Counted from the stretch's first letter, positions 1 to 59,905 are shown. The stretch: DNA of 59,905 nt from a bacterium (GCA_030427445.1 JAUIBQ010000005.1:1-59905); one strand, 5' to 3'. The notes: generated by a model not told the origin, from the letters alone. Numbers and translations are program-made.

Positions 1-501
1 AGATCTGTCAGATGGTTTAAAGATAAAATGGTGCCTCGTAAAGTAATTGATGATGCTCTTAAAGTTGCACGTCAATCACCTACGGCTTGCAACAGGCTCC
101 CTTATGAATTTAGAATATTCGACGATCCAGAACTAGTAAAAAAAGTATCTAATACTCCTTTTGGAACGGGTGGCTACGCAGATAATATTCCTATCATAGC
201 TGTTGTGGTAGGAAAGTTAGACTCTTACTTTAGTGCACGTGATAGACACGCTATTTACATTGATAGCTCACTTGCAGTTATGAGTTTCGTCTATGCATTA
301 CAGGTTCAAGGTGTATCTACATGCTTAATAAATTGGCCTGACTTTGAACCCTTAGAGCATAAAATGCAAAAATTATTGAAGCTAGACATCAATGAGCGAC
401 CTATCATCCTAGTTGCAATAGGGTATGCCGATGATAAAGAGCTAGTACCTCGTTCAACAAAGAAAGAAATAGATACTATTAGAAGGTTCAATTTTGAATA
501 A
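1..501 (+). CDS. Nitroreductase-family protein (5'-truncated by window edge)
   Basis: Frame is open from base 1 (RSVRWF); contains SPTACNRLP and terminal IGY motifs typical of FMN nitroreductases. Confidence 0.8.
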   Translation, partial: RSVRWFKDKMVPRKVIDDALKVARQSPTACNRLPYEFRIFDDPELVKKVSNTPFGTGGYADNIPIIAVVVGKLDSYFSARDRHAIYIDSSLAVMSFVYALQVQGVSTCLINWPDFEPLEHKMQKLLKLDINERPIILVAIGYADDKELVPRSTKKEIDTIRRFNFE

Positions 502-1432
502 GAAACTCACAAAAAACCTCCTCTCACTGATGGTGCTCCTCTCTGTTGCATATTTTTTTATCGACAGGCTTCGGAGTAATTGGGCGAACATAGAAGCTGA
601 AACAAATTTAACCCCTTCTGTGTGGTCCTTGGCCGCAATATTATTGTTTGTTTCGGCTGTGGTTGTTTCAGGATTATTGTGGAAAAGAGTTTTGCTTTAC
701 GTGGACAGTAATATCGAACTGGATGACATCGAGGCTGTGAGAGTGCACTCAGGGGCATGGCTCCTGAAGTATATACCAGGACAGGCAGGTGCAGTAATGT
801 ATAAAGTTACATGGGCTCAGAAAAATAATTTCAAGAAACAGTCAGCAGTAGTTTCCTTTATATTAGAGAATTTATATCTAACAATCGCGTCACTAGCAAT
901 TCCGTCTATACTACTATTGCTATATGAAGACTACAGGACCTCAGTTCAATTGCTTTTAATTTCTGCTGCTGTTGCATCAATGATATTAGTCTTTAGTTCA
1001 AAGGTATTGTCAAAATTTATAAAGGCAACTTCTTCAAAGATAAAAAAAATAAATATTGAGAATATTGGAAATTACAGCTTTAATCATATAGATACAATAA
1101 AATTTTCACTTATGTATTTAGCACCCAGAGCAATAAACGGTTTAGGGTTTGTCGCTGTAAGTGCTTCATTATTCTCGGCAGGGATAGAGCATACATTACC
1201 CCTCATATCTGCATATACTGTTGCTGGAATAGTCGGCATATATGCGATCTTTGTTCCTAGCGGAATAGGTGTCAGAGAGGCAGTAATAGTTGCTTTAGTG
1301 GGACCAATTATCGGTATAGATCAGGCGATCCTTCTCTCTTTGGTAGCTAGACTATACGCCACTATCTCTGACGGTGTATTAGCCTTAGTTTACTTTATTA
1401 TATATGGCAAAATGAGAGGAATAAAAGCATGA
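494..1432 (+). CDS. Lysylphosphatidylglycerol synthase-TM/UPF0104 flippase-like membrane protein
   Basis: Multi-TM; KYIPG and VPSGIGVRE motifs; polysaccharide cluster context. Confidence 0.75.
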   Translation: MNKKLTKNLLSLMVLLSVAYFFIDRLRSNWANIEAETNLTPSVWSLAAILLFVSAVVVSGLLWKRVLLYVDSNIELDDIEAVRVHSGAWLLKYIPGQAGAVMYKVTWAQKNNFKKQSAVVSFILENLYLTIASLAIPSILLLLYEDYRTSVQLLLISAAVASMILVFSSKVLSKFIKATSSKIKKINIENIGNYSFNHIDTIKFSLMYLAPRAINGLGFVAVSASLFSAGIEHTLPLISAYTVAGIVGIYAIFVPSGIGVREAVIVALVGPIIGIDQAILLSLVARLYATISDGVLALVYFIIYGKMRGIKA

Positions 1433-2631
1433 AATATGTACTTATAGCAGCTACTTTCTCAGGCAACAAAGGTGCAGCCTCTATGCTTGAAGCAGCTATA
1501 CAGACAATTAGCGCGAGAGACACAAAAGCACAATTCAGTGTATTCACGGTGTATCCAGAAGCAGACAAAAGATTTAATTCTTATGAAAATGTAGAAATAT
1601 TTAATGCCAAGCCACTTTATCTTGGGGCTGTAATAAATCCCATGTCTTTACTATATAAAATATTTCCACCTTTACGATTTCTCATCAGAAAAAATAAAGA
1701 AGTAAATGCTCTAGTGAAATCTGATGTATTAGTTGACTTAGGGGGGATCACGTTTGTAAATGGTAGGGAAAAATTCCTTATATATAATGTTGCCACAATT
1801 TTACCCTCATTGATACTTGGGAAGAAGGTAGTGAAGGCTTCTCAAGCTATGGGCCCCTTTTCTGGGATTAATAGAAGGATAGCATGTATATTTTTGCCTA
1901 GAGTGCATTCAATACACGCACGGGGAGCTATCACCCGAGCGTATATAGATACGCTTAAACTAGATAATGTAGTCGATTCAACCGACTATGCTTTTTTACT
2001 AGAGGCCAGTGATGATGAAAAAAATAAGGCCAAAAAGACATTGAAAAAATACGGATTTAACAAAGAACTCGAAAAAGTTGGTTTCATGCCAAGTGAAGTA
2101 ATTTATAAAAAATCCTTAAAATCTGGTAAGGACTACATTGGATTCTGTGTTGCAACAATAGAACAGCTCTTAAAGGATAATAGACAGGTATGGTTAATGG
2201 CTTACAGTGCTCGATCTGGAACAGATGCAAGACATAATAATGACTTACCAGTGTGTAGAGAGATCGCACGAGCAATTGATAGCGAAAATCTAATTTTTAT
2301 AGACGATGAACTTTCCGCTCAGGAACTAAGAATTATAATTGGCAAGATGGATATCATTATAACCTCAAGATTTCATGCAATGATAGCATCATTGAGTACA
2401 GCCACAATCCCCCTTATTATTGGGTGGAGTCATAAATATGCCGAGATAATGAGCATGTTTGATATAGAATTCTTGGCACTTGATTCGAAAGAGCTGGACA
2501 CTAAGAGAACAATGAATTTGGTTCAAAGAGCGTTTGATGAAAGATTAAAACTAAAACAACAGATTTTAAAAACTCTTCCAAAGATTATAAAAAGCGCAGA
2601 CGTACAGGTTCACAGTATTACCGGACAATAG
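1429..2631 (+). CDS. Polysaccharide pyruvyl transferase family protein (WcaK-like)
   Basis: GNKGA, DLGG, SQAMGPF, ARG, TSRFHAMI and WSHKY motifs. Confidence 0.85.
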   Translation: MKYVLIAATFSGNKGAASMLEAAIQTISARDTKAQFSVFTVYPEADKRFNSYENVEIFNAKPLYLGAVINPMSLLYKIFPPLRFLIRKNKEVNALVKSDVLVDLGGITFVNGREKFLIYNVATILPSLILGKKVVKASQAMGPFSGINRRIACIFLPRVHSIHARGAITRAYIDTLKLDNVVDSTDYAFLLEASDDEKNKAKKTLKKYGFNKELEKVGFMPSEVIYKKSLKSGKDYIGFCVATIEQLLKDNRQVWLMAYSARSGTDARHNNDLPVCREIARAIDSENLIFIDDELSAQELRIIIGKMDIIITSRFHAMIASLSTATIPLIIGWSHKYAEIMSMFDIEFLALDSKELDTKRTMNLVQRAFDERLKLKQQILKTLPKIIKSADVQVHSITGQ

Positions 2632-2656
2632 CTAACGTGACTTGTTTTGTTTCAAT

Positions 2657-3598
2657 TTAGGTTAAGGAATTTTTTTTAACTTTTTCTAGGATATTTTCAC
2701 TAATAATTCTATTAGTTTTGATAAGGTCTGCTATCACACCAAGCACACAGAAAAGTAGTCCTGCTGTGAAGAGTGCTACTCCCAGTAGTAGTGATTGGAT
2801 GTGTTGACCTGGATTTTGATCTCCGACTGTGAGAATGAGATATCTCACGAAAGGAATTGCGCTAATTAGTAAAAGTGACAAACCGGGGACGACAAACACC
2901 TTTAGAGGCTCATGCATGAAATAGCTTTTCGCAATAACTCGTCCAGATTTGTACATATGCTGCCAGATGTTTTTAAACAATCTTGATTTACGAGTAGGGG
3001 GATTAGTAGTCACTGGAACAGACGAGATAGCCATCCGTTTACGACCTGCATGAATGATGCTTTCAGTGCAGTAGCTAAATGAGTTTACTATATGCATCTT
3101 GATAGCTGCTTCTTTAGAATAAGCTCTGAAGCCACTGACCGTGTCAGGAACATTTGTGTTAGCTGCTTTATTTACAACCCATGAGCCAAACTGCTGCATC
3201 ATTTTCTTAAATGTACCAAAGTGCGCGATTGTTCCTGTCTGCCGGTCACCAATAACTATATCAGCTTCACCGTCTAAAATTGGTTTCGTGAGTTTAGGGA
3301 TATCAGCTTGAGGATACTGATTGTCTCCGTCTGTGTTTACAATCACATCTGCGCCATGTGCCAATGCGTAGTCAAGCCCATCTGTGAATGACCGTGCTAA
3401 ACCTTGATTCGTTCTGTGATGAACAAAATGCTTCACGCCGAATTTCTTGGCTACTTTTACCGTTTCGTCTGTGGATCCATCATTAATAATTAAGATTTCA
3501 ACGCTTTCAAAACCAGGCACCTTTTTTGGTATCGTTTTAAGCACATCTGGGAGCGTTTCCTCTTCATTTAGACATGGGATTTGTACAAATAATTTCAT
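2657..3598 (-). CDS. Glycosyltransferase family 2 (DPM/GtrB-like) with C-terminal TM helices
   Basis: IPCLNEE, INDGSTD, TDGDNQY and SGFRAY motifs; start moved to MKLFVQ at 3598, directly after the ugd stop. Confidence 0.9.
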   Translation of the reverse strand: MKLFVQIPCLNEEETLPDVLKTIPKKVPGFESVEILIINDGSTDETVKVAKKFGVKHFVHHRTNQGLARSFTDGLDYALAHGADVIVNTDGDNQYPQADIPKLTKPILDGEADIVIGDRQTGTIAHFGTFKKMMQQFGSWVVNKAANTNVPDTVSGFRAYSKEAAIKMHIVNSFSYCTESIIHAGRKRMAISSVPVTTNPPTRKSRLFKNIWQHMYKSGRVIAKSYFMHEPLKVFVVPGLSLLLISAIPFVRYLILTVGDQNPGQHIQSLLLGVALFTAGLLFCVLGVIADLIKTNRIISENILEKVKKNSLT

Positions 3599-3599
3599 T

Positions 3600-4940
3600 T
3601 CAACCTCTTCCAACTCCTATGTATTGTAAACCAGCGCTCTCTATATCTAAAGGGTTCAAGACGTTTTGTGCATCAACTATAAGCGAACCGGCCATTTTTT
3701 TGCTGATATCCTTCCATTTTAGCTCTCTAAACTCTGGCCATTCAGTTGTGATGAGCACAGCGTCTACACCAGTAATGGCTTCATCGACTGAGCTACAGGG
3801 CTTGACTGTCTTCCTGAGATCTTCAGATGCTTCCTCATTTGCTTGGGGGTCATAAGCGCAGACGCTAGCACCTCTCTTATCGAGTATGTTTGCCAGATTA
3901 ACACCAGGAGACCTGCGGGCATCGGACGTACCTGCTTTGAAGGCTAGTCCAAGTACTGCAATCTTTTTACCTTCAAAACTTCCGAGCGCATTTTGAGCTT
4001 TTTCGGCTATGTACCCAGGCATACTAGCATTTATGTCTGTTGCTGCAGTCATAATGGGCATCTCAACACCGTAGTGAGTTGCGCTTGAGATAAGCCCTGA
4101 GACATCTTTCGGGAAACATCCACCACCATAGCCACGACCTGCGTTGAAGAATGCGCGTCCAATTCTACGGTCAGCTCCAACGGCATCCATGACATCAACA
4201 ACATTTGCGCCAGAGGCGTCTGCAAGCTTGGCGATGTTATTTGCGAAAGATATCTTGAGGGCCAAGAAAGCGTTAGCAGTCACTTTTATGAGTTCCGCAC
4301 TTTCTAAATTAGCCTCAATGTATTGTCCAACTGGCGCATTCTCTTTCCATCTATCATCAAGCTCAGCAAGTTTCGCAATATCGTCTCTGTTTTTCTCGAT
4401 ATCTTTATAGACATTTATAACAGCTTTACGCGCCTTTTCACTTGGTCCGCCTACAACAATACGGTCAAAGTACAGCGTGTCTCCGACTGCCGTTCCTTCA
4501 CGAAGAAATTCGGGGTTTGAGGTGTAGTTTTCTGGATGTTTCAGAAGTTTTGATGCTTCTTTGCCCGTACCGACTGGGACGGTACTTTTTTGGACATATA
4601 CTGCATCATCTTGCATGAGTTTTGAGGCTGTTTCTGCGGAAGAGAAAACATAGCTGAGATTAGAGCTCCCGTCTGGATTATCGGGTGTGCCTACACAAGA
4701 GAAAATCACAGAAGACTCTTTCACACCATCGTAATCTGTAGAAGGAATGAGATTTCCATCGTCTACTGCTTTTTTGATAAGTGGATTGATGCCTTCCTCA
4801 TAAAAAAAAGATTTACCGGATTTAAGGACGTCAATTCGCTTAGGGTTGATGTCGATAAGATGGACTTTGTACCCTGCAATTGCTGCAATTGCTGCGGTTG
4901 TCACACCCACATACCCAGACCCAATCACTGAAATTATCAT
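3600..4940 (-). CDS. ugd: UDP-glucose/GDP-mannose 6-dehydrogenase
   Basis: GSGYVG, KSTVPVGT, NPEFLREG, GGGCFPKD and GLAFK motifs. Confidence 0.92.
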   Translation of the reverse strand: MIISVIGSGYVGVTTAAIAAIAGYKVHLIDINPKRIDVLKSGKSFFYEEGINPLIKKAVDDGNLIPSTDYDGVKESSVIFSCVGTPDNPDGSSNLSYVFSSAETASKLMQDDAVYVQKSTVPVGTGKEASKLLKHPENYTSNPEFLREGTAVGDTLYFDRIVVGGPSEKARKAVINVYKDIEKNRDDIAKLAELDDRWKENAPVGQYIEANLESAELIKVTANAFLALKISFANNIAKLADASGANVVDVMDAVGADRRIGRAFFNAGRGYGGGCFPKDVSGLISSATHYGVEMPIMTAATDINASMPGYIAEKAQNALGSFEGKKIAVLGLAFKAGTSDARRSPGVNLANILDKRGASVCAYDPQANEEASEDLRKTVKPCSSVDEAITGVDAVLITTEWPEFRELKWKDISKKMAGSLIVDAQNVLNPLDIESAGLQYIGVGRG

Positions 4941-4991
4941 AATCTATATTTTAACAAAATTGGATGAAGGGTTTGGTATAGTAGAGGTACT

Positions 4992-6044
4992 ATGATTGTA
5001 TGCATTATTGCGGGGGGTAGTGGGACAAGGCTATGGCCTCTATCTACTTCCGAGTACCCAAAACACTTATTAAAAGTAAATGGTGACGATAGTTCACTAT
5101 TACAAAATACATATAAACGAGCGAAAGAAATAGCAGACCATGTGTATGTTGTTACAGAAATGGGGCATGCCCACCACATCAAAAATCAGCTACCTGAACT
5201 CACAGATGACAATTTTGTAGTAGAGCCTGCAAGACGAGGTACAGCTAGCTGTATTGTCGCAGCGTTAGCTCATGTATCTAAGCGTCATGATAAAGAAGAG
5301 CCTGTGGCGATTCTATCTGCAGATCACTACATTAGAGACCTTGTTGGCTTTACACATAGTTTTCGTATAGCCGAGGATGTTTCAAAGAGTGAAGGCAGAA
5401 TAGTATTAGTTGGAGTAGAACCTGATCATCCTGCAACAGGATTTGGATATATCCAGAAGGATGGTATTTTTGATGAAGATAGCCTTGTGTACAATGTACA
5501 CTCGTTTAGAGAAAAACCAGACTATGACACAGCAAGGTCTTATGTAAAAAGTGGTAAATACTTATGGAACTGTGGCTACTTCGTCGGCTCAGTAAAGACA
5601 TTTACTGAAAAAATGAAAGAGCACTCAGAAGAGCTTTTCTCTAATTTTAAAAAACTCTCTGACGCAAGCGATGATTCATACAGAGATGTATATTTGGCAT
5701 TTGAGAACGATACAATCGATTATGCATTGATTGAAAAAGTTGATGATCTTTTGGTGGTTCCAGCGAGTTTTGACTGGATGGACTTGGGATCTTACGGTGA
5801 TCTTCATAAAGCTGTAGGTGCCGATGAAAAAGGCAACTATGTTGGAAAAGGCAATGTTGAGCTTGAGGACGTAGATAACTGTTATATAGAAAATCACGAA
5901 GATAAGCCTGTCGCAGTTGTGGGCCTCGATAATGTTGTCGTCATAAACACCAAAGACGGAATTTTAGTAGCACGAAAAGACCTAGGCCAACAAGTCGGGG
6001 TTGTCGCGAAGCGTATAGCAAAGAAAGGTGAAGAAAGTGCCTAA
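4992..6044 (+). CDS. manC: Mannose-1-phosphate guanylyltransferase (no fused cupin PMI domain)
   Basis: AGGSGTRLWPLS, EPARRGT, SADHYI, TGFGYI, FREKP and WMDLGS motifs. Confidence 0.9.
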   Translation: MIVCIIAGGSGTRLWPLSTSEYPKHLLKVNGDDSSLLQNTYKRAKEIADHVYVVTEMGHAHHIKNQLPELTDDNFVVEPARRGTASCIVAALAHVSKRHDKEEPVAILSADHYIRDLVGFTHSFRIAEDVSKSEGRIVLVGVEPDHPATGFGYIQKDGIFDEDSLVYNVHSFREKPDYDTARSYVKSGKYLWNCGYFVGSVKTFTEKMKEHSEELFSNFKKLSDASDDSYRDVYLAFENDTIDYALIEKVDDLLVVPASFDWMDLGSYGDLHKAVGADEKGNYVGKGNVELEDVDNCYIENHEDKPVAVVGLDNVVVINTKDGILVARKDLGQQVGVVAKRIAKKGEESA

Positions 6045-6795
6045 GCAGGTTATAGCATTTGATCTTGATGACACATTAGCAATATCCAAAGGTGCAGTTA
6101 CTGATAGAATGGCTGAACTTTTGTCGAAATTACTTAGACACAAACAGGTCTGTATTATTTCTGGCGGTAAGTTTGAGCAGTTTTTAACTCAAGTTATTGA
6201 AAGACTTGAAGTTGAAAGACATTATCTCCTTAATCTACATGTTTTACCAACCTGTGGAACTCGTTATTACCAGTATGATGACGCGAAGCAAGAATGGAAA
6301 CCGATATACAAAGAAGATTTGCCTGATGACAAAAAAGAAAAAATATTGAACGTACTGGAGTCGAGTGCAAAAAAACTAGGTATTTGGAGAGAAAAAACCT
6401 GGGGGCCAATCATTGAAGATCGACTCAGCCAGATTACGTACTCAGCTCTCGGCCAACAAGCACCACCAGACGAAAAGTATAAGTGGGCTGAAGAAAATGC
6501 AGACTTAAAAAAAGAATTTCGTAATGAGTTAGCTGAACTACTCCCTGATTTGGAAGTGCGTCTTGGAGGCTCCACATCCGTAGACATTACATTGCCTGGT
6601 ATTGATAAAGCCTACGGCATGAAGAAGTTGATGGCAGAACTTGAAGTTGGAATAGATGACATCTTATTTGTAGGTGACAAGCTTGAAGAAGGCGGGAACG
6701 ACTATCCTGTAAAAGCACTTGGCATAGACACTATAGCAGTAGAAAAGTGGGAAGATACACAGTTTGTAATAGAAACACTTAACAAAGTCGGGTAA
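6028..6795 (+). CDS. HAD-IIB phosphomannomutase (eukaryotic PMM-like)
   Basis: FDLDDTL, ISGG, EDRLSQIT, GGSTSVD and GDKLEEGGND motifs. Confidence 0.85.
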   Translation: MKKVPKQVIAFDLDDTLAISKGAVTDRMAELLSKLLRHKQVCIISGGKFEQFLTQVIERLEVERHYLLNLHVLPTCGTRYYQYDDAKQEWKPIYKEDLPDDKKEKILNVLESSAKKLGIWREKTWGPIIEDRLSQITYSALGQQAPPDEKYKWAEENADLKKEFRNELAELLPDLEVRLGGSTSVDITLPGIDKAYGMKKLMAELEVGIDDILFVGDKLEEGGNDYPVKALGIDTIAVEKWEDTQFVIETLNKVG

Positions 6796-6800
6796 GTTGT

Positions 6801-7304
6801 ATGACTAAAGAAGAAGTATTAAAACAAGTTAAAAAAGAGCTTGTGATGGCTAAGAAATACACATTAGCTGATGTCGATGAGCTTAAGCCCTGGGGTGCTT
6901 ACTATCGACTTGCAGACGAACACGCCGAACAATTTGTTGCAGAGTATTTCCCTGGACGAACCGTAGAAGAACTAGGTCAAGGTGGCAGTCTGAGTCCAAA
7001 GTTTCTTATATTTGAGCCAGGTAAAAAACTCAGCTTTCAATACCATCACAGAAGAGCGGAGATATGGCGAGTTATTTCAGGCAGATTGACGGCTACAATA
7101 ACCGATAAAGATGAGGAAGGTGAATATACGACATACACAGCTGGAGACGAACTGTCATACGGTGCGGAAATGCGCCATCGTGCTGGTGCTCCAGAAGATG
7201 GAGAATGGTGTGTTGTTGCAGAGATTTGGCAACACACTGATCAAGAAAATCCGACAGATGAATCGGACATAGTTCGCTTAGTCGATGATTTTGGGAGGGC
7301 CTAA
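6801..7304 (+). CDS. Stand-alone cupin, type II mannose-6-phosphate isomerase C-terminal-like
   Basis: KPWG, LSFQYHHRRAEIW and DIVRLVDDFGR match the ManC C-terminal cupin. Confidence 0.8.
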   Translation: MTKEEVLKQVKKELVMAKKYTLADVDELKPWGAYYRLADEHAEQFVAEYFPGRTVEELGQGGSLSPKFLIFEPGKKLSFQYHHRRAEIWRVISGRLTATITDKDEEGEYTTYTAGDELSYGAEMRHRAGAPEDGEWCVVAEIWQHTDQENPTDESDIVRLVDDFGRA

Positions 7305-7305
7305 T

Positions 7306-8244
7306 ATGACAACAGACTCATTACTTACTTTACGTACTTTCACTGAAGATAATATGCCTACACTTGATGTTGTGACTTTGGGTGCACTTGAGTTGCTTTC
7401 TCAAAAGAACCTACCAAAGCTCGACATACCATATAAGCATCCAATCGTTGTCGGCTCAGGCAATGCGGAAGTAGCGGGAAGGATTATATTTGAGAGCGTT
7501 GATGCAATATTTGCCTCAGAGAGCACAGTAGACGCAAAGCTGGAGATAGAATCAGTCGATGGCGTAGTGCTTTTGTCTGCTTCAGGTAGTAAACACGCAC
7601 CAATTATCGCTAACAAAGCAAGAGAGAAGGGACTTCCTGTAACTTTAGTCACAAATAACGAAGAAAACCCTACGAAAGAGGCAATGGCAGATTACAGTGG
7701 ATACGCGCAATTTGTGTACCCGAAAAATAGGGAACCGTATACTTACAACACTTCGACATATATGGGTATGATTTTAGGGGGCAGTGGTGAGAGTGCATCG
7801 GAAATCGAAGCATTTATTGAAGAGTACATCTCCACGATAACCTTCCCTGATTTTAGTCAGTATCAAAAATATTACCTCATTGTTCCTCCGCACTTCTCAG
7901 GCATCACATCGATGTTACAAACGAAATTCATTGAGCTTTTTGGCCGTGAAATTGCTCGAGATGTAAGCACCTCTGAACTTATGAAGCATGCTACCACTGT
8001 CGTACCCTCTAAAGAATTATTTATCTCATTTGGTGATGTTGAGAACGTTTGGGGTGAGCCTGAAGATAGGTTACACATACCTCTCCCTAACGCTGCAGGC
8101 TACGGTGCTATGATGGCGATAGGGTATTACGTTATAGGACAGATCCAAAAAGAGTATAGTCACTATTTCCAAGACAATATTGTAGAGTATTGCAAACGTG
8201 CCTCTGAGTCGTTTAGGTCTTCAATATCACCAATAGTTGAGTGA
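7306..8244 (+). CDS. SIS-domain sugar isomerase-like protein
   Basis: VGSGNA, LSASG and KH motifs of the SIS fold; start placed at MTTDS just after the cupin stop. Confidence 0.6.
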   Translation: MTTDSLLTLRTFTEDNMPTLDVVTLGALELLSQKNLPKLDIPYKHPIVVGSGNAEVAGRIIFESVDAIFASESTVDAKLEIESVDGVVLLSASGSKHAPIIANKAREKGLPVTLVTNNEENPTKEAMADYSGYAQFVYPKNREPYTYNTSTYMGMILGGSGESASEIEAFIEEYISTITFPDFSQYQKYYLIVPPHFSGITSMLQTKFIELFGREIARDVSTSELMKHATTVVPSKELFISFGDVENVWGEPEDRLHIPLPNAAGYGAMMAIGYYVIGQIQKEYSHYFQDNIVEYCKRASESFRSSISPIVE

Positions 8245-8289
8245 TTTCACGCCGTTTGACCATTTAACTTCTTAGGATTTCACCGCATT

Positions 8290-10113
8290 TTATTCTACAG
8301 TGACTGATTTTGCGAGATTTCTGGGCTTGTCTATATCTCGCCCAAGCTCTTTTGCTGCGTGGTAGGCAAACAAATAGGTGGCTACTGAGCTGAGCAGTGG
8401 TTGAAGTGGTTCGATAGTTTTTGGTATGACGATTATGTCTTGTGCGAGTTTTGCCGATGGCGAGTTCTTGTCGTCTACTAGTGTAACGATTTTGCCGTTG
8501 CGTGCATGAATCTCTTGCATGTTGCTGAAAGATTTTTCATCCATGTCGTTACTGAGAGCGATGGCGAACGTTGGGAAACTTTCATCAATCAATGCGAGTG
8601 GCCCGTGTTTCATCTCGCCACCAGCAAAGCCTTCAGCGTGTATATAGCTAATTTCTTTAATCTTCAACGCGCCTTCCATGGCGACAGGATAGGCGTAGCG
8701 CCGGCCTATGTAGAGGAAATCATTGTGGTGCGCATACTCCTTGGCTATTTTTGCTATGTCTTTTTCTAGTTTTAATACTTCTTCAATTTGCTGTGGGATG
8801 ACATTGAGCGCTTTGACCACTTCAGAAAACTTCGGATAGTTTTTTGCAAGCTTTAGCGCAATTAATACAAACACGGTGACTTGTGCGACGAATGCTTTGG
8901 TGCTGGCAACTGCTTTTTCTGGACCTGCATGACAGTAGACGCCTGCATCTGTCATACGAGCTAGCGTGCTTCCAGGTGCGTTGACGATACCAAGTTTTAA
9001 GATGCCCGAGCCCTCTAGTTTCTTGAGAGCAGCGATAGAGTCTGCTGTTTCACCAGATTGCGAGACAACGAGCACAGCGGTGCTTCGCGAGAGAGGTTCT
9101 TGTCGGTAGCGAAACTCACTAGCTTGTTGCACCTCGACTGGTATGCCGGCAATTTCTTCGAGCAAATATTCACCGACCATACCAGCGTAGTAACTAGTGC
9201 CACACGCTATGATGATGATGCGATCAATGAACTGTAGCTGGTCTTCGACGAGCTCAAGTCCGCCAAGTTTTACGATCTGTTCATCCGCACGCAAACGACC
9301 GAGCATCGCTGAACGTACCGTCGCGGGTGTTTCGTGGATTTCTTTGCTCATAAAGTCAGGGAAGTCGCCCAAGTCGCCGTCTCCGCTATCTATTTCGATA
9401 ACTTCAGTGGCTCGTTCAATAGACTTTTTGGTAGTAATGTCGACGATACGGTAGCCCTCAGTGTTTACGACTGCGATTTCACCGTCTTCTAAGAACACGA
9501 CATCTTGTGTGTGCCCTGCGACAGGTAATGCATCTGAGCCAATAAAAAGCTCATCTTTGCCTACTCCTAGAGCAAGTGGGCTTGAAAGCTTCGCAGCATA
9601 GAGGTTTTCTGAGTCATGTGAACTTAGTAGTACAAGCGCATACGCTCCACGCAGTGTTTGTACCGCTGCCTGGAATGCACTTAGGACGTTGCCTGTTTTT
9701 TGATAATGGAAATGGACAAGGTTTGGCACGACTTCAGTGTCTGTATCGGAGTAGAATTCGTAGCCCTGTTTGCTTAGAAATTCTTTGATCTCCTCGTAGT
9801 TTTCTATGATACCGTTATGAACTACATAAAACTCTTTACTCTTGTCGTGATGTGGGTGAGTATTTCGCTCCAGAACTCCACCATGGGTCGCCCAGCGCGT
9901 ATGGCCGATGCCTACTGAACCATGAACAGGACGTTCAGCCTCTTCTTTACGTAAATGTTCAACCCTGCCAACTGTTTTTGCAGTGCTGATTTTTTCTTTA
10001 TTTAATACAGCGATGCCGGCTGAGTCGTACCCACGATACTCAAGAGTCTCTAAACCATCTAAAAGATAGTCCTTAGCTTCATTTTTACCGATGTATCCTA
10101 CGATTCCACACAT
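8290..10113 (-). CDS. glmS: Glutamine--fructose-6-phosphate aminotransferase
   Basis: MCGIVG, EYRGYDSAG, GHTRWATHG, SQSGETAD and PRNLAKSVTVE motifs. Confidence 0.98.
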   Translation of the reverse strand: MCGIVGYIGKNEAKDYLLDGLETLEYRGYDSAGIAVLNKEKISTAKTVGRVEHLRKEEAERPVHGSVGIGHTRWATHGGVLERNTHPHHDKSKEFYVVHNGIIENYEEIKEFLSKQGYEFYSDTDTEVVPNLVHFHYQKTGNVLSAFQAAVQTLRGAYALVLLSSHDSENLYAAKLSSPLALGVGKDELFIGSDALPVAGHTQDVVFLEDGEIAVVNTEGYRIVDITTKKSIERATEVIEIDSGDGDLGDFPDFMSKEIHETPATVRSAMLGRLRADEQIVKLGGLELVEDQLQFIDRIIIIACGTSYYAGMVGEYLLEEIAGIPVEVQQASEFRYRQEPLSRSTAVLVVSQSGETADSIAALKKLEGSGILKLGIVNAPGSTLARMTDAGVYCHAGPEKAVASTKAFVAQVTVFVLIALKLAKNYPKFSEVVKALNVIPQQIEEVLKLEKDIAKIAKEYAHHNDFLYIGRRYAYPVAMEGALKIKEISYIHAEGFAGGEMKHGPLALIDESFPTFAIALSNDMDEKSFSNMQEIHARNGKIVTLVDDKNSPSAKLAQDIIVIPKTIEPLQPLLSSVATYLFAYHAAKELGRDIDKPRNLAKSVTVE

Positions 10114-10721
10114 TAACTCTTAACTCCTATATTATTTCTTACGCAATTTACTAAAATGAAATGTGTCACGTCTTCAGTTTTTTCGCCCCTATTTCTGTAC
10201 TCGTTAAGAGTGACACGACTTGTTATGTGATTTATGATTGCCTGTTGACCAATTTCTAAAGGGAAAACCAAGAATGCTTGTGCTGATGGGATTTCTCCCA
10301 TGTAAAATCCATTCGGAATGTTACTTAATGCATTAGCCCATCTTGATCGGTGAATTCGAGTGTATTCAGCTCGTTGACTTAGCGCACGTTTTGCGAGGCC
10401 ATAATCCTCTAGCGGTGAAGGTATATCAGACAGTAAAGAATAAGCCGCATCTAATTCTAGCCTACACTCTTTTGGAGCAACATCTTGAACCATCTTGCCA
10501 GCGCTTAAGACAGCATCTACCGAATCAAAGCCTACAATTAGTGCATCTTCTCCTTCATGGGATATAGGTAAATCGCGAATAGCCTCTGGTAATCTACGCG
10601 CGTTAATGTGAGGGGGAACTTCTTCATTGGTCTCAAGCCCCCTAGTAAAAACGTATGATTGACTGCTCATGAATACTTTCTTTATATTTGATGTGAATAA
10701 AGAATACTCAACGAATACCAC
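10113..10721 (-). CDS. Hypothetical protein (start may be 10670)
   Basis: 202-aa ORF; its stop overlaps the glmS start (TAATG); no family recognised. Confidence 0.55.
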   Translation of the reverse strand: MVFVEYSLFTSNIKKVFMSSQSYVFTRGLETNEEVPPHINARRLPEAIRDLPISHEGEDALIVGFDSVDAVLSAGKMVQDVAPKECRLELDAAYSLLSDIPSPLEDYGLAKRALSQRAEYTRIHRSRWANALSNIPNGFYMGEIPSAQAFLVFPLEIGQQAIINHITSRVTLNEYRNRGEKTEDVTHFILVNCVRNNIGVKS

Positions 10722-10843
10722 GTAATCATCGTTTTATTTGCAACGGTCTAAGGTGTTGTCAGATCATTTTTTCTAGTAGTATTAGAACAATATCGAGGTG
10801 TTAGAAATTTGTTTATACAAAATTTACAACGATTTTGTAAGGG

Positions 10844-11953
10844 TTATTTGTGTGAGACTGCTTTTGCAATCGTGTTTATCATGCTGCTTCGGAAGTTTGT
10901 GATAGAAAAACGCTCTGCATTTTCTAGGAGTGCTTGGCGGTTGTAGAGCTTGTAGTTAAGGGACTTCATGGCAGAAGTAAGGGACTCGATGGATTGTTTT
11001 TCAAAGAATTCTCCAGTCACACCTTCTTCCACGATATCCAGAGCTCCACCAGCTCGATATGCGAGTACGGGCACTCCTGCGGCTTGTGCTTCTGCTGCGA
11101 CGATACCGAAGTCTTCAACATTGGGGAAGAGGAAAAACTCGGCCTTTGCTAATGTTTTTACGAGTTTATCGTGTTCAAGACGTCCAGGAAATGAAATAGT
11201 TGGGCCGGCCATCGCTTTAAGTCGTGGTGTCTCAGGACCAGAGCCAACAACTGTCAGTGGAACTTGGAGTTCATTGCATGCTTTGATGGCTAAGTCGAAG
11301 CGTTTGTGAGCAACGTGTCGGCCATAGACGATAAAACCTGAGCGTTTTTCCTCTGGCTTTGCGTGGAAAGCCTCAGTATCCACTGGAGGGAAAACGACGT
11401 CTGCGTCTTTTTTGTAGTATTTTTTAATATCATTTTTGATATGTGTAGAGTTGGCGATGAAATAATCAACATGTTGAGCTGCTTTAAAGTCCGATTTCCT
11501 CAGTGGCTTGAATAGCAATTTAAGTCCTACTCGAACTATTGGGTCGAATGCTCCGAACCCTGGGCGGTTCATATACTCATCATATTTTGCCCATAGGTAG
11601 TGAGGGGGTGTATGACAGTAGTTGATATGGATCTGCTCAGATCGGCGCTTTTTGACTTGCTTTGCGTGGCCTGAACCGCTAGAGCTTATGATGATGTCGT
11701 ACTCTGAGAGATTGAGGGATTTAAACCACCAGATTTGCAGGACAGACGTGAAGCGTCGGAGTTTATTAAATGGCCATTTTTGCAAATAGCCAGTGACGAC
11801 CATGTTATCTAACTTTTTACGCCATTCGTCAGAGCAGTAACTCGTGTAGATTGGTGCTTCTGGGTAGAGGACGTGGAGCTGCTCAACGACTTTTTCTGCA
11901 CCACCGCCATACAACCAATCGTGTATGATGACGACGTTGCTAGTCGTTTTCAT
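10844..11953 (-). CDS. Glycosyltransferase family 4 (WbaZ-like mannosyltransferase)
   Basis: HDWL..GGAE, YCHTP and EDFGIVAAEAQAAG motifs. Confidence 0.9.
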   Translation of the reverse strand: MKTTSNVVIIHDWLYGGGAEKVVEQLHVLYPEAPIYTSYCSDEWRKKLDNMVVTGYLQKWPFNKLRRFTSVLQIWWFKSLNLSEYDIIISSSGSGHAKQVKKRRSEQIHINYCHTPPHYLWAKYDEYMNRPGFGAFDPIVRVGLKLLFKPLRKSDFKAAQHVDYFIANSTHIKNDIKKYYKKDADVVFPPVDTEAFHAKPEEKRSGFIVYGRHVAHKRFDLAIKACNELQVPLTVVGSGPETPRLKAMAGPTISFPGRLEHDKLVKTLAKAEFFLFPNVEDFGIVAAEAQAAGVPVLAYRAGGALDIVEEGVTGEFFEKQSIESLTSAMKSLNYKLYNRQALLENAERFSITNFRSSMINTIAKAVSHK

Positions 11954-13385
11954 TGCTGAAAATCCTGTTTAGTACTTGTGCGAATGTTTTGCCGAGGATA
12001 ATGACGTCGAGCAAGAAGCTCCAGTTTTGTGCGTAGTACATGTCCAGACGGCGGCGCTCTTCAAAGTCTATGTTCTTACGACCTGAGACAACTGCCAGCC
12101 CTGTGATGCCAGGCTTTACACTCAATATGACGTTCTTCTTTTTGTAATAATCCATCTCCTCGGGTACGAGCGGGCGAGGACCGACGAGCGACAAGTCACC
12201 CTTAAGCACATTAAAAAGCTGAGGCAATTCATCGAGTGATGTTTTGCGCAGGAATTTACCAATTTTACTCACGCGAGGATCGTTATCAAGTCGGTCTCCG
12301 TTCGCTCGGTATTCTTTGGCTAGCTCTGGTTTGCCAAGCTTTGTAAATGCTTCTTCTGGCGTAAGTCCGCTTAGTCCATTTACATGAGTTCTGAACTTAA
12401 ATAGTTTTATCTTCGAGTTGTAGCGTGACAGTCTGGTTTGCCTAAATACAGCTTTGCCGTCTCCAATAATTGTAATCATAAGCCATATCAACGCTAGGAA
12501 AGGTAACGCGAATATCGTGACGATTACCCCTACCGAGAAATCAAACAAACGTTTAAAGATTCTACCCCAGCCTGTAAGCGGTGTTTGGTGCACGCTAATT
12601 GTTGGGATGTTTTGGAAGAGTTCAACTTCAAGGTTTCCAACAAACAATTTACTATTGCCGGGTACGAAACGGTAGCCAATATGGTTTGTCTGAGCGAAAG
12701 TGAGTATCTCGTCGTTTTTCTGCTCATCGGAGTAAAGTTCAGTTTGAATAATGGCATGGATGGATGGTGTGTGGAGTGTTTCGATAGCTTGCTCAAACGT
12801 TGCGAAATGCTTGTTATCAGAAAGATGTTCTACGGTAGTTCGGCGATTTGCAACTACACCGACGACTTTGTAACCTCCACTTTGATTTTGGAGATTGAGC
12901 AAAAGTTCATCTGTAATATTTGTGTTACCGACAACAAGGAGATTTGTAACACCACGGCCTGCACGGTATCTGAAACGGAAAATGATACGAATCAGCGTGC
13001 GGAAGAATAGTGTAAGAATAAATGAGAGTGCGAGGCCGTAGACGACCACTAGTCGAGCTGGGAAAATTGCACGGTCGAGAATGTACTCAGCAGAAATCAA
13101 AAACTGAATACCAATAACTGAACCGACAAGCAGTAATGCTGCTTCACGGATGCGGTTATCAAAGTTACTGGTGCGATATAGGCCAAGCAGCGCAAAGATG
13201 AAAATCCACACACCCAAGAGTAGAGCGATGATAAGGGCATACTCATTTGCAGCGACGGTCTCAACGAGTGAGCGATCGTCGATTTTCACTCGGATAATGT
13301 ATGCTCCAATAAATGAAAGAAGTAGGGCGGTAAAGTCACTTATGAGAAGAGTGATGTTGTAGAGTAAAGAGTTAGCGCGTTTCAT
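11940..13385 (-). CDS. Priming polyprenyl-phosphate sugar phosphotransferase (WcaJ/WbaP-like)
   Basis: N-terminal TMs; KRLFD, KFRT, LRKTSLDELPQLFNVLKGDLSLVGPRP and KPGITG motifs. Confidence 0.93.
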   Translation of the reverse strand: MKRANSLLYNITLLISDFTALLLSFIGAYIIRVKIDDRSLVETVAANEYALIIALLLGVWIFIFALLGLYRTSNFDNRIREAALLLVGSVIGIQFLISAEYILDRAIFPARLVVVYGLALSFILTLFFRTLIRIIFRFRYRAGRGVTNLLVVGNTNITDELLLNLQNQSGGYKVVGVVANRRTTVEHLSDNKHFATFEQAIETLHTPSIHAIIQTELYSDEQKNDEILTFAQTNHIGYRFVPGNSKLFVGNLEVELFQNIPTISVHQTPLTGWGRIFKRLFDFSVGVIVTIFALPFLALIWLMITIIGDGKAVFRQTRLSRYNSKIKLFKFRTHVNGLSGLTPEEAFTKLGKPELAKEYRANGDRLDNDPRVSKIGKFLRKTSLDELPQLFNVLKGDLSLVGPRPLVPEEMDYYKKKNVILSVKPGITGLAVVSGRKNIDFEERRRLDMYYAQNWSFLLDVIILGKTFAQVLNRIFSNEND

Positions 13386-13492
13386 CGTGTTGAGGTCTAT
13401 TTTAACAGATTGCTTGCTTAGGAATTAGACTATTCCCTTTTAGTGTTTGCTTTTTGTTCGAGGGAGGGGTAGACTAACCATAAGCAAAAAAT

Positions 13493-13960
13493 ATGAAAAT
13501 TACTAAAAAAAACAAAAAATTACTTATCCAGTTCGCGGAATATATGGTTAGTGGCGGAGTCTGGTTTTGGTCTGGTTATGTATTAATTATTCTACTTGAT
13601 GAGCCACTAGGCTTGTTTTGGGCAAACCTGATTGGAAATGCAGTCGGTATCACACTTAACTTTACTATAAATCGACTGTGGGTATTTAATACGAAGCGGC
13701 CTGAAGAGCTTCATGAAACTGCGGGTCGATACATTGTCTACACAGCACTTAACGCGTTCTTGCTTAACTATTTGATTTTGTACGCGCTTGAAGAATACGT
13801 GGGATTGGGTCCGGAGATAGGACAGTTTATCGCGAGTGGATTCTTCACGATTTGGAACTATTTCTGGTACAAGGTATGGGTGTTCAAGGGCAAGCCAAAA
13901 CCTAAAGGGAAAATTGTACGAAGAGATAAGGCTAAGCGCAAAAGAAAGGCAAAACGATGA
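13493..13960 (+). CDS. GtrA-family flippase-like membrane protein
   Basis: Four TMs; NFTINRLWVF and WNYFWYKVWVF motifs; basic C-terminal tail. Confidence 0.85.
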   Translation: MKITKKNKKLLIQFAEYMVSGGVWFWSGYVLIILLDEPLGLFWANLIGNAVGITLNFTINRLWVFNTKRPEELHETAGRYIVYTALNAFLLNYLILYALEEYVGLGPEIGQFIASGFFTIWNYFWYKVWVFKGKPKPKGKIVRRDKAKRKRKAKR

Positions 13961-14388
13961 GCGAGTCAAAAAAACGACCAACAAAGAAACAATACGAACT
14001 ACTTTCGTTTATAGATGAGTTCATCAAAGAGCACGGCTATAGCCCGAGTTATCGAGAGATCATGCGCGGATGTAATTACACATCAGTTGCGACTGTTGCA
14101 CTGCATGTCGGAAACCTAGTTAAGCGTGGTCATATAGTCAAGAAAGATAACTCCGCACGCTCGCTTGAAGTCGTGAAAAGCGATGAAACTGCGCAGAATA
14201 TCGTGCAAAAAGAAGTTGACCACGCCAAGAAGCTTGTTGAAGAGATTGAGAAGCGATTGAAGCAGTTCGAGCAAGAAGCTTCTCAGGAAGTGTTGGATGA
14301 AGTCTATGTGCTAGTCGGAGCTCTGAAGGTGCTCGGTCATGACGACCACGCATACGAGTTCGCGACGGAGCTACATAAACTAAAGTAA
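13957..14388 (+). CDS. LexA-type winged-helix DNA-binding protein lacking the S24 peptidase domain
   Basis: TKKQ..LL.FI...GYSPSYREI..S.ATV..H...L..RG N-domain; helical C-terminus without an Ala-Gly site or Ser/Lys dyad. Confidence 0.8.
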   Translation: MSESKKRPTKKQYELLSFIDEFIKEHGYSPSYREIMRGCNYTSVATVALHVGNLVKRGHIVKKDNSARSLEVVKSDETAQNIVQKEVDHAKKLVEEIEKRLKQFEQEASQEVLDEVYVLVGALKVLGHDDHAYEFATELHKLK

Positions 14389-14403
14389 GTAATAGAAGTA
14401 TAC

Positions 14404-14880
14404 TTACTGGCAATTGGCGATTGAGCTAAATTGTGTTGAGCCTGAAGGCCAAGAACTTAGAAAGAAACCATTTAGCCGGTAGTAATGTGCTGAATCCCAA
14501 ATTAAGTAATCGTTATGGATTTGTGACGCATATGCTTGTCCCGATTTCCATTGGCCATTATCTGCTGGTCCAGCAGTCAACTGTCCTACGGAGCCAACTC
14601 CTGGGCGGTAAATGCTAGAGTTGAATCGAACACTGGTGTAAGTTACTGAGCTAGTTGGTGAATTTGATAAGAGTGCTACTCGGACATCCCATAGTGGGCC
14701 AAATCCTGAGTTTACGTATTTTTTACATATAAGCGTCAAGCCGGCATGTGAGTCATTTAGTGTCGTCCAGCCTGCTATTGCAGAGGTTTTACTTTGATAA
14801 ATAAGTAACGAAGATGCCATCATTAATAGACTGACTACGATAAACAGTACACCTTTATTTAGTTTATATGCTGCGTGCAT
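14404..14880 (-). CDS. Hypothetical secreted protein
   Basis: N-terminal signal/TM segment; strong AGGAGG RBS; two Cys. Confidence 0.65.
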   Translation of the reverse strand: MHAAYKLNKGVLFIVVSLLMMASSLLIYQSKTSAIAGWTTLNDSHAGLTLICKKYVNSGFGPLWDVRVALLSNSPTSSVTYTSVRFNSSIYRPGVGSVGQLTAGPADNGQWKSGQAYASQIHNDYLIWDSAHYYRLNGFFLSSWPSGSTQFSSIANCQ

Positions 14881-14998
14881 TATGCCTCCTCTTTTAATAT
14901 CCTTACACTTACTTTATAAAAATTGTAATTCTGTAACCGTGATGTTTGTTACATAATCAATAATTCTGCTATTCTCAGACAATAAATAGGGGTAAAAG

Positions 14999-15712
14999 TT
15001 GAAGAGAGAAATTATGCGGAAGAGAAGAGTGGTTGCCTTTTTTGTGCTTGCTATCGTGTTTTTGTTGAGTGTGTTTGCCTCAAATCCTGCTCCAGTTGAA
15101 AGCCCTGTTAAACAGGAGATAAACGATGTATTGGCTGCACAAAGTGAATTGGCGAGTGATGTTCTTGATAGTTTGGAAGTAAAGGGTAGAGCGCCGAAGA
15201 CAGGGTATTCACGCGGTCAGTTTACTGACGGCTGGGCGACGATTGATGGTTGTGATGTGAGGAATCGAATTCTGAGTGCTCAGCTTATGCAAATCGAGAT
15301 AGATGAAGATGAGTGTTCTGTGCTAGCCGGTGTTCTCGATGACCCGTATTCAGGTAATCAACAGGTTTTTATCCGTGGGGAGATGACGAGCTCCAAAGTG
15401 CAGATAGACCATGTCGTCGCACTGAGCGATGCGTGGCAGAAAGGTGCACAGGAAATAACTGATTTAGAGCGACTGGCATTTGCTAATGATTCTCTTAATC
15501 TTTTAGCAGTGAACGGTCCACTTAACCAACAGAAAGGCGACTCAGATGCTGCGAGCTGGTTGCCACCCAACACTTCGTTTCGGTGTCAGTATGTTGCACG
15601 ACAGATTGCTGTGAAAGCGAAGTATCACCTTTGGGTAACAGACGCCGAGCAAGCAAGTATGAGACGAGTGTTAAACAATTGTCCGGAGCAAGTATTGCCA
15701 TATGCTGAGTGA
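14999..15712 (+). CDS. Exported HNH endonuclease (DUF1524-like)
   Basis: N-terminal TM; GYSR..F, CDVRNRIL, QIDHVVAL..AW, NLLAV...NQQKGD and WLP motifs. Confidence 0.88.
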   Translation: MKREIMRKRRVVAFFVLAIVFLLSVFASNPAPVESPVKQEINDVLAAQSELASDVLDSLEVKGRAPKTGYSRGQFTDGWATIDGCDVRNRILSAQLMQIEIDEDECSVLAGVLDDPYSGNQQVFIRGEMTSSKVQIDHVVALSDAWQKGAQEITDLERLAFANDSLNLLAVNGPLNQQKGDSDAASWLPPNTSFRCQYVARQIAVKAKYHLWVTDAEQASMRRVLNNCPEQVLPYAE

Positions 15713-17168
15713 GTTTCTTGAGAAGAAGCTTCACATTTCTTGGGTTATAACATTTGGTGCACTCGCGTTTCTTTTCGGTGTGATACTTTCTCTTGTATTT
15801 AGCGGGTTTGGATCAGTTGAGTGGCTGGTAATATCACTTTGCTTGCTGGGTATTTCACTCATAAAACCAACAATACTAAAAATAGTATCTGTAGTTTTGG
15901 GTGGATTATTGTTTGGACTTTACCGAGGTGGCGTAGAACTTGAAGTTCGTAGCGGATTAGACATATATTTTAATGAAACGGTCATCATAGAAGGGTTTGT
16001 GTCAGATGATCCAACTATCGCGCTTGATGGGGACACGAGACTTGTAGTGGATGTCGTGAGTATAGATGATGAACAAGTGCCTGCAGAGCTATGGGTGTCC
16101 GTACCTCAAACTTCTACAGAGTTACCCGATGTGAAACGCTCCGATACGATACGATTTCAAGGGAGAATCGAACCTGGATTCGGTACATTTGAAGGAGCGG
16201 TATATCGTGCTAATTTAATCGCAGTAGTGAGAACTCCTTACATCGATGTTGCACGTGATGTTCGTGATGACTTCGCTTCACATGTAAGCGAGCAGGTGAC
16301 GAGTCCAGAGAGTGACTTAGGAAACGGATTTTTGCTAGGGACTAAAACCAGGTTACCTGAAAAGCTGGATCAGGATTTGCGTATGCTAGGACTTACGCAT
16401 ATCGTCGTGGCAAGTGGATACAACCTCACTATTTTGGTGCGTCTTTCGCGTAGAGTGATGATGCGCATCTCGCGGTTTGCCGCATTTGCTGGATCTATAG
16501 GATTGGTAATTGCATTTGCTCATGTGACTGGCTGGTCGCCGAGTATGACACGAGCCGCGATGATTACGCTGCTAAGTCTCATAACTTGGTATTACGGGCG
16601 GAAGGCACATCCGTTTACGCTATTGTCGATAGTGGCAGCTGTAAGTGTATTTCTAAAGCCGAGCTATGCGTGGGGAGATATCGGATGGCTACTTTCATTC
16701 CTGTCGTTTACAGGTGTAATTATCCTTTCGCCGATGCTCCATCTTTATTTCTGGGGTAACACAGCTGGAAATACAGTGAGGCAAATACTTATCGAAACGT
16801 TTTCAGCGCAATTATTAACAGCACCATTGATAATTTTCGTGTTTGGGCAATATTCGACACTAGCACTCGTCGCTAACTTGCTGGTCTTACCATTTATCCC
16901 AATGGCTATGTTGTTTACGTTCGTTGCAGGTGTGTTTGGGTATCTGTCATTAGGATTTTTGAATACAGTTATCGCTTTCCCCGCACAAGTACTATTAACG
17001 TATATCGTGAGCGCAGTCGAGTGGCTGTCCCGGTTCCCAATAGCTAGACAAGAAGTTTCGCTTTCCGTGACAGGTTTAGTAATCGTTTATATGTCAATGA
17101 TATTGTTTATGGTATTTTTATATAAACGCACTAATCATCATTTGGGTGAGTATAACGTTATCGAGTAA
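15702..17168 (+). CDS. comEC: ComEC/Rec2 DNA-uptake channel (no metallo-beta-lactamase domain)
   Basis: GLTHIVVASGYN, SPSMTRAA, GWLLSF and ANLL motifs; OB-like DUF4131 region. Confidence 0.9.
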   Translation: MLSEFLEKKLHISWVITFGALAFLFGVILSLVFSGFGSVEWLVISLCLLGISLIKPTILKIVSVVLGGLLFGLYRGGVELEVRSGLDIYFNETVIIEGFVSDDPTIALDGDTRLVVDVVSIDDEQVPAELWVSVPQTSTELPDVKRSDTIRFQGRIEPGFGTFEGAVYRANLIAVVRTPYIDVARDVRDDFASHVSEQVTSPESDLGNGFLLGTKTRLPEKLDQDLRMLGLTHIVVASGYNLTILVRLSRRVMMRISRFAAFAGSIGLVIAFAHVTGWSPSMTRAAMITLLSLITWYYGRKAHPFTLLSIVAAVSVFLKPSYAWGDIGWLLSFLSFTGVIILSPMLHLYFWGNTAGNTVRQILIETFSAQLLTAPLIIFVFGQYSTLALVANLLVLPFIPMAMLFTFVAGVFGYLSLGFLNTVIAFPAQVLLTYIVSAVEWLSRFPIARQEVSLSVTGLVIVYMSMILFMVFLYKRTNHHLGEYNVIE

Positions 17169-17179
17169 AGAAGGTAGAA

Positions 17180-18898
17180 ATGGTTAGAAGAATCACATTT
17201 TTGTCGATTGTAACTACATTTATTCTTACTTTTGTACTCACGACTCTCTCTGTCGTAGTTGTTTCTGCATCTGAAGCCGATGAAAAAACGCTCTTAATCT
17301 ACGAACTTCAAACAGGATCCCCTAGCAGTGCATCCAGTGAATTTATTTCAGTTGTAAATGCCTCTACCAAGCCGCAACGACTTAACGGTCTGTGCGTGCA
17401 TTATTCCGCAGCAACTTCTGAATCATGGGTACAGCGAGCGTGTTTTACTGATGAAGACGAGTACACACAACTATGGATTGTAGCTGGTGGTGTTGCGTAT
17501 CTAACAAGTGACGAATTCATTGCTGAAAACATCGGTTTTCTGCGAGACGCGGCACTGAGTGGTGCGATGGCTGCGAGTAGTGGAGCGGTGAAGCTCACAC
17601 AACATACTCAAGATTTAGACGTGGTCGGTTGGGGAGCGAGCAACTATTTTGAGACTGCTTCATCTAGCGTGCCATCGAATGCACAGTTATTGAGAAGAAT
17701 TGTTAATCAAACGACGCTTCAAGATACTGACGATAATAGTTTTGATTTCGTATTGATGCCGCAAGGAATCGCTGCAAGTAGCGGTGTGTTTGAGGTAGAA
17801 ATTCCAAGAGATGTGTGCGCAAATATTGAAGGTTTACAGACCGAAGTACCTGAGAGTTTTGAAGTAATTGAAGGCAGCTGCCTACAAGATATCTGTACAA
17901 ATATAGTAGGATTTCAAGAGTCAACTGAAGGGTATGAGGTCAATGGTGAAGGTCTATGTGTTGAGGTTGAGCTTGAAGGCTCCACTATCGAGATAACTGA
18001 ACTTTTGCCAAACGTGAGTGGTGCTGATGGTGGAAAAGAATTTATCGAACTACACAACCCAAACGATTTCGTAGTCAATTTAGAGGGCTACTCGCTTGTA
18101 CTCGGAAGCAAGAGTTACGTGTTATCAAGCGTCGTTCTGTCTCCTGGCGACTATATTGCACTCTATGACTCTGATTCTGGGCTGGTCTTGCCTAATACGA
18201 CCGGCGAGGAAGTTGTGCTGTTTGCTCAAAATGGTGATGAAGTGTCAAGATCTTCAACGTATACAAATGCACCAGATGACTACTCATGGATAATGATATC
18301 CGGGCAATGGCAATTTTCTAATCAACCAACTCCCGGAGGCACAAATAAAGTTTCCCTTAGTACTAGCAGTAGCGTAGGAGGCGAAGAAGCTGAAAATGTG
18401 CTAGCTGATTGTCCAGACGGTAAGTTTAGGAATCCACTCACGAATCGATGTAAAAATATCGAAAGTGCATCGAATAGTTTGGTGCCTTGCGATACAGATG
18501 AGTACAGAAACCCAGCTACAAATCGGTGCAACAAGCTTAGCTCATCAACAAGCTCTCTAAAGCCATGTGCAGCAAACCAAGAACGTAACCCCGAGACAAA
18601 TCGCTGTCGAGCAATAAGTTCAAGTGATAATTTAGAGCCTTGCGAAGAGGGTAAGGAGCGTAACCCAGAAACAAATCGCTGTCGCACCGTTGCAACACTC
18701 GCATCAGTAGATGTGGACGGCAGTGGACCAGCACTTACCGCAACAATCGTCGATGTGCCAACTCCAAATACAGGAGTAAATTGGGCGGTCATTTCTTTAG
18801 CGATAATAGGTTCGATTGCATACATTATGTATGAATGGCGAGAAGAGCTTAATAAAACGATGCTGAAAATCAGGTCTGCTGGCGTGTTCAATAAATAA
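17180..18898 (+). CDS. Membrane-anchored lamin-tail-domain (x2) protein with Cys-rich repeats
   Basis: IYEL...SEFISVVN and ITELLPN...EFIELHN...PTPG LTD motifs; C-terminal TM. Confidence 0.8.
   Translation: MVRRITFLSIVTTFILTFVLTTLSVVVVSASEADEKTLLIYELQTGSPSSASSEFISVVNASTKPQRLNGLCVHYSAATSESWVQRACFTDEDEYTQLWIVAGGVAYLTSDEFIAENIGFLRDAALSGAMAASSGAVKLTQHTQDLDVVGWGASNYFETASSSVPSNAQLLRRIVNQTTLQDTDDNSFDFVLMPQGIAASSGVFEVEIPRDVCANIEGLQTEVPESFEVIEGSCLQDICTNIVGFQESTEGYEVNGEGLCVEVELEGSTIEITELLPNVSGADGGKEFIELHNPNDFVVNLEGYSLVLGSKSYVLSSVVLSPGDYIALYDSDSGLVLPNTTGEEVVLFAQNGDEVSRSSTYTNAPDDYSWIMISGQWQFSNQPTPGGTNKVSLSTSSSVGGEEAENVLADCPDGKFRNPLTNRCKNIESASNSLVPCDTDEYRNPATNRCNKLSSSTSSLKPCAANQERNPETNRCRAISSSDNLEPCEEGKERNPETNRCRTVATLASVDVDGSGPALTATIVDVPTPNTGVNWAVISLAIIGSIAYIMYEWREELNKTMLKIRSAGVFNK
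18410..18685 (+). repeat. Four ~25-aa coding repeats C-x5-RNP-x-TNRC
   Basis: CPDGKFRNPLTNRC, CDTDEYRNPATNRC, CAANQERNPETNRC, CEEGKERNPETNRC. Confidence 0.9.
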
Positions 18899-18964
18899 AT
18901 GCAAAAAAAGCTTGTGTTTTGAATAAAACAGCATTATGATGCTGGCAGAGAGTCAAGACTTAAC

Positions 18965-21900
18965 ATGAAACTATTTAAGAAACGTAACAAAACGTTTAGT
19001 AAGAAATTTTTTAATACTAAAAAAGCACTCATATTTGTGGGGCTTTTTGCACTTATCGGAGTAGGCTTCATTTTTAATAGTTTAGCAGCAACAAGCTTGA
19101 CGATTGATTCAAGTCTGCCCGTACCGCAAAATGTACGAGCATTTCCAGATGATAAAAATATTATTGTTACTTGGGACAATATGCAGCACCCAAATGTCAA
19201 TACTCGAGTAGTTGGGTACTACATTACGTATAGAGAAAAAGGAACGAGCGAGTGGAAAGTAGCTCAACAGCAGGTAAATCGAGACACAAAATATAACATC
19301 GATTATCAAACTGCCGTGCAGCTGCAACCACTAAAAAATGGCACGCAGTATGAGATTCGTGTTCAAAGTGTCAGTGGTACAGCGCAATCTTATAGAAACG
19401 GCACATATTCTGCTCATCCAAATGATTCAAGTACTTTTTATAGGGGAGATGGACGTGTCTCTAATGTAAGTAACACAATAACTTCAACTCCTAGCAGTGC
19501 TCGTGTCGATGACATGAGAAACCGTTTAACAGGATTTTTTGATGATTTCGAGCGTCCTGCTGGTCCTTTTGATGAGTTGAAATGGAATAATGCTACGACA
19601 GCATGTATCGTTCCAGGGACAGCCGCAGCATTTCTCAATGACCAGTTCCATACCCACAATCAAATCCGCTCATTATGTGATCGCGCAGGCATGGCGTCAC
19701 GTCCTCGTGCAACATTCGATATCTCAAATGCAACTGAGTCAAACCCAGCTATCATACAGTTCGATATAGATGGTGCAAGTCAGCCTCGAGATACATGGTA
19801 TCTAGATTTTATACCTTTGAGCGCTCGACCTCAGACGAACTTACCTATAGATATAACTTCTCATAATGATCTGTTTGATGGTGATTCTGAGGATCCGGGT
19901 AATATGGTACGTATCAATGCGAAGTTAGACGATGTTGATTTTACTTATTACCAGCCAAATCGTTCACCTGGAGGCTTGAGTGATGCTAGTCAGAGTGGAC
20001 TCCCTTCTCCGAGCATGCGAAGCCCACTTCCAGTACCTGATCTCCCGCCTACAGCGATACCAAATGTTAGGAATCATTGGCTGATAGAGGTAACTCCAAC
20101 ACGAATGAGAGTGATAATTAATGGTCAGGTCGTGGCTACGAAAGCGTTGCCAACTGCATTCACTTCTCAGAAGAAATTCACCTTGCATAGTACGATATTT
20201 TCGTACAACACAGGAAAGCAGTATTACCAAGTTACTCCGTTTGTTCAACTCTTCCACTGGGATAATTTTGGATTTAGCGGCCCTGCACCAACTGAAGTTA
20301 TACACAACTATTTAGAAGGTGGTCCGAGTGGTGATACGCCAGTCTTTTCTACGACATACGACACAAATAAATCTATACCTGAAAAATCTAGAACTACAGT
20401 CATCCCAATACCTGACAACATTGGAAATTTGAAGAACGGCAAGGCTCGACTGTACTTCACGATGCAAGATTTATCGAACCTAAGCTACGATCCATATAAC
20501 TGGTCTAGTAGCCAAAATATTGTAGTGAACGGTAAATCATATGCATTCCCTGACCCACGTCTAAACATGAATAATCCTAAGCCATATCCGCCAAGCAACT
20601 TTGACGGTATCGTAGGTGGTTATGTACCCATGTCGACGGCGATTGAGATTAATCAAGCCGACCTTATCAAAGGCGATAATACCGTTCGTTTCAATTTAGG
20701 AAATTCTAGTGTGCTAAACGTGCACTTGGAGTTGCCGTATGACACGTCAAATCCAAATATACCAAACTACACACAGCCTCTAGAGGTGTTCGGTAGCAAG
20801 TACTCCGAAATTGTAAGACCACCACTTACAGTATGTGATAAGTACTGGTTTATTGAGCGTGATCTCGGCTTACCTTATGAAGTAGGGAAAAATAATCTCG
20901 ATGTGACCAAGGGGTGTGCGATGCTTAACGGACACTCGAACACTACTCCTGATCCAGGGGAGGAGCACGACCCAACTCCAACAAATGCTTCACCGACAGG
21001 AACACTAAACACGTCTGTTTCAAGTGCAACTGCTCCAGCTAGCTACACAGTTATTGCGAATGGTAGTGATTCAGACGGCTCGGTATCAAAAATTGAGATT
21101 AGAGAGAATGGTGCATCGGTACGGACATGTAACAACGCTACATCTTGCTCGTTTAACGCGAGCAATAAACAAACTGCAACATATTCTTACAACGCAGTCA
21201 TTACTGATGACGATGGTGCAACCACAACTACTAGCACGAGGACTGTAACCGTCTCAGCTCCGACGCCGCCACCTACGTCAAATAGATTCCAAACACTGCC
21301 GGTAAATGCAAGCTTGCCTAGTGATGCAGAATGCTCATCACGAGTCCGCAGCGTGGCAGAGATTAGACCAGCAAACGCCGTACCGAACAGTACAAGAGGT
21401 GTTGGCGGTAACTACATTAACCAGCGTGTGACTGGAAACTATACCGGTACAACAGATGAAATCATCCAGTGGGCTGCATGTAAATGGGGTATGGATGAGG
21501 ATATCCTACGTGCGCAGATGGTCCAGGAATCATACTGGCATCAATCAGCTATTGGAGACTTCACGAATCAAGGACAAAGCTATTGTTCTCCGATTTATCC
21601 TGTTGGTTCATATTCACCTCAGTATAACGGTGACAACAATCACACAAATGAGTGCCCAGAAAGCTACGGACTATCTCAGGTTCGGTGGACGTATCACAAG
21701 TCAGGATTCTACAGCAGCACAAACGAATCACAGGCTAATCTGACGAATAATGCCATCTATTCAACAGCATACAACGTAGACTATTGGGGTTCCGTTTGGA
21801 GGACTTGCTATAACGGTGATTATGGTTGGTTAAATACAGTTGAAAAGGGCAGAGACTATGCAGCCGGAGATGAGTGGGGGTGTCTTGGTATGTGGTTCTC

Positions 21901-22891
21901 TGGTAGATGGTACACGGATGCCGCTAATAGCTACATTGCTAATGTAAGAAACAATCTTGACAATAGAGTTTGGGAAACAACTGCATTTAGAAATGCACAG
22001 CCAACGAATACAATACCAGGTAATTCAACCCCTCCTTCTGATACCACACCACCATCAGTAGCCATTACGGCTCCTAACAATAATTCATCGGTAGCAGGTA
22101 CAATAACTGTTACAGCAAACGCCTCTGATGATAGTGAAGTCTCTCGTGTGTCATTCTACTTGGATGGTTCAAATACAGCATTTAGTAATGACTCTACTGC
22201 GCCATACAGTGCTCAGTGGAATTCTGCAAATGTTTCCAATGGTCAGCACACTATTCGCGCTGTCGCAACTGACACATCGGGTAATATCGCATCGTCGTCT
22301 AGTATTACGATTAATGTGAACAATGTTAGTCCAGACACGCAAGCACCAGCTGTAGTCATAACGTCGCCAACTAACAACTCGACAGTGTATGGCACGGTGG
22401 TTGTTCAGATAAATGCGACAGATAATGTTGGAGTCAGCAAAGTAGACCTAGTAGTTAACGGCTCTGCGTCAGCTACAGATACCACTTCTCCTTACCGATT
22501 CTCTGTAGATACAACAAAACTAAGTGAAGGCACTCACCAGCTTAGTGCTCGTGCGTACGATGCAGCAGGAAATAATACCTACGCATCGGTCATTACGATT
22601 ACAGTTGATAACTTGCCGGAACCACCACAGCTGTGTGTTGATCAGAATGCAAATAACTACAATCAGCCTTTGCCATGTACCTACGACCCTGAACCTGAGC
22701 AACCAACAGATCCGACACCTACTCCGGGTGATGTAAACGGTGACGATGTCATAGATCGAAACGATTTGAGAATTGCTCGTTACTACTACAGATTAATCGT
22801 AGCTATATTCACAAATGGTGACATGAACGGTGACGGTCGAGTGGACAGAGAAGATCTAAGAATAATACGTTACTACTATAGGAGAATTTAA
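18965..22891 (+). CDS. Large exported modular protein: FN3, unknown beta domain, Ig-like, lysozyme/SLT-like, two Ig (Big_7-like), C-terminal dockerin
   Basis: N-terminal TM; FN3 (PQNVRA...VTW...GYYITY...YEIRV); WAACKWG.DED..RAQ..QES.W and SYGLSQV; DTTPPSV Ig repeats; duplicated GDVNGDD/GDMNGDG. Confidence 0.75.
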   Translation: MKLFKKRNKTFSKKFFNTKKALIFVGLFALIGVGFIFNSLAATSLTIDSSLPVPQNVRAFPDDKNIIVTWDNMQHPNVNTRVVGYYITYREKGTSEWKVAQQQVNRDTKYNIDYQTAVQLQPLKNGTQYEIRVQSVSGTAQSYRNGTYSAHPNDSSTFYRGDGRVSNVSNTITSTPSSARVDDMRNRLTGFFDDFERPAGPFDELKWNNATTACIVPGTAAAFLNDQFHTHNQIRSLCDRAGMASRPRATFDISNATESNPAIIQFDIDGASQPRDTWYLDFIPLSARPQTNLPIDITSHNDLFDGDSEDPGNMVRINAKLDDVDFTYYQPNRSPGGLSDASQSGLPSPSMRSPLPVPDLPPTAIPNVRNHWLIEVTPTRMRVIINGQVVATKALPTAFTSQKKFTLHSTIFSYNTGKQYYQVTPFVQLFHWDNFGFSGPAPTEVIHNYLEGGPSGDTPVFSTTYDTNKSIPEKSRTTVIPIPDNIGNLKNGKARLYFTMQDLSNLSYDPYNWSSSQNIVVNGKSYAFPDPRLNMNNPKPYPPSNFDGIVGGYVPMSTAIEINQADLIKGDNTVRFNLGNSSVLNVHLELPYDTSNPNIPNYTQPLEVFGSKYSEIVRPPLTVCDKYWFIERDLGLPYEVGKNNLDVTKGCAMLNGHSNTTPDPGEEHDPTPTNASPTGTLNTSVSSATAPASYTVIANGSDSDGSVSKIEIRENGASVRTCNNATSCSFNASNKQTATYSYNAVITDDDGATTTTSTRTVTVSAPTPPPTSNRFQTLPVNASLPSDAECSSRVRSVAEIRPANAVPNSTRGVGGNYINQRVTGNYTGTTDEIIQWAACKWGMDEDILRAQMVQESYWHQSAIGDFTNQGQSYCSPIYPVGSYSPQYNGDNNHTNECPESYGLSQVRWTYHKSGFYSSTNESQANLTNNAIYSTAYNVDYWGSVWRTCYNGDYGWLNTVEKGRDYAAGDEWGCLGMWFSGRWYTDAANSYIANVRNNLDNRVWETTAFRNAQPTNTIPGNSTPPSDTTPPSVAITAPNNNSSVAGTITVTANASDDSEVSRVSFYLDGSNTAFSNDSTAPYSAQWNSANVSNGQHTIRAVATDTSGNIASSSSITINVNNVSPDTQAPAVVITSPTNNSTVYGTVVVQINATDNVGVSKVDLVVNGSASATDTTSPYRFSVDTTKLSEGTHQLSARAYDAAGNNTYASVITITVDNLPEPPQLCVDQNANNYNQPLPCTYDPEPEQPTDPTPTPGDVNGDDVIDRNDLRIARYYYRLIVAIFTNGDMNGDGRVDREDLRIIRYYYRRI

Positions 22892-22892
22892 G

Positions 22893-24068
22893 GTGGTCAA
22901 TACAATAACTAAGAAGACGTTCCTGTTTGTAACTGCATTATTACTGTCTATCACTATGTTGTTGCCAGCGCAGGTAAGTGCTGCAAATGTACAGATGAAC
23001 CTTTCTAGCTCTGCAAGCACCGTGGTTGAAGGAGATACATTTAATGTTTCTGTCAGATTGGCACTCGGTTCTAGTCAAAGTTTTGATGCACTTGCGACGG
23101 TTTCGTACGACAGCAGCAAAGTCCAGTATCTTTCTGCTGATTACTCACTAAGCAGTGAATATGGTTCTGCAGGCCCTGATGATGGACCAATAAATAATTC
23201 TAGCTACCGCGTCGACGGATGGTTTGAGAAAAAAACAGCAACTGATACGGTAACTATTGCCACGCTTCGGTTTAAAGCTCTGACTTCATCTGGCTCAACT
23301 AACTTTTCACTTTCAGATGCCGATGTGAGTGACGCTGGTTCACCGCCACCTGCTGAGCATTCAGTCAGTACAAGTGGAGTGAGCGTCTCGTTCAAAGAAA
23401 AACCAGTCGTTACGCCTAGCTCTAATCAGCAGCCTGCGTCAGGCAGTAGTGCTCAGCCAGCGACAGGCGTGCCAAGCTCTGAAGAGTCAGAAGCAAATGC
23501 ACAGTACGATGATGACCAGCCAGTTGAAGCGAATGAACTAGCTGACAGTGCCACATATGATATCGCAATCGCAATCTATGATGATTCTGGGTTAACAAAA
23601 GACGGCGTTAGTGTACGGATAAATGATACGGAGTCGCAAACAGATGATGAAGGTGTTGCACGATTCTCTGGATTGAGTGCTGGAGTATACACAGTGTCAG
23701 TTGACGGTACCGACCAGGAGATAGAGGTGTTAGTAGGAGATCCTGAGGTAGAGCAGCTGTACACAATTACTGTTGATGGGTCGGACAGCTTACTGTCACG
23801 TGTCCAAGATTACGCACTACCGATAGCAATCGGGCTTGCCGTGTTAGCAGTTATCGTTTTACTAGCACTGTCTTTGAAAACGTATATCTCAAAGAAAAAG
23901 ATGCTTTCATCAGGCGGTGACCCAGCAGTGCTATCAAGCATGGAGACCAACCAGAGTGCTGAAGATCAAGAAGCTACAGAAGAAGCAAAGAGAATGGAAG
24001 AATTTCTCAAGCCTAATCCGCCATCAGCAGAAACTGTCATCCGACCTGACGAAAACAGGGAAGATTAA
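22893..24068 (+). CDS. Cohesin-domain, membrane-anchored protein
   Basis: Signal peptide; GDTFNVSV...VSYDSSKVQY...IATLRFKA cohesin pattern; S/P linker; prealbumin-like domain; TM anchor. Confidence 0.72.
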   Translation: MVNTITKKTFLFVTALLLSITMLLPAQVSAANVQMNLSSSASTVVEGDTFNVSVRLALGSSQSFDALATVSYDSSKVQYLSADYSLSSEYGSAGPDDGPINNSSYRVDGWFEKKTATDTVTIATLRFKALTSSGSTNFSLSDADVSDAGSPPPAEHSVSTSGVSVSFKEKPVVTPSSNQQPASGSSAQPATGVPSSEESEANAQYDDDQPVEANELADSATYDIAIAIYDDSGLTKDGVSVRINDTESQTDDEGVARFSGLSAGVYTVSVDGTDQEIEVLVGDPEVEQLYTITVDGSDSLLSRVQDYALPIAIGLAVLAVIVLLALSLKTYISKKKMLSSGGDPAVLSSMETNQSAEDQEATEEAKRMEEFLKPNPPSAETVIRPDENRED

Positions 24069-24107
24069 TTGTTTTGTATTATCAACTATCGCTGTACAAT
24101 ATAATTC

Positions 24108-25082
24108 ATGATTATTGATATTCTTATCTTGGTTGCAGCGCTCGCTGGAGTGGTAAAAGGTGCTGACTGGTTCTTAAACTCTGCAGAAAAAGTCGGAGTG
24201 AGCATCGGCTTACCGCCGTTTATCTTAGGCGTGATACTCGTTGGGTTTGGCACAAGCTTGCCTGAACTCGCAACATCTATCGCTGCTGTAGCAGATGGCG
24301 TGAATGACGTGTCAATCGCAAATGTGGCAGGTTCAAATATCGCTAATATCTTTTTGATACTCGGTATCGCGACAATTGTAATGGGCACGATTAAGTTTGA
24401 TAAAGATCTGATAGATCTGGACGTGCCATTACTGCTCGGTGTGACAGTGCTATTTGGTTTGTTAGTGATAGACGGTAGTTTAAGTATGTTTGATGGGTTG
24501 GTGCTCCTTACTGTTTTTGCTTTTTACATTATGTATTCTCTTGGGTATCGTGAAGATAAAGAACACCATAAAGGGCTTGTGGCGCTTATCTCTGCACTGA
24601 GTCGTGGGCCTAAGCAAAAGGTAGAAAAGAAACAAAATTTGATCGGTCCATACACGATACTTGTACTAATCTTTTCCGTAATACTGCTCGGGGCTTCTTC
24701 AAAGTTTGCTGTAGATTCACTCTTGAGGATTGTCGAACAGGTGAGCGTCGGTGTCGGAGTGTTGAGCTTCTTTGCGTTAGCGATAGGTACGAGTTTGCCG
24801 GAGTTGACGGTCACCATTAAGTCGCTTAAAGCGGGTAAAGGCGATATCGTCGTTGGAAATATCATCGGTTCTTGTATGTTTAACATGTTACTTATCGGTG
24901 GCGTCGCGAGTGTATTCAAGGTTCAGGTTGTAGACCCAGCGCTCTTGCCGTGGATGATCGGCGGAATGATCATTTCTGTACTGCTTATAAACACAAGTAC
25001 GATTAGTAAACGCATCCACGTCTGGGAGGGCGTAGTATTTGTGCTGCTGTATGTCACATTAGCGACAAAGATTATAGGCTAA
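24108..25082 (+). CDS. Ca2+/Na+ antiporter (YrbG/CaCA family)
   Basis: Two alpha-repeats GTSLPEL, plus GSNIAN and GNIIGS. Confidence 0.92.
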   Translation: MIIDILILVAALAGVVKGADWFLNSAEKVGVSIGLPPFILGVILVGFGTSLPELATSIAAVADGVNDVSIANVAGSNIANIFLILGIATIVMGTIKFDKDLIDLDVPLLLGVTVLFGLLVIDGSLSMFDGLVLLTVFAFYIMYSLGYREDKEHHKGLVALISALSRGPKQKVEKKQNLIGPYTILVLIFSVILLGASSKFAVDSLLRIVEQVSVGVGVLSFFALAIGTSLPELTVTIKSLKAGKGDIVVGNIIGSCMFNMLLIGGVASVFKVQVVDPALLPWMIGGMIISVLLINTSTISKRIHVWEGVVFVLLYVTLATKIIG

Positions 25083-25117
25083 GGAAGAAAAAGTAACTAT
25101 TCTAACTTTTTTTATTT

Positions 25118-26866
25118 GTGACACGACTACAATTACTATCAAGAATGAATACTCAAATTAATAGAATTTGGTTAACCTGTGGCTTGGTCTTCTCAGCGAT
25201 TATGCTCGTTGTGCTCATTTCTTTTTTCGTAACAAGAAACACAGTTGATCGAGAGCTAAATATTCGAGTGGATGATTACGCGAGCATCACTCAAGATTTA
25301 ATCGACGATGAATTAAAAAGTAGTGAAGATAATCTCTGGGCAGGCGCTGGTTTACTAAATTCTAGTGAAGTACAGCTGACTAACGAGGAATGGTCGGAGT
25401 TCTATGAGCAATCGGGTATACAAGACAGGTTTGCAGGTGTGCGCGGGTTGGGTTATGCGGAGATTGTGAATCGTATAGATCTTTCGGATTTTGAAAACGA
25501 CTATGATGTAGCCGTTTATCCAGAATCAGAAAACAGCGTGACTGCAAATGTGGTCTATCTGTATCCAAATCTTGGAAACAACAGAAATGTCCTCGGGTTT
25601 GACATGTACTCAAACGACATAAGAAGAGAAGCCATGTTTCTCGCAAGAGATACAAATGAAGCTTTCATGACAAAACCTACAGTATTAGTGCAACGCAGTG
25701 ATGCAACAGGTGAACCGGAGCTTGGGTTTATTTTGTATGTACCTCGGTATACAAGGAATGCCGATCGAGAGACGTTAGATGAAAGGCGTGAGAACATTAA
25801 GGGCTATGTGTATTCAGTTTTCACAGCAAAAGATTTCTTGTCTTCAGCACTACTAAGACAAAGTGATGATAGGTTTTCATATCAGGTGATGGTCGATGAT
25901 ATGGTGTTGTACGAAGAAGCTGAGTTTGCAGAAATGCAGACTGGAGATTTTCAGGAGCAGGTCATTAGTTCGACATTAAAAGGCGTAGATTTTGATATTC
26001 GTTATGTCTACAACCCTAGTGAAATCCTGCCTAACTCAATTCGCTCGCAACCAGTATCGGTTTTGTTAATTGGTGTTACCGGCGCTTCGTTAGCAACGTT
26101 TTTAACCTGGCTACTACTCAGCAACAGGAACAAGGAACTATTGCTCGAAAAAGAACGTGATATTAATGATGCAAAAGACAGCCTTTTGTCTATCGCATCT
26201 CACCAGCTTCGTACACCTGCAACAGGTGTAAAGCAGGATTTAGGGATGGTGCTTCAAGGTATGGCCGGCGATGTTAGCGATACACAAAGAAACTTCTTAG
26301 AAAAAGCTTACGAAAGTAATGACCGACAGCTGAAAACCATAAATGATGTACTGTACTTAGCTCGTTTAGAGGCTGGCAGAATTGTACTTTCAAAAACAAA
26401 GATAAAAATGCGCACAATTCTCTATTCTTTGATTGAAGAAATGCATGACAATATTGAAGAAAATAATCATAAATTGGTCGTCAAAGCTCCTAAAAAAGCA
26501 GTGTATGTTTGGGCGGATGAACACATGGTTCGCATGATCTTAGAAAACTTATTGTCAAACGCCATCAAATACACACCAGAGGGTGGGAAGATTAAAGTAG
26601 TTCTGAGGAAGAGTAAAGGTGGCATAAAAGTAAGCGTAGAAGACAGTGGAGTCGGGATTAAAGACGACCAAAAAGACGAGATATTTAAGCAGTTTAGTAG
26701 AGTCGGAAACTCGCTTTCTAAATCTGTATCAGGCAGCGGAGTGGGGCTGTATTTAGTTAAAAATCTAGTTGAAATGCATGAGGGTGAGATAACGGTCGAA
26801 TCAGATGGGGAAAATGGCTCTACCTTTACGGTGTATTTACCGACAAATAAACCAATAAAAACGTAA
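25118..26866 (+). CDS. CHASE-domain sensor histidine kinase (likely start 25145)
   Basis: CHASE motifs (GLGYA, YLYP, LGFDMYS..RREAM..ARDT); SHQLRTP H-box; N, G1 and G2 boxes. Confidence 0.9.
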   Translation: MTRLQLLSRMNTQINRIWLTCGLVFSAIMLVVLISFFVTRNTVDRELNIRVDDYASITQDLIDDELKSSEDNLWAGAGLLNSSEVQLTNEEWSEFYEQSGIQDRFAGVRGLGYAEIVNRIDLSDFENDYDVAVYPESENSVTANVVYLYPNLGNNRNVLGFDMYSNDIRREAMFLARDTNEAFMTKPTVLVQRSDATGEPELGFILYVPRYTRNADRETLDERRENIKGYVYSVFTAKDFLSSALLRQSDDRFSYQVMVDDMVLYEEAEFAEMQTGDFQEQVISSTLKGVDFDIRYVYNPSEILPNSIRSQPVSVLLIGVTGASLATFLTWLLLSNRNKELLLEKERDINDAKDSLLSIASHQLRTPATGVKQDLGMVLQGMAGDVSDTQRNFLEKAYESNDRQLKTINDVLYLARLEAGRIVLSKTKIKMRTILYSLIEEMHDNIEENNHKLVVKAPKKAVYVWADEHMVRMILENLLSNAIKYTPEGGKIKVVLRKSKGGIKVSVEDSGVGIKDDQKDEIFKQFSRVGNSLSKSVSGSGVGLYLVKNLVEMHEGEITVESDGENGSTFTVYLPTNKPIKT

Positions 26867-26904
26867 TATTTCTTACAGGAGTCTGCACACGCAGGAAATA
26901 CAAT
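26862..26904 (+). promoter_or_regulatory. Class II Crp-type promoter: CGTAA-N6-TTACA box plus TACAAT -10 (leaderless)
   Basis: Box starts 37 bp before the -10 hexamer (centre -41.5); ATG at the predicted +1 (26911). Confidence 0.65.
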
Positions 26905-26910
26905 ATAGTC

Positions 26911-27297
26911 ATGACGAAAAAATCAAACAAAACTATCTTGATAGTCGAAGACGAATCAGTGCTCAATGAGGCATATCAAATCACGCTTGCGCAGGCTGGA
27001 TACGATATTATCTCAGCTTTTGATGGGAAGGAAGCCCTGGAGCTCGTTGAGGAAGTATCGCCTGACATAATTTTGCTTGATCTACGTATGCCGGTACTCG
27101 ATGGTATAGGGTTTTTAAAAGAGTTTGATTCAGAAGCTCATCCGAAGACAAAAATAATTGTATTTAGTAATTATGACATGCAAAAAGAGATCGATGAGGC
27201 CTATGAGCTGGGTGCCGACAAATATATCCTTAAAGCGTGGGCGTCACCGAAAGAACTGATAAAAATAGTCAAAGATACTCTCGAGCAGTCAGACTAA
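26911..27297 (+). CDS. Single-domain response regulator (CheY-like receiver)
   Basis: VEDE, LLDLRMP, SN and K motifs. Confidence 0.92.
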   Translation: MTKKSNKTILIVEDESVLNEAYQITLAQAGYDIISAFDGKEALELVEEVSPDIILLDLRMPVLDGIGFLKEFDSEAHPKTKIIVFSNYDMQKEIDEAYELGADKYILKAWASPKELIKIVKDTLEQSD

Positions 27298-27306
27298 ATT
27301 ATCTCA

Positions 27307-28002
27307 CTATCGTTTCTCAACTAACTCAGAAAATCCATCTTCACCGACAGCTTGTTCGAGTTTTTGTTTGTTTACTGTATAGATTTTTTTGCTGTAACTT
27401 AAAACACCTTTTTGCTTAAGACTACTTAGCTCAGTAGCGGTTGTCTCACGAGTCAAACCGACGAGCGCAGAGATTGTCGCATGGGTGAGCTTGATGTTAA
27501 TTGTATAGTCATGATCACTGCCTTGTTGCTTTTCACCAAACTGGTAGAGCAAGTAATAAAGCGTGAACAAGATTTTCTCAGTGGCTCTTGATTGTTCCAG
27601 AGCTGTTACTCGCATAAGCAATGAGTCTTGGTCCTGAGCTAGTTTATTAATTATATAATCTCTGAAATCATCATTCGATGTAATTGCTTTTTGGATGCTG
27701 GCTCTTAAGATACTCGTGGCCTCACAGAATTCCACCGTTTCGTAGTAGAAGGGGCTGCTCGATGTTTTGTTAAATAGCCAAGACATCGGTAAAAAATCAC
27801 CAGGCCCTAAAAACGCAGCTATTTGTTCATCACCTGACTTCTGCAAAGTATAGACTTTAACGGCACCTTTCGTAATTAAATATCCGCTGCGGGGCACTTC
27901 GCCCTGATAAATAAGTGTTGATCCTTCTTTAAACAGGCGTTTTGTGCCGTCAAATAATGCTGCAATTTCGTTTATTCTCATCTGTTTATTAGTGTAACCC
28001 AA
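27307..28002 (-). CDS. Crp/Fnr-family transcriptional regulator
   Basis: cNMP-binding domain (YQGE, GAVKVY, GPGDF); HTH LTHATISALVGLTRETT. Confidence 0.92.
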   Translation of the reverse strand: MGYTNKQMRINEIAALFDGTKRLFKEGSTLIYQGEVPRSGYLITKGAVKVYTLQKSGDEQIAAFLGPGDFLPMSWLFNKTSSSPFYYETVEFCEATSILRASIQKAITSNDDFRDYIINKLAQDQDSLLMRVTALEQSRATEKILFTLYYLLYQFGEKQQGSDHDYTINIKLTHATISALVGLTRETTATELSSLKQKGVLSYSKKIYTVNKQKLEQAVGEDGFSELVEKR

Positions 28003-28018
28003 CTACTGGTAATTAAAA

Positions 28019-28084
28019 AGTAAGAATATTAACAGGATTTTTGTCAATGTCTTCACCGCGCGCAACCACGCTTAGAACTATGAT
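28019..28084 (+). promoter_or_regulatory. Tandem Crp-like boxes (28019-28034, 28042-28057) plus TATGAT -10
   Basis: AGTAA-N6-TAACA and TGTCA-N6-TCACC, 23 bp apart; proximal box 37 bp before the -10. Confidence 0.55.
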
Positions 28085-28126
28085 GAATATACTTTCAAAA
28101 CTAGTACAAAAGCGAAAGGATTTATA

Positions 28127-28372
28127 ATGAGTAAGAAAGAACTACTATCATCGTATAAAACATCACTGAACTTTTCATTAGTTAGCATGACTGTAAGTTG
28201 CATGGGCTTACTGGGATTGCTAGTCTTTAATAACCAAGAAGCAATTCGATTATTTTTCTATCAGCCATTGTTGTTTGCAGCAATATCAGGAGCATTATCT
28301 TTTGTCGCAGTTCCTTTAATCGCGTTGCTACTATCGTTTCTTAAAAGCAAGAAAACATACTCTGCAGCTTAA
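28127..28372 (+). CDS. Small two-TM hypothetical protein
   Basis: AAGGA RBS; two hydrophobic helices. Confidence 0.65.
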   Translation: MSKKELLSSYKTSLNFSLVSMTVSCMGLLGLLVFNNQEAIRLFFYQPLLFAAISGALSFVAVPLIALLLSFLKSKKTYSAA

Positions 28373-28373
28373 A

Positions 28374-28439
28374 TGTAAGAAAAATAACACGATAACTGTA
28401 GGTTTACTGACGGATTTTAAAAACGCAACATTCTAAGAT
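28374..28439 (+). promoter_or_regulatory. Tandem Crp-like boxes (28374-28389, 28397-28412) plus TAAGAT -10
   Basis: TGTAA-N6-TAACA and TGTAG-N6-TGACG with the same 23/37-bp geometry as 28019-28084. Confidence 0.55.
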
Positions 28440-28473
28440 AGAACCATCAATTAATAATAGGAGAGGAAAGGCA

Positions 28474-28620
28474 ATGAAGAAACTTAGCGAGAAAGAACTC
28501 GACAACAAGATCAACACGTTCTTGAGTAGAAAAAACGCTGAAGTGTTTCATTCTCAGGAAAGCAAGGTTGTCGTTGATTTCGACAGATCAAACAACTTCG
28601 CTGTAGTGAAATTCGCCTAA
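28474..28620 (+). CDS. Small protein, 48 aa (MKKLSEKELDNKINTFLSRK...), not in ORF track
   Basis: AGGAGAGG RBS; open frame to TAA at 28618-28620. Confidence 0.65.
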   Translation: MKKLSEKELDNKINTFLSRKNAEVFHSQESKVVVDFDRSNNFAVVKFA

Positions 28621-28633
28621 ATAGGAGGTCCTC

Positions 28634-28765
28634 ATGATTTTGCGAGAGCTATTATTAAATGTGAATAATAATAAAAACGCTCGAAGCGATAAACCCAAGG
28701 ATAATTGGTTTATCGAACAATATGAAAAGCGTAACGAGAATCCATCCATCTCGTTATATAACTAA
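28634..28765 (+). CDS. Small protein, 43 aa (MILRELLLNV...), not in ORF track
   Basis: AGGAGG RBS; fits exactly between its neighbours. Confidence 0.55.
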   Translation: MILRELLLNVNNNKNARSDKPKDNWFIEQYEKRNENPSISLYN

Positions 28766-28781
28766 AAAAGGAGATTATCTC

Positions 28782-29033
28782 ATGAACATTTTACTATGGA
28801 TTATTTTTGGAGCATTAGCAGGCTGGATAGCTTCCGTGATCGCTGGAACTAATGCAGAACAAGGGGCGATTGGAAACATACTAGTTGGAATTGTCGGTGC
28901 ATTTGTTGGAGGATTCATCATGAGTCTGTTTGGAGAGAGTGGCGTCACAGGCTTTAGTCTGTACAGCCTTGCAGTAGCTATCGGAGGAGCAGTGCTCGTA
29001 TTATTCGCTTGGAAATCAATAGCGACGCGATAG
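28782..29033 (+). CDS. GlsB/YeaQ/YmgE (transglycosylase-associated) stress membrane protein
   Basis: WIIFGALAGWIAS...NILVGIVGAFVGG; AAGGAG RBS supports a start at 28782. Confidence 0.9.
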   Translation: MNILLWIIFGALAGWIASVIAGTNAEQGAIGNILVGIVGAFVGGFIMSLFGESGVTGFSLYSLAVAIGGAVLVLFAWKSIATR

Positions 29034-29060
29034 ACAAACACCTTACACCTTTTTCACTTG

Positions 29061-29092
29061 ATAAGCTTGGGCCACCCTCCCAAGCTTATTTT
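29061..29092 (+). terminator. Rho-independent terminator
   Basis: ATAAGCTTGGG/CCCAAGCTTAT stem followed by a T-run. Confidence 0.75.
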
Positions 29093-29156
29093 ATGTAGCG
29101 ACGTACACAAGCACAATGCTATACTCGGTTTAAGAAGTAAATAAGGAATTTTTTAT

Positions 29157-31823
29157 ATGAATGTATCCGCTATTGCTACTACTGCATGGCAATTTGCAAA
29201 ACGGTATCGAATAACAATGCTTTTATGGGTTATCGTCGCCCTATTTGGGGCGCTTAGTTACGGGTTTCTCTTAAATCGTGAAGGATTTCCGCCAGTTAAT
29301 CTACCGATAGCAACAGTACAGGGAACGTATTTTGTTAATGATCAAAATAAGGTAGACCAAGACATTGTCGTGCCAATCACGGATGCGCTTGAGACACTAG
29401 ATTCCATTGATAGCTATCAGGCATCAGCGAGATCAAATAGTTATGGAATTTTTATTTTTTTCAAAGACGATGTAGAAGCCGATGATGGTGCAAACCAAGT
29501 AAACAGCGCCATCAAAGAGCTAGCCACACTTCCTGAGGGAGTAGAGTATGCTGTTGAGCCAATTGAGCCAGCTTTGTTTTATGGCGAGTACAATTTGGTA
29601 GCAGCAGTATATGATCAAGAAGACTCATCGTACGAAGATCTACAGACAGTCGCTATGCAGGTTGCAGACGATGTTGCAACAATTGCAGAGGTAGAATCTG
29701 CAGAAGCTATAGAAGTAGTAGAGCAGGTGTCTAGTCCTGGAAGTGAAGAAAGTATTTCACAACAAACATCAATTAATCGTGTTGGAATCAGAGACGGCGA
29801 AAGCTTCACGTATTATCCAGCTGTATCTGTAGGGGTTGTTTCTGCAGAAGGAATTGACGACCTAGATTTATCTGATGGTGTCGCAGCTAAGCTATCTTCT
29901 ATAGACACAGGTAGTGCAAAAACGACGATTACTGCGGACTTCGCTACGACGGTGCGACAGCAAGTTAATTCCCTGCAAAGTAACTTAGTAAGCGGGTTAA
30001 TCGCGGTAATTATAGTCACGCTATTGTTAATCAGCTGGCGTGCTTCAGTTGTTATCGCTCTCTTTATCCCAACAGTACTTGCGGCCACATTTTTAGGTAT
30101 GTTTGCTTTAGGCTATACGCTGAACACCATTACATTGTTTGCAGTTATCCTGACACTCGGATTGTTTGTAGATGATGCTACGATAATTGTCGAAGCACTC
30201 GACGCCGGAAGGAAAAAAGGGCAGTCTCATAAGAAAACTATCAAAGAAGCAGTGGGGCGCGTAGGCGTTGCGTCGCTGGCAGGTTCACTTACAACGATGC
30301 TGGTGTTCGCACCAATGTTATTTGTCGGCGGAATACTAGGTAGTTTTATTAGATTGTTGCCGATCACAGTAATCCTTGCACTAACGATTTCATTCACAGT
30401 ATCAATTGTGCTTGTACCTCTGCTTTCAAGAATCATGGTTTTAAGCTCTTGGAGCGATATATCATTATTTAATCGACTCAGTTTGTTAGTGCCGTTCGAA
30501 AAGAGAGTCGCAGAGTTTGTTGCTAATCTTCCATTGAAGCCTACGAAAAAAGATAAAAAACGAACACTACTTCATATTGGCCTATTTTCTGTGAGTATCG
30601 TGGCTATTTTGGCTGCAGGATTTTTCTCTAGCCAACTAAAGTTTGATATTTTCCCACAACCAAAAGACGGTGATCGCCTACAGGCTTCAGTGACATACCA
30701 AAGAGGCAGTACAATTCAAGCTGCTGAAGAAATCTCAAATGATATAGACGAGATTATTGAAACAACAGTAGGAGGTGATCTTGCTTACGTTACTTATTTA
30801 GAAGCTGATGAGCTATCAGCCACAATCGATATTGGTCTTGTACCATTCTCAACTCGAGACACAACCAGCGTACAGTATGTAGATCAGCTTCAGGAATCAT
30901 TGAGTTCGGTTTCTGGAGCAACCACGCAGGTGAGTCAACTATCTGTTGGGCCACCAGTAGCTGATTACCCATTCCAGATGCGAGTCTATGGTAAAAATCA
31001 GCAAGATGTATTGGACGCCAGTAATGAAATAGCAAGGTATCTACAGGGTCAGCAACTAGAGCTAAGTGGTAAGACAACTACTATTGAAGAAGCAATTGTC
31101 CAAGTAACGGGTGGTATAAATCGCTCGGAGAAAGGGCAATACCAAACAGTACTTGCTCGTGTTGAAAACACAGATCTTAACTCGGCTGCAGTGATGGAGA
31201 TTGAGCAAGTTGTTAAAGACGAATTCAATGACGAACGGCTCGAAGAATTTGGACTAAATGCTAGCCAGTTGGACTTCGATGTTTCGCAAGAAAGCGAAAA
31301 TGCGGATAGCTTCAGCGCAATCGGTGTTGGACTGATCCTAGCGATATTTCTGATGTATATCATACTTGTTTTGTTGTTTAATTCTCTTCTTCAGCCACTC
31401 TTAATCTTAATGGCGGTACCGTTTAGTATGTTTGGTGTGTTCTCTGGATTGTTTGTCACCGATAATCCGATGAGTTTCTTTGTGATGCTTGCGATACTGG
31501 GGTTAGTAGGAATCGTGGTAAATAACTCGATTTTGCTTACAGAGTACGCCAATCAAGAGAAGGCGAGCGGCAGCACAAATCGTGAAGCGATATCTAACGC
31601 TGTTAAAGACCGATTCCGTCCGCTAATAGTCACTACGACAACTACGGTGTTCGCCCTTCTTCCACTTGCGCTTAGTGATCCTTTTTGGCAGGCTCTTGCA
31701 TATACATTGATATTCGGCATTATTTCAAGCACGGTACTGATCATTATTAGTTTCCCGTACTACTACCTAGTGGTTGAATGGATCAGAGATAAAAAGAATA
31801 ATCGCTTTAAGTCTCTACGCTAG
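29157..31823 (+). CDS. RND-family (AcrB/SwrC-like) transporter permease, short form
   Basis: REGFP, GLFVDDATIIVE, GIVVNNSILL and RFRPL motifs; two TM blocks. Confidence 0.88.
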   Translation: MNVSAIATTAWQFAKRYRITMLLWVIVALFGALSYGFLLNREGFPPVNLPIATVQGTYFVNDQNKVDQDIVVPITDALETLDSIDSYQASARSNSYGIFIFFKDDVEADDGANQVNSAIKELATLPEGVEYAVEPIEPALFYGEYNLVAAVYDQEDSSYEDLQTVAMQVADDVATIAEVESAEAIEVVEQVSSPGSEESISQQTSINRVGIRDGESFTYYPAVSVGVVSAEGIDDLDLSDGVAAKLSSIDTGSAKTTITADFATTVRQQVNSLQSNLVSGLIAVIIVTLLLISWRASVVIALFIPTVLAATFLGMFALGYTLNTITLFAVILTLGLFVDDATIIVEALDAGRKKGQSHKKTIKEAVGRVGVASLAGSLTTMLVFAPMLFVGGILGSFIRLLPITVILALTISFTVSIVLVPLLSRIMVLSSWSDISLFNRLSLLVPFEKRVAEFVANLPLKPTKKDKKRTLLHIGLFSVSIVAILAAGFFSSQLKFDIFPQPKDGDRLQASVTYQRGSTIQAAEEISNDIDEIIETTVGGDLAYVTYLEADELSATIDIGLVPFSTRDTTSVQYVDQLQESLSSVSGATTQVSQLSVGPPVADYPFQMRVYGKNQQDVLDASNEIARYLQGQQLELSGKTTTIEEAIVQVTGGINRSEKGQYQTVLARVENTDLNSAAVMEIEQVVKDEFNDERLEEFGLNASQLDFDVSQESENADSFSAIGVGLILAIFLMYIILVLLFNSLLQPLLILMAVPFSMFGVFSGLFVTDNPMSFFVMLAILGLVGIVVNNSILLTEYANQEKASGSTNREAISNAVKDRFRPLIVTTTTTVFALLPLALSDPFWQALAYTLIFGIISSTVLIIISFPYYYLVVEWIRDKKNNRFKSLR

Positions 31824-31831
31824 CTGAATTT

Positions 31832-32512
31832 TCACCAGCGAATGGGTTTTTTGCCTTGTTTTTTAAGATAATCGTTTGTTTTACTAAACGGTTTACTCCC
31901 GAAGAACCCACGATGTGCACTTAGAGGTGACGGGTGGGGTGCTTCAAGGATGCAATGCTTCGATTGGTTTATTAGAGGTTTCTTGCTGCGTGCATACGAA
32001 CCCCATAAGATAAACACGACATGCTCGTTTTTTTCTGATATTGTCTGAATGATCTTATCGGTGAATTGCTCCCACCCTTTTTTTTGATGACTTCCGGCTT
32101 GATGGGCACGTACGGTCAGAGTAGCATTTAGCAGTAGAACCCCTTGTGTCGCCCAATCTGATAAATCGCCATCAGTTCTTGTTACTTTTAGGTCATCCTT
32201 TAGTTCCTTGTAGATGTTTCGTAAGCTCGGTGGCAAAGGGAAGTTACTGGGGACTGAGAAACTGAAGCCTTGTGCCTGCGGTTTGCCGTAAACGTCGCTA
32301 TGATAGGGGTCTTGACCTAATATAACAACCGCAACATCGCGTATCGGGCATTCATCTAATGACCTGAAAATATTCTTTGGAAGCGGGTAGACCGTCGTTT
32401 TAGTGTATTCATCTTTAATAAACTCAGTCAGGTTTTTAAAATATTCCTTCTGAAATTCATCACGTAAAGCCTCTTTCCAGCTGTTCTCAAGTACGACGTC
32501 CATACGCTCCAA
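31832..32512 (-). CDS. ung: Uracil-DNA glycosylase, family 1 (start may be 32503)
   Basis: GQDPYH, PPSLRNI, GVLLLN and HPSPLSAHRGF motifs. Confidence 0.97.
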   Translation of the reverse strand: MERMDVVLENSWKEALRDEFQKEYFKNLTEFIKDEYTKTTVYPLPKNIFRSLDECPIRDVAVVILGQDPYHSDVYGKPQAQGFSFSVPSNFPLPPSLRNIYKELKDDLKVTRTDGDLSDWATQGVLLLNATLTVRAHQAGSHQKKGWEQFTDKIIQTISEKNEHVVFILWGSYARSKKPLINQSKHCILEAPHPSPLSAHRGFFGSKPFSKTNDYLKKQGKKPIRW

Positions 32513-32529
32513 TGTACCATAGTCAGTAT

Positions 32530-32566
32530 AAAAAGTTAGCAGCTACATTGAACGTAGCTGCTAACT
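32530..32566 (-). terminator. Rho-independent terminator
   Basis: AGTTAGCAGCTAC/GTAGCTGCTAACT stem with an A-run on the + strand side. Confidence 0.75.
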
Positions 32567-32600
32567 GAATCAAGGGACGAGCAAGTAGTGTTTAAAAGAG

Positions 32601-33035
32601 CTATCTCATTCTCATACCACCGCCAGGGCCACCCCTACCGCCGCTAAGTCGTAAGTAAGACAGATCAATGCCGTTTTCTTCTGACCAGGTTTCGAGTTCT
32701 GCTTGACGAGATTCGCGTTCAGCTTCCATTTCTTCACGCTTTGTTTCGATTGCAGCTTTCTGATCCTCAGTGATTTCACCCGAGTCTACGAGACTTTGTA
32801 GTTCTTCGCTGTATTCAGCTTCTCTTTCTGCCTGACGTTCTTCTTTTAACTCGTCCATAGCAGTTTGGACTTCTGCTTCATCTACATTCAACTTTTCAGA
32901 CAACGATGAAGTGAACTCGCTGTCATTACTGCTGTGAGCGCTTACGATACCACTAGTTATCCCTAGCGTACCAATCCCAGCTATAGCCACGAGAGCACTC
33001 ATTGTTAATGGTTGTTTTATGCTTTTACTTATCAT
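32601..33035 (-). CDS. Exported helical hypothetical protein
   Basis: Signal peptide; E/R-rich helices; G.IT.DQ motif; Gly-rich tail; AAGGAG RBS. Confidence 0.7.
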   Translation of the reverse strand: MISKSIKQPLTMSALVAIAGIGTLGITSGIVSAHSSNDSEFTSSLSEKLNVDEAEVQTAMDELKEERQAEREAEYSEELQSLVDSGEITEDQKAAIETKREEMEAERESRQAELETWSEENGIDLSYLRLSGGRGGPGGGMRMR

Positions 33036-33121
33036 TTTTTACTCCTTATAGTTAGTTTTGTAGCTAGTTCTCGTGTGCTGCCATGCCCATGATGGTCAAG
33101 CTCGGGTTCACTACGCGATTA

Positions 33122-33154
33122 ACTATATTAAACGGCTCTTTAAACGAGCTTAAA
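33122..33154 (-). promoter_or_regulatory. OmpR/CiaR-type direct repeat TTTAAG-N5-TTAAAG, 10 bp upstream of TATAGT
   Basis: Minus strand reads TTTAAG CTCGT TTAAAG AGCCGTTTAA TATAGT. Confidence 0.6.
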
Positions 33155-33203
33155 AGTATTGATTCTTACATTTCGTATCTGTTAGTGTGATACGATTCTA
33201 TGC

Positions 33204-33749
33204 ATGAATATACTCTACGTTCCCGGACTTGGCGAAGGAGCTGTGTTGTCATTTCAGAAAAAGTACATTGCACTACTAAATGTGTTTAGATCGAAACACA
33301 GCAAAATTGCTGTGTTTGAACCTCGTTGGGAAAGCGATGAAAATTTCGAGAAAAAATATAAACGCCTCCTGGAGTTGTACGAAACAATACATCCAACTAT
33401 TGTTGTGGGTCCTAGTGCCGGCGGCGCATTGACTATAACATTATTTGCTGAACATGAAGAGCTCAAAACTGCTTATGTCATATGCGGTAAGCTCCGAGGC
33501 TCAGAAAAGATTGGTGAAGTTTACAACAAACGTGCTCCTGCTTTGATAGATGCGGTAAAGAGAAGTGAGTTCCACTTGAAGAGCGGGATAGGACGAGATA
33601 TACGAAGCTTTGTTTCTAAGCACGATTACGACGGTATTGTAGAAAAAGAAGATATGTTTACAGAAGAAATGCGGCTTACGACTATGCCTGTAGTACAACA
33701 TGGTCGAGCTATTTTATACTGGTTGTTTAGATATTTGCCGGGTGTTTAA
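33204..33749 (+). CDS. Small alpha/beta-hydrolase-like protein
   Basis: VPGLG oxyanion motif, GPSAGG nucleophile, DGIV and H. Confidence 0.6.
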   Translation: MNILYVPGLGEGAVLSFQKKYIALLNVFRSKHSKIAVFEPRWESDENFEKKYKRLLELYETIHPTIVVGPSAGGALTITLFAEHEELKTAYVICGKLRGSEKIGEVYNKRAPALIDAVKRSEFHLKSGIGRDIRSFVSKHDYDGIVEKEDMFTEEMRLTTMPVVQHGRAILYWLFRYLPGV

Positions 33750-34012
33750 CGTTTCAGTTTTTCGCGATGAGGACAACCAGCCCAGCAGCATGGACGCCTC
33801 ATACCTTTTTTCATTTTGTCTAATCCAGTGATGATACGCTTTTCTCTAGTTTTTTCTTGTTTTGCAGAAGTTACCCAGCAAATCCACTCATTTCGTGCCA
33901 GTGGGGTAATGTCTTGCCATAGAGTGGTAGCATAATCTTCAGACACTATCGCTTGTCTAAAATCGGCCGGGAGTTTGTGCACAGTCCCGTCGTTAAGCGT
34001 GGAAGTTTTCAT
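33746..34012 (-). CDS. YdeI/OmpD-associated family protein
   Basis: P.DF...WQDITPLARNEWICWV.SAK...TR..RI and RRPCCW.GC motifs. Confidence 0.85.
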   Translation of the reverse strand: MKTSTLNDGTVHKLPADFRQAIVSEDYATTLWQDITPLARNEWICWVTSAKQEKTREKRIITGLDKMKKGMRRPCCWAGCPHREKLKR

Positions 34013-34033
34013 GGGTAGTAGTATACTACTATT

Positions 34034-35014
34034 CTATTTTGGAAGCGTGACAGAAAATACACTTCCTTTTTTGCCATCACTACTAACATCAAGATGATAG
34101 TTTTTTGAGCGAGCTACTTCTGTAGCTATGGATAACCCTAGTCCATACCCTGATGACTCATTCTCTGTGCGTGAGGTATCGGCTCTATAAAAACGCTCAA
34201 AAACCACTTTCTGTTTATCTTTAGGTATCCCAATGCCTTGATCTTCCACGTGTATAGAGAAAGATTTTTTCGAATCGGTTGAGCTGATAACTACTGTACT
34301 TTTCTTGGGGCTATACTTGAGCGCATTGTCTATGTATATCGAAAGTATCTGAGACAGTGCAGATGGGTGCAGCGTTATAGATGCTGAATCAACTTTTGTT
34401 GTGAATGATATATTTTTTTCTTTTGCTTGCAGCTCAAATGTCTTCACTATTTTATCGACTACCTCACGTATGTCTACTAGTTGAGGAGATTCGTTTGTTT
34501 GCTGGGTGGATAGCTCAAGCAGTGAATTTGTGAGTTGTCTTAATGACTCGACTTGTTTAATGTTTGTGAGTAAAAGTTGTTGTACCTCATCTTTTTTCAG
34601 AGACTTCTTTTTCAGTGCTATTTCGTTCGAAAGTAGTAATGACGTCAGTGGGGTTCGTAGTTCATGTGATGCATCAGAAACAAAACGCTCTTGTTGGCGT
34701 ATCGATGCTTCAATCGGCGAAAGAGTTTTTCGTGCGAGTCCATAAGAAAGCACTGTTCCACCAAGTAATATTGTTAGGTTAAGTAAGGCGAGAGACACTA
34801 TAACTGATTGTTTCGTTTCTCGGTCTCTTCTGTCTATCCGTTCTTGTAGTGAGTCTGGAATACGCTCTGCTTGTAGTGCACGATTTGCTTGAGGTGGAAG
34901 CGGACGATTTAAGCGGTCAGAAACAAGTCCATAAATGATAAAACTAAAGATGATAGACAACGTCATGATGACTGCTAAGTAACTAATGGTTAGTTGTCTT
35001 GTTCTTTTATCCAT
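34034..35014 (-). CDS. Sensor histidine kinase (CiaH-like, short sensor loop)
   Basis: Two TMs; FVSDASHELRTPL, DNALKY, DQGIGI, FERFYR and GLGLSIA motifs. Confidence 0.93.
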   Translation of the reverse strand: MDKRTRQLTISYLAVIMTLSIIFSFIIYGLVSDRLNRPLPPQANRALQAERIPDSLQERIDRRDRETKQSVIVSLALLNLTILLGGTVLSYGLARKTLSPIEASIRQQERFVSDASHELRTPLTSLLLSNEIALKKKSLKKDEVQQLLLTNIKQVESLRQLTNSLLELSTQQTNESPQLVDIREVVDKIVKTFELQAKEKNISFTTKVDSASITLHPSALSQILSIYIDNALKYSPKKSTVVISSTDSKKSFSIHVEDQGIGIPKDKQKVVFERFYRADTSRTENESSGYGLGLSIATEVARSKNYHLDVSSDGKKGSVFSVTLPK

Positions 35015-35016
35015 GC

Positions 35017-35685
35017 TTAATCTTCGATTTTGTATCCAAAGCCAGGAACCGTATGGATCAACGCGTGACCAAAAGGCTTATCTATTTTTTTACGCAAGAA
35101 CATGATAAAGAGTTCAACGTTGTTAGGTAGTACATTCGATTCAAAATTCCATACATGCCCGATAATCGACTCTTTCGTATGAGGTGTATAAGGGTTTCTC
35201 ATTAGAAACTCCAGTAAGGCATACTCTTTTGCTGTTAACTGAATGTCTTTCTTTGCCCGCGAGACTTGTTTCGTTTTTGGATCTAAAGTCAGGTCGGCTA
35301 TTTGTAGTATTTCTTGGCTTTTCTCTGCTGGACGCCTCAACAACGCACGGACTCGTGCTAATAACTCGTCAAAGTTAAATGGTTTCACAACATAGTCATC
35401 TGCGCCTGCATCGAGTCCGTTAACTATATCACTGTGCTGATTCCTCGCAGTAAGCATAATGATTGGAGTCGCTACGTTATCACCTCGAAGTTTTTTACAT
35501 ACATCGACACCGTTCATCTCAGGCAGCATAATATCAAGCAGAATCAAGTCATAATCATGTGATGAGGCGCTCAAGTAGCCATCGTAGCCATCGTACGAAA
35601 CATCAACAGCATATGATTCGTGTTCCAGGCCATCTTTTATCGCATGTGCGATGATTTTATTGTCTTCGACGACAAGTATTCTCAT
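35017..35685 (-). CDS. OmpR-family response regulator
   Basis: Receiver domain plus winged helix (LTAKEYALL, LRKKID, TVPGFGY). Confidence 0.95.
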   Translation of the reverse strand: MRILVVEDNKIIAHAIKDGLEHESYAVDVSYDGYDGYLSASSHDYDLILLDIMLPEMNGVDVCKKLRGDNVATPIIMLTARNQHSDIVNGLDAGADDYVVKPFNFDELLARVRALLRRPAEKSQEILQIADLTLDPKTKQVSRAKKDIQLTAKEYALLEFLMRNPYTPHTKESIIGHVWNFESNVLPNNVELFIMFLRKKIDKPFGHALIHTVPGFGYKIED

Positions 35686-35715
35686 AAGTAAAGTATACCT
35701 TTCATGATGGTTCCA

Positions 35716-35749
35716 AGTATATGCAAGTGTTGCTTTATTTCTGCTTTAA
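35716..35749 (-). promoter_or_regulatory. Second direct repeat TTAAAG-N5-ATAAAG upstream of TATACT (autoregulation candidate)
   Basis: Same 11-bp periodic hexamers, 11 bp upstream of a -10. Confidence 0.45.
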
Positions 35750-35816
35750 ATGTCTTCGGAGGGTGAAGTTGTTATACTTAATAGCATCTAAGCAAGGATA
35801 AGCAGTTAACTTACTA

Positions 35817-37721
35817 ATGCGATTTCTTATCAAATCATTTCGGGGTGTTACGCAAAACAAAAAGCACTTACTAGCTCTTGGCTTGCTTATTGTTTTAGGT
35901 GCTGCAGCATCTTTGTATGTGTTTTATCCACGTACTATCAGTTTTGCTTATGCTGGTGAGTCATGTGTCAACAAACTAACATTACTGCCTTCACATCACT
36001 CATCAGAAAGTGATCATTTTGCTGTTGAGTTCGAGGGTATGGTTACCTTGTTTGATAAACAGATACTCTCTAAAAAAACTTGTATCAAGCCAAAAGTACA
36101 GCCCCAAGAAGGTGTCTATAAAGTCGTTATAACGCCACATTCCTTAAGCATGTACGGTACATATGCGACAGTTGTTGTCGGTAGTGAACCCGAAGTAGAC
36201 CTAAGCAGTATTGCATCACCATTACCCACGAACGACCCTATAGAATTAAAACTTTCAAAACCGGACACGACTTATTCATACACACTGCGAGCAAACAGCA
36301 GCATGGCAGAGTGTAGTACAGAAGTAGACAGTATTCATATAGTATGTGACGCATCCCAGCTTAATTTAGAGCAAGGAAGTAAATATGATATCAGTGTTTC
36401 ACGATACTTTGGAGGTAAAGAATCAAGCATTGAGATTGGTGCTGTTTCTGTCGAGACACTCTCTGCTACGACGATTCGCGAAGCATCCATAGCTAACGAA
36501 GATATCATTTACTCGAAACCGACCAAGTTTAGTTTTACAGCCGATAAAGAACTAGAAGGAGCGGTTGTAAGTTTAGCCACTGTTGATGGCGATGAAGTTC
36601 CTGGCGTGGTGTCTATAGATGGCGAATCGCTGACTTACGACGTAAAGGAAGAGCTAGCACGAGATATGCAGTTCACGATTACAGTTGAGCAAGTGCGCGC
36701 CATTGACGGATCCTCGCTGAGTAACCCATATGTTCTGTCGTTCATGACATCTGGAGGTCCAAAGGTCTTGAGTTCATCTATAAAGTCGTACGGCACGTCT
36801 CCGAATGCTTCGGTATCAATAAAACTAGATCAAGCATTACTGGATACAACGGATATTACAGAGTTAGTCACTGTGAGTGGTGTGCCTGCCCAAGCGAGTT
36901 TTACTGAAGACACAATCTACATTTCATTGAACAACGCTGACCTATGTAGCTTATTCACCATTCAAATTAAGGGTGAGCTTCAAAGCACGTATGAAGTTAC
37001 TTCATTGGTTGAGTGGAGTCAGTCGTCTCGTATCCGGTGTCATTCTATTTCTACAATCGGTTATTCGGTTCGAGGAAGGGCAATCTCAGCTTACAGTTTC
37101 GGGTCAGGAGAGCCGATGTTGTTTATAGGAGCGACACATGGGAATGAGCTCAGCAGTGGCTATCTTATGGATAGGTTCATTGATGACTTAGAAGCAAATG
37201 TTGACGCAATACCTGAGGGCAGGAGGGTGGTAGTGGTACCGCGAGTTAGTCCAGACGGATTTGCTGCTATAACCAGGAGAAATGCTAATAATGTCGATTT
37301 AAACAGAAACTTCCCGACAGCAGATTGGAAAAGCGATGTGACGATGCCTGGTGGAGCTTTAGTTGAAGGTGGGGGTGGAAGCGAACCACTGTCTGAGCCA
37401 GAGAGTAGTGCTATTGCAGACTATACATTGGCACTGCAGCCAAAACTTGTGCTCACCTATCATGCTGTCGCGAATAACGTTATCGCAAATGAAGCAGGTG
37501 TTTCATGGAATGCTGCAGCTAAGTACGCACAGTTAAGCGGCTACCAACATGTTTCTAAGTCCGCAACTGGAGATGTATTTGTTTATGATACGAATGGAGC
37601 TTACGAGGATTGGTTATATGAAAAACATGGGATTGCAGCTTTATTGGTTGAGCTTAGTAGTATGAGTTACTCGCAGTTTGAAAGAAACAAGCCTGCGATG
37701 TGGGCAATGTTGGATTTTTAG
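35817..37721 (+). CDS. Membrane-anchored Ig-like domains plus M14 zinc carboxypeptidase (MpaA-like)
   Basis: GATHGNE, RRNANNVDLNRNFP, SEPES, TYH and VEL motifs; N-terminal TM. Confidence 0.85.
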   Translation: MRFLIKSFRGVTQNKKHLLALGLLIVLGAAASLYVFYPRTISFAYAGESCVNKLTLLPSHHSSESDHFAVEFEGMVTLFDKQILSKKTCIKPKVQPQEGVYKVVITPHSLSMYGTYATVVVGSEPEVDLSSIASPLPTNDPIELKLSKPDTTYSYTLRANSSMAECSTEVDSIHIVCDASQLNLEQGSKYDISVSRYFGGKESSIEIGAVSVETLSATTIREASIANEDIIYSKPTKFSFTADKELEGAVVSLATVDGDEVPGVVSIDGESLTYDVKEELARDMQFTITVEQVRAIDGSSLSNPYVLSFMTSGGPKVLSSSIKSYGTSPNASVSIKLDQALLDTTDITELVTVSGVPAQASFTEDTIYISLNNADLCSLFTIQIKGELQSTYEVTSLVEWSQSSRIRCHSISTIGYSVRGRAISAYSFGSGEPMLFIGATHGNELSSGYLMDRFIDDLEANVDAIPEGRRVVVVPRVSPDGFAAITRRNANNVDLNRNFPTADWKSDVTMPGGALVEGGGGSEPLSEPESSAIADYTLALQPKLVLTYHAVANNVIANEAGVSWNAAAKYAQLSGYQHVSKSATGDVFVYDTNGAYEDWLYEKHGIAALLVELSSMSYSQFERNKPAMWAMLDF

Positions 37722-37730
37722 CTTAGCTAT

Positions 37731-38486
37731 TTAAATATCAGAAGCTTTGTCTACAAGTGTCGCTTGGATGCGATAGGGCAGAAAGCGCACGAATAGATTA
37801 GTAAGTAGTTTGTTTGAGAAGCCGTGTGTGACCTCGACTTTACCACTCATCATTGCGTCATACCCTAGTTGTGCGACGTCTTTTGGATCGGCTCCTTGAC
37901 TGTGCTGAGGTGCATTTGCCTCCTTGAAAAAAGAGGTCTTTGTAGCTCCTGGATGGAGTGCTGTCACAGTGACACCATACGGTTTCATGCTGTGTGCGAG
38001 TGCACGAGACAAGCTGCGGACGTATGCTTTCGTAGCATAGTATACCGGCTGCTTTGGCCCTGGAAAAAATGAAGCTACGGAAGCTGTGTTGAGTATCTTT
38101 CCGCCTCCTTGTTTTTTGAAGTCTTTGCCAAACAGGTAGCAAAGTTCAGTGAGCGACTGCATATTTAGGTGCATCATGTTCTGGTACGTTTCTAGACTAC
38201 CTTCAAGAAAATCTCCGACATAACCAAACCCTGCGTTGTTCACTAATATTCGGATATTTTTATCTTTCAGGTCAGTGTGTAACTTTTGTGCTGATCTGGG
38301 CTTGGATAGATCTGCAGGATAGATGTCTACAGCTACCCCATATTGCTCTTCCAAAGTCTTGGCTATCTCATCAAGTTCTTTTTTACTGCGCGAGTTTAAT
38401 ACAAGGTCATGGCCCTTAGATGCCATGAGGTTCGCTAGTTCTAAACCGATGCCACTACTTGCTCCGGTGATAAGTGCTTTTTGCAT
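37731..38486 (-). CDS. SDR oxidoreductase (DltE-like)
   Basis: TGASSGIG, NNAGFG and YYATK motifs. Confidence 0.93.
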   Translation of the reverse strand: MQKALITGASSGIGLELANLMASKGHDLVLNSRSKKELDEIAKTLEEQYGVAVDIYPADLSKPRSAQKLHTDLKDKNIRILVNNAGFGYVGDFLEGSLETYQNMMHLNMQSLTELCYLFGKDFKKQGGGKILNTASVASFFPGPKQPVYYATKAYVRSLSRALAHSMKPYGVTVTALHPGATKTSFFKEANAPQHSQGADPKDVAQLGYDAMMSGKVEVTHGFSNKLLTNLFVRFLPYRIQATLVDKASDI

Positions 38487-38503
38487 AGTTTCCTCAAATT
38501 AAA

Positions 38504-38534
38504 TACACCCCCAGTATGACATACCAGGGGTGTA
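38504..38534 (-). terminator. Hairpin downstream of the RRM gene
   Basis: TACACCCC/GGGGTGTA stem; weak U-tail. Confidence 0.45.
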
Positions 38535-38554
38535 GCTTTCAGCGGTTGCTCGAC

Positions 38555-38884
38555 TTAGTAGCGTCCGCGTCGGTCGTTGCCACCGAAGTTACGGTTGCCG
38601 CCACCGTTATTGTCGAAAGAACGACGTGGTCGCTCTTCGCGAGGTCGTGCTTCTGACAGGTTGATTGCTCGTCCGTTAATCTCTTTACCGTTTAGGGTAT
38701 CTAGAGCTTTTTTGCCATCGTCTTCGTCTTCCATTTCGACAAAGCCGAAGCCTTTTGAACGTCCAGATTCGCGATCTTTGATCACGACTGCACTTTTAAC
38801 TGCACCAGCTGATTCGAAAAACTCACGGAGTTCATCATCAGTGACGCTGTAGGCAAGTCCGCCTACGTATAGGTTTTTAGCCAT
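38555..38884 (-). CDS. RRM RNA-binding protein
   Basis: RNP2 LYVGGL, RNP1 KGFGFVEM, G/R-rich tail; AAGGA RBS favours the MAKN start. Confidence 0.95.
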   Translation of the reverse strand: MAKNLYVGGLAYSVTDDELREFFESAGAVKSAVVIKDRESGRSKGFGFVEMEDEDDGKKALDTLNGKEINGRAINLSEARPREERPRRSFDNNGGGNRNFGGNDRRGRY

Positions 38885-39100
38885 ATACATCCTTAAAATT
38901 AGTTTATGTACGCCTGTTGTTCTCTTATCCTGCTCACGATTGTTGTTAGTACGTATAAACTAATGAACTTACGGAGTGTAATAGTAACTACTTGCAAGCA
39001 GGATTATACCAGAAATTGACTTATTAAGAAAGATAACGAAAATTTTACAAGAATCAATTAAGTAAAATATAGTTTTATAGCTTGCTGTACAATTGCATAT

Positions 39101-39499
39101 ATGAGCAAAGCAACACAGTACTACACTCCAGGAGTTTGTAACATCAATAACGTAGAGTCTGCGTCTCGTAAGAAAATTGCGTATGTATTCTTTGTATTAG
39201 CGTTATTATTTATTCTGCTAAGTATATTATTCGCGTTAAGTTTCTACAGCATTATTATCACTTTTCCTCTCATGTTTATTGCTTCGCTTAATTATCTGCA
39301 AGCTAAAAACAATTTTTGCGTCATGTATGCGAAAAATAACCTTTTTAATTCATCTGAAGCATTTGCAGACACTGAGAAAATCACAGATGAACATGCTATC
39401 AGAGCTGATTCACAGAAATCTCAGAGAATGTATCTACACTCTGCTGGTTTTGCGTTTTTACTGTCACTTGCCCATTTGCTGATACTGTTATCTAGATAA
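39101..39499 (+). CDS. Hypothetical membrane protein
   Basis: Y.PGVCNI...E...R and QA...FC motifs; three TMs. Confidence 0.7.
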   Translation: MSKATQYYTPGVCNINNVESASRKKIAYVFFVLALLFILLSILFALSFYSIIITFPLMFIASLNYLQAKNNFCVMYAKNNLFNSSEAFADTEKITDEHAIRADSQKSQRMYLHSAGFAFLLSLAHLLILLSR

Positions 39500-39578
39500 T
39501 GTAAAACAAGCTTACTTATGTAAAAAGTATTCTATACTACTAAGTTTTTCATACCAGATAAAATGCTATAGTAAGAGT

Positions 39579-40034
39579 ATGTTAGATTTGTTTAATCATG
39601 AGATTAAAGATTTTATTTCACAGCACACGACAGCCGTTATAGCTACGGTAGATAGTGAAGGTCAGCCACACACTTCAACCATATATTTTAGTTACGAGGA
39701 AAAAGATAAAATATACTTTTTAACTAAAGATCGTACAACCAAGTCTCAGAATTTAGAAGCGAACAACAAAGTAGCGATTACAGTTTTAGATAAAAACCAG
39801 GCTATTGCTGTCAATATCACCGGTACAGCGAAGGCAGTTGAAGATATTGCCAAGCGTGACAGTGTGATGCAGAGTGTATTGAAAATCTCGCACGATAATC
39901 AAGCTGATTACGCACCAATAGTGAAACTGCATAAAGGTGGATTTAAAGTGTTCATGTTGACTCCAACTCAAGCGAAAATGACAGATTTTACAAAGCCGAT
40001 GGGGGAAGTAAAAGAAAAACTAAAGAATTTTTGA
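39579..40034 (+). CDS. Pyridoxamine 5'-phosphate oxidase-like split-barrel protein
   Basis: IATVD.EGQPH and K..NL..N.KVA motifs. Confidence 0.85.
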   Translation: MLDLFNHEIKDFISQHTTAVIATVDSEGQPHTSTIYFSYEEKDKIYFLTKDRTTKSQNLEANNKVAITVLDKNQAIAVNITGTAKAVEDIAKRDSVMQSVLKISHDNQADYAPIVKLHKGGFKVFMLTPTQAKMTDFTKPMGEVKEKLKNF

Positions 40035-40074
40035 AATAACAAAAGATAAGTTGTAAAAACAGGTGGGATAAAAC

Positions 40075-40866
40075 ATGAGTTTAGAAAACAAAGTATTCGT
40101 TGTGACTGGAGCTGGCGGGGGTATCGGTAGTGAATTAGCATATGGTCTGTTACAGCGTGGTGCAAAAGTTGTAGCGGTCGACCTAAATGAAGAAAACTTG
40201 AAGCTATTCGAGACACAGGTCAATAGTCCAAATTTAAAGATTGTAGCGCTCGACATCACAGATGAAGAAGCAGTCCACAAGCTCCCGGACATCGTCAAAG
40301 AGACGTTTGATACAGTCGAAGGACTCATTAATTGTGCTGGGATAATCCAACCATTTGTTAAGGTGAAAGACTTAGAGACAAAAACAATTAAAAAGGTGAT
40401 GGATGTAAACTTTTATGGCACGCTTTACATGACACAAGCATTTCTGCCAAAACTTCTAGAAAGACCGGAAGCGCATCTCGTAAATGTCTCAAGTATGGGT
40501 GGTTTTTTACCTGTGCCAGGCCAAAGCGTATACGGGGCATCAAAGGCAGCAGTGAAGCTACTCACTGAAGCACTCTATGCTGAACTGAAAGGCACCAACG
40601 TCCATGTTTCTGTTGTATTCCCAGGAGCTACAAAAACTGATATCACCAACAACTCTGGTGTCGATACACCTGGAGATGCTTCTAATTCTGACTATCCAAT
40701 GCTTTCTGCAGAAGAAGTTGCAACTAAAATATTGAACGGAATTGAAAAGAAGAAATACCAGATTTTTACGGGGAATGACTCTCGATTCATGAACATTCTC
40801 TACCGTATCTATCCTAAATTTGCGACCAACTTCATCGCTAGTAAAATGCAAAGCCTGTTGTCTTAA
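40075..40866 (+). CDS. SDR oxidoreductase
   Basis: TGAGGGIG, NCAG, NVSSMGG and YGASK motifs. Confidence 0.93.
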   Translation: MSLENKVFVVTGAGGGIGSELAYGLLQRGAKVVAVDLNEENLKLFETQVNSPNLKIVALDITDEEAVHKLPDIVKETFDTVEGLINCAGIIQPFVKVKDLETKTIKKVMDVNFYGTLYMTQAFLPKLLERPEAHLVNVSSMGGFLPVPGQSVYGASKAAVKLLTEALYAELKGTNVHVSVVFPGATKTDITNNSGVDTPGDASNSDYPMLSAEEVATKILNGIEKKKYQIFTGNDSRFMNILYRIYPKFATNFIASKMQSLLS

Positions 40867-41783
40867 ATTTTTACGACGACACTCCCTTTTTTATGGCCAG
40901 TGTCTACGTAACGATTTGCTTCGACAATCTCTGATAAGTCATAAGTCTTGTCTATCGTCGCTGTTAACTGACCAGCATCAAACATTTTTGCAAGTATTTC
41001 TAGGTCCGATGAAAGTTCTTTAGCAACATCAAGACTGTCGACAGTAACGTACGCCCCATTGTCTGCTATGAGGTGCTTTGCGGCAGATTTTGGCAGCTTC
41101 CCAACAGCATCAAATACAATATCGAATGTTTCAGTAATGTCACTCAGTTTTGTGGATGTGTAGTCATGCACATTGTTTGCTCCTAGTTTCTTAGAGAGTT
41201 CGATACCGTCTGGACCACAAATCGCCGTAACATTTGCTCCGTAGTTTTTCGCAATTTGTACTGCCATAGACCCAACAGCTCCAGTTGAACCATTAATAAG
41301 TACATTACTACCTTTCTCTAAACCAGCTTTACGTAGAAAATACAGCGCAGTATTACCACCAAAAGGTAGAGCACTGGCTTCTTCGTGTGTCGCTTTCTTT
41401 GGTTTAAGCGCAATCGCCCGTTTATCGGGTAAAGCACAATATTCTGCATATGCACCGAAACTAAAGCCTGCCATAGCATACACTTCATCGCCGACTTTGA
41501 ATCTTGTTACATCTCTACCTATTTCTACAACTTCACCTGATAATACGCTTCCTGGGATCCTCTTGGGCCTGCGCAATCCTAGTACTATCCGTAAGATAAT
41601 CTTACTTATTACTCCTTTAAGGCCTTCGCCACCATCAAGCGCACGCATACGAACATCACCAGAGTTTACGGTTGCTGCTTTTACTTTTATTAGTATTTCA
41701 TTTTGTTTAATTGTCGGCTTAGGCACGTTTTTCACAGAAAGTACTTCCGGTGCTCCGTATCCATTTGCTATAACTGCTTTCAT
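40863..41783 (-). CDS. NAD(P)-dependent MDR (Zn-independent alcohol dehydrogenase/quinone reductase-like)
   Basis: YGAPEVL, GAYAEY, NGSTGAVG and GHKKG motifs. Confidence 0.9.
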   Translation of the reverse strand: MKAVIANGYGAPEVLSVKNVPKPTIKQNEILIKVKAATVNSGDVRMRALDGGEGLKGVISKIILRIVLGLRRPKRIPGSVLSGEVVEIGRDVTRFKVGDEVYAMAGFSFGAYAEYCALPDKRAIALKPKKATHEEASALPFGGNTALYFLRKAGLEKGSNVLINGSTGAVGSMAVQIAKNYGANVTAICGPDGIELSKKLGANNVHDYTSTKLSDITETFDIVFDAVGKLPKSAAKHLIADNGAYVTVDSLDVAKELSSDLEILAKMFDAGQLTATIDKTYDLSEIVEANRYVDTGHKKGSVVVKI

Positions 41784-41792
41784 AGTACTCCT

Positions 41793-42473
41793 TTATTTTT
41801 TAGTTTCTTTTATGTGTTTTAGGCGAATTTTCTCTAATCCCTCCAAGATAATAGAAAGCCCGAAATCAAAATCTTGCTGGCCATCGTGAGTGCCATCAAT
41901 AATACTCTGAGTCATTGCACGTGCATGGGGAAGTTCAGTCTCTGATAAGTACGGTAAATATTGTTGCGCAACTTTTTTGTATTCTGAAGCTTCAATAGGG
42001 AAGTCTTCCCGCTGCATGTTAAACCCATAGATGTAGCTATCGATAGTGTTCCAAGCATAGTCGGCTAATTGAGTGCTAAACCCTGCCTGCAGGAGATAGC
42101 CAATTGTTGAATCAGAATATTTCAACATACGTCGTCCGTCATTAAAGCCGGATATAAATAAGTGTGCAGCCCACGAATGCTTTTCTAGGACTTCCTTAAC
42201 TATGTGGGCACGTTTTGTCATTGCTTCTCGCCAATTGATGTCGGCACTTGGTGGATTAACTTCAGGTGCTACATACTCGACCATTGCTGCGATTAAAGCA
42301 TTTTTATTGGCGACATGGTGATACAGTGACATAGCTTCAACGCCCAACTTACTTGCCAGCTTACGCATCGATAGTGAATCAATGCCTTCAGTATCAGCAA
42401 TTTCTACTGCCGTTGCAATAATCATGCCGTGAGTCAGTTTCGGCCGATTTTTTTTCTTGACTTTATCATTCAT
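41793..42473 (-). CDS. TetR/AcrR regulator with TetR_C domain
   Basis: LSMRKLA..LGVEAMSLYHHV.NK HTH; FDFGL.IIL.GL tail. Confidence 0.93.
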   Translation of the reverse strand: MNDKVKKKNRPKLTHGMIIATAVEIADTEGIDSLSMRKLASKLGVEAMSLYHHVANKNALIAAMVEYVAPEVNPPSADINWREAMTKRAHIVKEVLEKHSWAAHLFISGFNDGRRMLKYSDSTIGYLLQAGFSTQLADYAWNTIDSYIYGFNMQREDFPIEASEYKKVAQQYLPYLSETELPHARAMTQSIIDGTHDGQQDFDFGLSIILEGLEKIRLKHIKETKK

Positions 42474-42483
42474 ACATAATAAC

Positions 42484-42496
42484 CTTACAGTGTAAG
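42484..42496. promoter_or_regulatory. Candidate TetR operator CTTAC-AGT-GTAAG
   Basis: Palindrome in the divergent promoter between tetR and the membrane-protein operon. Confidence 0.6.
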
Positions 42497-42533
42497 TCTA
42501 TTATACACTAATAATTGCGTAAAGGAGCTTTTA

Positions 42534-42656
42534 ATGGAATTACTATTTACTTCTGATGCATGGGCATCGCCTGGAGGAGTAGGATTTTTTCTACTTTGTT
42601 TGAGCGTATTCTTCTACCTCATGTTTCGTTTAGACGTTAAAAATAAGAAGAAATAA
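42534..42656 (+). CDS. Small single-TM protein, 40 aa, not in ORF track
   Basis: AAAGGAG RBS; MELLFTSDAWASPGGVGFFLL...KNKKK. Confidence 0.6.
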   Translation: MELLFTSDAWASPGGVGFFLLCLSVFFYLMFRLDVKNKKK

Positions 42657-42669
42657 GGACATTAGTGTC

Positions 42670-42819
42670 GTGTCAAAAACAGGTAAATCAAACTGGCGCA
42701 AAGGTGCTGGACTTGCAGTCGGTCTTTTAATCGGTGTACTGCTTGCAGTAGTGTCGGGTAACAACGGTTTATTTGTAATTGGAGTTGCAATCGGTGCGGC
42801 TCTAGAAGCCAAAAAATAA
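42670..42819 (+). CDS. Small glycine-zipper membrane protein, 49 aa, not in ORF track
   Basis: GTG start; GAGLAVGLLIG...IGVAIGAAL; co-oriented with its neighbours. Confidence 0.6.
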   Translation: MSKTGKSNWRKGAGLAVGLLIGVLLAVVSGNNGLFVIGVAIGAALEAKK

Positions 42820-42851
42820 CAATAAGCTCTAATTTTGAGCAAGGGGGAACT

Positions 42852-43490
42852 ATGAAACTAACAACAGCAAAATTAACAGGTCTATTTTATCTAGGCCTTG
42901 CAATAACAGGTGTATTTGCATTTTTATTCGCGAGAGACCAGTTGCTAGTCGCTGGAGATGCAACTCAAACAGCAGCTAATCTCGTAAAAGACGAAACACT
43001 TGCACGTTTTGGTATAGCAGCAGAGGTACTAATTGTAGGGTTTCAGGCACTTGCGGCAGTGTGGTTCTACAAATTATTTAAGAAAAAAGACAGCTTTACC
43101 GCTGGTCTAATCGCAGTATTCGGTATGGTAAATGCCATCGTTATATTGACGGCTTCTGCTTTTTGGTTAATGGCACTTAATACTGCTGTAGCCGGTGGTA
43201 GTAGCGACACAGTACTAACACTATTTGATGCACACGAAACACTATGGCAAGTTGGTGCTTTGTTCTTTGGCTTATGGTTGTTACCGATGGCTTACATGGC
43301 TCAGAAATATGACATGCCACGTGGTATGGTTTGGTTCTTAGTGGCTGGTGGAATTGGTTATGTGCTATCAACCTTTACGGGTATTGTACTGCCAGAACAA
43401 ACTACTCTAAATGAAGCGCTACCAATGCCAGCAACTATTGGCGAATTCTGGATGATTGGCTACCTACTCTTTAAGGATGTGAAAGGCTAG
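42852..43490 (+). CDS. DUF4386-like membrane protein
   Basis: GLFYL, GDA..TAAN, FFGLWL and GEF...GYLL motifs. Confidence 0.8.
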   Translation: MKLTTAKLTGLFYLGLAITGVFAFLFARDQLLVAGDATQTAANLVKDETLARFGIAAEVLIVGFQALAAVWFYKLFKKKDSFTAGLIAVFGMVNAIVILTASAFWLMALNTAVAGGSSDTVLTLFDAHETLWQVGALFFGLWLLPMAYMAQKYDMPRGMVWFLVAGGIGYVLSTFTGIVLPEQTTLNEALPMPATIGEFWMIGYLLFKDVKG

Positions 43491-43494
43491 CACA

Positions 43495-43872
43495 ATGGAT
43501 ACTATAGGGTGGATACTACTTGCATTGCTTGCAGTGCAAGTAGTGTTCCAAGCAAAACTGGCTCTCGGCGCTCCGTTGGGACATATCGCATATGGCGGTA
43601 GACACAAAGGCGCTTTGCCAAAAAACTATCGGATTATTAGTGCTGTCGCAGTTCTTGTGTATTCTTTTTTTATGACCATTGTTGTCATGGCTTCCACTGC
43701 GGATAACGGTGTAAGTTCTAGCAGTCTTATCGAAATTGTACTCTGGATTATGGCAGTATTTTTTGGGCTTGGCACGATTGCGAATGCGTTTTCCCCAAGC
43801 AAGCCTGAACGGTGGTGGGCAGTATATACTCTAGCTACACTTCTCTGTACTCTGTATCTATTACAAGTTTAG
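43495..43872 (+). CDS. Hypothetical membrane protein
   Basis: LALGAPLG...YGG...LP..R and N..S.S..ER motifs; four TMs. Confidence 0.75.
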   Translation: MDTIGWILLALLAVQVVFQAKLALGAPLGHIAYGGRHKGALPKNYRIISAVAVLVYSFFMTIVVMASTADNGVSSSSLIEIVLWIMAVFFGLGTIANAFSPSKPERWWAVYTLATLLCTLYLLQV

Positions 43873-43936
43873 AAAACAAAGACAGAATATTCTCGTAGTG
43901 TTTACGCTTGGGTATATCAGTAGGATGATTTTAGGG

Positions 43937-44341
43937 CTATTCCCATACTTTGGCTTTGTTTAGTAACTTTGGATATTCAGGTTGAAGTATACAGAATTCA
44001 TTGTCAAAAGGATCAAGCATAACCCAATAATTAAAACCTCTTTCATGCATATACTTATGCTTTTTAGCTCCAAATTTCTCGAGTCTACTTGCTTCAGCTT
44101 CTATATCGTCGGTTTCTATATCTATATGTATTCTTGTTTTGCTGGTCTTTTCTTCAGGGACTAGCTGCAGGAGTATTCGTATGTCATTATCGGGAATTTT
44201 CAGCCTTCTGTATGTAGTATCGCTGTTGCCTATCGTCGAGAACTCTTCAAGTTTTGCACCAAATGCGTTGGTGTAGAAGTGTAGTGCTTTATCAAAATTG
44301 TTGACGTCAATAGTTATATAGCAGAGTCTACTTTTATGCAT
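43937..44341 (-). CDS. VOC/glyoxalase-like protein
   Basis: IDV, FY, VPE.K..K.RIHID and VMLDP..NEFC motifs. Confidence 0.88.
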   Translation of the reverse strand: MHKSRLCYITIDVNNFDKALHFYTNAFGAKLEEFSTIGNSDTTYRRLKIPDNDIRILLQLVPEEKTSKTRIHIDIETDDIEAEASRLEKFGAKKHKYMHERGFNYWVMLDPFDNEFCILQPEYPKLLNKAKVWE

Positions 44342-44520
44342 AAAATAAGTGTACCAAAAAGCAAATTAATGTAGTGTAGATTTACGGATTCAATCTGACG
44401 ATTGGCCCTGATAAAGTATAAGATATAGTTTTGTTCCGAGATATAACCTACTATTCGTATGTGTTGTCTATTTAAGCAGACACAGTAGTCTAAAGTCATA
44501 TTTTAGGTATACTGTAATTT

Positions 44521-45045
44521 ATGAAGACAAAAATTAAGCGCAGTAAAAAAGAAATAGCAAAAACAGTTTTAATAATAGTTGCGGTTGCTATATTGGCTTT
44601 TATGACAATCATTAGTGAATCAAATACTGTTAGAAAATTTCGGATTAATTCATTAAGTAATAACATTCTGAACGACTTCAATGGTAGTACCAATAGTGAT
44701 TTGAAAGATTTTGAATCAAGAAATTTCTGTAGAGAAGCAGGTGTAAAATTTCAAAGATCATATGAGTTCTGCATATCTGAACATAGCTCATCTCTATATA
44801 ATTCTGCCACAAAATTTAACGAGTCTGTAGATGTATATAATTATTTTGATAAAGACTGGAAAATACGGCAAACAGAACAAGAATCCCTTAAGTCTAAAAT
44901 AAAAGATGAAGAAGTTACCTATAGCGGTAAAAAAAGTTTCTACGGCAATGTTAATTGTAGTGTATGGTATAGCTATCACACGTCAACAAAATATGAGTCA
45001 TTGCGTATATCGTGTAGCTTTAGAAAATCAAGTGCTTTTTTGTAA
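44521..45045 (+). CDS. Hypothetical AT-rich membrane-anchored protein
   Basis: N-terminal TM; four Cys; leaderless TATACT promoter. Confidence 0.6.
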   Translation: MKTKIKRSKKEIAKTVLIIVAVAILAFMTIISESNTVRKFRINSLSNNILNDFNGSTNSDLKDFESRNFCREAGVKFQRSYEFCISEHSSSLYNSATKFNESVDVYNYFDKDWKIRQTEQESLKSKIKDEEVTYSGKKSFYGNVNCSVWYSYHTSTKYESLRISCSFRKSSAFL

Positions 45046-45170
45046 TACGTAACATCTTTATTTACCTATTCACATCATCGTCATATACGGAGCAGGCATC
45101 TATGCATAGCATGCATCATATCGTTAATTTCATACTCTACTTAACAACCAACATTTGTCAGATAATTAGT

Positions 45171-45794
45171 TTATTTGCCTTTGTATTGAAATATATAACA
45201 CGTGGCAGACGTAACGTAACCTGGTCCTTTTCCGGTTTTTAGCAGCTCTTTCTTCGAATCATTTTGTCTATCTTTACGTATGAAATACTGCTCTAACTTT
45301 TCTTCGGATAAACGCCACGCTTGTTTCGTGTGTTTTGCTACAGCGATAAGTTTAAAGTCTTTATCTAAATGTGCCATTGTAGCATCGCCATGACTATTGT
45401 TTGCGACAAATATCCCGCCTTTTTTTAGATACTGTTTGCCTGCCTGAGAGACAAACCCAGCATATTGCGATAACAACAAGTCGAAATCGTCATCTATATC
45501 CAGTGCCGTGTCGTAGTTCTGCTTCAAAAATGTGTACCGAGAAGGTTGAGCGTATTGTTTATTATTCGCTATAAATGCTTCCGCTTCTTCGCTCTCTACC
45601 ATCTTTTTAAAGGCATCATATGAGTCCACATACACTACTTCTGGGTATACCAGGCTAGGGGTTATATGAATGTGGCTTCCTAGGTACAGTGCCTTTTTGA
45701 CCGCGTACTTTTGCTGCAGTAATTCGAATAAGCCTAATCTGTCAAACTGACGTGATATGAAGTATTTATTGTACTCATCTAGAAAATGTTTCAT
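45171..45794 (-). CDS. Hypothetical protein, possible SAM-dependent methyltransferase fold
   Basis: LYLGS, YVD, FDLLLSQYAG and LKKGG motifs. Confidence 0.55.
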   Translation of the reverse strand: MKHFLDEYNKYFISRQFDRLGLFELLQQKYAVKKALYLGSHIHITPSLVYPEVVYVDSYDAFKKMVESEEAEAFIANNKQYAQPSRYTFLKQNYDTALDIDDDFDLLLSQYAGFVSQAGKQYLKKGGIFVANNSHGDATMAHLDKDFKLIAVAKHTKQAWRLSEEKLEQYFIRKDRQNDSKKELLKTGKGPGYVTSATCYIFQYKGK

Positions 45795-45892
45795 AGATTA
45801 AGTATCTCATACATTATTAATACTAAGCCGAGTGTGCACAATTTTCTTATGGTGTCTGTAGAGTACGCATCAAGTACGTTGATGGGACGACT

Positions 45893-46309
45893 CTAGTTAA
45901 GTATTCCGACAGTAAGACCGATCAGCGCAAACTCAACGATAACCCACGTAGCGTCAATCCACATGAGCTTAAATGGTCGCAGAGCGAATGCGTATAAAAA
46001 TAGTATTTGCGATGCAGCAAGCCCCACACCTAGAACGGCACCATCAAACAGTCCGTCAAACCAACCTTGAGTGTCAGCCAGCACAACATTTAGCGTAAAT
46101 GCTCCAACACTGCTCGTCACAAGAACTAGCGGCATAATCCGGCTCACGTATGCTTTCTCTATGTCTTTTGCTTTAACCTCAACCGCTTCCATCCATGGCT
46201 TACCTGCAAGGCTGCTACTGTACCAGACGAAGCTCCATACCATGCTTACGACAACAGATACCGCCACAGCTACCCAATTCACGTTGTTTAACATTTCTGA
46301 TAAATCCAT
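45893..46309 (-). CDS. DUF1761-family membrane protein
   Basis: NW.AV, WYS...GKPWM and RPFKL..ID motifs. Confidence 0.8.
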   Translation of the reverse strand: MDLSEMLNNVNWVAVAVSVVVSMVWSFVWYSSSLAGKPWMEAVEVKAKDIEKAYVSRIMPLVLVTSSVGAFTLNVVLADTQGWFDGLFDGAVLGVGLAASQILFLYAFALRPFKLMWIDATWVIVEFALIGLTVGILN

Positions 46310-46380
46310 TACTCCTCCATTATGCCGATTGTGCTAATTATCTCATAAGTAAAAGTTTCAATTCTACTCTGGGTATCAAA

Positions 46381-46410
46381 AAGTCAGAACTATATCTACA
46401 GTTCTGACTT
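46381..46410 (-). terminator. Hairpin distal to the outermost tRNA 3'-end repeat
   Basis: AAGTCAGAACT/AGTTCTGACTT stem. Confidence 0.6.
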
Positions 46411-46419
46411 CATCTATTC

Positions 46420-46598
46420 CAGCTTGGCTCCGGGGACTGGATTCCCCAGGGAAATTTTGGAGAGCTTTAGCACGTGCTAGTACTGCACGCTCTGGCTCAA
46501 AATATCGAACCAGCCCTTTCAGGGCAATCTGGTTCGATTCTACATCTTCGATGTAAAAGAAAAAGCCCCGACAAATGTCGAGACTTCATTTTTGGCTC
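46420..46598 (-). repeat. tRNA-Asn 3'-end-linked repeat unit C (att-like)
   Basis: 46425-46444 is a 20-bp exact match to the tRNA 3' end; the T-arm remainder follows at 46505-46514 after an insertion; then hairpins and a TGGCTC core at 46593. Confidence 0.85.
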
Positions 46599-46690
46599 GC
46601 TGTGGTGAGCGAGTTACGAACTACTCATATACTACTTTAATCTGTTCTAGAACTGTGACATAATTAATTTAACTAATTTAATTTATACAG

Positions 46691-47953
46691 ATGGTACAAA
46701 TACTTAACGACTCAAAAACTGATATCCATGTCATTAAAACTGATTTTGGAACTAATGAAATAAACTTTGTAGAGAGAAAAGGTATTGGACACCCAGATAC
46801 ACTAGCAGACAATCTTGCTGAGCACCTAAGTGCAAAATATTCTCGATACACGTTAGAAAAGTTTGGAGCAATCTTACACCACAATTTTGATAAACTTGGT
46901 ATTCTAGGTGGAAAATCTTTAGTAAAATTTGGCAGCGGAAAAATGACTAGCCCCATAAGAGTGCTAATTAACGGGCGAATATCTGATAAATTTGGCGACG
47001 AAACAATACCTTTTAGAGAGATGCTTTCGTCAGCTACGTACGAGTTTATAAGTGCTCGATTCGGTGAGTTGATCCCCGAAGATATGGTATCTATAACATT
47101 TAATATAAGTACAGCAAGTAGTCCTGGGCATTCAGACAAGAATGATAAAAGCGGCAGTAGTCGCAATTACTGGTTCCAACCTAGAGGGTTAAATGATCTA
47201 CCAGAAATACATAGTTTGTTCTCGAATGATACTTCAATTGGATGTGGGTATTACCCTTTAAGAAGTATTGAATCCTATGTCTTAATGCTGGAAAACGACC
47301 TCACATTAGGTGAGTTTGCCAAGAAACACGTTTGGGCTGGTACAGATGTTAAGATAATGGGTTCTGATATAGAAGGGAAAGTAGATATAACTCTATGCGT
47401 TCCTCAGATCTCTAGATATGTTAATGACATCGAAGAGTATAAAGCAAACATCAAGATCATAAAGGACTATTTAACTGAGCATTCTCAGAAAAATTTAGGG
47501 AGTAAGGTCAATTTTAATCTCAATACGCGTGATGATTACGAAAGGCAAGAGCTATATCTGACAGCTACTGGATCTTCGATTGAAAGTGGTGATGAAGGCT
47601 TGGTAGGTAGAGGTAACCGTGTTAACCAGTTAATTACGATCAATAGTCCTATGAGCATGGAGGGTGCAAGTGGAAAGAACCCTGTATATCACATCGGAAA
47701 ACTCTACTATATAGCAGCCCATCAAATAGCAAAGAAGGTTTATGAAAAATTCGATGGCCTGCAGAATGAAGTGTATCTAGTGAGTAACAGCGGCAGGGCA
47801 TTAATCAGTCCTTGGAAGACCGTAATCAAGGTGCCGAAAAATAGTAATGTTAACCAATCAGACGTAGAGTCATTTGTTGTTGGATGCCTCAGAGAGATAC
47901 CGCAAATTACAAACGAATTAGTGTCAGTAAATTCAGAATTAGTTATCTCATAA
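46691..47953 (+). CDS. Archaeal-type S-adenosylmethionine synthetase (MAT)
   Basis: ERKGIGHPDTLAD, HHNFDK, NDTS, TGSSIESGDEG.VGRGNR and GKNPVYHIGKLY motifs. Confidence 0.9.
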   Translation: MVQILNDSKTDIHVIKTDFGTNEINFVERKGIGHPDTLADNLAEHLSAKYSRYTLEKFGAILHHNFDKLGILGGKSLVKFGSGKMTSPIRVLINGRISDKFGDETIPFREMLSSATYEFISARFGELIPEDMVSITFNISTASSPGHSDKNDKSGSSRNYWFQPRGLNDLPEIHSLFSNDTSIGCGYYPLRSIESYVLMLENDLTLGEFAKKHVWAGTDVKIMGSDIEGKVDITLCVPQISRYVNDIEEYKANIKIIKDYLTEHSQKNLGSKVNFNLNTRDDYERQELYLTATGSSIESGDEGLVGRGNRVNQLITINSPMSMEGASGKNPVYHIGKLYYIAAHQIAKKVYEKFDGLQNEVYLVSNSGRALISPWKTVIKVPKNSNVNQSDVESFVVGCLREIPQITNELVSVNSELVIS

Positions 47954-48031
47954 GTATGAAGTAGCTAGCTTTAATCTATAGTTGTATTTCTGTACAAAAT
48001 GTACTAAAGTATCAGTAGGAATTATTTACCA

Positions 48032-49312
48032 ATGCATGACTTACGTGAGATATTTTCTGAAGAGCAGTTTGGACAGACTGTCGAAGCTTTGCAATATCGT
48101 GGTTTTGAGCTAACTGAAGGCGATAGAGCCGTCTATTATGAACTTAGATCGTTGCGAAGTGGCCAAGAAGATTTACGTGCAGATAAAAATAGAATAGCGG
48201 CACAGTTTAAAGATTCAGACGACCAAAGGCGAGCTGAACTTAGAGAAGAATTGGCTACAGTTGAAAGTGCATTAGAAAGTGCTAAAGAACAGCTTGAAGG
48301 GGTTGAGCCTGGATTTAATGACAGAATGCTCAGAATGCCAAATATATCTGCTCCTCACGTACCTATCGGTGGATCAGAAGATGAAAACGTTGAGGTTTCT
48401 GTTCATGGTGAAATTAAGGTGTTACAAGGTGATGTTACATTAGATCATCTTACTCTTGGCACAAGACTTGGTATTATTGATAACGATAATGCCGCCATGC
48501 TATCGGGCTCTAAATTTTCTCTTTTACGCGGTGAAGGTGCTGTACTAAAACGAGCATTGATAAATTTTATGCTAGACAGCTCTACAGCAAATGGCTATGA
48601 GGAGGTTGATGCTCCATACTTAGTTAGACCCGATATAATGCAGGGGACAGGTCAGTTACCAAAGTTCGATGATGACATGTTTAAAACCACAGACAATAAA
48701 GGTAATCCTCTATATTTGATTCCTACCACTGAGGTTACATTGACCAACTTATTAAGAACTCATGTGTTCTCTCCCGAAGAACTTCCGTACAAGCTTACTG
48801 GATCATCAGAGAACTTCCGCCGCGAAGCTGGAAAGTCAGGGCAGGACACTAAGGGACTAATCAGGAATCATCAATTCCCAAAAATCGAGTTAGTTAGAGT
48901 TGCACACCCAGATGATTCTTGGGAAAGTTATTACGAGATGATAGATGAAGCAAGTTTGGTTCTAGAAACCCTGGGCTTACCTTATCGGCATCTTGATCTT
49001 TGTACGGGAGACTTAGGAGTTGCTGCTATGGCAACGAGGGACCTTGAAGTTTGGTTACCTAGCCAAGGCCGTTACCTGGAGGTTTCTAGTGTTAGTAACA
49101 CTGGGTCTTATCAATCTCGTAGAATGGGTATGAAATTTCTTAATCCAGAAACTGGAAAACGTGAATTTGTTCATACACTTAATGGTACAGCAGTAGCTGT
49201 TGGAAGAACACTAGCTTGCATACTAGAAAATGGCCAGAATCCAGACGGTTCAGTAGACATTCCAGAGGCACTGCATGATTACACTAAGTTTAGTAGGATT
49301 ACGACTGAATGA
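48032..49312 (+). CDS. serS: Serine--tRNA ligase (islet-borne)
   Basis: N-terminal coiled coil; GTGQLPKF, LIPTTEV, FRREAG, GLIRNHQF, EVSSVSN and HTLNGT..A.GR motifs. Confidence 0.95.
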   Translation: MHDLREIFSEEQFGQTVEALQYRGFELTEGDRAVYYELRSLRSGQEDLRADKNRIAAQFKDSDDQRRAELREELATVESALESAKEQLEGVEPGFNDRMLRMPNISAPHVPIGGSEDENVEVSVHGEIKVLQGDVTLDHLTLGTRLGIIDNDNAAMLSGSKFSLLRGEGAVLKRALINFMLDSSTANGYEEVDAPYLVRPDIMQGTGQLPKFDDDMFKTTDNKGNPLYLIPTTEVTLTNLLRTHVFSPEELPYKLTGSSENFRREAGKSGQDTKGLIRNHQFPKIELVRVAHPDDSWESYYEMIDEASLVLETLGLPYRHLDLCTGDLGVAAMATRDLEVWLPSQGRYLEVSSVSNTGSYQSRRMGMKFLNPETGKREFVHTLNGTAVAVGRTLACILENGQNPDGSVDIPEALHDYTKFSRITTE

Positions 49313-49956
49313 CAGGAGCTATTTTTATAGGTGGTGGTGGTGGAAAAGAAGATGCTGTTGAATTAGATGCAGCATATAAAAATAAAGTATTATCTTCATC
49401 GAAATCACCAAGTTGCTTGTATATTCCCCATGCTATGGAGTCAGGAAAACATAGCAAAGCTCTTCACTGGTTTACTGAAACGTATGACTTCTTTGAGGAT
49501 ATTAAGTTACTGCAAGCCCCTAAAGATTTAGAGGATGAATACGATAGCATCTATATGGGTGGAGGATATTGTCATAGGCTAAGAGATACTCTAATAAGCT
49601 TTGATGTCCATTCGGCGTTTTTTAAATCTTTTATTGGAAAAGGCGGCAGCCTATATGGTGGTAGTGCAGGAGGGGTTGTTCTAGGAAAAACCTTATTGTC
49701 ATCAAGAGAAGTTATGTTACGACCTGAAACGTTTCTGCCTTTAGACCATCAGGGCATGGATATTTGCAACGGACTTAGCTTTAGGCCTCATTTTACAGGC
49801 AGCAAAGACGAGGCTTTAGCAATAGAATCTCTTTCTAGGGAGCAAGAAATAGCAGTAATAGCTCTTAGCGAGGGAGCTGGAGTAATAATACAAGAGGGCC
49901 AAGGACACGAACTCATTAACCCTGATCTTGCTCTAGAATTTGGTGTGGACTTATGA
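49309..49956 (+). CDS. Peptidase S51 (PepE/cyanophycinase-like)
   Basis: IGGG, YIP.A, YMGGG, YGGSAG, PHF and LSE motifs. Confidence 0.8.
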   Translation: MTGAIFIGGGGGKEDAVELDAAYKNKVLSSSKSPSCLYIPHAMESGKHSKALHWFTETYDFFEDIKLLQAPKDLEDEYDSIYMGGGYCHRLRDTLISFDVHSAFFKSFIGKGGSLYGGSAGGVVLGKTLLSSREVMLRPETFLPLDHQGMDICNGLSFRPHFTGSKDEALAIESLSREQEIAVIALSEGAGVIIQEGQGHELINPDLALEFGVDL

Positions 49957-50963
49957 TTAATATTGAAGCTTTTGAAGCTCGAATGAAATGTCTAGAAGCG
50001 TATTCTTTCTCAGAAAGATATGCAACTGCAGTATCTAATTTAGCTGATCTGTATACGGAAATCGAATATGTTGAACCTATGCCGCTAGTTCGTGATATAG
50101 ACGTAGACTCAACCTTACTAACTTCCTCCGGTTTACAGTATATGAACCAGTTCATACATGGTGATATGCCAGTACCCAACCATGCGTTCTTGATATCACA
50201 GCCTGTCGTTAGGATGAACTATCTCCCTACTGTGTCTATGGGGTCATATACAAACTTCGTCAATTTCGGCACAATGCAAATTGGCTTAAACCAAAATGAA
50301 CATACCACTTTAAGCAATGAGTACCGAGATGTCTTGGCTGAAGCAGCTGGAAGTGATGTGACTACAATTACTGTCAGCGAAGATTTAAAGCATAACAGAA
50401 ACGGAATGGATTATAGAACATACCATGAGAATTACGTTGTCGATGACCTTGAGGTCGCCGATTCTCTTTTTCACGAAATTGTTCTAGCAGATGGTGCAAC
50501 TATAACATTGTCAGAACTTGGGGGTGGTTTAGAGAGACTATTATTCGGAAGATCACCTCTAGTAATTCAAGAAACAACAGGTATTAGCACAATAGATGCT
50601 ACCAATATCGAAGCAGCTGACGCTTTTAGGGGCGCAGTCTTGATAGCTGGAAACAGTGTTAGGCCTTCAAATAATAACCAAGGCTACCAATTGCGCCGAC
50701 TTTTAAAGCGTATGCCAGATACTTCAGCAGACCTACAAGAGTTTATGGAATCGTTAGCATTCAGCCAAGTACCACAAAGATATTGGCAAGATATTGGCGG
50801 AACGCAACTTCCATTCAAAGAAACTGCAGACATAGTTAGAAAAGAGTTATGGCGTAACGTAAACTTGGCAGCCTTAAGTAGAGCTGGAGTTAAATCTAAG
50901 TCAAAAATGGATCTCTCTATGGACCCAGTAGCTTTCTCTACTAAATTTAGTCTAGGTGAATAG
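49953..50963 (+). CDS. Truncated alanyl-tRNA synthetase-like protein (catalytic domain only)
   Basis: STLLTSSGLQ, SQPVVR, ELGGGLERL and ADAFR....GNSVRPSNNNQGYQLRRLLKR mirror the AlaRS N-domain; no editing or C-Ala domains. Confidence 0.75.
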   Translation: MINIEAFEARMKCLEAYSFSERYATAVSNLADLYTEIEYVEPMPLVRDIDVDSTLLTSSGLQYMNQFIHGDMPVPNHAFLISQPVVRMNYLPTVSMGSYTNFVNFGTMQIGLNQNEHTTLSNEYRDVLAEAAGSDVTTITVSEDLKHNRNGMDYRTYHENYVVDDLEVADSLFHEIVLADGATITLSELGGGLERLLFGRSPLVIQETTGISTIDATNIEAADAFRGAVLIAGNSVRPSNNNQGYQLRRLLKRMPDTSADLQEFMESLAFSQVPQRYWQDIGGTQLPFKETADIVRKELWRNVNLAALSRAGVKSKSKMDLSMDPVAFSTKFSLGE

Positions 50964-51590
50964 ATTATCTAGGCGTTTTATACCTTCTGGGTTAAAAATA
51001 TCAACTATCCTATCATTGCAAAATATTAAGCCAGAGCTCTCGCTAAGTCCGATAAGATTTGAATTAAATCTCTTTGCTTCGGCTATATGACGATTACTAA
51101 ACTCACCATATAAATGTGGCACAAGAGAGGAGTTATTCAAATAATTGTACCCATGATTATCGTTTGACTCAACAAATTCATCAGTTGGAGCTACCGTAAT
51201 TGTTTTGCCAAAAATAATTGCTCCAGCACTTCCTCCGTAAACAAGACCACCGCTGTTGATATGTTTACTTATGTAATCATCAAGTCCATAATGAGCGAGG
51301 GTATATAGTAGCTTACCAGTGTTGCCGCCTCCTATGTATATAAGATCATATGTTTTCTTAGAAAAAGCTTTAGCACTAGCTGAGCTAGTCACTGTATCTA
51401 TACTTTCAAGATATCCGTACTGACTCTTAAACCAATTAACAGCGTCACTATAGTAATCATTCTTTAACGCTACGGGTATATATAGACATCTAGAGGACCC
51501 ACGCTTAAGTAATGCTTTTCGTAAAGATAGATCAATCTTTTTTGATTGTTTAGCGTTGCCACCGCCCGATAGATATATTAAACCTTTCAT
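50952..51590 (-). CDS. Peptidase S51 (second paralog)
   Basis: LSGGG, YIPVA, YIGGGNT, YGGSAGA, PHL and LSE motifs. Confidence 0.82.
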   Translation of the reverse strand: MKGLIYLSGGGNAKQSKKIDLSLRKALLKRGSSRCLYIPVALKNDYYSDAVNWFKSQYGYLESIDTVTSSASAKAFSKKTYDLIYIGGGNTGKLLYTLAHYGLDDYISKHINSGGLVYGGSAGAIIFGKTITVAPTDEFVESNDNHGYNYLNNSSLVPHLYGEFSNRHIAEAKRFNSNLIGLSESSGLIFCNDRIVDIFNPEGIKRLDNLFT

Positions 51591-51655
51591 AATTCACAAT
51601 TGTACATATGATAGATACCTTTGACAAATATAGGTCAATATTATAAGTTATACAT

Positions 51656-52255
51656 ATGACAAATAACGAAATGACTCTTGAAACTTATGAACGTAATATT
51701 GACAAGTTTATTGAACGCACGCCTAAAGACACTATTGGTGAAACTAAAGTTTGGCTTGATGCAATCGCAGAAAGAGTTTCTACAGGCAGCAGTGTGCTTG
51801 AAATAGGAAGCGGCTTTGGACGTGATGCCGACTACTTAAGGTCAAAAGGTATTGGAGTGTTGTGTACTGATGGAGCTGCTGGTTTTGTTAAAGCGCTAAG
51901 AGCGCGAGGTCATGAGGCTATGCAACTAAACGTACTTACTGACGAGATAGACGGTTCTTATGATCTAATATTTGCAGATGCAGTTTTCGAACATTTTACT
52001 CGTGACCAACTTGCTTACGCCCTTTCAAAACTAAATAGGGCCACTGTAGATGGTGGAACTTTAGGTTTTAGCATCAGGAGAGGTGAAGGTGAATATTGGT
52101 CAAAAGAGAAATTAGATGAAGATAGATTTTTTTGTTTGTGGGAACCTGACCAACTAGGTTTCGCCGTAACCGCTGCTGGTTTTAAGGTCGATAGTATTTC
52201 AGAGAGCAATGGCTATCAAAACATAAAAAGACTTTACCTACTTGCTACCAAATAG
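51656..52255 (+). CDS. Class I SAM-dependent methyltransferase
   Basis: VLEIGSGFGRD, TD and YDLIFA.AVF.H motifs. Confidence 0.88.
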   Translation: MTNNEMTLETYERNIDKFIERTPKDTIGETKVWLDAIAERVSTGSSVLEIGSGFGRDADYLRSKGIGVLCTDGAAGFVKALRARGHEAMQLNVLTDEIDGSYDLIFADAVFEHFTRDQLAYALSKLNRATVDGGTLGFSIRRGEGEYWSKEKLDEDRFFCLWEPDQLGFAVTAAGFKVDSISESNGYQNIKRLYLLATK

Positions 52256-52341
52256 TTTTAGTAGATTTCCATTTTATTGCTACTTTGCTTCATAACTAAA
52301 GTATCTCACGAAACAAAAACACTATGTTTCCATAGTGCTTT

Positions 52342-52556
52342 CAGCTTGGCTCCGGGGTGAGAAAGTCCAGTGGACTTTTGCAAGGGAGACCACTCTTGAA
52401 CACTTGTTTTCAAAGAGGTGGCGACGGGGTCGCGGAACGTGACTGGATAGAATCAACACAACAAATCTGTGCGCCTGGAGCAGGGCAGCAGACTTGATAT
52501 CGAACCAGCGACCTCGAAGTTAACAGCTTCTTGTCCGCTGTACAGCGGACTACCCA
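52342..52556 (-). pseudogene. Interrupted tRNA-Asn copy (repeat unit D)
   Basis: Pieces at 52347-52357, 52441-52448 and 52500-52533 (34 bp identical to 53424-53457, including the anticodon), separated by hairpin insertions; D-arm degenerate. Confidence 0.8.
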
Positions 52557-52607
52557 GTATTTAGTATTAATTTCTTGGCTCAGCTTACAGGTCACGGACT
52601 TTAATAA

Positions 52608-53030
52608 CTACTGTAAGTTGCTGTCTTCAGCTAGGCGAACCATTCTATCTATAAACCAAAATTTAACTATCATAACAAGCAGCGAAGACAGTACAAGGGG
52701 TATAAGTTCTTGTTGCCAACCAAAGTAAATAAACAGCCCAAATAATGGAATATTAGCTAAGTTCAGTAGCGTCGGCAGATCGTGCTTCAATTTTTTACCA
52801 TCCTCAAAATATAGTTTTTCACCAATAACACCTTTACTCATCCAGTTATCGCCATTTTTAGGTCGAGGGAATAACAGCGGATTCACAACAAGCCAAACCA
52901 AAGTTATTCCTATGATCCAGTAGTTGTGCAAGTATAAGCCGACTGCTAACATCGGCATGGATAGAACACGACTCCATCCACTCCATGGATTAGTATGCCT
53001 ATCCCAGACTCTATCGCTTAGTATTGCCAT
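52608..53030 (-). CDS. DUF6653-like membrane protein
   Basis: WDRHTNPWSGWSR, NP.LFP.P, WMSK.V.GE and K.WFIDRM motifs. Confidence 0.75.
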   Translation of the reverse strand: MAILSDRVWDRHTNPWSGWSRVLSMPMLAVGLYLHNYWIIGITLVWLVVNPLLFPRPKNGDNWMSKGVIGEKLYFEDGKKLKHDLPTLLNLANIPLFGLFIYFGWQQELIPLVLSSLLVMIVKFWFIDRMVRLAEDSNLQ

Positions 53031-53118
53031 AAACCTACTATAGCAGATGCTTAGATTAAAATAGCAGGCTATTCAGTAGCGCGAAAGCTTACTGGATAGC
53101 CTGTAAAATATATGCTCT

Positions 53119-53260
53119 TGGCTCCGGGGACTGGAAAGATAAAATCCGCCCGTCTACCAAGCTAAGGCTTGGTGGGGGATTTCCGCCCCAGCTTCGCTGG
53201 TTCAATTCGCATACTGCGAACTTAAACTAAAAACAGACCCGATTGGGTCCGTTCTTAGTT
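53119..53260 (-). repeat. tRNA 3'-end-linked repeat unit A
   Basis: TGGCTCCGGGGACTGGA followed by CCGCCCGTCT..CAAGC hairpin, GCTTCGC and a terminator hairpin. Confidence 0.85.
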
Positions 53261-53405
53261 TGGCTCCGGGGACTAGAAGCCTATGGAAATTCCGCCCGTC
53301 TGCAAGCTAAGCTTGCGGGGGAATATCGAACCGCTTCGCTGGTTTAATTCGCTGTTCGCGAACTCAAAAGAAAAGAGTCAGACAAAATGCCTGACTCTTT
53401 TCTAT
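53261..53405 (-). repeat. tRNA 3'-end-linked repeat unit B
   Basis: TGGCTCCGGGGACT with the same internal motifs as unit A; ends in the tRNA terminator AGAAAAGAGTCAG/CTGACTCTTTTCT. Confidence 0.85.
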
Positions 53406-53480
53406 TGGCTCCGGGGACTGGATTCGAACCAGCGACCTCGAAGTTAACAGCTTCTTGCTCTACCGCTGAGCTACCCCGGA
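53406..53480 (-). tRNA. tRNA-Asn(GTT), CCA encoded
   Basis: Reverse complement TCCGGGGTAGCTCAGCGGTAGAGCAAGAAGCTGTTAACTTCGAGGTCGCTGGTTCGAATCCAGTCCCCGGAGCCA folds as a cloverleaf; TATAAT upstream. Confidence 0.97.
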
Positions 53481-53569
53481 ACGCCTAACTCATTTTCTTA
53501 AAGTAAGGATGAGTACAGAGGTAGATTATACGTCTTTCGTGTGATACCGTCAACCAGAGTTAGAGAAAT

Positions 53570-53974
53570 TTATGCAACTCTGGATTCTATAAAGTGTCGG
53601 ACTTCATCTGGTACTGGCATCACAGAGAGCCGACCATTACGCACCAAAAGGAATTCGTCATTTACCGAATCAGCTTTGATGTCGGCAAGTGAAAGAGTTT
53701 TAATATATTTCTTAACAAACTTGATATCAGCAACCCAGCTTGTGCGAGGATCATCCTCATTTTTTCTTGGCTCTGATATTACTTCAGCAAGTCCAACAAT
53801 CTGTTTCTCTTTCTGTGAATGATACACATAGACATGATCACCGACCTCCCATTGCTTGATAAAACCAATCGCCTGAAAGTTGTGCACCCCGTCCCAAAGG
53901 GTAGAGCCGTCCCGTTTCAGGTCATCGATAGAATAGTCAGTATCTGGGTCTGCTTTAACTAACCAATAGTTCAT
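53570..53974 (-). CDS. EVE-domain protein
   Basis: MNYWLVK.DP, WDGV.N.QA, YHS and RLSVMPV motifs. Confidence 0.9.
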   Translation of the reverse strand: MNYWLVKADPDTDYSIDDLKRDGSTLWDGVHNFQAIGFIKQWEVGDHVYVYHSQKEKQIVGLAEVISEPRKNEDDPRTSWVADIKFVKKYIKTLSLADIKADSVNDEFLLVRNGRLSVMPVPDEVRHFIESRVA

Positions 53975-54017
53975 GGACACTATTGTATCAGCGTGCATCT
54001 ATGAACAAAAAACGTAG

Positions 54018-54755
54018 TTGCTGTATATACGTGAGCGCTTTAGAATAGTACTTTGGGATATGCAGAAACAAATATACTTTTTTGGTGGTATAACATTCGT
54101 GCTGTTAGTTGCAGTACTTGTCTTTGTTGTTATGTCAAAGAGTGACGGAAGCAAACTACCTCAAACATCTGTCAGCGAGAATCAGTCGCAGCCTAAAAAG
54201 AAAGTGAGTGACTCCGATATCGTTGCTGTTTTTTCTGAAACACCTGTTCAGAGTCAGATAACAAACGCAGTGCCGACAGACGAAGCAGATGTCGCTGCTG
54301 CTAGTGATACTCAACAAGTAAAGATCACATTGCCTGATGGATGGGACATCAAATCTAATGATACTAAAGAAAAAAGTGACTGTGATGCCAGCAAACAACA
54401 AACAGTAGCTGTGTTTGAGAATGGTGATGAAAAAATTACTGCGTACGAAAACGCAAGTCCAACAGGATGTGACGGTAAAACGATCGGTGATGTTAATGTG
54501 ACATTCGAGTACCAAGAAAACGGAATTATCAAGGTTAAGCGCCCTTCACAGTTCACGCAGTGCATTAAAGAGCAAAACAGTACATGCCCTAAGGGTGACG
54601 GTAAAGTGACGGTGTTTGTCACATCGGATACGCCAAATCCACTCAATGGACACACTTACGCTTTCCGCATTGATGACACCAAGCTAGATGCAGATTTTGA
54701 TACACAAGTTACTGGTTTAATTTCACACATTGACCAAATAACTTTCAGCTACTAA
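54018..54755 (+). CDS. Hypothetical membrane-anchored protein (likely start 54060)
   Basis: N-terminal TM, low-complexity linker, Cys pairs. Confidence 0.65.
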   Translation: MLYIRERFRIVLWDMQKQIYFFGGITFVLLVAVLVFVVMSKSDGSKLPQTSVSENQSQPKKKVSDSDIVAVFSETPVQSQITNAVPTDEADVAAASDTQQVKITLPDGWDIKSNDTKEKSDCDASKQQTVAVFENGDEKITAYENASPTGCDGKTIGDVNVTFEYQENGIIKVKRPSQFTQCIKEQNSTCPKGDGKVTVFVTSDTPNPLNGHTYAFRIDDTKLDADFDTQVTGLISHIDQITFSY

Positions 54756-54778
54756 GCACTAAGGCTATACTTAAACCT

Positions 54779-55555
54779 ATGTCGATCATCGAAGCAATTA
54801 TCCTCGGACTTGCTCAGGGCTTAACAGAGTTCATTCCGGTTTCCAGTTCAGGGCATCTGTTGCTTTTGCATGAGATGCTCGGTACCAATGAAAATTCACT
54901 CGGTTTCGATGTAGTGCTTCATGTAGGTACATTGCTGGCACTTATTGTTTTCTTTAAACAAGACATCACGATGCTCATTAAAAATGTATCACAAAAGAAT
55001 AGCGAGGGAAGGCTTGCACGAATTTTAGCAGTAGCGACACTGCCTGCTGCGCTTGTTGGATTATTGTTTAGCGATTTTATTGACGATACAGTGCGCTCTC
55101 CATTTGTTGTGATGATAGCGCTCGCAATCGTAGGAGGCATCATGCTTATAGTAGATTCGCTAAAACCTAAAACGAAAAATATCGAAGAAGTGAGCATGAA
55201 ACAGGGAATTCTTATCGGTGTTGCTCAAATGTTTGCATTAATCCCTGGAGTCTCTCGCTCAGGGGCGACGATTACAACTGGACTAATGCTAGGACTCAGT
55301 CGTGAACTTGCTGCAAGATTTTCTTTCTTGCTCGCCATACCAATCATCACAGGATCTGCTCTTGGATTGTTAATCAAAGGTGATTTAGGGGCTTCTGACC
55401 AGACATTGCCATTGCTACTCGGCATGTGTGCGGCATTTTTGAGTGGACTGTTTGCAATTAAATTCATGCTCAACATTATCGGTAAAGTTGGACTGCGTCC
55501 ATTTGCACTGTATCGCATCGCACTCGCTGTAGTTGTTGGTTTATTTTTGCTGTAA
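54779..55555 (+). CDS. uppP: Undecaprenyl-diphosphate phosphatase
   Basis: QGLTEFIPVSSSGHL, H.GT, PGVSRSG and FSFLL motifs. Confidence 0.96.
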   Translation: MSIIEAIILGLAQGLTEFIPVSSSGHLLLLHEMLGTNENSLGFDVVLHVGTLLALIVFFKQDITMLIKNVSQKNSEGRLARILAVATLPAALVGLLFSDFIDDTVRSPFVVMIALAIVGGIMLIVDSLKPKTKNIEEVSMKQGILIGVAQMFALIPGVSRSGATITTGLMLGLSRELAARFSFLLAIPIITGSALGLLIKGDLGASDQTLPLLLGMCAAFLSGLFAIKFMLNIIGKVGLRPFALYRIALAVVVGLFLL

Positions 55556-55587
55556 AATAAAACCATAAACATTGTTGAGGAGAAGAA

Positions 55588-56319
55588 ATGACACTTAATT
55601 TAACTAAAAAGACGCTTTTGTATGGAATTTATCTATTGTTGCTTGTGGTGATACTTGGACTACTTTTATGGTCACAGCCATGGAAGGCGAACTCTTCGAG
55701 TGAGACTCGAAAAATCACAGTGAGCGGACAAGCGACCGTGGAGTCCGAGCCAGATTTATACGTCTTCAGCCCTTATTTTGAAGTGAAAGATACAGATCAA
55801 GAAGCTGCTCGTAAGGAAGTATCAACGCTTGCAAATAATGCTGTTGAAGCTATGAAAGAGCTTGGTGTCGAGGAAAAAGACATTACACTCGATGTAAGTA
55901 ACTATGACCGCTGGTACTGGGCTGAAGGAGAAGAAGGGGTAATGAATGCGTACCTCACCATTAAAATTCGAGACAAAGACCTTGCGCAGAAAGTTCAAGA
56001 TTACCTTACAAGCTCAAGTGCAAAAGGTCAGTTAACAAGCCAAGAGTCATTTAGTGAAGAAAAGCAAAAATCACTTGAATCTGAGGCGACTGAACAAGCG
56101 ATTGAAGACGCGAGGAGTAAAGCTGAAGCTCAGGCTAAGCTTTTCGGGGCGAAACTAGGTGATGTTATCGAAGTAAAGCAAAACGAAGATGTCAGCGCGT
56201 TGCCTTACCGTGGGATAGCAGAGTTACAAATCTCAGATGGAGCAGATAAATCATTGCCAGTTCTTCCAGGTGAGCAGGAATATACAAAGACACTTCAGGT
56301 TGTCTACGAATTGCGCTAA
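55588..56319 (+). CDS. SIMPL (DUF541) domain protein
   Basis: ITVSG.A.V...PD, A.EDAR.KAE..A...G.KLG and PGEQ...V.Y motifs. Confidence 0.85.
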   Translation: MTLNLTKKTLLYGIYLLLLVVILGLLLWSQPWKANSSSETRKITVSGQATVESEPDLYVFSPYFEVKDTDQEAARKEVSTLANNAVEAMKELGVEEKDITLDVSNYDRWYWAEGEEGVMNAYLTIKIRDKDLAQKVQDYLTSSSAKGQLTSQESFSEEKQKSLESEATEQAIEDARSKAEAQAKLFGAKLGDVIEVKQNEDVSALPYRGIAELQISDGADKSLPVLPGEQEYTKTLQVVYELR

Positions 56320-56359
56320 GTTGTCATATACGTAAGAGGTATCGTACAATTACATAAGT

Positions 56360-56986
56360 ATGAAGAACGCTTTAATCGCACTTTGGGTGTTACTGACTCT
56401 AGGGTTGCTGGGTACGACAGGTTATTTGTTTATGCAAAACCGCGACCTCGACCGTCAGATTAACGAAACTACTGAAGAAAAAAATGAACGGTTAGTTAAC
56501 GAAATCAACAAAGTGTTTGATTTACCAGATGAGACGCCGGTCGTCGCAATCGTCACAGACAAAGAACAGTTTATTAGTGAGTATCCAGTATTTGAAAATG
56601 CTGAGTCAGGTGATTACCTGCTATTCTTCCGTAAGGCACGACTTAATGTCTTGTATCGTCAAAGCGAAAAACGAGTTGTGAAGACCGCACAAGTTGCCGT
56701 CCCAATAAGTATTGAACTTATCGGTAGCAAAGACGCGATTGCTGAAGCTGAATCTCAATTGCAAGAGCTTGAAGGCAGCGTTACATTGGTTAAAACAGTT
56801 AATACAGGGATAGCGCAAAGCTTAATCTACGATGTTGACCAGGACCAAGCAGACGAAACAAGCCAGCTTGCAGACAGACTAGAAATTAAATCTGCTTCGA
56901 CATTACCAGACACAATTACACCAGGAGACACAACGGAAATTGTTATTCTTTTGGCTGACTCTTCTGCCCCTGAGTCTACAGAATAG
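56360..56986 (+). CDS. Hypothetical membrane-anchored protein
   Basis: N-terminal TM; LP.ETP.VA.V.D...F.NA..GD.LL...YR motif. Confidence 0.7.
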   Translation: MKNALIALWVLLTLGLLGTTGYLFMQNRDLDRQINETTEEKNERLVNEINKVFDLPDETPVVAIVTDKEQFISEYPVFENAESGDYLLFFRKARLNVLYRQSEKRVVKTAQVAVPISIELIGSKDAIAEAESQLQELEGSVTLVKTVNTGIAQSLIYDVDQDQADETSQLADRLEIKSASTLPDTITPGDTTEIVILLADSSAPESTE

Positions 56987-56994
56987 GGACACGG

Positions 56995-57975
56995 TTATTT
57001 CTTTTCTTCGGGGTCAATAAGTACAGATCTTAATTTTGGTTTACCTTTAGCTTCAGCTAGATCGGTCATGATAAGCTCTGACCTTGTAGATAAATCCATA
57101 TCTTTTTCAGGGAGGTGTAGTCCAGAAATGTAAACTCCAGATTTTGGTGGTTCTGACAAGTCCAGTGATATACCAAGGACAGGCCCATTAAAGTATAGAT
57201 TGATTGTATTAGGTGATGGTCTCATCATTTGCCATTCTCTAGCAAATTTTTTGACATCAGTAGGGAATTTCCATGGGGTATGGTAATCTCTAGTGCCACT
57301 CGGAGCTACGCCCCTTATAGTAGGTACTTCATTGGTAGTTTGCATAAGTAAATTTGATTGAGTATTAAACTCTCCAACATATTCTGGATCAAGACGTTTT
57401 CTGACTTCTTTGTTTCCTGCAGGTATCACAAAACGTACATTACTAAACAGACCCTGCATAGCTGGTACGGCAGGTAGATTATTTGTTTTTACATATTTCA
57501 ACATAGCACTAACAGCTAGATCGGTTTCGAATTCGTCCGCTCTAACACCGTTTTCTTGTAAACAAACAGACGTCATTCCAAGTGCAAGTGCAACACCTAT
57601 TACGTCACGATGATTCGTCGCTATGACTAGGTCGCCTTGATCTAAGCGATCTTTAAGATGGGTAACTAAGTCTTTTCTGTCGAGCATAATTTCAATATAT
57701 TGCTCTATTTCCGGTATGATAATTCTGCCAAAATCAACAAGCTCTTTTGTGGTTGCCGACTTTCCTCTAGATGCAATTGTATCGATAGCTTGTATTTCCC
57801 GAATTTTGTCCGGTTCCGTTGAACTCTCTGGATCAAGATAATCAAACTTATCATGGTCATTAAAATGGGTACCAACCATTTCTTTGAAAAGTTGATCTAC
57901 TGCTTCTTGACTCTCAAGTTCGACTAGATTTGGATTCCTAATAAGACCATAGCGACTATCTAAAACTTCTACCAT
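56995..57975 (-). CDS. Hypothetical protein with degenerate acyltransferase (LPLAT/GPAT)-like motifs
   Basis: VIATNH and APSGTRD motifs. Confidence 0.45.
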   Translation of the reverse strand: MVEVLDSRYGLIRNPNLVELESQEAVDQLFKEMVGTHFNDHDKFDYLDPESSTEPDKIREIQAIDTIASRGKSATTKELVDFGRIIIPEIEQYIEIMLDRKDLVTHLKDRLDQGDLVIATNHRDVIGVALALGMTSVCLQENGVRADEFETDLAVSAMLKYVKTNNLPAVPAMQGLFSNVRFVIPAGNKEVRKRLDPEYVGEFNTQSNLLMQTTNEVPTIRGVAPSGTRDYHTPWKFPTDVKKFAREWQMMRPSPNTINLYFNGPVLGISLDLSEPPKSGVYISGLHLPEKDMDLSTRSELIMTDLAEAKGKPKLRSVLIDPEEKK

Positions 57976-58090
57976 TACAGTAATTTATATATTATAAATA
58001 CAATTTAGTCAAACGCCGTGAAAAACACAATATGTAGCGTGAGCAGAATCGTGCTAGACTCTAGGTAATAGGCAAATTAATAACAAAAAC

Positions 58091-58150
58091 GATCATGAAG
58101 CAGGGTGAAATTCCCTCACAGTGCCGCTACGGTCAAAGTCCGAGCTGATC
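58091..58150 (+). ncRNA. FMN-riboswitch-like half element in a 5' UTR
   Basis: GATCA/TGATC closing stem around AGGG-TGAAATT-CCCT and GCTACGG-TCAAAGT-CCGAGC; extended -10 TGcTAGACT at 58052-58060. Confidence 0.5.
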
Positions 58151-58174
58151 TAAAACACCCGAGCAGGAAATAAA

Positions 58175-59725
58175 ATGGCGTTGAGCCCAACAGAGGTAGA
58201 AAGACCAAATGGCGTGGAATTTGAAGATTTCACACATGAATCAGACTTTATTCTGTGGGAAAAAGAGCTTCAACAAAAGACAGCGGTTTTAGCTGAGTGT
58301 TTGCCGTACGAAGGTGAAGCTCTGGATCTATCTAGGGCGCTGCTCGCATCAGCAGCGGTAAGCTCTCTGATAAAGATTGAGACTGTCGATAATGGTGAAC
58401 AAACAACACTCATGACTTCGGCGCAACGAGCCAATTATGATCCCGATGCAAAAGCGATGGTGTTAACTAATGCGAAGACAGACTACCTTGAAAGGGCGTA
58501 TAAATCCGGACATACAGTAAGTGTTGACTTGTTTGCAGTAGATGGCGAGCTCTCTCAGCATGGACAAAGTATGATGAACGTCAACGTAAATAGTATGAAG
58601 TACTTAACAGATGAAACACTGAAGAATCGAGGACGAATAGAAACTCATAATGCTGTACGTCAACAAAAATATTTCGAAGCTGGCCTCCTGTGTGATCATA
58701 CACTTGTTACGTTCTCGCTCGTACCGGAAGCAATAGAGAAATCTAAAGCTAAAAAATTAGGATTCTTCACGGAGAATATGAGTTTAGCAATCCAGGCTGT
58801 TGGGAGTGCAGATGATGATTCTGTAAAGCTTGAGTCTGCATTTGTCGCCGGGGCAGATCTTGATGGCCGAAGATTTGATTTGGACACGGTAAAACAACTG
58901 TATTTAGACCTCGGTATAGATATCCAAGATAAAAATACAGAACAGATACTGGCGAGCCCAGTGCTAATTCATAACAGCCTTATGAAAGACGGGGTGGTGG
59001 ATATAGTGAAGCTTTATGACTGTATAGCAGGCAGAATAACGTCACAGCGCCGTTTTTATGGCCAACAAGCAAGTGGTGGAAATGACTACGAAGAACACAA
59101 AAAAGAATGTACTCGAAGAGAGCGCGTAGCAAATGAAGTAGCTGAACGCACTGCAGATGCGTTGATAGCTGCAGCTGATACGTTCAGCGCCCCATTAGAT
59201 GCAACTCGCAAGCTTCATGAGCTAAATGATGCAGAATTAAAGAGAATGATTGTTACGGACAGCAGTATTGATGTCGCTGTTCTTGGGCCTACTGCTGTTC
59301 ATGCAGTTGAGCAAGCAAGAATGTATTACGCAAACAATGACATGATGAGTTTGCAGATTTCACTAGAGTCCATACGCAGAAATGGCTCATCTAGCTCTTG
59401 TCCAAATGGTGGATTTTCGAGTGGAGAATCGTCAGTTGTTGGTGTCGAGAGTCTGGGTGCTGGTATGGGTGACGAAAACCAAGAAGAGATTGGGGGAAAG
59501 CAGGAGATGACCTGCCCATTCTGTGAAGAGAAAACGAGCGGAGATCCGTGCGCAGACAGTATTACATGTACTAAATGTAGCGCATCTACGAAGTATTCAG
59601 AGGAAGAGAATAACAGAAGAGCTGCACAGTATAAGAAACTCAAAATGATCAAAGTAGCTAGTCAAGAAGCAGTTGATAAAAATTTCTGGGGTTTAATGAA
59701 AGGGGTAAAAGATGACAGCAGATGA
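58175..59725 (+). CDS. Hypothetical protein with C-terminal Cys cluster/Zn ribbon
   Basis: 516-aa ORF with CPFC...C....CTKC near the C-terminus. Confidence 0.7.
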   Translation: MALSPTEVERPNGVEFEDFTHESDFILWEKELQQKTAVLAECLPYEGEALDLSRALLASAAVSSLIKIETVDNGEQTTLMTSAQRANYDPDAKAMVLTNAKTDYLERAYKSGHTVSVDLFAVDGELSQHGQSMMNVNVNSMKYLTDETLKNRGRIETHNAVRQQKYFEAGLLCDHTLVTFSLVPEAIEKSKAKKLGFFTENMSLAIQAVGSADDDSVKLESAFVAGADLDGRRFDLDTVKQLYLDLGIDIQDKNTEQILASPVLIHNSLMKDGVVDIVKLYDCIAGRITSQRRFYGQQASGGNDYEEHKKECTRRERVANEVAERTADALIAAADTFSAPLDATRKLHELNDAELKRMIVTDSSIDVAVLGPTAVHAVEQARMYYANNDMMSLQISLESIRRNGSSSSCPNGGFSSGESSVVGVESLGAGMGDENQEEIGGKQEMTCPFCEEKTSGDPCADSITCTKCSASTKYSEEENNRRAAQYKKLKMIKVASQEAVDKNFWGLMKGVKDDSR

Positions 59726-59905
59726 TTACCAACACATGCAAGATATTTGTAACGGAATTTGCGACATTACCGAAAATTATGCTGAGGAAAAAGATTTGAT
59801 GCGCTGCGTAACGTGCCCTTTCTGTAAAGAAACCGTCGACGCTATATTAACGCCAACGACGATTGCATGTCCGGCGTGTGAAGTAGTCGTCACTAGACAA
59901 GCTTA
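59712..59905 (+). CDS. Small Zn-ribbon protein (~64 aa; runs to window edge), not in ORF track
   Basis: MTADDYQ...CPFC...CPAC...; final bases TA may be a cut stop codon. Confidence 0.6.
   Translation, partial: MTADDYQHMQDICNGICDITENYAEEKDLMRCVTCPFCKETVDAILTPTTIACPACEVVVTRQA

What the first reader, a model, noticed from the sequence alone, without database searches (positions are those of the whole stretch)
46381..53480. tRNA-Asn-anchored cassette array built from hairpin-rich tRNA 3'-end repeats
Seen: downstream of tRNA-Asn the 3' end (TGGCTCCGGGG on +) recurs at 53261, 53119, 52347 and 46425, with a bare TGGCTC core at 46593. Every copy is followed in tRNA orientation by its own, different terminator-like hairpin. 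The intervals are either empty ~145-170-bp units (A, B, C) or carry genes (DUF6653; a six-gene cluster). No integrase or transposase lies in the window. Known: islands regenerate tRNA 3' ends as att sites, and E. coli has tRNA-linked repeats such as those at tyrT. Inference: an integron-like gene-capture platform in which a trans-acting recombinase stacks minimal units and cargo at a tRNA.
Basis: partly seen in the sequence, partly recalled or inferred. Interest (0 to 1): 0.85.

Follow-up and report, generated by a model that had tools for sequence, protein, structure and literature searches.

The report
Stacked insertions behind tRNA-Asn gene
Behind the asparagine tRNA gene of a tiny Saccharibacteria genome lies a pile of old insertions, each carrying its own spare copy of the tRNA's tail, and one holds a small folded element not found in the RNA family library searched.

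Summary
tRNA-Asn (53406-53480, minus strand) is followed by four exact copies of its last 11 nt and two bare GAGCCA copies. Each of the six ends tested is followed by its own strong hairpin.

The integron reading is only partly supported. In relative G005 the same tRNA-Asn carries an intact ~8-kb element. It encodes a large serine recombinase (LSR) abutting the tRNA and is flanked by GAGCCAA. In G009 and G012 that site is empty. The window's own genome has such an element at tRNA-Arg. In 15 of 17 LSR loci of relatives a convergent tRNA lies at the recombinase gene's end.

The array is therefore best read as serial site-specific insertions that each regenerate the tRNA end. It now has no cognate recombinase. 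This resembles staphylococcal SCC composite islands (recalled) more than an integron.

Two things are new. First, about 17 of 40 tRNA genes in this 0.97-Mb genome carry partial copies nearby. Second, a 91-nt element ("E", 52355-52445) has strong covariation and no Rfam match, and was found almost only in Saccharibacteria. It sits in the T-loop of partial tRNA copies, at 1-16 copies per positive genome. How E and the ORF-less ~145-nt units arise is unresolved.

The parts
53525..53553 (-). promoter-like site upstream of tRNA-Asn (TTGACG, 17 nt, TATAAT)
   Evidence: 11 of 12 matches. The same -10 region is visible upstream of tRNA-Asn in relatives (my reading).
53406..53480 (-). tRNA-Asn(GTT) with encoded CCA; anchor of the array
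53261..53405 (-). unit A (145 nt, no ORF). It holds a terminator hairpin at 53369-53403, an inverted T-arm-like piece at 53338-53350, a T-stem 5' strand plus TTCGA at 53326-53334, a hairpin core ('F2') at 53277-53325, and a copy of the tRNA 3' end at 53261-53276.
   Evidence: Coordinates were read from the ruler.
53119..53260 (-). unit B (142 nt, no ORF), a paralogue of A. It holds a terminator hairpin at 53225-53260, an inverted T-arm-like piece at 53196-53208, the F2 core at 53136-53187, and a 3' end copy at 53119-53135.
   Evidence: (D3).
53065..53103 (-). hairpin after copy B (weak U tract)
   Evidence: -20.7 kcal/mol, z -3.66.
52582..53118 (-). one-gene cassette with the DUF6653 ORF at 52608-53030; it ends at a bare GAGCCA at 52576-52581
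   Evidence: PF20358, 2.2e-18.
52347..52555 (-). pseudo-tRNA-Asn. The D-arm is replaced by a 16-nt palindrome (52534-52549). An exact 34-nt copy of the tRNA lies at 52500-52533. The T-loop is broken after TTCGA by about 143 nt (about 52358-52499, read from the ruler) that contain element E. The 3' end copy lies at 52347-52357.
   Evidence: (D5).
52355..52445 (+). element E (91 nt, three hairpins). Here it is antisense to tRNA-Asn.
   Evidence: R1, 94.2 bits; covariation; it clusters with the copies at the tRNA-Asn locus of G005 and G009.
52315..52342 (-). terminator hairpin after the 52347 copy
   Evidence: A near-identical hairpin follows a bare GAGCC in G012.
46599..52346 (.). six-gene island. 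It holds a methyltransferase at 51656-52255 (+), a peptidase S51 at 50952-51590 (-), an AlaRS-related ORF at 49953-50963 (+), a peptidase S51 at 49309-49956 (+), a SerRS paralogue at 48032-49312 (+), and an archaeal-type AdoMet synthetase at 46691-47953 (+).
   Evidence: There is no DNA match in 30 relatives.
46593..46598 (-). bare GAGCCA, the distal junction of the six-gene island, followed by a terminator hairpin at 46562-46587
46425..46592 (-). unit C (168 nt, no ORF). It holds an inverted T-arm-like piece at 46529-46540, a T-stem 5' strand plus TTCGA at 46505-46513, a hairpin core at 46445-46504, and a 20-nt copy of the tRNA 3' end at 46425-46444.
   Evidence: D2, D4. Coordinates were read from the ruler.
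46380..46411 (-). outermost terminator hairpin. An 89% paralogue lies on contig C30.
45893..46309 (-). DUF1761 gene, the flank beyond the array

Best explanation
The region is an accretion array left by serial site-specific insertions into the 3' end of tRNA-Asn.

How it works. Each incoming element carried its own copy of the tRNA's 3' end plus a terminator. tRNA-Asn therefore stayed intact, and the previous end with its terminator was pushed outward. The most likely enzyme is a large serine recombinase (LSR). In full-length elements of this lineage its gene sits at the tRNA-proximal end, reads into the tRNA, and recombines within the last ~7 nt (GAGCCAA for tRNA-Asn).

What is here. The cognate recombinase is gone. 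What remains is:
- a one-gene cassette (DUF6653) and a six-gene island, each ending at a bare GAGCCA;
- three ORF-less units (A, B, C);
- a pseudo-tRNA.

The ORF-less units. They belong to a lineage-wide class of partial tRNA copies whose T-loop is interrupted by a hairpin module. The best-defined module is E, a 91-nt element that folds on one strand and recurs at many tRNA loci. I take the units to be end-to-end deletion remnants, or recombinase-less satellites, of such elements. I take E to be a separate small mobile module that survives in spare, non-essential tRNA copies.

Shown: the anatomy, the occupied and empty sites in relatives, the link between LSR genes and tRNAs, and E's fold and distribution.

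Inferred: that an LSR made this array, the origin of the mini-units, and E's mobility.
For: 1. Repeats and hairpins are real.

2. Occupied versus empty site. In G005 a 516-aa ORF with Resolvase, Recombinase and Zn_ribbon_recom domains runs convergently into tRNA-Asn. The ORF is at 14119-15669 and the tRNA at c15628-15702. About 8 kb of cargo follows. The element is bounded by GAGCCAA on both sides. The terminator beyond its far end is the one that directly follows tRNA-Asn in G009 and G012.

3. The window's genome holds one LSR element at tRNA-Arg(GCG). It is a 532-aa LSR overlapping the tRNA (PHROG integrase). A bare GTACCA plus hairpin lies at 8234, then a mini-unit and a 17-nt repeat at 8043.

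4. LSR homologues occur in 15 of 41 genomes. In 15 of 17 loci analysed a convergent tRNA lies at or within about 300 nt of the ORF's end. One more lies ~0.9 kb away, and one locus has none (my reading of coordinates).

5. The sequences just inside the bare junctions of contig C30 and of G012 are visibly alike.

6. Array content differs between genera. There is 1 copy of the tRNA end in G013, G016 and G023, 2-3 in G005, G012 and G027, and 5 here.

7. The cargo has no DNA match in 30 relatives. Its SerRS is a 29%-identical paralogue of the SerRS on contig C31.

8. The feature is genome-wide. 9 of 40 tRNAs repeat their last 12 nt downstream on the same contig. 17 of 40 have a partial copy within 700 bp (my count; hits inside neighbouring tRNA genes left out).

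9. Element E.
- 69 distinct copies, 32 pairs, 27 with compensatory changes.
- 97.2% of cells paired against 78.6% in shuffles (0 of 500 as high) and 30-47% when slid.
- About 130 G-U cells against about 17 A-C cells on the E+ strand (my count).
- 72 of the 74 copies within 400 bp of a tRNA are co-oriented with it, out of 100 copies in all.
- The 3' flank starts at tRNA position 55-59 in 27 of 30 downstream cases. The 5' flank is tRNA sequence abutting E in 26 of 32 upstream cases (my counts).
- Identical E copies at two different tRNAs of G118 share only the ~90 nt.
Against: - No recombinase lies in the window. No LSR of the tRNA-Asn type is in this 97%-complete genome; tblastn finds only the 13 residues encoded antisense to the tRNA. 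The G005 enzyme is only 21% identical to the genome's own LSR.
- LSR activity and the crossover position rest on homology and on one comparison between genera, not on strains or experiments.
- The 14-20-nt identity blocks, the inverted T-arm pieces and the T-loop modules of units A-C are not predicted by a crossover in GAGCCAA.
- ~145-nt units could hardly recombine as double-stranded circles (my own judgement, from no call).
- E-rich genomes G001 and G012 gave no LSR with this query.
- Sharp identity edges of E fit gene conversion as well as transposition.
- E's G-U bias and co-orientation with tRNAs point to an RNA role that this model leaves unexplained.
Confidence: 0.68

Rival explanations
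1. An active integron-like capture platform. A recombinase acting in trans currently inserts, excises and shuffles minimal units and gene cassettes at tRNA-Asn.
For: - Cassettes without a recombinase are bounded by the same short repeat.
- Each cassette has its own terminator.
- Whole mini-units with ends 7 nt from a tRNA end are duplicated in G118.
- An LSR exists elsewhere in the genome.
Against: - No recombinase adjoins the array, and no LSR of the tRNA-Asn type is in the genome.
- The resident LSR is 21% identical to the tRNA-Asn type and sits at tRNA-Arg.
- The genome's only tyrosine recombinase is the single copy found in almost all relatives.
- Cargo genes mostly face away from the tRNA promoter.
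- Where contigs from three studies cover the stretch, the listed pieces of the same organism agree with it without differences, and no rearranged form of that organism was seen. Contigs cannot show rare forms.
Confidence: 0.1
2. The units are selected, functional tRNA-linked RNAs. Structured trailers or leaders such as E, embedded in a T-stem and ending in a tRNA-like CCA tail, would be made by read-through or from the displaced tRNA promoter and act in tRNA biology. The insertion history would be secondary. This is not exclusive of the best explanation.
For: - E folds on the strand that runs with the tRNA: a conserved G-U at one pair in 62 of 69 copies, and 27 covarying pairs.
- 72 of 74 tRNA-adjacent copies are co-oriented.
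- E is always closed by a T-stem-like helix (my reading).
- The E copy at the tRNA-Asn locus is shared by three genera.
Against: - Strong terminators lie between the tRNA and the downstream units.
- The distribution is patchy: 13 of 101 genomes of the class, at 1-16 copies.
- The window's E is antisense to the array.
- Cores at the same position differ between genera.
Confidence: 0.2
3. Assembly artefact, or a chimera of strains collapsed at repeats.
For: The run's own contigs break at the repeats (table 8). The genome is a 43-contig assembly.
Against: - Contig pieces of X1 tile the whole stretch without differences.
- In X3 and X5 a 411-nt piece (52971-53381) spans unit B and most of A without differences.
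- In X7, from a third study, a piece at 46300-46442 bridges the last copy and its flank.
- X1 may be the source sample, so it is not independent.
- The same architecture recurs at other tRNAs and in other genomes.
Confidence: 0.03

Closest known systems
Staphylococcal SCC composite islands at the 3' end of rlmH/orfX (CcrAB large serine recombinases); recalled, no call
   Same: Serine-recombinase insertion into the last bases of a conserved gene, which is regenerated. Short direct repeats bound each element. Elements stack in tandem. Recombinase-less cassettes sit beside complete ones.
   Different: The target here is a tRNA's last ~7 nt, and different tRNAs serve different enzymes. The recombinase gene reads into the tRNA. 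ORF-less ~145-nt units with T-loop modules have no SCC counterpart. Activity is untested.
Genomic islands and integrative elements at tRNA genes, with tandem accretion and cis-mobilizable elements (CIMEs); recalled. Partial tRNA genes left by integration are described in the abstract of PMC9897764.
   Same: Direct repeats of a tRNA end flank the cargo. The displaced tRNA fragments persist. att-flanked remnants lack an integrase.
   Different: Those systems usually use tyrosine integrases with crossovers in the anticodon or T-loop. Here the complete elements encode LSRs. About 17 of 40 tRNA genes in a ~1-Mb genome are affected.
One search found nothing more.
   Same: ORF-less units of about 150-180 nt downstream of a tRNA, each ending in the tRNA's 3' terminal bases.
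   Different: As I recall, the tyrT units are near-identical tandem duplicates. Here the units differ. A and B are about 79% alike over the one 42-nt stretch that the repeat finder aligned (D3), and C is unrelated. Each has its own terminator, and they alternate with cargo.
Integrons (IntI, attI, attC)
   Same: Promoter-less cassettes are stacked at one site. A folded single strand may matter.
   Different: There is no IntI, no attI and no attC. The repeat is the tRNA end, and the cargo is multi-gene with mixed orientation.
Small ORF-less repeats with folded ends (MITEs, REPINs, IS200/IS605-derived elements) and introns in tRNA genes, as comparisons for element E; recalled
   Same: E is short, multi-copy, structured, patchy between genomes and specific in where it sits.
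   Different: E has no terminal inverted repeats. No Y1 transposase, TnpB or reverse transcriptase is in the genome. E is far smaller than group I or II introns, and the interrupted tRNA copies are truncated, so splicing could not yield a tRNA. No Rfam family matches.

Membership tests
Integron | IntI-type tyrosine recombinase next to the array | tested here: not met
   PF00589 finds one hit in the genome, on contig C39 and not in the window. The same single high-scoring copy occurs in 39 of 41 relatives.
Integron | cassettes bounded by attC sites | tested here: not met
   The shared boundary is the tRNA-Asn 3' end, or its last 6 nt. No other repeat family is common to all cassettes. No attC model was run.
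tRNA-targeting integrative element or genomic island | direct repeats of the tRNA end flanking cargo, with the tRNA kept intact | tested here: met
tRNA-targeting integrative element or genomic island | a recombinase gene inside the element | tested here: not met
   None in the window. The feature is met in G005 at the same tRNA and on contig C23 of the same genome.
Large serine recombinase (the enzyme proposed) | Resolvase N-terminal domain plus Recombinase domain plus zinc ribbon | tested here: met
   G005 ORF: PF00239 2.7e-13, PF07508 9e-18, PF13408 2.2e-09. G000 C23 ORF: PF00239 and PF07508 only.
Large serine recombinase (the enzyme proposed) | recombination of attP with attB at a short central core | not testable with these tools
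   A 7-nt shared GAGCCAA at both junctions in G005 is only inferred to be the core.
Any Rfam family (for E and units A-C) | a match to a curated covariance model | tested here: not met
   Only tRNA passes threshold. The other hits are far below their gathering scores.
IS200/IS605-derived ORF-less elements, or TnpB guide RNA (for E) | a Y1 transposase or TnpB in the genome | tested here: not met
   PF01797 gives 0 hits in G000, and also 0 in the E-rich G001, G010 and G012. PF07282 gives 0 hits.
Retron or group II intron (for E) | a reverse transcriptase | tested here: not met
   PF00078 gives 0 hits in G000.

The most novel reading that the evidence does not exclude
E and its sibling hairpin cores (F2, F3, and the 16-nt palindromes) are a new class of ORF-less mobile modules. 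They insert at T-loop position 54/55 of spare tRNA-gene copies and fold as RNA or single-stranded DNA.

Together with tRNA-end-specific serine recombinases they would turn about half of the tRNA genes of Saccharibacteria into insertion platforms.

One bold version: the module changes the outer part of an attB-type half-site. The mini-units would then behave as attP-bearing satellites that borrow an LSR.
Probability: 0.3. Interest if true: 0.85.

Novelty: new variant of a known kind. Interest (0 to 1): 0.64.

Why it matters
Saccharibacteria have ~1-Mb streamlined genomes. Yet here about 17 of 40 tRNA genes carry partial copies nearby, many with structured modules, and some with accessory genes.

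If serine recombinases that target the last bases of tRNA genes drive this, three things follow:
- They are a main route of gene gain in a phylum that is hard to manipulate.
- Their att sites could serve as integration tools for these bacteria.
- The cargo shows what such epibionts acquire. Here it is a SerRS paralogue cluster. In G005 it is a DNA methylase with restriction-modification-type domains.

Element E is a well-supported structured element without a family in Rfam 15. It occupies a fixed position inside tRNA-like sequence. Working out whether it is an RNA, a recombination site or a transposon-like module is now a concrete question.

Tried and rejected
- **Rfam** on the array and on ten other tRNA loci: nothing but tRNAs.
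- **Enzymes that could move E.** Reverse transcriptase, TnpB and GIY-YIG (only a 507-aa open frame, which I take to be UvrC) are absent or irrelevant in G000. Y1 transposase and LSR do not track E-rich genomes.
- **GIY-YIG homing as the cause.** Small GIY-YIG-like ORFs (my reading of the translations; no domain search was run on them) lie by tRNA-Asn in G002 and G018, but not in this genome.
- **E as guide or bridge RNA.** No partner protein was found.
- **E in viruses.** An exact 23-mer scan of IMG/VR found 0. This shows only that this word is missing there.
- **F2 core.** nhmmer found it only in G000 among the DNA held, although one search shows short matches in relatives. Not followed further.
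- **E tree**. Only 90 columns and many open forks. Clustering by genome fits either transposition or gene conversion.
- **Sequencing runs.** No RNA holder is listed, so expression is untested. Only contigs could be laid. They cannot show circles, empty sites or rare variants. One 16-kb contig of another organism in X1 carries look-alikes of a unit-B piece and of the outermost terminator 2,555 nt apart. I draw nothing from it.
- **Literature.** Search listings showed no title or abstract start that mentions E or tRNA-end LSRs in Saccharibacteria. One search listed 15 of 897 papers, 15 of 43, 12 of 262 and 12 of 62. I read the abstract and outline of PMC9897764 and passages of PMC13059738 (not relevant). 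No supplements were opened.
- **Unpublished genomes.** The tallies include G006 and/or G129. No sequence-level claim rests on them. Their loci L178 and L190 were left out.

Full report
**1.
ARAGORN finds a single tRNA in the window, tRNA-Asn(GTT), at 53406-53480 on the minus strand. Rfam confirms it. The reverse complement of its last 11 nt occurs at 46425, 52347, 53119, 53261 and in the gene itself. That is five copies against 0.22 expected, and no shuffle reached five. Bare six-base copies (GAGCCA in tRNA orientation) lie at 46593 and, new here, at 52576.

Identity to the tRNA reaches 14 nt (unit A), 17 nt (unit B) and 20 nt (unit C). All six ends are followed by a different strong hairpin, and five of those by a U-run.

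Between the copies lie:
- ORF-less units of 145, 142 and 168 nt;
- a DUF6653 gene;
- a six-gene cluster: archaeal-type AdoMet synthetase, a SerRS-like protein, two S51 peptidases, an AlaRS-related ORF and a methyltransferase.

A pseudo-tRNA-Asn lies at 52347-52555. It holds an exact 34-nt copy of the anticodon arm to T-stem. A 16-nt palindrome replaces its D-arm. Its T-loop is broken after TTCGA by about 143 nt.

**2. The organism and the scale of the feature.**
The window is contig C36 of a 966-kb, 43-contig, 97%-complete genome. An exact-word scan of public genomes with a motif from the array returned almost only Saccharibacteria/Saccharimonadales assemblies.

All 40 tRNA genes encode CCA. 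For 9 of them the last 12 nt recur downstream on the same contig. With looser matching, 17 of 40 have a partial copy within 700 bp (my count; hits inside neighbouring tRNA genes left out).

The downstream units share one plan:
- a terminator;
- a piece resembling an inverted T-arm;
- a T-stem 5' strand;
- a hairpin core;
- the tRNA from mid T-loop to CCA.

The tRNA-Asn array is therefore the largest instance of a genome-wide habit.

**3. A recombinase that fits.**
G000 has one tyrosine recombinase, 315 aa, of the kind nearly every relative has once. It also has one large serine recombinase, or LSR.

The LSR lies inside the 8-kb interval between tRNA-Arg(GCG) at the end of contig C23 and a repeat of that tRNA's end. 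Its reading frame runs convergently into the tRNA. The interval also encodes an FtsK-like ATPase, an HNH nuclease and membrane proteins.

The element's far junction is a bare GTACCA plus hairpin at 8234. A mini-unit and the 17-nt repeat at 8043 follow.

LSR homologues occur in 15 of 41 genomes. In 15 of 17 loci analysed a convergent tRNA lies at or within about 300 nt of the ORF's end. The tRNAs differ: Arg, Lys, Met, Glu, Trp, Gln, Gly, Ser. One further locus has the tRNA ~0.9 kb away, and one has none. Two loci from an unpublished genome were left out.

**4. The same tRNA, occupied and empty.**
In G005 a 516-aa ORF with Resolvase, Recombinase and zinc-ribbon domains ends inside tRNA-Asn. Its last 13 residues are encoded antisense to the tRNA. 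About 8 kb follow, including a DNA methylase with restriction-modification-type domains (N6_Mtase, TaqI_C, Eco57I) and a DUF4238 protein.

The near junction reads tRNA...CCG/GAGCCAA. The far junction reads ...GC/GAGCCAA, followed by a terminator. In G009 and G012 that terminator directly follows tRNA-Asn.

So a complete LSR element sits in G005 exactly where G009 and G012 are empty, bounded by a 7-nt repeat. Just inside the far junction the G005 element has a sequence resembling the tRNA's T-loop-to-acceptor stretch with altered spacing (my reading).

In the window, the bare GAGCCA copies at 52576 and 46593 bound the DUF6653 cassette and the six-gene island in the same way.

The number of tRNA-end copies at this locus varies between genera from 1 to 5. 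The six-gene island has no DNA match in 30 relatives. Its SerRS is a 29% paralogue of the copy on contig C31.

G000 has no LSR of the tRNA-Asn type. The array here is most likely a fossil, or dependent on an enzyme brought in from outside.

**5. Element E.**
A ~90-nt stretch inside the pseudo-tRNA (52355-52445) matched many places in nearly all relatives.

*Fold.* Sixty-nine distinct copies align to three hairpins joined by conserved single strands.
- RNAalifold predicts 32 pairs, 27 of them with compensatory changes.
- 97.2% of cells pair, against 78.6% in shuffles (0 of 500 as high) and 30-47% when partners are slid.
- G-U cells outnumber A-C cells by about 130 to 17 on one strand (my count). 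One pair is G-U in 62 of 69 copies. That strand (E+) is therefore the folded one.
- No Rfam family matches.

*Distribution.* A covariance model finds 12 copies in G000. It finds E in 13 of 101 genomes sampled across the class, at 1-16 copies.

*Position.* In 80 public loci there are 100 copies. Of these, 74 lie within 400 bp of a tRNA and 72 are co-oriented with it: 39 upstream and 33 downstream.
- Downstream copies sit in a partial tRNA copy. tRNA positions ~42-54 abut E's 5' end in 25 of 30 cases. Positions 55-59 to CCA abut its 3' end in 27 of 30.
- Upstream copies follow a duplicate of the tRNA from position 1 to the T-stem (or to the D-arm or anticodon arm) in 26 of 32 cases. Then come a short T-loop piece, an inverted T-arm piece, a new promoter-like stretch and the intact tRNA.
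- E therefore occupies T-loop position 54/55 of a spare, truncated tRNA copy.

*Mobility.* Identical E copies at tRNA-Leu and tRNA-Val of G118 share nothing beyond the ~90 nt. Another G118 pair shares a whole unit whose ends lie 7 nt from the tRNA end. In a tree, copies cluster partly by genome. The window's copy groups with the copies at the tRNA-Asn locus of G005 and G009. The window's E runs antisense to the array, which is the rare orientation.

**6. What this adds up to.**
The cargo-bearing parts of the array are well explained by serial LSR-type insertion into the tRNA's last bases. This works like SCC composite islands at rlmH (recalled), and like tandem tRNA islands in general.

The integron label fails its defining tests: no IntI and no attC.

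The ORF-less units and E are not explained by that mechanism alone. Their long identity blocks, inverted T-arm pieces and T-loop modules need either end-to-end deletion of older elements, hitch-hiking satellites, or a separate T-loop-seeking module that survives only in non-essential tRNA copies. I favour the last for E. The reasons are its sharp edges, its patchy spread and its multiple tRNA hosts. Gene conversion and a selected RNA role are not excluded. No transposase, reverse transcriptase or TnpB accompanies it.

**7. Limits.**
- All comparisons are between genera.
- Recombinase activity is inferred.
- Only contigs of public runs could be laid. They agree with the assembly in three studies but cannot show rare forms.
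- Literature searches were judged from listings only.
Sub-feature coordinates were read by hand from rulers.

Noticed in passing
window 46691-52255: The six-gene island pairs a SerRS paralogue (29% identical to the SerRS on contig C31) with an AlaRS-related ORF, two S51 peptidases, an archaeal-type AdoMet synthetase and a SAM methyltransferase. It looks like an aminoacyl-tRNA-linked small-molecule or immunity module. It has no DNA match in 30 relatives.
   Followed up: partly
G000 contig C30:3288-4592: A second, tRNA-less piece of array. It holds a tRNA-Asn-like end with one mismatch plus a terminator, two genes, then a bare GAGCCA followed by an 89% paralogue of the window's outermost terminator (window 46355-46430).
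   Followed up: partly
L025 (G002) about 1185-1500; L018 (G018) about 460-740: Small GIY-YIG-like ORFs (my reading; no domain search) sit just upstream of tRNA-Asn. In G002 the ORF lies between a displaced 5' fragment of tRNA-Asn, whose D-loop carries a 16-nt palindrome, and the intact gene. This is a 5'-side counterpart of the 3' arrays.
   Followed up: no
L166 (G005) 14119-15669; G000 C23:14681-16279: The LSR reading frames run through the terminator and end inside the tRNA, antisense to it. The last 13 residues of the G005 enzyme are encoded by tRNA-Asn antisense sequence.
   Followed up: partly
whole genome G000: ARAGORN finds 40 tRNA genes, all with encoded CCA, but no tmRNA gene in this 97%-complete assembly.
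   Followed up: no
relatives G002, G003, G029 and others: Open frames of about 205-240 aa with a Y1 transposase-like domain occur at up to 6 copies per genome in 16 of 41 relatives. None is in G000.
   Followed up: no
L023, L018, L025 upstream of tRNA-Asn: Some relatives carry a conserved ~70-nt leader between the promoter and tRNA-Asn. It has a hairpin-like repeat and is not present in the window. It may be another structured element.
   Followed up: no
L054 (public contig) about 7450-7980: Two identical tandem copies of an upstream E unit (tRNA-Gln positions 1-50, E, a palindromic T-loop piece and a promoter) precede the intact tRNA-Gln. Units can therefore amplify in tandem.
   Followed up: no

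What the first reader, a model, noticed from the sequence alone, without database searches (positions are those of the whole stretch)
46691..52255. Islet cluster: archaeal-type SAM synthetase, SerRS, truncated AlaRS-like ligase, two S51 peptidases, methyltransferase
Seen: serS, S51 and the AlaRS-like gene overlap via ATGA junctions; MAT lies upstream, and a second S51 paralog plus an MTase form a divergent pair; all sit within tRNA-end repeats. Known: extra aaRS copies give self-resistance in aminoacyl-adenylate-mimic clusters (SerRS for albomycin, LeuRS for agrocin 84); AlaRS-like genes occur in the ascamycin cluster; serine peptidases such as MccF detoxify microcin C; PepE removes N-terminal Asp. 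Inference: an undescribed mobile pathway that either makes or matures an aminoacyl-nucleoside/peptide using its own SAM supply, or protects translation and SAM pools against such toxins or phage. I cannot tell which from sequence.
Basis: partly seen in the sequence, partly recalled or inferred. Interest (0 to 1): 0.85.

Follow-up and report, generated by a model that had tools for sequence, protein, structure and literature searches.

The report
Mobile SerRS, AlaRS-like, SAM-synthetase cassette
A small mobile gene cassette in a tiny-genome (Saccharibacteria-like) bacterium combines a second seryl-tRNA synthetase, a cut-down alanyl-tRNA-synthetase-like enzyme, two S51 hydrolases and an archaeal-type SAM synthetase, and most likely makes a still unknown serine-bearing small molecule.

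Summary
Six genes lie at 46691-52255: archaeal-type MAT, SerRS, S51a, a 336-aa AlaRS-like protein ("AlaL"), S51b and a methyltransferase. Both ATGA overlaps are real. The cassette lies between copies of the tRNA-Asn 3' end.

The genome (0.97 Mb; relatives are named Candidatus Saccharibacteria) also has a housekeeping serS and a bacterial metK, so both cassette copies are extras.

The module recurs. Three close loci have unrelated flanks, and a rearranged version (G490) has a radical-SAM gene in place of the methyltransferase. Three distant Patescibacteria with 22-26%-identical AlaL also link AlaL to an archaeal-type MAT and an extra aaRS (SerRS twice, GlyRS once).

In 401 genomes of the order, AlaL and the cassette-type SerRS occur in the same 3.

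AlaL folds as the AlaRS aminoacylation plus tRNA-recognition fragment. It keeps the class II arginines and changes the AlaRS N212 and D235 positions, as AcmF of ascamycin does.

Best reading (about 0.5): a biosynthetic module in which the extra aaRS supplies activated serine, AlaL transfers it to an amine acceptor (possibly SAM-derived), and the S51 enzymes hydrolyse or control the product. A pure resistance islet is the main rival.

This is a new variant of a known kind. The product is unknown.

The parts
46417..46444 (-). Left boundary. It holds a displaced copy of the tRNA-Asn 3' end (46424-46444, 21 of 21 identical to 53405-53425). It also holds the left copy of the 19-nt direct repeat (46417-46435).
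46691..47953 (+). Archaeal-type methionine adenosyltransferase (SAM synthetase), 420 aa. It is a second MAT beside the bacterial metK on contig C38.
   Evidence: PF01941 343.6 bits. PDB archaeal MATs match at E 2e-66 with the signature blocks aligned. Own-genome searches.
48032..49312 (+). Second, foreign seryl-tRNA synthetase, 426 aa.
   Evidence: TIGR00414 433 bits against a cut-off of 301.65. It is 29% identical to the genome's own C31 SerRS. It falls in a monophyletic cassette clade with 100/100 support.
49309..49956 (+). S51a, an S51-family (PepE/MccG-like) serine hydrolase of 215 aa. It is translationally coupled to SerRS and to AlaL by ATGA overlaps.
   Evidence: PF03575 47.3 bits. GGSAG Ser, PH His and SE Glu columns are kept in 4 of 4 orthologues. 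Overlaps read.
49953..50963 (+). AlaL, a truncated AlaRS-like enzyme of 336 aa that has only the aminoacylation and tRNA-recognition domains.
   Evidence: AF2 model pLDDT 93. Foldseek best hits are AlaRS catalytic fragments at E 1e-10. Residue mapping.
50952..51590 (-). S51b, a second S51 hydrolase of 212 aa, convergent with AlaL and 30% identical to S51a.
   Evidence: PF03575 83.4 bits. Triad columns are kept. Pairwise identity.
51656..52255 (+). Class I SAM-dependent methyltransferase of 199 aa, of the small-molecule type. It is an accessory part: it is absent from L009 and replaced by a radical-SAM gene in G490.
   Evidence: Pfam Methyltransf_11/12/25. Foldseek best hits are RPA2492, TehB, phosphoethanolamine MT, DhpI and RebM. 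Contexts.
52339..52545 (-). Right boundary of the six-gene cassette. It holds the right copy of the 19-nt direct repeat (52339-52357). It also holds a decayed tRNA-Asn copy: 52500-52533 is 34 of 34 identical to tRNA positions 24-57, separated from its 3' end by about 142 nt.
53111..53397 (-). Two tandem units of about 142-145 nt, each ending in a partial copy of the tRNA-Asn 3' end. They look like scars of earlier insertions.
53406..53480 (-). The intact tRNA-Asn(GTT) gene, which serves as the integration target.
   Evidence: ARAGORN; Rfam RF00005 65.7 bits

Best explanation
The six genes form a horizontally mobile biosynthetic module, inserted at the 3' end of a tRNA-Asn gene.

Shown:
- The core is an extra SerRS, a truncated AlaRS-like enzyme (AlaL), S51 serine hydrolases and an archaeal-type SAM synthetase.
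- This core is kept together through rearrangement and down to 22-26% AlaL identity.
- It moves between unrelated genomic contexts.

Inferred mechanism:
1. The dedicated SerRS makes activated serine, as Ser-tRNA(Ser) or seryl-adenylate.
2. AlaL no longer works as an alanine-charging synthetase. It transfers that seryl group to an amine (or hydroxyl) acceptor held in its former adenylate pocket. Published precedents are AcmF with the cluster AlaRS AcmD in ascamycin, and AbmF with the SerRS AbmK in albomycin.
3. The MAT supplies SAM, either as the acceptor or scaffold itself or as a co-substrate. In this variant a small-molecule methyltransferase tailors the product; in the G490 variant a radical-SAM/SPASM enzyme takes that place.
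4. The two S51 hydrolases cleave the aminoacyl amide bond, for self-protection, turnover or release, as the S51 enzyme MccG does with aminoacyl-nucleotides.

The product and the acceptor are unknown.
For: 1. Conserved linkage among close loci. The same order (MAT-SerRS-S51a-AlaL-S51b, plus or minus the methyltransferase) is found in L007, L009 and the partial L008. Protein identities are 41-81%. Nothing outside the cassette is shared between these loci.

2. Linkage survives rearrangement. In G490 (L031) the order is SerRS-S51a-AlaL on one strand and S51b-MAT-radical SAM/SPASM on the other. Identities to the window are 36-60%.

3. Linkage holds among distant Patescibacteria.
- G864 and G1024: AlaL-S51 on one strand, MAT-SerRS on the other.
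- G871: HAD-MAT-AlaL-GlyRS(fused alpha+beta)-GT4-GT1-PIG-L-hexapeptide acyltransferase.
- In these three, AlaL is 22-26% identical to the window's.

4. Co-distribution. In 401 genomes of the order, AlaL (E<=1e-30) and the cassette-type SerRS (E<=1e-100) occur in the same 3 genomes, which belong to 3 different families.

5. The aaRS is an extra copy. G000, G490, G562, G864 and G1024 each have two SerRS. G871 has a dimeric GlyRS elsewhere plus the cluster's alpha/beta GlyRS. In 40 relatives, 38 have one match, one has two near-identical matches on two contigs and one has none; every match is 29-36% identical to the cassette SerRS.

6. MAT association. Archaeal-type MAT was found in 10 of 200 other Patescibacteria sampled and in 1 of 100 other genomes of the order. 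It is present in 7 of 7 AlaL-bearing genomes, and inside the AlaL cluster in 6 of them.

7. AlaL structure and residues.
- The model has pLDDT 93. The best PDB matches are AlaRS catalytic fragments.
- Motif-2 Arg and motif-3 Arg are kept in 40 of 40 family members.
- The AlaRS N212 position is never Asn (0 of 40).
- The D235 position is Glu in 8 of 8 cassette-type proteins.
- The PSN Asn that reads U70 in AlaRS is kept in 8 of 8.
- AcmF is likewise truncated, carries N219Q and D232E, has an essential Glu232, and uses aa-tRNA made by a cluster aaRS (PMC12945691; passages and section 5 read).

8. Precedents read in papers.
- AbmK (SerRS), AbmF (aaRS-like), AbmJ (radical SAM) and AbmI (N-methyltransferase) in albomycin, and VlmL (SerRS) in valanimycin (PMC9032320, passages).
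- MccG, an S51 peptidase that cleaves processed microcin C (PMC9239234, Results).

9. Both S51 paralogues keep the Ser, His and Glu columns in 8 of 8 sequences. They are the only S51 genes in the genome.
Against: - No product, acceptor or activity is shown.
- The cassette has no gene for a nucleoside or other scaffold apart from MAT, and no exporter.
- No conserved small ORF (precursor peptide) lies in the intergenic regions of 5 loci.
- AlaL keeps both class II arginines. It could therefore still form an adenylate itself, rather than using aa-tRNA.
- An AlaRS-derived tRNA-recognition domain that keeps the U70-reading Asn fits tRNA-Ala better than tRNA-Ser. The link between SerRS and AlaL may therefore not be through Ser-tRNA(Ser).
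- In G871, G864, G1024 and G934 the archaeal-type MAT is the only MAT found. There it must also serve housekeeping.
- L009 has neither a methyltransferase nor a radical-SAM gene next to the cassette.
- I could not compare AlaL with AcmF directly, because I had no AcmF sequence.
- Only 9 loci were seen, all from Patescibacteria assemblies or metagenome contigs. Some of them are related to one another.
Confidence: 0.5

Rival explanations
1. Resistance or immunity islet. The extra SerRS (and MAT) are insensitive replacement targets. The S51 hydrolases, AlaL and the methyltransferase detoxify aminoacyl-nucleoside or SAM-analogue antibiotics made by neighbours or hosts. Nothing is synthesised.
For: - A second, divergent SerRS gives albomycin immunity (AbmK/SerRS2; PMC9032320 passages).
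- S51 MccG homologues encoded by stand-alone genes give microcin C resistance (PMC9239234).
- The cassette SerRS sits on a long stem branch of 1.46.
- The cassette has no scaffold-building genes and no exporter.
Against: - A radical-SAM/SPASM enzyme replaces the methyltransferase in G490.
- An extra GlyRS replaces the SerRS in G871, beside sugar-tailoring genes.
- AlaL, which has no known resistance role, is the constant centre of the module.
- In four genomes the linked MAT is the only MAT found, so it is not a spare target there.
- SerRS, S51a and AlaL are translationally coupled.
Confidence: 0.2
2. The chemistry is the same but the acceptor differs. AlaL aminoacylates an amino-sugar or a cell-envelope glycoconjugate, in a mycothiol/bacillithiol-like logic. 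The product is then a surface or redox metabolite rather than a SAM- or nucleoside-based molecule.
For: - In G871, AlaL lies in one same-strand run with GT4, GT1, a PIG-L de-N-acetylase, a hexapeptide acyltransferase and a HAD hydrolase.
- The nearest outgroups of the cassette AlaL (P0010 and P0012, 31-32% identical) are fusions to a GT1-like domain.
- The parallel with MshA/MshB/MshC/MshD is from my recall, not from a call.
Against: - The window cassette and its four closest relatives have no glycosyltransferase or deacetylase.
- This reading does not explain why MAT is always linked.
Confidence: 0.12
3. AlaL is a working mini-aaRS that charges a tRNA, with alanine or with a near-cognate amino acid. 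The cassette alters or backs up translation rather than making a metabolite.
For: - A natural mini-AlaRS that has only the aminoacylation domain is active (Tupanvirus; PMC10036535 passages).
- AlaL keeps the motif-2 and motif-3 arginines and the PSN Asn.
Against: - The AlaRS N212 position is never Asn in 40 family members, and D235 is Glu in the cassette type.
- The TIGR00344 score is 24 against a cut-off of 457.
- At 336 aa, AlaL is much shorter than the 461-aa mini-AlaRS.
- The genome keeps a normal AlaRS on C33 and an ordinary set of 40 tRNAs.
- This reading does not explain the linkage to S51, MAT and an extra SerRS or GlyRS.
Confidence: 0.08
4. The genes are a chance patchwork of horizontally acquired housekeeping-like genes with no joint function.
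For: The region upstream of the cassette (36-46 kb) is also full of accessory-looking genes. The cassette carries no integrase.
Against: Linkage recurs in 7 other loci with different flanks, gene orders and divergence. AlaL and the cassette SerRS have exactly the same distribution in 401 genomes.
Confidence: 0.03

Closest known systems
AcmD/AcmF pair of the ascamycin cluster (Streptomyces sp. 80H647)
   Same: - AcmF is a truncated AlaRS-like protein with only the aminoacylation and tRNA-recognition domains.
- It is changed at the two AlaRS active-site positions (N219Q, D232E; here N to D and D to E).
- It sits beside a dedicated full-length aaRS that supplies the activated amino acid.
- AcmF also accepts seryl and glycyl donors.
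(PMC12945691.)
   Different: - The partner aaRS here is a SerRS (a GlyRS in G871), not an AlaRS.
- There are no sulfamate or halogenation genes.
- The host is a Patescibacterium of about 1 Mb.
- MAT and S51 genes are constant partners.
- Direct sequence kinship to AcmF could not be tested.
AbmK/AbmF (with AbmJ and AbmI) of albomycin biosynthesis; VlmL of valanimycin
   Same: An extra, divergent SerRS inside the cluster supplies the seryl unit and, for AbmK, also gives immunity. An aaRS-like enzyme condenses the seryl unit with a nucleoside amine. Radical-SAM and N-methyltransferase enzymes do the tailoring. (PMC9032320 passages.)
   Different: There are no thioheptose, siderophore or NRPS genes here. 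The condensing enzyme here is AlaRS-derived. The cluster is far smaller, at 5-6 genes.
MccG, the S51 self-immunity peptidase of microcin C-like clusters
   Same: It belongs to the S51 family and has a Ser-His-acid triad. It cleaves the carboxamide bond of an aminoacyl-nucleotide. It is encoded in or near biosynthetic clusters for aaRS inhibitors. (PMC9239234.)
   Different: - The third triad residue here aligns as Glu, as in PepE, not the Asp typical of the MccG clade.
- There is no MccB-type nucleotidyltransferase and no precursor peptide.
- Clade placement was not tested.
- Two paralogues occur per cassette.
Tupanvirus mini-AlaRS
   Same: It is a natural AlaRS reduced to its aminoacylation and tRNA-recognition domains (PMC10036535).
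   Different: The viral enzyme keeps motifs 1-3 and charges tRNA-Ala. AlaL is 125 aa shorter and has changed active-site residues.
Genomic islands integrated at tRNA 3' ends
   Same: Direct repeats of the tRNA-Asn 3' end bracket the insert. The displaced copy keeps its own terminator-like hairpin. GC is lower than in the genome, 39.1% against 42.8%.
   Different: No integrase or other mobility gene was found among the scanned ORFs between 46.4 and 53.4 kb. Several nested partial att-like copies are present.

Membership tests
AcmF-type AlaRS-like aminoacyl transferase | Truncated AlaRS with only the aminoacylation and tRNA-recognition domains | tested here: met
   336 aa. The model has pLDDT 93. 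The best PDB matches are AlaRS catalytic fragments, TM(query) 0.55-0.62. The profile matches AlaRS at E 3.8e-15.
AcmF-type AlaRS-like aminoacyl transferase | Non-canonical residues at the AlaRS N212 and D235 positions (AcmF: Q219, E232) | tested here: met
   D170 and E188 are found in 8 of 8 cassette-type proteins. The first residue is Asp here, where AcmF has Gln.
AcmF-type AlaRS-like aminoacyl transferase | A dedicated aaRS in the same cluster supplies the donor | tested here: met
   An extra SerRS is adjacent in 6 loci and an extra GlyRS in 1. That it actually supplies the donor is inferred.
AcmF-type AlaRS-like aminoacyl transferase | Sequence kinship to AcmF, and aa-tRNA-dependent transfer activity | not testable with these tools
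Canonical alanine--tRNA ligase (TIGR00344) | Score over the family cut-off; editing and C-Ala domains; N212 and D235 | tested here: not met
   24.2 bits against a cut-off of 457. The protein has 336 aa. N212 is Asp and D235 is Glu.
Serine--tRNA ligase (TIGR00414 equivalog) | Score over the curated cut-off, full length with the N-terminal arm | tested here: met
   433.1 bits against 301.65, covering model positions 16-418. The N-terminal domain scores 26.8 bits, just under Pfam's 28.2.
Archaeal-type methionine adenosyltransferase (PF01941 / PRK04439) | Family score and conserved MAT signature blocks | tested here: inconclusive
   Pfam gives 343.6 bits against a cut-off of 27. Archaeal MAT structures match at E 2e-66 with the signature blocks aligned. 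All NCBIfam models stay under their cut-offs, for example 323.7 against 435. The Pfam match is also split by an insertion.
Peptidase family S51 | Family score and a Ser-His-acid triad | tested here: met
   47.3 and 83.4 bits against a cut-off of 23.9. GGSAG, PH and SE columns are kept in 8 of 8 sequences. The triad assignment rests on alignment and spacing only.
MccG (S51 clade V immunity peptidase) | Asp as the third triad residue; placement in clade V; an mcc-type cluster | tested here: not met
   The acid aligns as Glu. There is no MccB or MccA-like gene among the six. Clade placement was not tested.
tRNA-integrated genomic island | Direct repeats of the tRNA 3' end at both ends | tested here: met
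   A 21-of-21 copy and a 19-nt repeat (18 of 19) are present.
tRNA-integrated genomic island | An integrase inside the island | tested here: not met
   No recombinase family was found among the seven ORFs of 100 aa or more that I scanned between 46.4 and 53.4 kb. An overlapping 162-aa frame (46678-47166, -) and all ORFs under 100 aa were not scanned.
Known anti-phage defence systems (PADLOC) | A match of the cassette proteins to defence-system models | tested here: not met
   7 of the 8 proteins scanned have no hit. The methyltransferase alone has a weak generic hit (mad2, 29.8 bits).

The most novel reading that the evidence does not exclude
SAM is not a cofactor here but the stoichiometric acceptor. 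In this reading AlaL binds the adenosyl part of SAM in its former adenylate pocket. It then acylates SAM with the seryl (or glycyl) group delivered on tRNA by the dedicated aaRS.

The product would be either an aminoacyl-SAM antimetabolite or, after LuxI-like lactonisation with loss of methylthioadenosine, an N-aminoacyl-homoserine lactone signal. The S51 enzymes would hydrolyse that amide.

This would be a new enzyme logic: an aaRS-derived, tRNA-dependent synthase that uses SAM as substrate. It would also be the first small-molecule pathway of this kind in the candidate phyla radiation.

What supports it is the MAT association: archaeal-type MAT is in 7 of 7 AlaL-bearing genomes against 10 of 200 background genomes. 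The four-gene clusters of G864 and G1024 also contain nothing but AlaL, S51, MAT and SerRS. The chemistry itself is untested. The LuxI comparison is from my recall, not from a call.
Probability: 0.15. Interest if true: 0.9.

Novelty: new variant of a known kind. Interest (0 to 1): 0.72.

Why it matters
Pairs of a dedicated aaRS and an aaRS-like transferase are a recently recognised way to build aminoacyl-nucleoside antibiotics such as ascamycin and albomycin. So far they are known from Streptomyces.

This work finds a compact, mobile version in ultra-small Patescibacteria, which are thought to have almost no secondary metabolism. It has two unexpected constant partners: an archaeal-type SAM synthetase and S51 hydrolases. 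The aaRS partner is interchangeable (SerRS or GlyRS).

If the module makes a bioactive seryl-conjugate, three things follow:
- It would give a handle on how these epibionts interact with hosts or competitors.
- It would add a new family of about 330-400-aa AlaRS-derived enzymes for chemoenzymatic aminoacylation. That family had 186 hits at E<=1e-3 among 1.84 billion cluster representatives, and every member that carried a source name was called 'hypothetical protein'.
- It would give a testable case of SAM used as a building block.

The cassette has only 5-6 genes, so it can be tested directly by heterologous expression.

Tried and rejected
- Phage defence. PADLOC gave no hit for 7 of the 8 proteins scanned, and one weak generic methyltransferase hit. 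AlaL was not found in IMG/VR viral contigs. tblastn against plasmids found nothing with P0001 or P0014. I rejected defence as the leading idea.

- RiPP or pearlin-type scaffold peptide. ORFs of 18 aa or more in the intergenic regions of 5 loci share no conserved peptide. This reading is not supported.

- Special tRNA. The genome has 40 ordinary tRNAs, and only tRNA-Ala has G3:U70. Rfam found only the tRNA-Asn at significance in 45.5-54.5 kb.

- Complex prediction of AlaL with S51a returned 'no answer' (score 0.00, controls not run). It is evidence neither for nor against binding.

- Sequencing runs. 10 DNA-type holders were listed and no RNA holder. This says nothing about expression.

- The methyltransferase fold search returned generic small-molecule methyltransferases and no specific substrate clue.

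- Names for the wider AlaL family. A profile search returned only 'hypothetical protein' or canonical AlaRS names. The ESM Atlas gave unnamed clusters, commonest in Actinomycetota and Bacillota.

- Literature. These searches found nothing that describes this cassette:
  - 'Saccharibacteria' + 'seryl-tRNA synthetase': 0 papers.
  - 'Saccharibacteria' + 'biosynthetic gene cluster' + 'aminoacyl-tRNA synthetase': 1 unrelated review.
  - The 'archaeal-type' + 'methionine adenosyltransferase' search returned nothing relevant among the 8 papers listed.
  Paper supplements were closed. They may hold AcmF or MccG sequences and trees that bear on the membership tests.

- Unpublished genomes. G403 and G411 were flagged unpublished. 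Their loci L023 and L024 gave two of the four housekeeping SerRS rows in the tree and two of the identity values. The conclusion also rests on L025 and on the other relatives. G341 and G245 were flagged and enter only the tallies. G245 is shown as sampled by its withheld-bases line. For G341 this is not shown there.

Full report
**What is there.** The window is contig C36 of a 966-kb, 43-contig genome that is 97% complete. Its closest relatives are named Candidatus Saccharibacteria. Between 46691 and 52255 lie six genes:
- an archaeal-type methionine adenosyltransferase (MAT; PF01941, 343.6 bits);
- a full-length SerRS (TIGR00414, 433 bits against a cut-off of 301.65);
- an S51 hydrolase (S51a);
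- a 336-aa protein with only a faint AlaRS signature (AlaL, P0001);
- a second S51 hydrolase on the other strand (S51b, 30% identical to S51a);
- a class I methyltransferase.

SerRS/S51a and S51a/AlaL overlap by ATGA. S51b and the methyltransferase are divergent.

**Mobility.** A tRNA-Asn gene lies at 53406-53480 on the minus strand.
- A 21-of-21 copy of its 3' end lies at 46424-46444. It is followed by its own hairpin, which I read from the sequence and which no scan listed.
- Further partial copies lie at 52346, 53118 and 53260. All five share the core CCCCGGAGCCAA.
- A 19-nt direct repeat (18 of 19) at 46417-46435 and 52339-52357 brackets exactly the six genes.
- Next to the right repeat is a decayed tRNA-Asn copy. 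Thirty-four nt are identical to tRNA positions 24-57, and they are cut off from the 3' end by about 142 nt.
- The cassette has 39.1% GC against 42.8% for the genome. Its GC3 is 0.27-0.34, against 0.35-0.44 in six other long genes of the contig.
- No recombinase family was found among the ORFs I scanned in the island.

**Extra copies.**
- The genome has a second SerRS on C31, 29% identical to the cassette one, and a bacterial metK on C38.
- Among 40 relatives, 38 gave one SerRS match, one gave two near-identical matches on two contigs, and one gave none at E<=1e-20. All matches are 29-36% identical to the cassette SerRS.
- The C31 enzyme is 38-40% identical to the SerRS of three relatives of the same family.
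- In a tree of 29 SerRS, the 10 cassette-type sequences form one clade (100/100) on a long stem of 1.46. This clade is separate from the housekeeping Saccharibacteria clade and lies among other bacterial SerRS. The nearest named non-cassette hits are 44-49% identical and come from Aquificota and others. Two of the four housekeeping rows come from unpublished genomes (G403, G411).

**Recurrence among close loci.**
- AlaL is rare. A word-based search of 5.8 billion proteins found 7. A full HMMER scan of 1.84 billion representatives found 4 at E<=1e-30 and 186 at E<=1e-3.
- Loci L007 (the same genome as G562), L009 and the partial L008 carry the same gene order at 41-81% identity.
- L009 lacks the methyltransferase.
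- Outside the cassette nothing is shared between these loci.
- L009 is next to a tRNA-Asn and L008 next to a tRNA-Gln.

**Recurrence after rearrangement.** G490 carries SerRS, S51a and AlaL on one strand and S51b, MAT and a radical-SAM/SPASM gene on the other. Identities to the window are 36-60%.

**Co-distribution.** In 401 sampled genomes of the order, AlaL (E<=1e-30) and the cassette-type SerRS (E<=1e-100) are found in the same three genomes: G000, G490 and G562. These belong to three families. All three have two SerRS.

**Distant versions.** A profile of the wider family found four more carriers among 400 other Patescibacteria. Their contexts are as follows.
- G864 and G1024: AlaL and S51 on one strand, MAT and SerRS on the other. 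In G1024 the module lies next to a serine recombinase. Both genomes have a second SerRS.
- G871: HAD, MAT (51% identical to the window's), AlaL, a fused alpha+beta GlyRS, GT4, GT1, a PIG-L deacetylase and a hexapeptide acyltransferase, all on one strand. This genome also has a dimeric GlyRS elsewhere.
- G934: AlaL at a contig edge, followed by an S51 gene and later a methyltransferase.

**MAT association.** Archaeal-type MAT is uncommon: 10 of 200 other Patescibacteria and 1 of 100 other genomes of the order. It is present in 7 of 7 AlaL carriers, and inside the cluster in 6 of them. In the four distant genomes no bacterial metK was found, so there this MAT is also the housekeeping enzyme. G562 also lacks a detectable metK.

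**What AlaL is.**
- The AlphaFold2 model has pLDDT 93. It matches AlaRS catalytic fragments best, at E 1e-10 and TM(query) 0.55-0.62.
- Alignment to E. coli AlaRS maps R69 to R87, the IEIWN motif to LEVAD (N212 to D170), DTGMGLER to ELGGGLER (D235 to E188), and PSNENRGYVLRR to PSNNNQGYQLRR.
- Across 40 family members, the two class II arginines are invariant and the N212 position is never Asn. The D235 position is Asp in 26 and Glu in 14, including all 8 cassette-type proteins. The four distant carriers have Asp there.
- The PSN Asn corresponds to E. coli N303, which reads U70 of the G3:U70 pair. It is kept in 8 of 8 cassette-type proteins.
- The two nearest outgroups (P0010 and P0012) are fused to a GT1-like domain.

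**Comparison with what is known.**
- AcmF of the ascamycin cluster is a truncated AlaRS-like enzyme with N219Q and D232E and an essential Glu232. It transfers the aminoacyl group of aa-tRNA, made by the cluster AlaRS AcmD, to a nucleoside sulfamate amine. It also accepts seryl and glycyl donors (PMC12945691; abstract, passages and section 5 read).
- In albomycin biosynthesis, the cluster SerRS AbmK supplies the seryl unit and gives immunity. The aaRS-like AbmF condenses that unit with a nucleoside amine. AbmJ is a radical-SAM enzyme and AbmI an N-methyltransferase (PMC9032320, passages).
- The S51 peptidase MccG cleaves the carboxamide bond of processed microcin C and serves as an immunity enzyme. 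PepE does not protect (PMC9239234; outline and Results read).
- Both cassette S51 proteins keep the Ser, His and Glu columns. The acid is Glu, as in PepE, not the Asp of the MccG clade.

**Interpretation.** Shown: a conserved, mobile module of AlaL, an extra aaRS, an archaeal-type MAT and S51 hydrolases. Inferred:
- the extra aaRS feeds AlaL;
- AlaL acts as an aminoacyl transferase or ligase onto a small acceptor;
- SAM is either that acceptor or a co-substrate;
- the methyltransferase or radical-SAM enzymes tailor the product;
- the S51 enzymes hydrolyse the amide for protection or turnover.

The main rival is a resistance islet. It explains the SerRS and S51 genes well. It does not explain AlaL, the swap to GlyRS, the radical-SAM variant, or the linkage of a sole-copy MAT. 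I rate the biosynthetic reading at about 0.5 and the resistance reading at about 0.2. The rest is shared among variants (an amino-sugar acceptor, a working mini-aaRS, chance).

**Limits.**
- No activity or product is known.
- AcmF could not be aligned.
- Paper supplements and the look-up of encoding contigs were stated to be closed.
- All loci come from Patescibacteria assemblies or metagenome contigs.

Noticed in passing
window 52346-52560 (- strand): A decayed second tRNA-Asn copy. Positions 24-57 are identical to the live gene (34 of 34 nt). The 5' part has diverged, and about 142 nt separate the T-arm from the last 12 nt of the acceptor end. Neither ARAGORN nor Rfam calls it. It may be the original attachment site or a recombination scar; I could not tell which.
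   Followed up: partly
window 53111-53397: Two tandem units of about 142-145 nt between the island and the live tRNA-Asn. Each ends in a partial copy of the tRNA 3' end, and they share a 42-nt block that is 79% identical.
   Followed up: partly
G871 locus L040:6996-16841: A same-strand run of HAD, MAT, AlaL, fused GlyRS(alpha+beta), GT4, GT1, PIG-L deacetylase and hexapeptide acyltransferase. It looks like a mycothiol/bacillithiol-style layout (this comparison is from my recall), with an aaRS-like enzyme and an extra GlyRS.
   Followed up: partly
proteins P0010, P0012: The nearest outgroups of the cassette AlaL are fusions of about 700 aa: an AlaL domain joined to a GT1-like glycosyltransferase domain. 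The two are 46% identical to each other.
   Followed up: partly
G185 locus L027:7564-14440: This is the only other archaeal-type MAT found in 100 genomes of the order. It is 33% identical to the window's. It sits in a different cluster, with GT2, a GFO/IDH/MocA-like oxidoreductase, shikimate-dehydrogenase-like, xylose-isomerase-like TIM and F420-0:gamma-glutamyl-ligase-like genes. A homologue of the cassette methyltransferase (41% identical) lies about 5.5 kb away.
   Followed up: partly
class-wide AlaRS hits: Most listed housekeeping AlaRS hits in genomes of this class lie in open frames of about 600-730 aa, and a few at contig ends are shorter. That is much less than the roughly 875 aa I recall for typical bacterial AlaRS, which suggests that the C-terminal (C-Ala) domain is missing.
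   Followed up: no
G000 contig C31:1810-3084: The housekeeping SerRS of this genome is itself unusually divergent. Its tree branch is 1.87, and it scores 347 bits on TIGR00414 against 390-454 for the housekeeping (non-cassette) SerRS of three other genomes of the same order (G185, G562, G490). This may reflect relaxed constraint after a second SerRS arrived. It was not tested.
   Followed up: no
window 35817-46309: The stretch upstream of the cassette is rich in accessory-looking genes: an M14 carboxypeptidase-domain protein, two SDRs, a PNPOx-like gene, a zinc ADH, a TetR, DUF4386, a glyoxalase-like gene and DUF1761. It may be a larger variable region.
   Followed up: no
G1024 locus L042:668-1915: A large serine recombinase (Recombinase plus zinc-ribbon domains) lies directly beside the four-gene AlaL-S51-MAT-SerRS module.
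   Followed up: no
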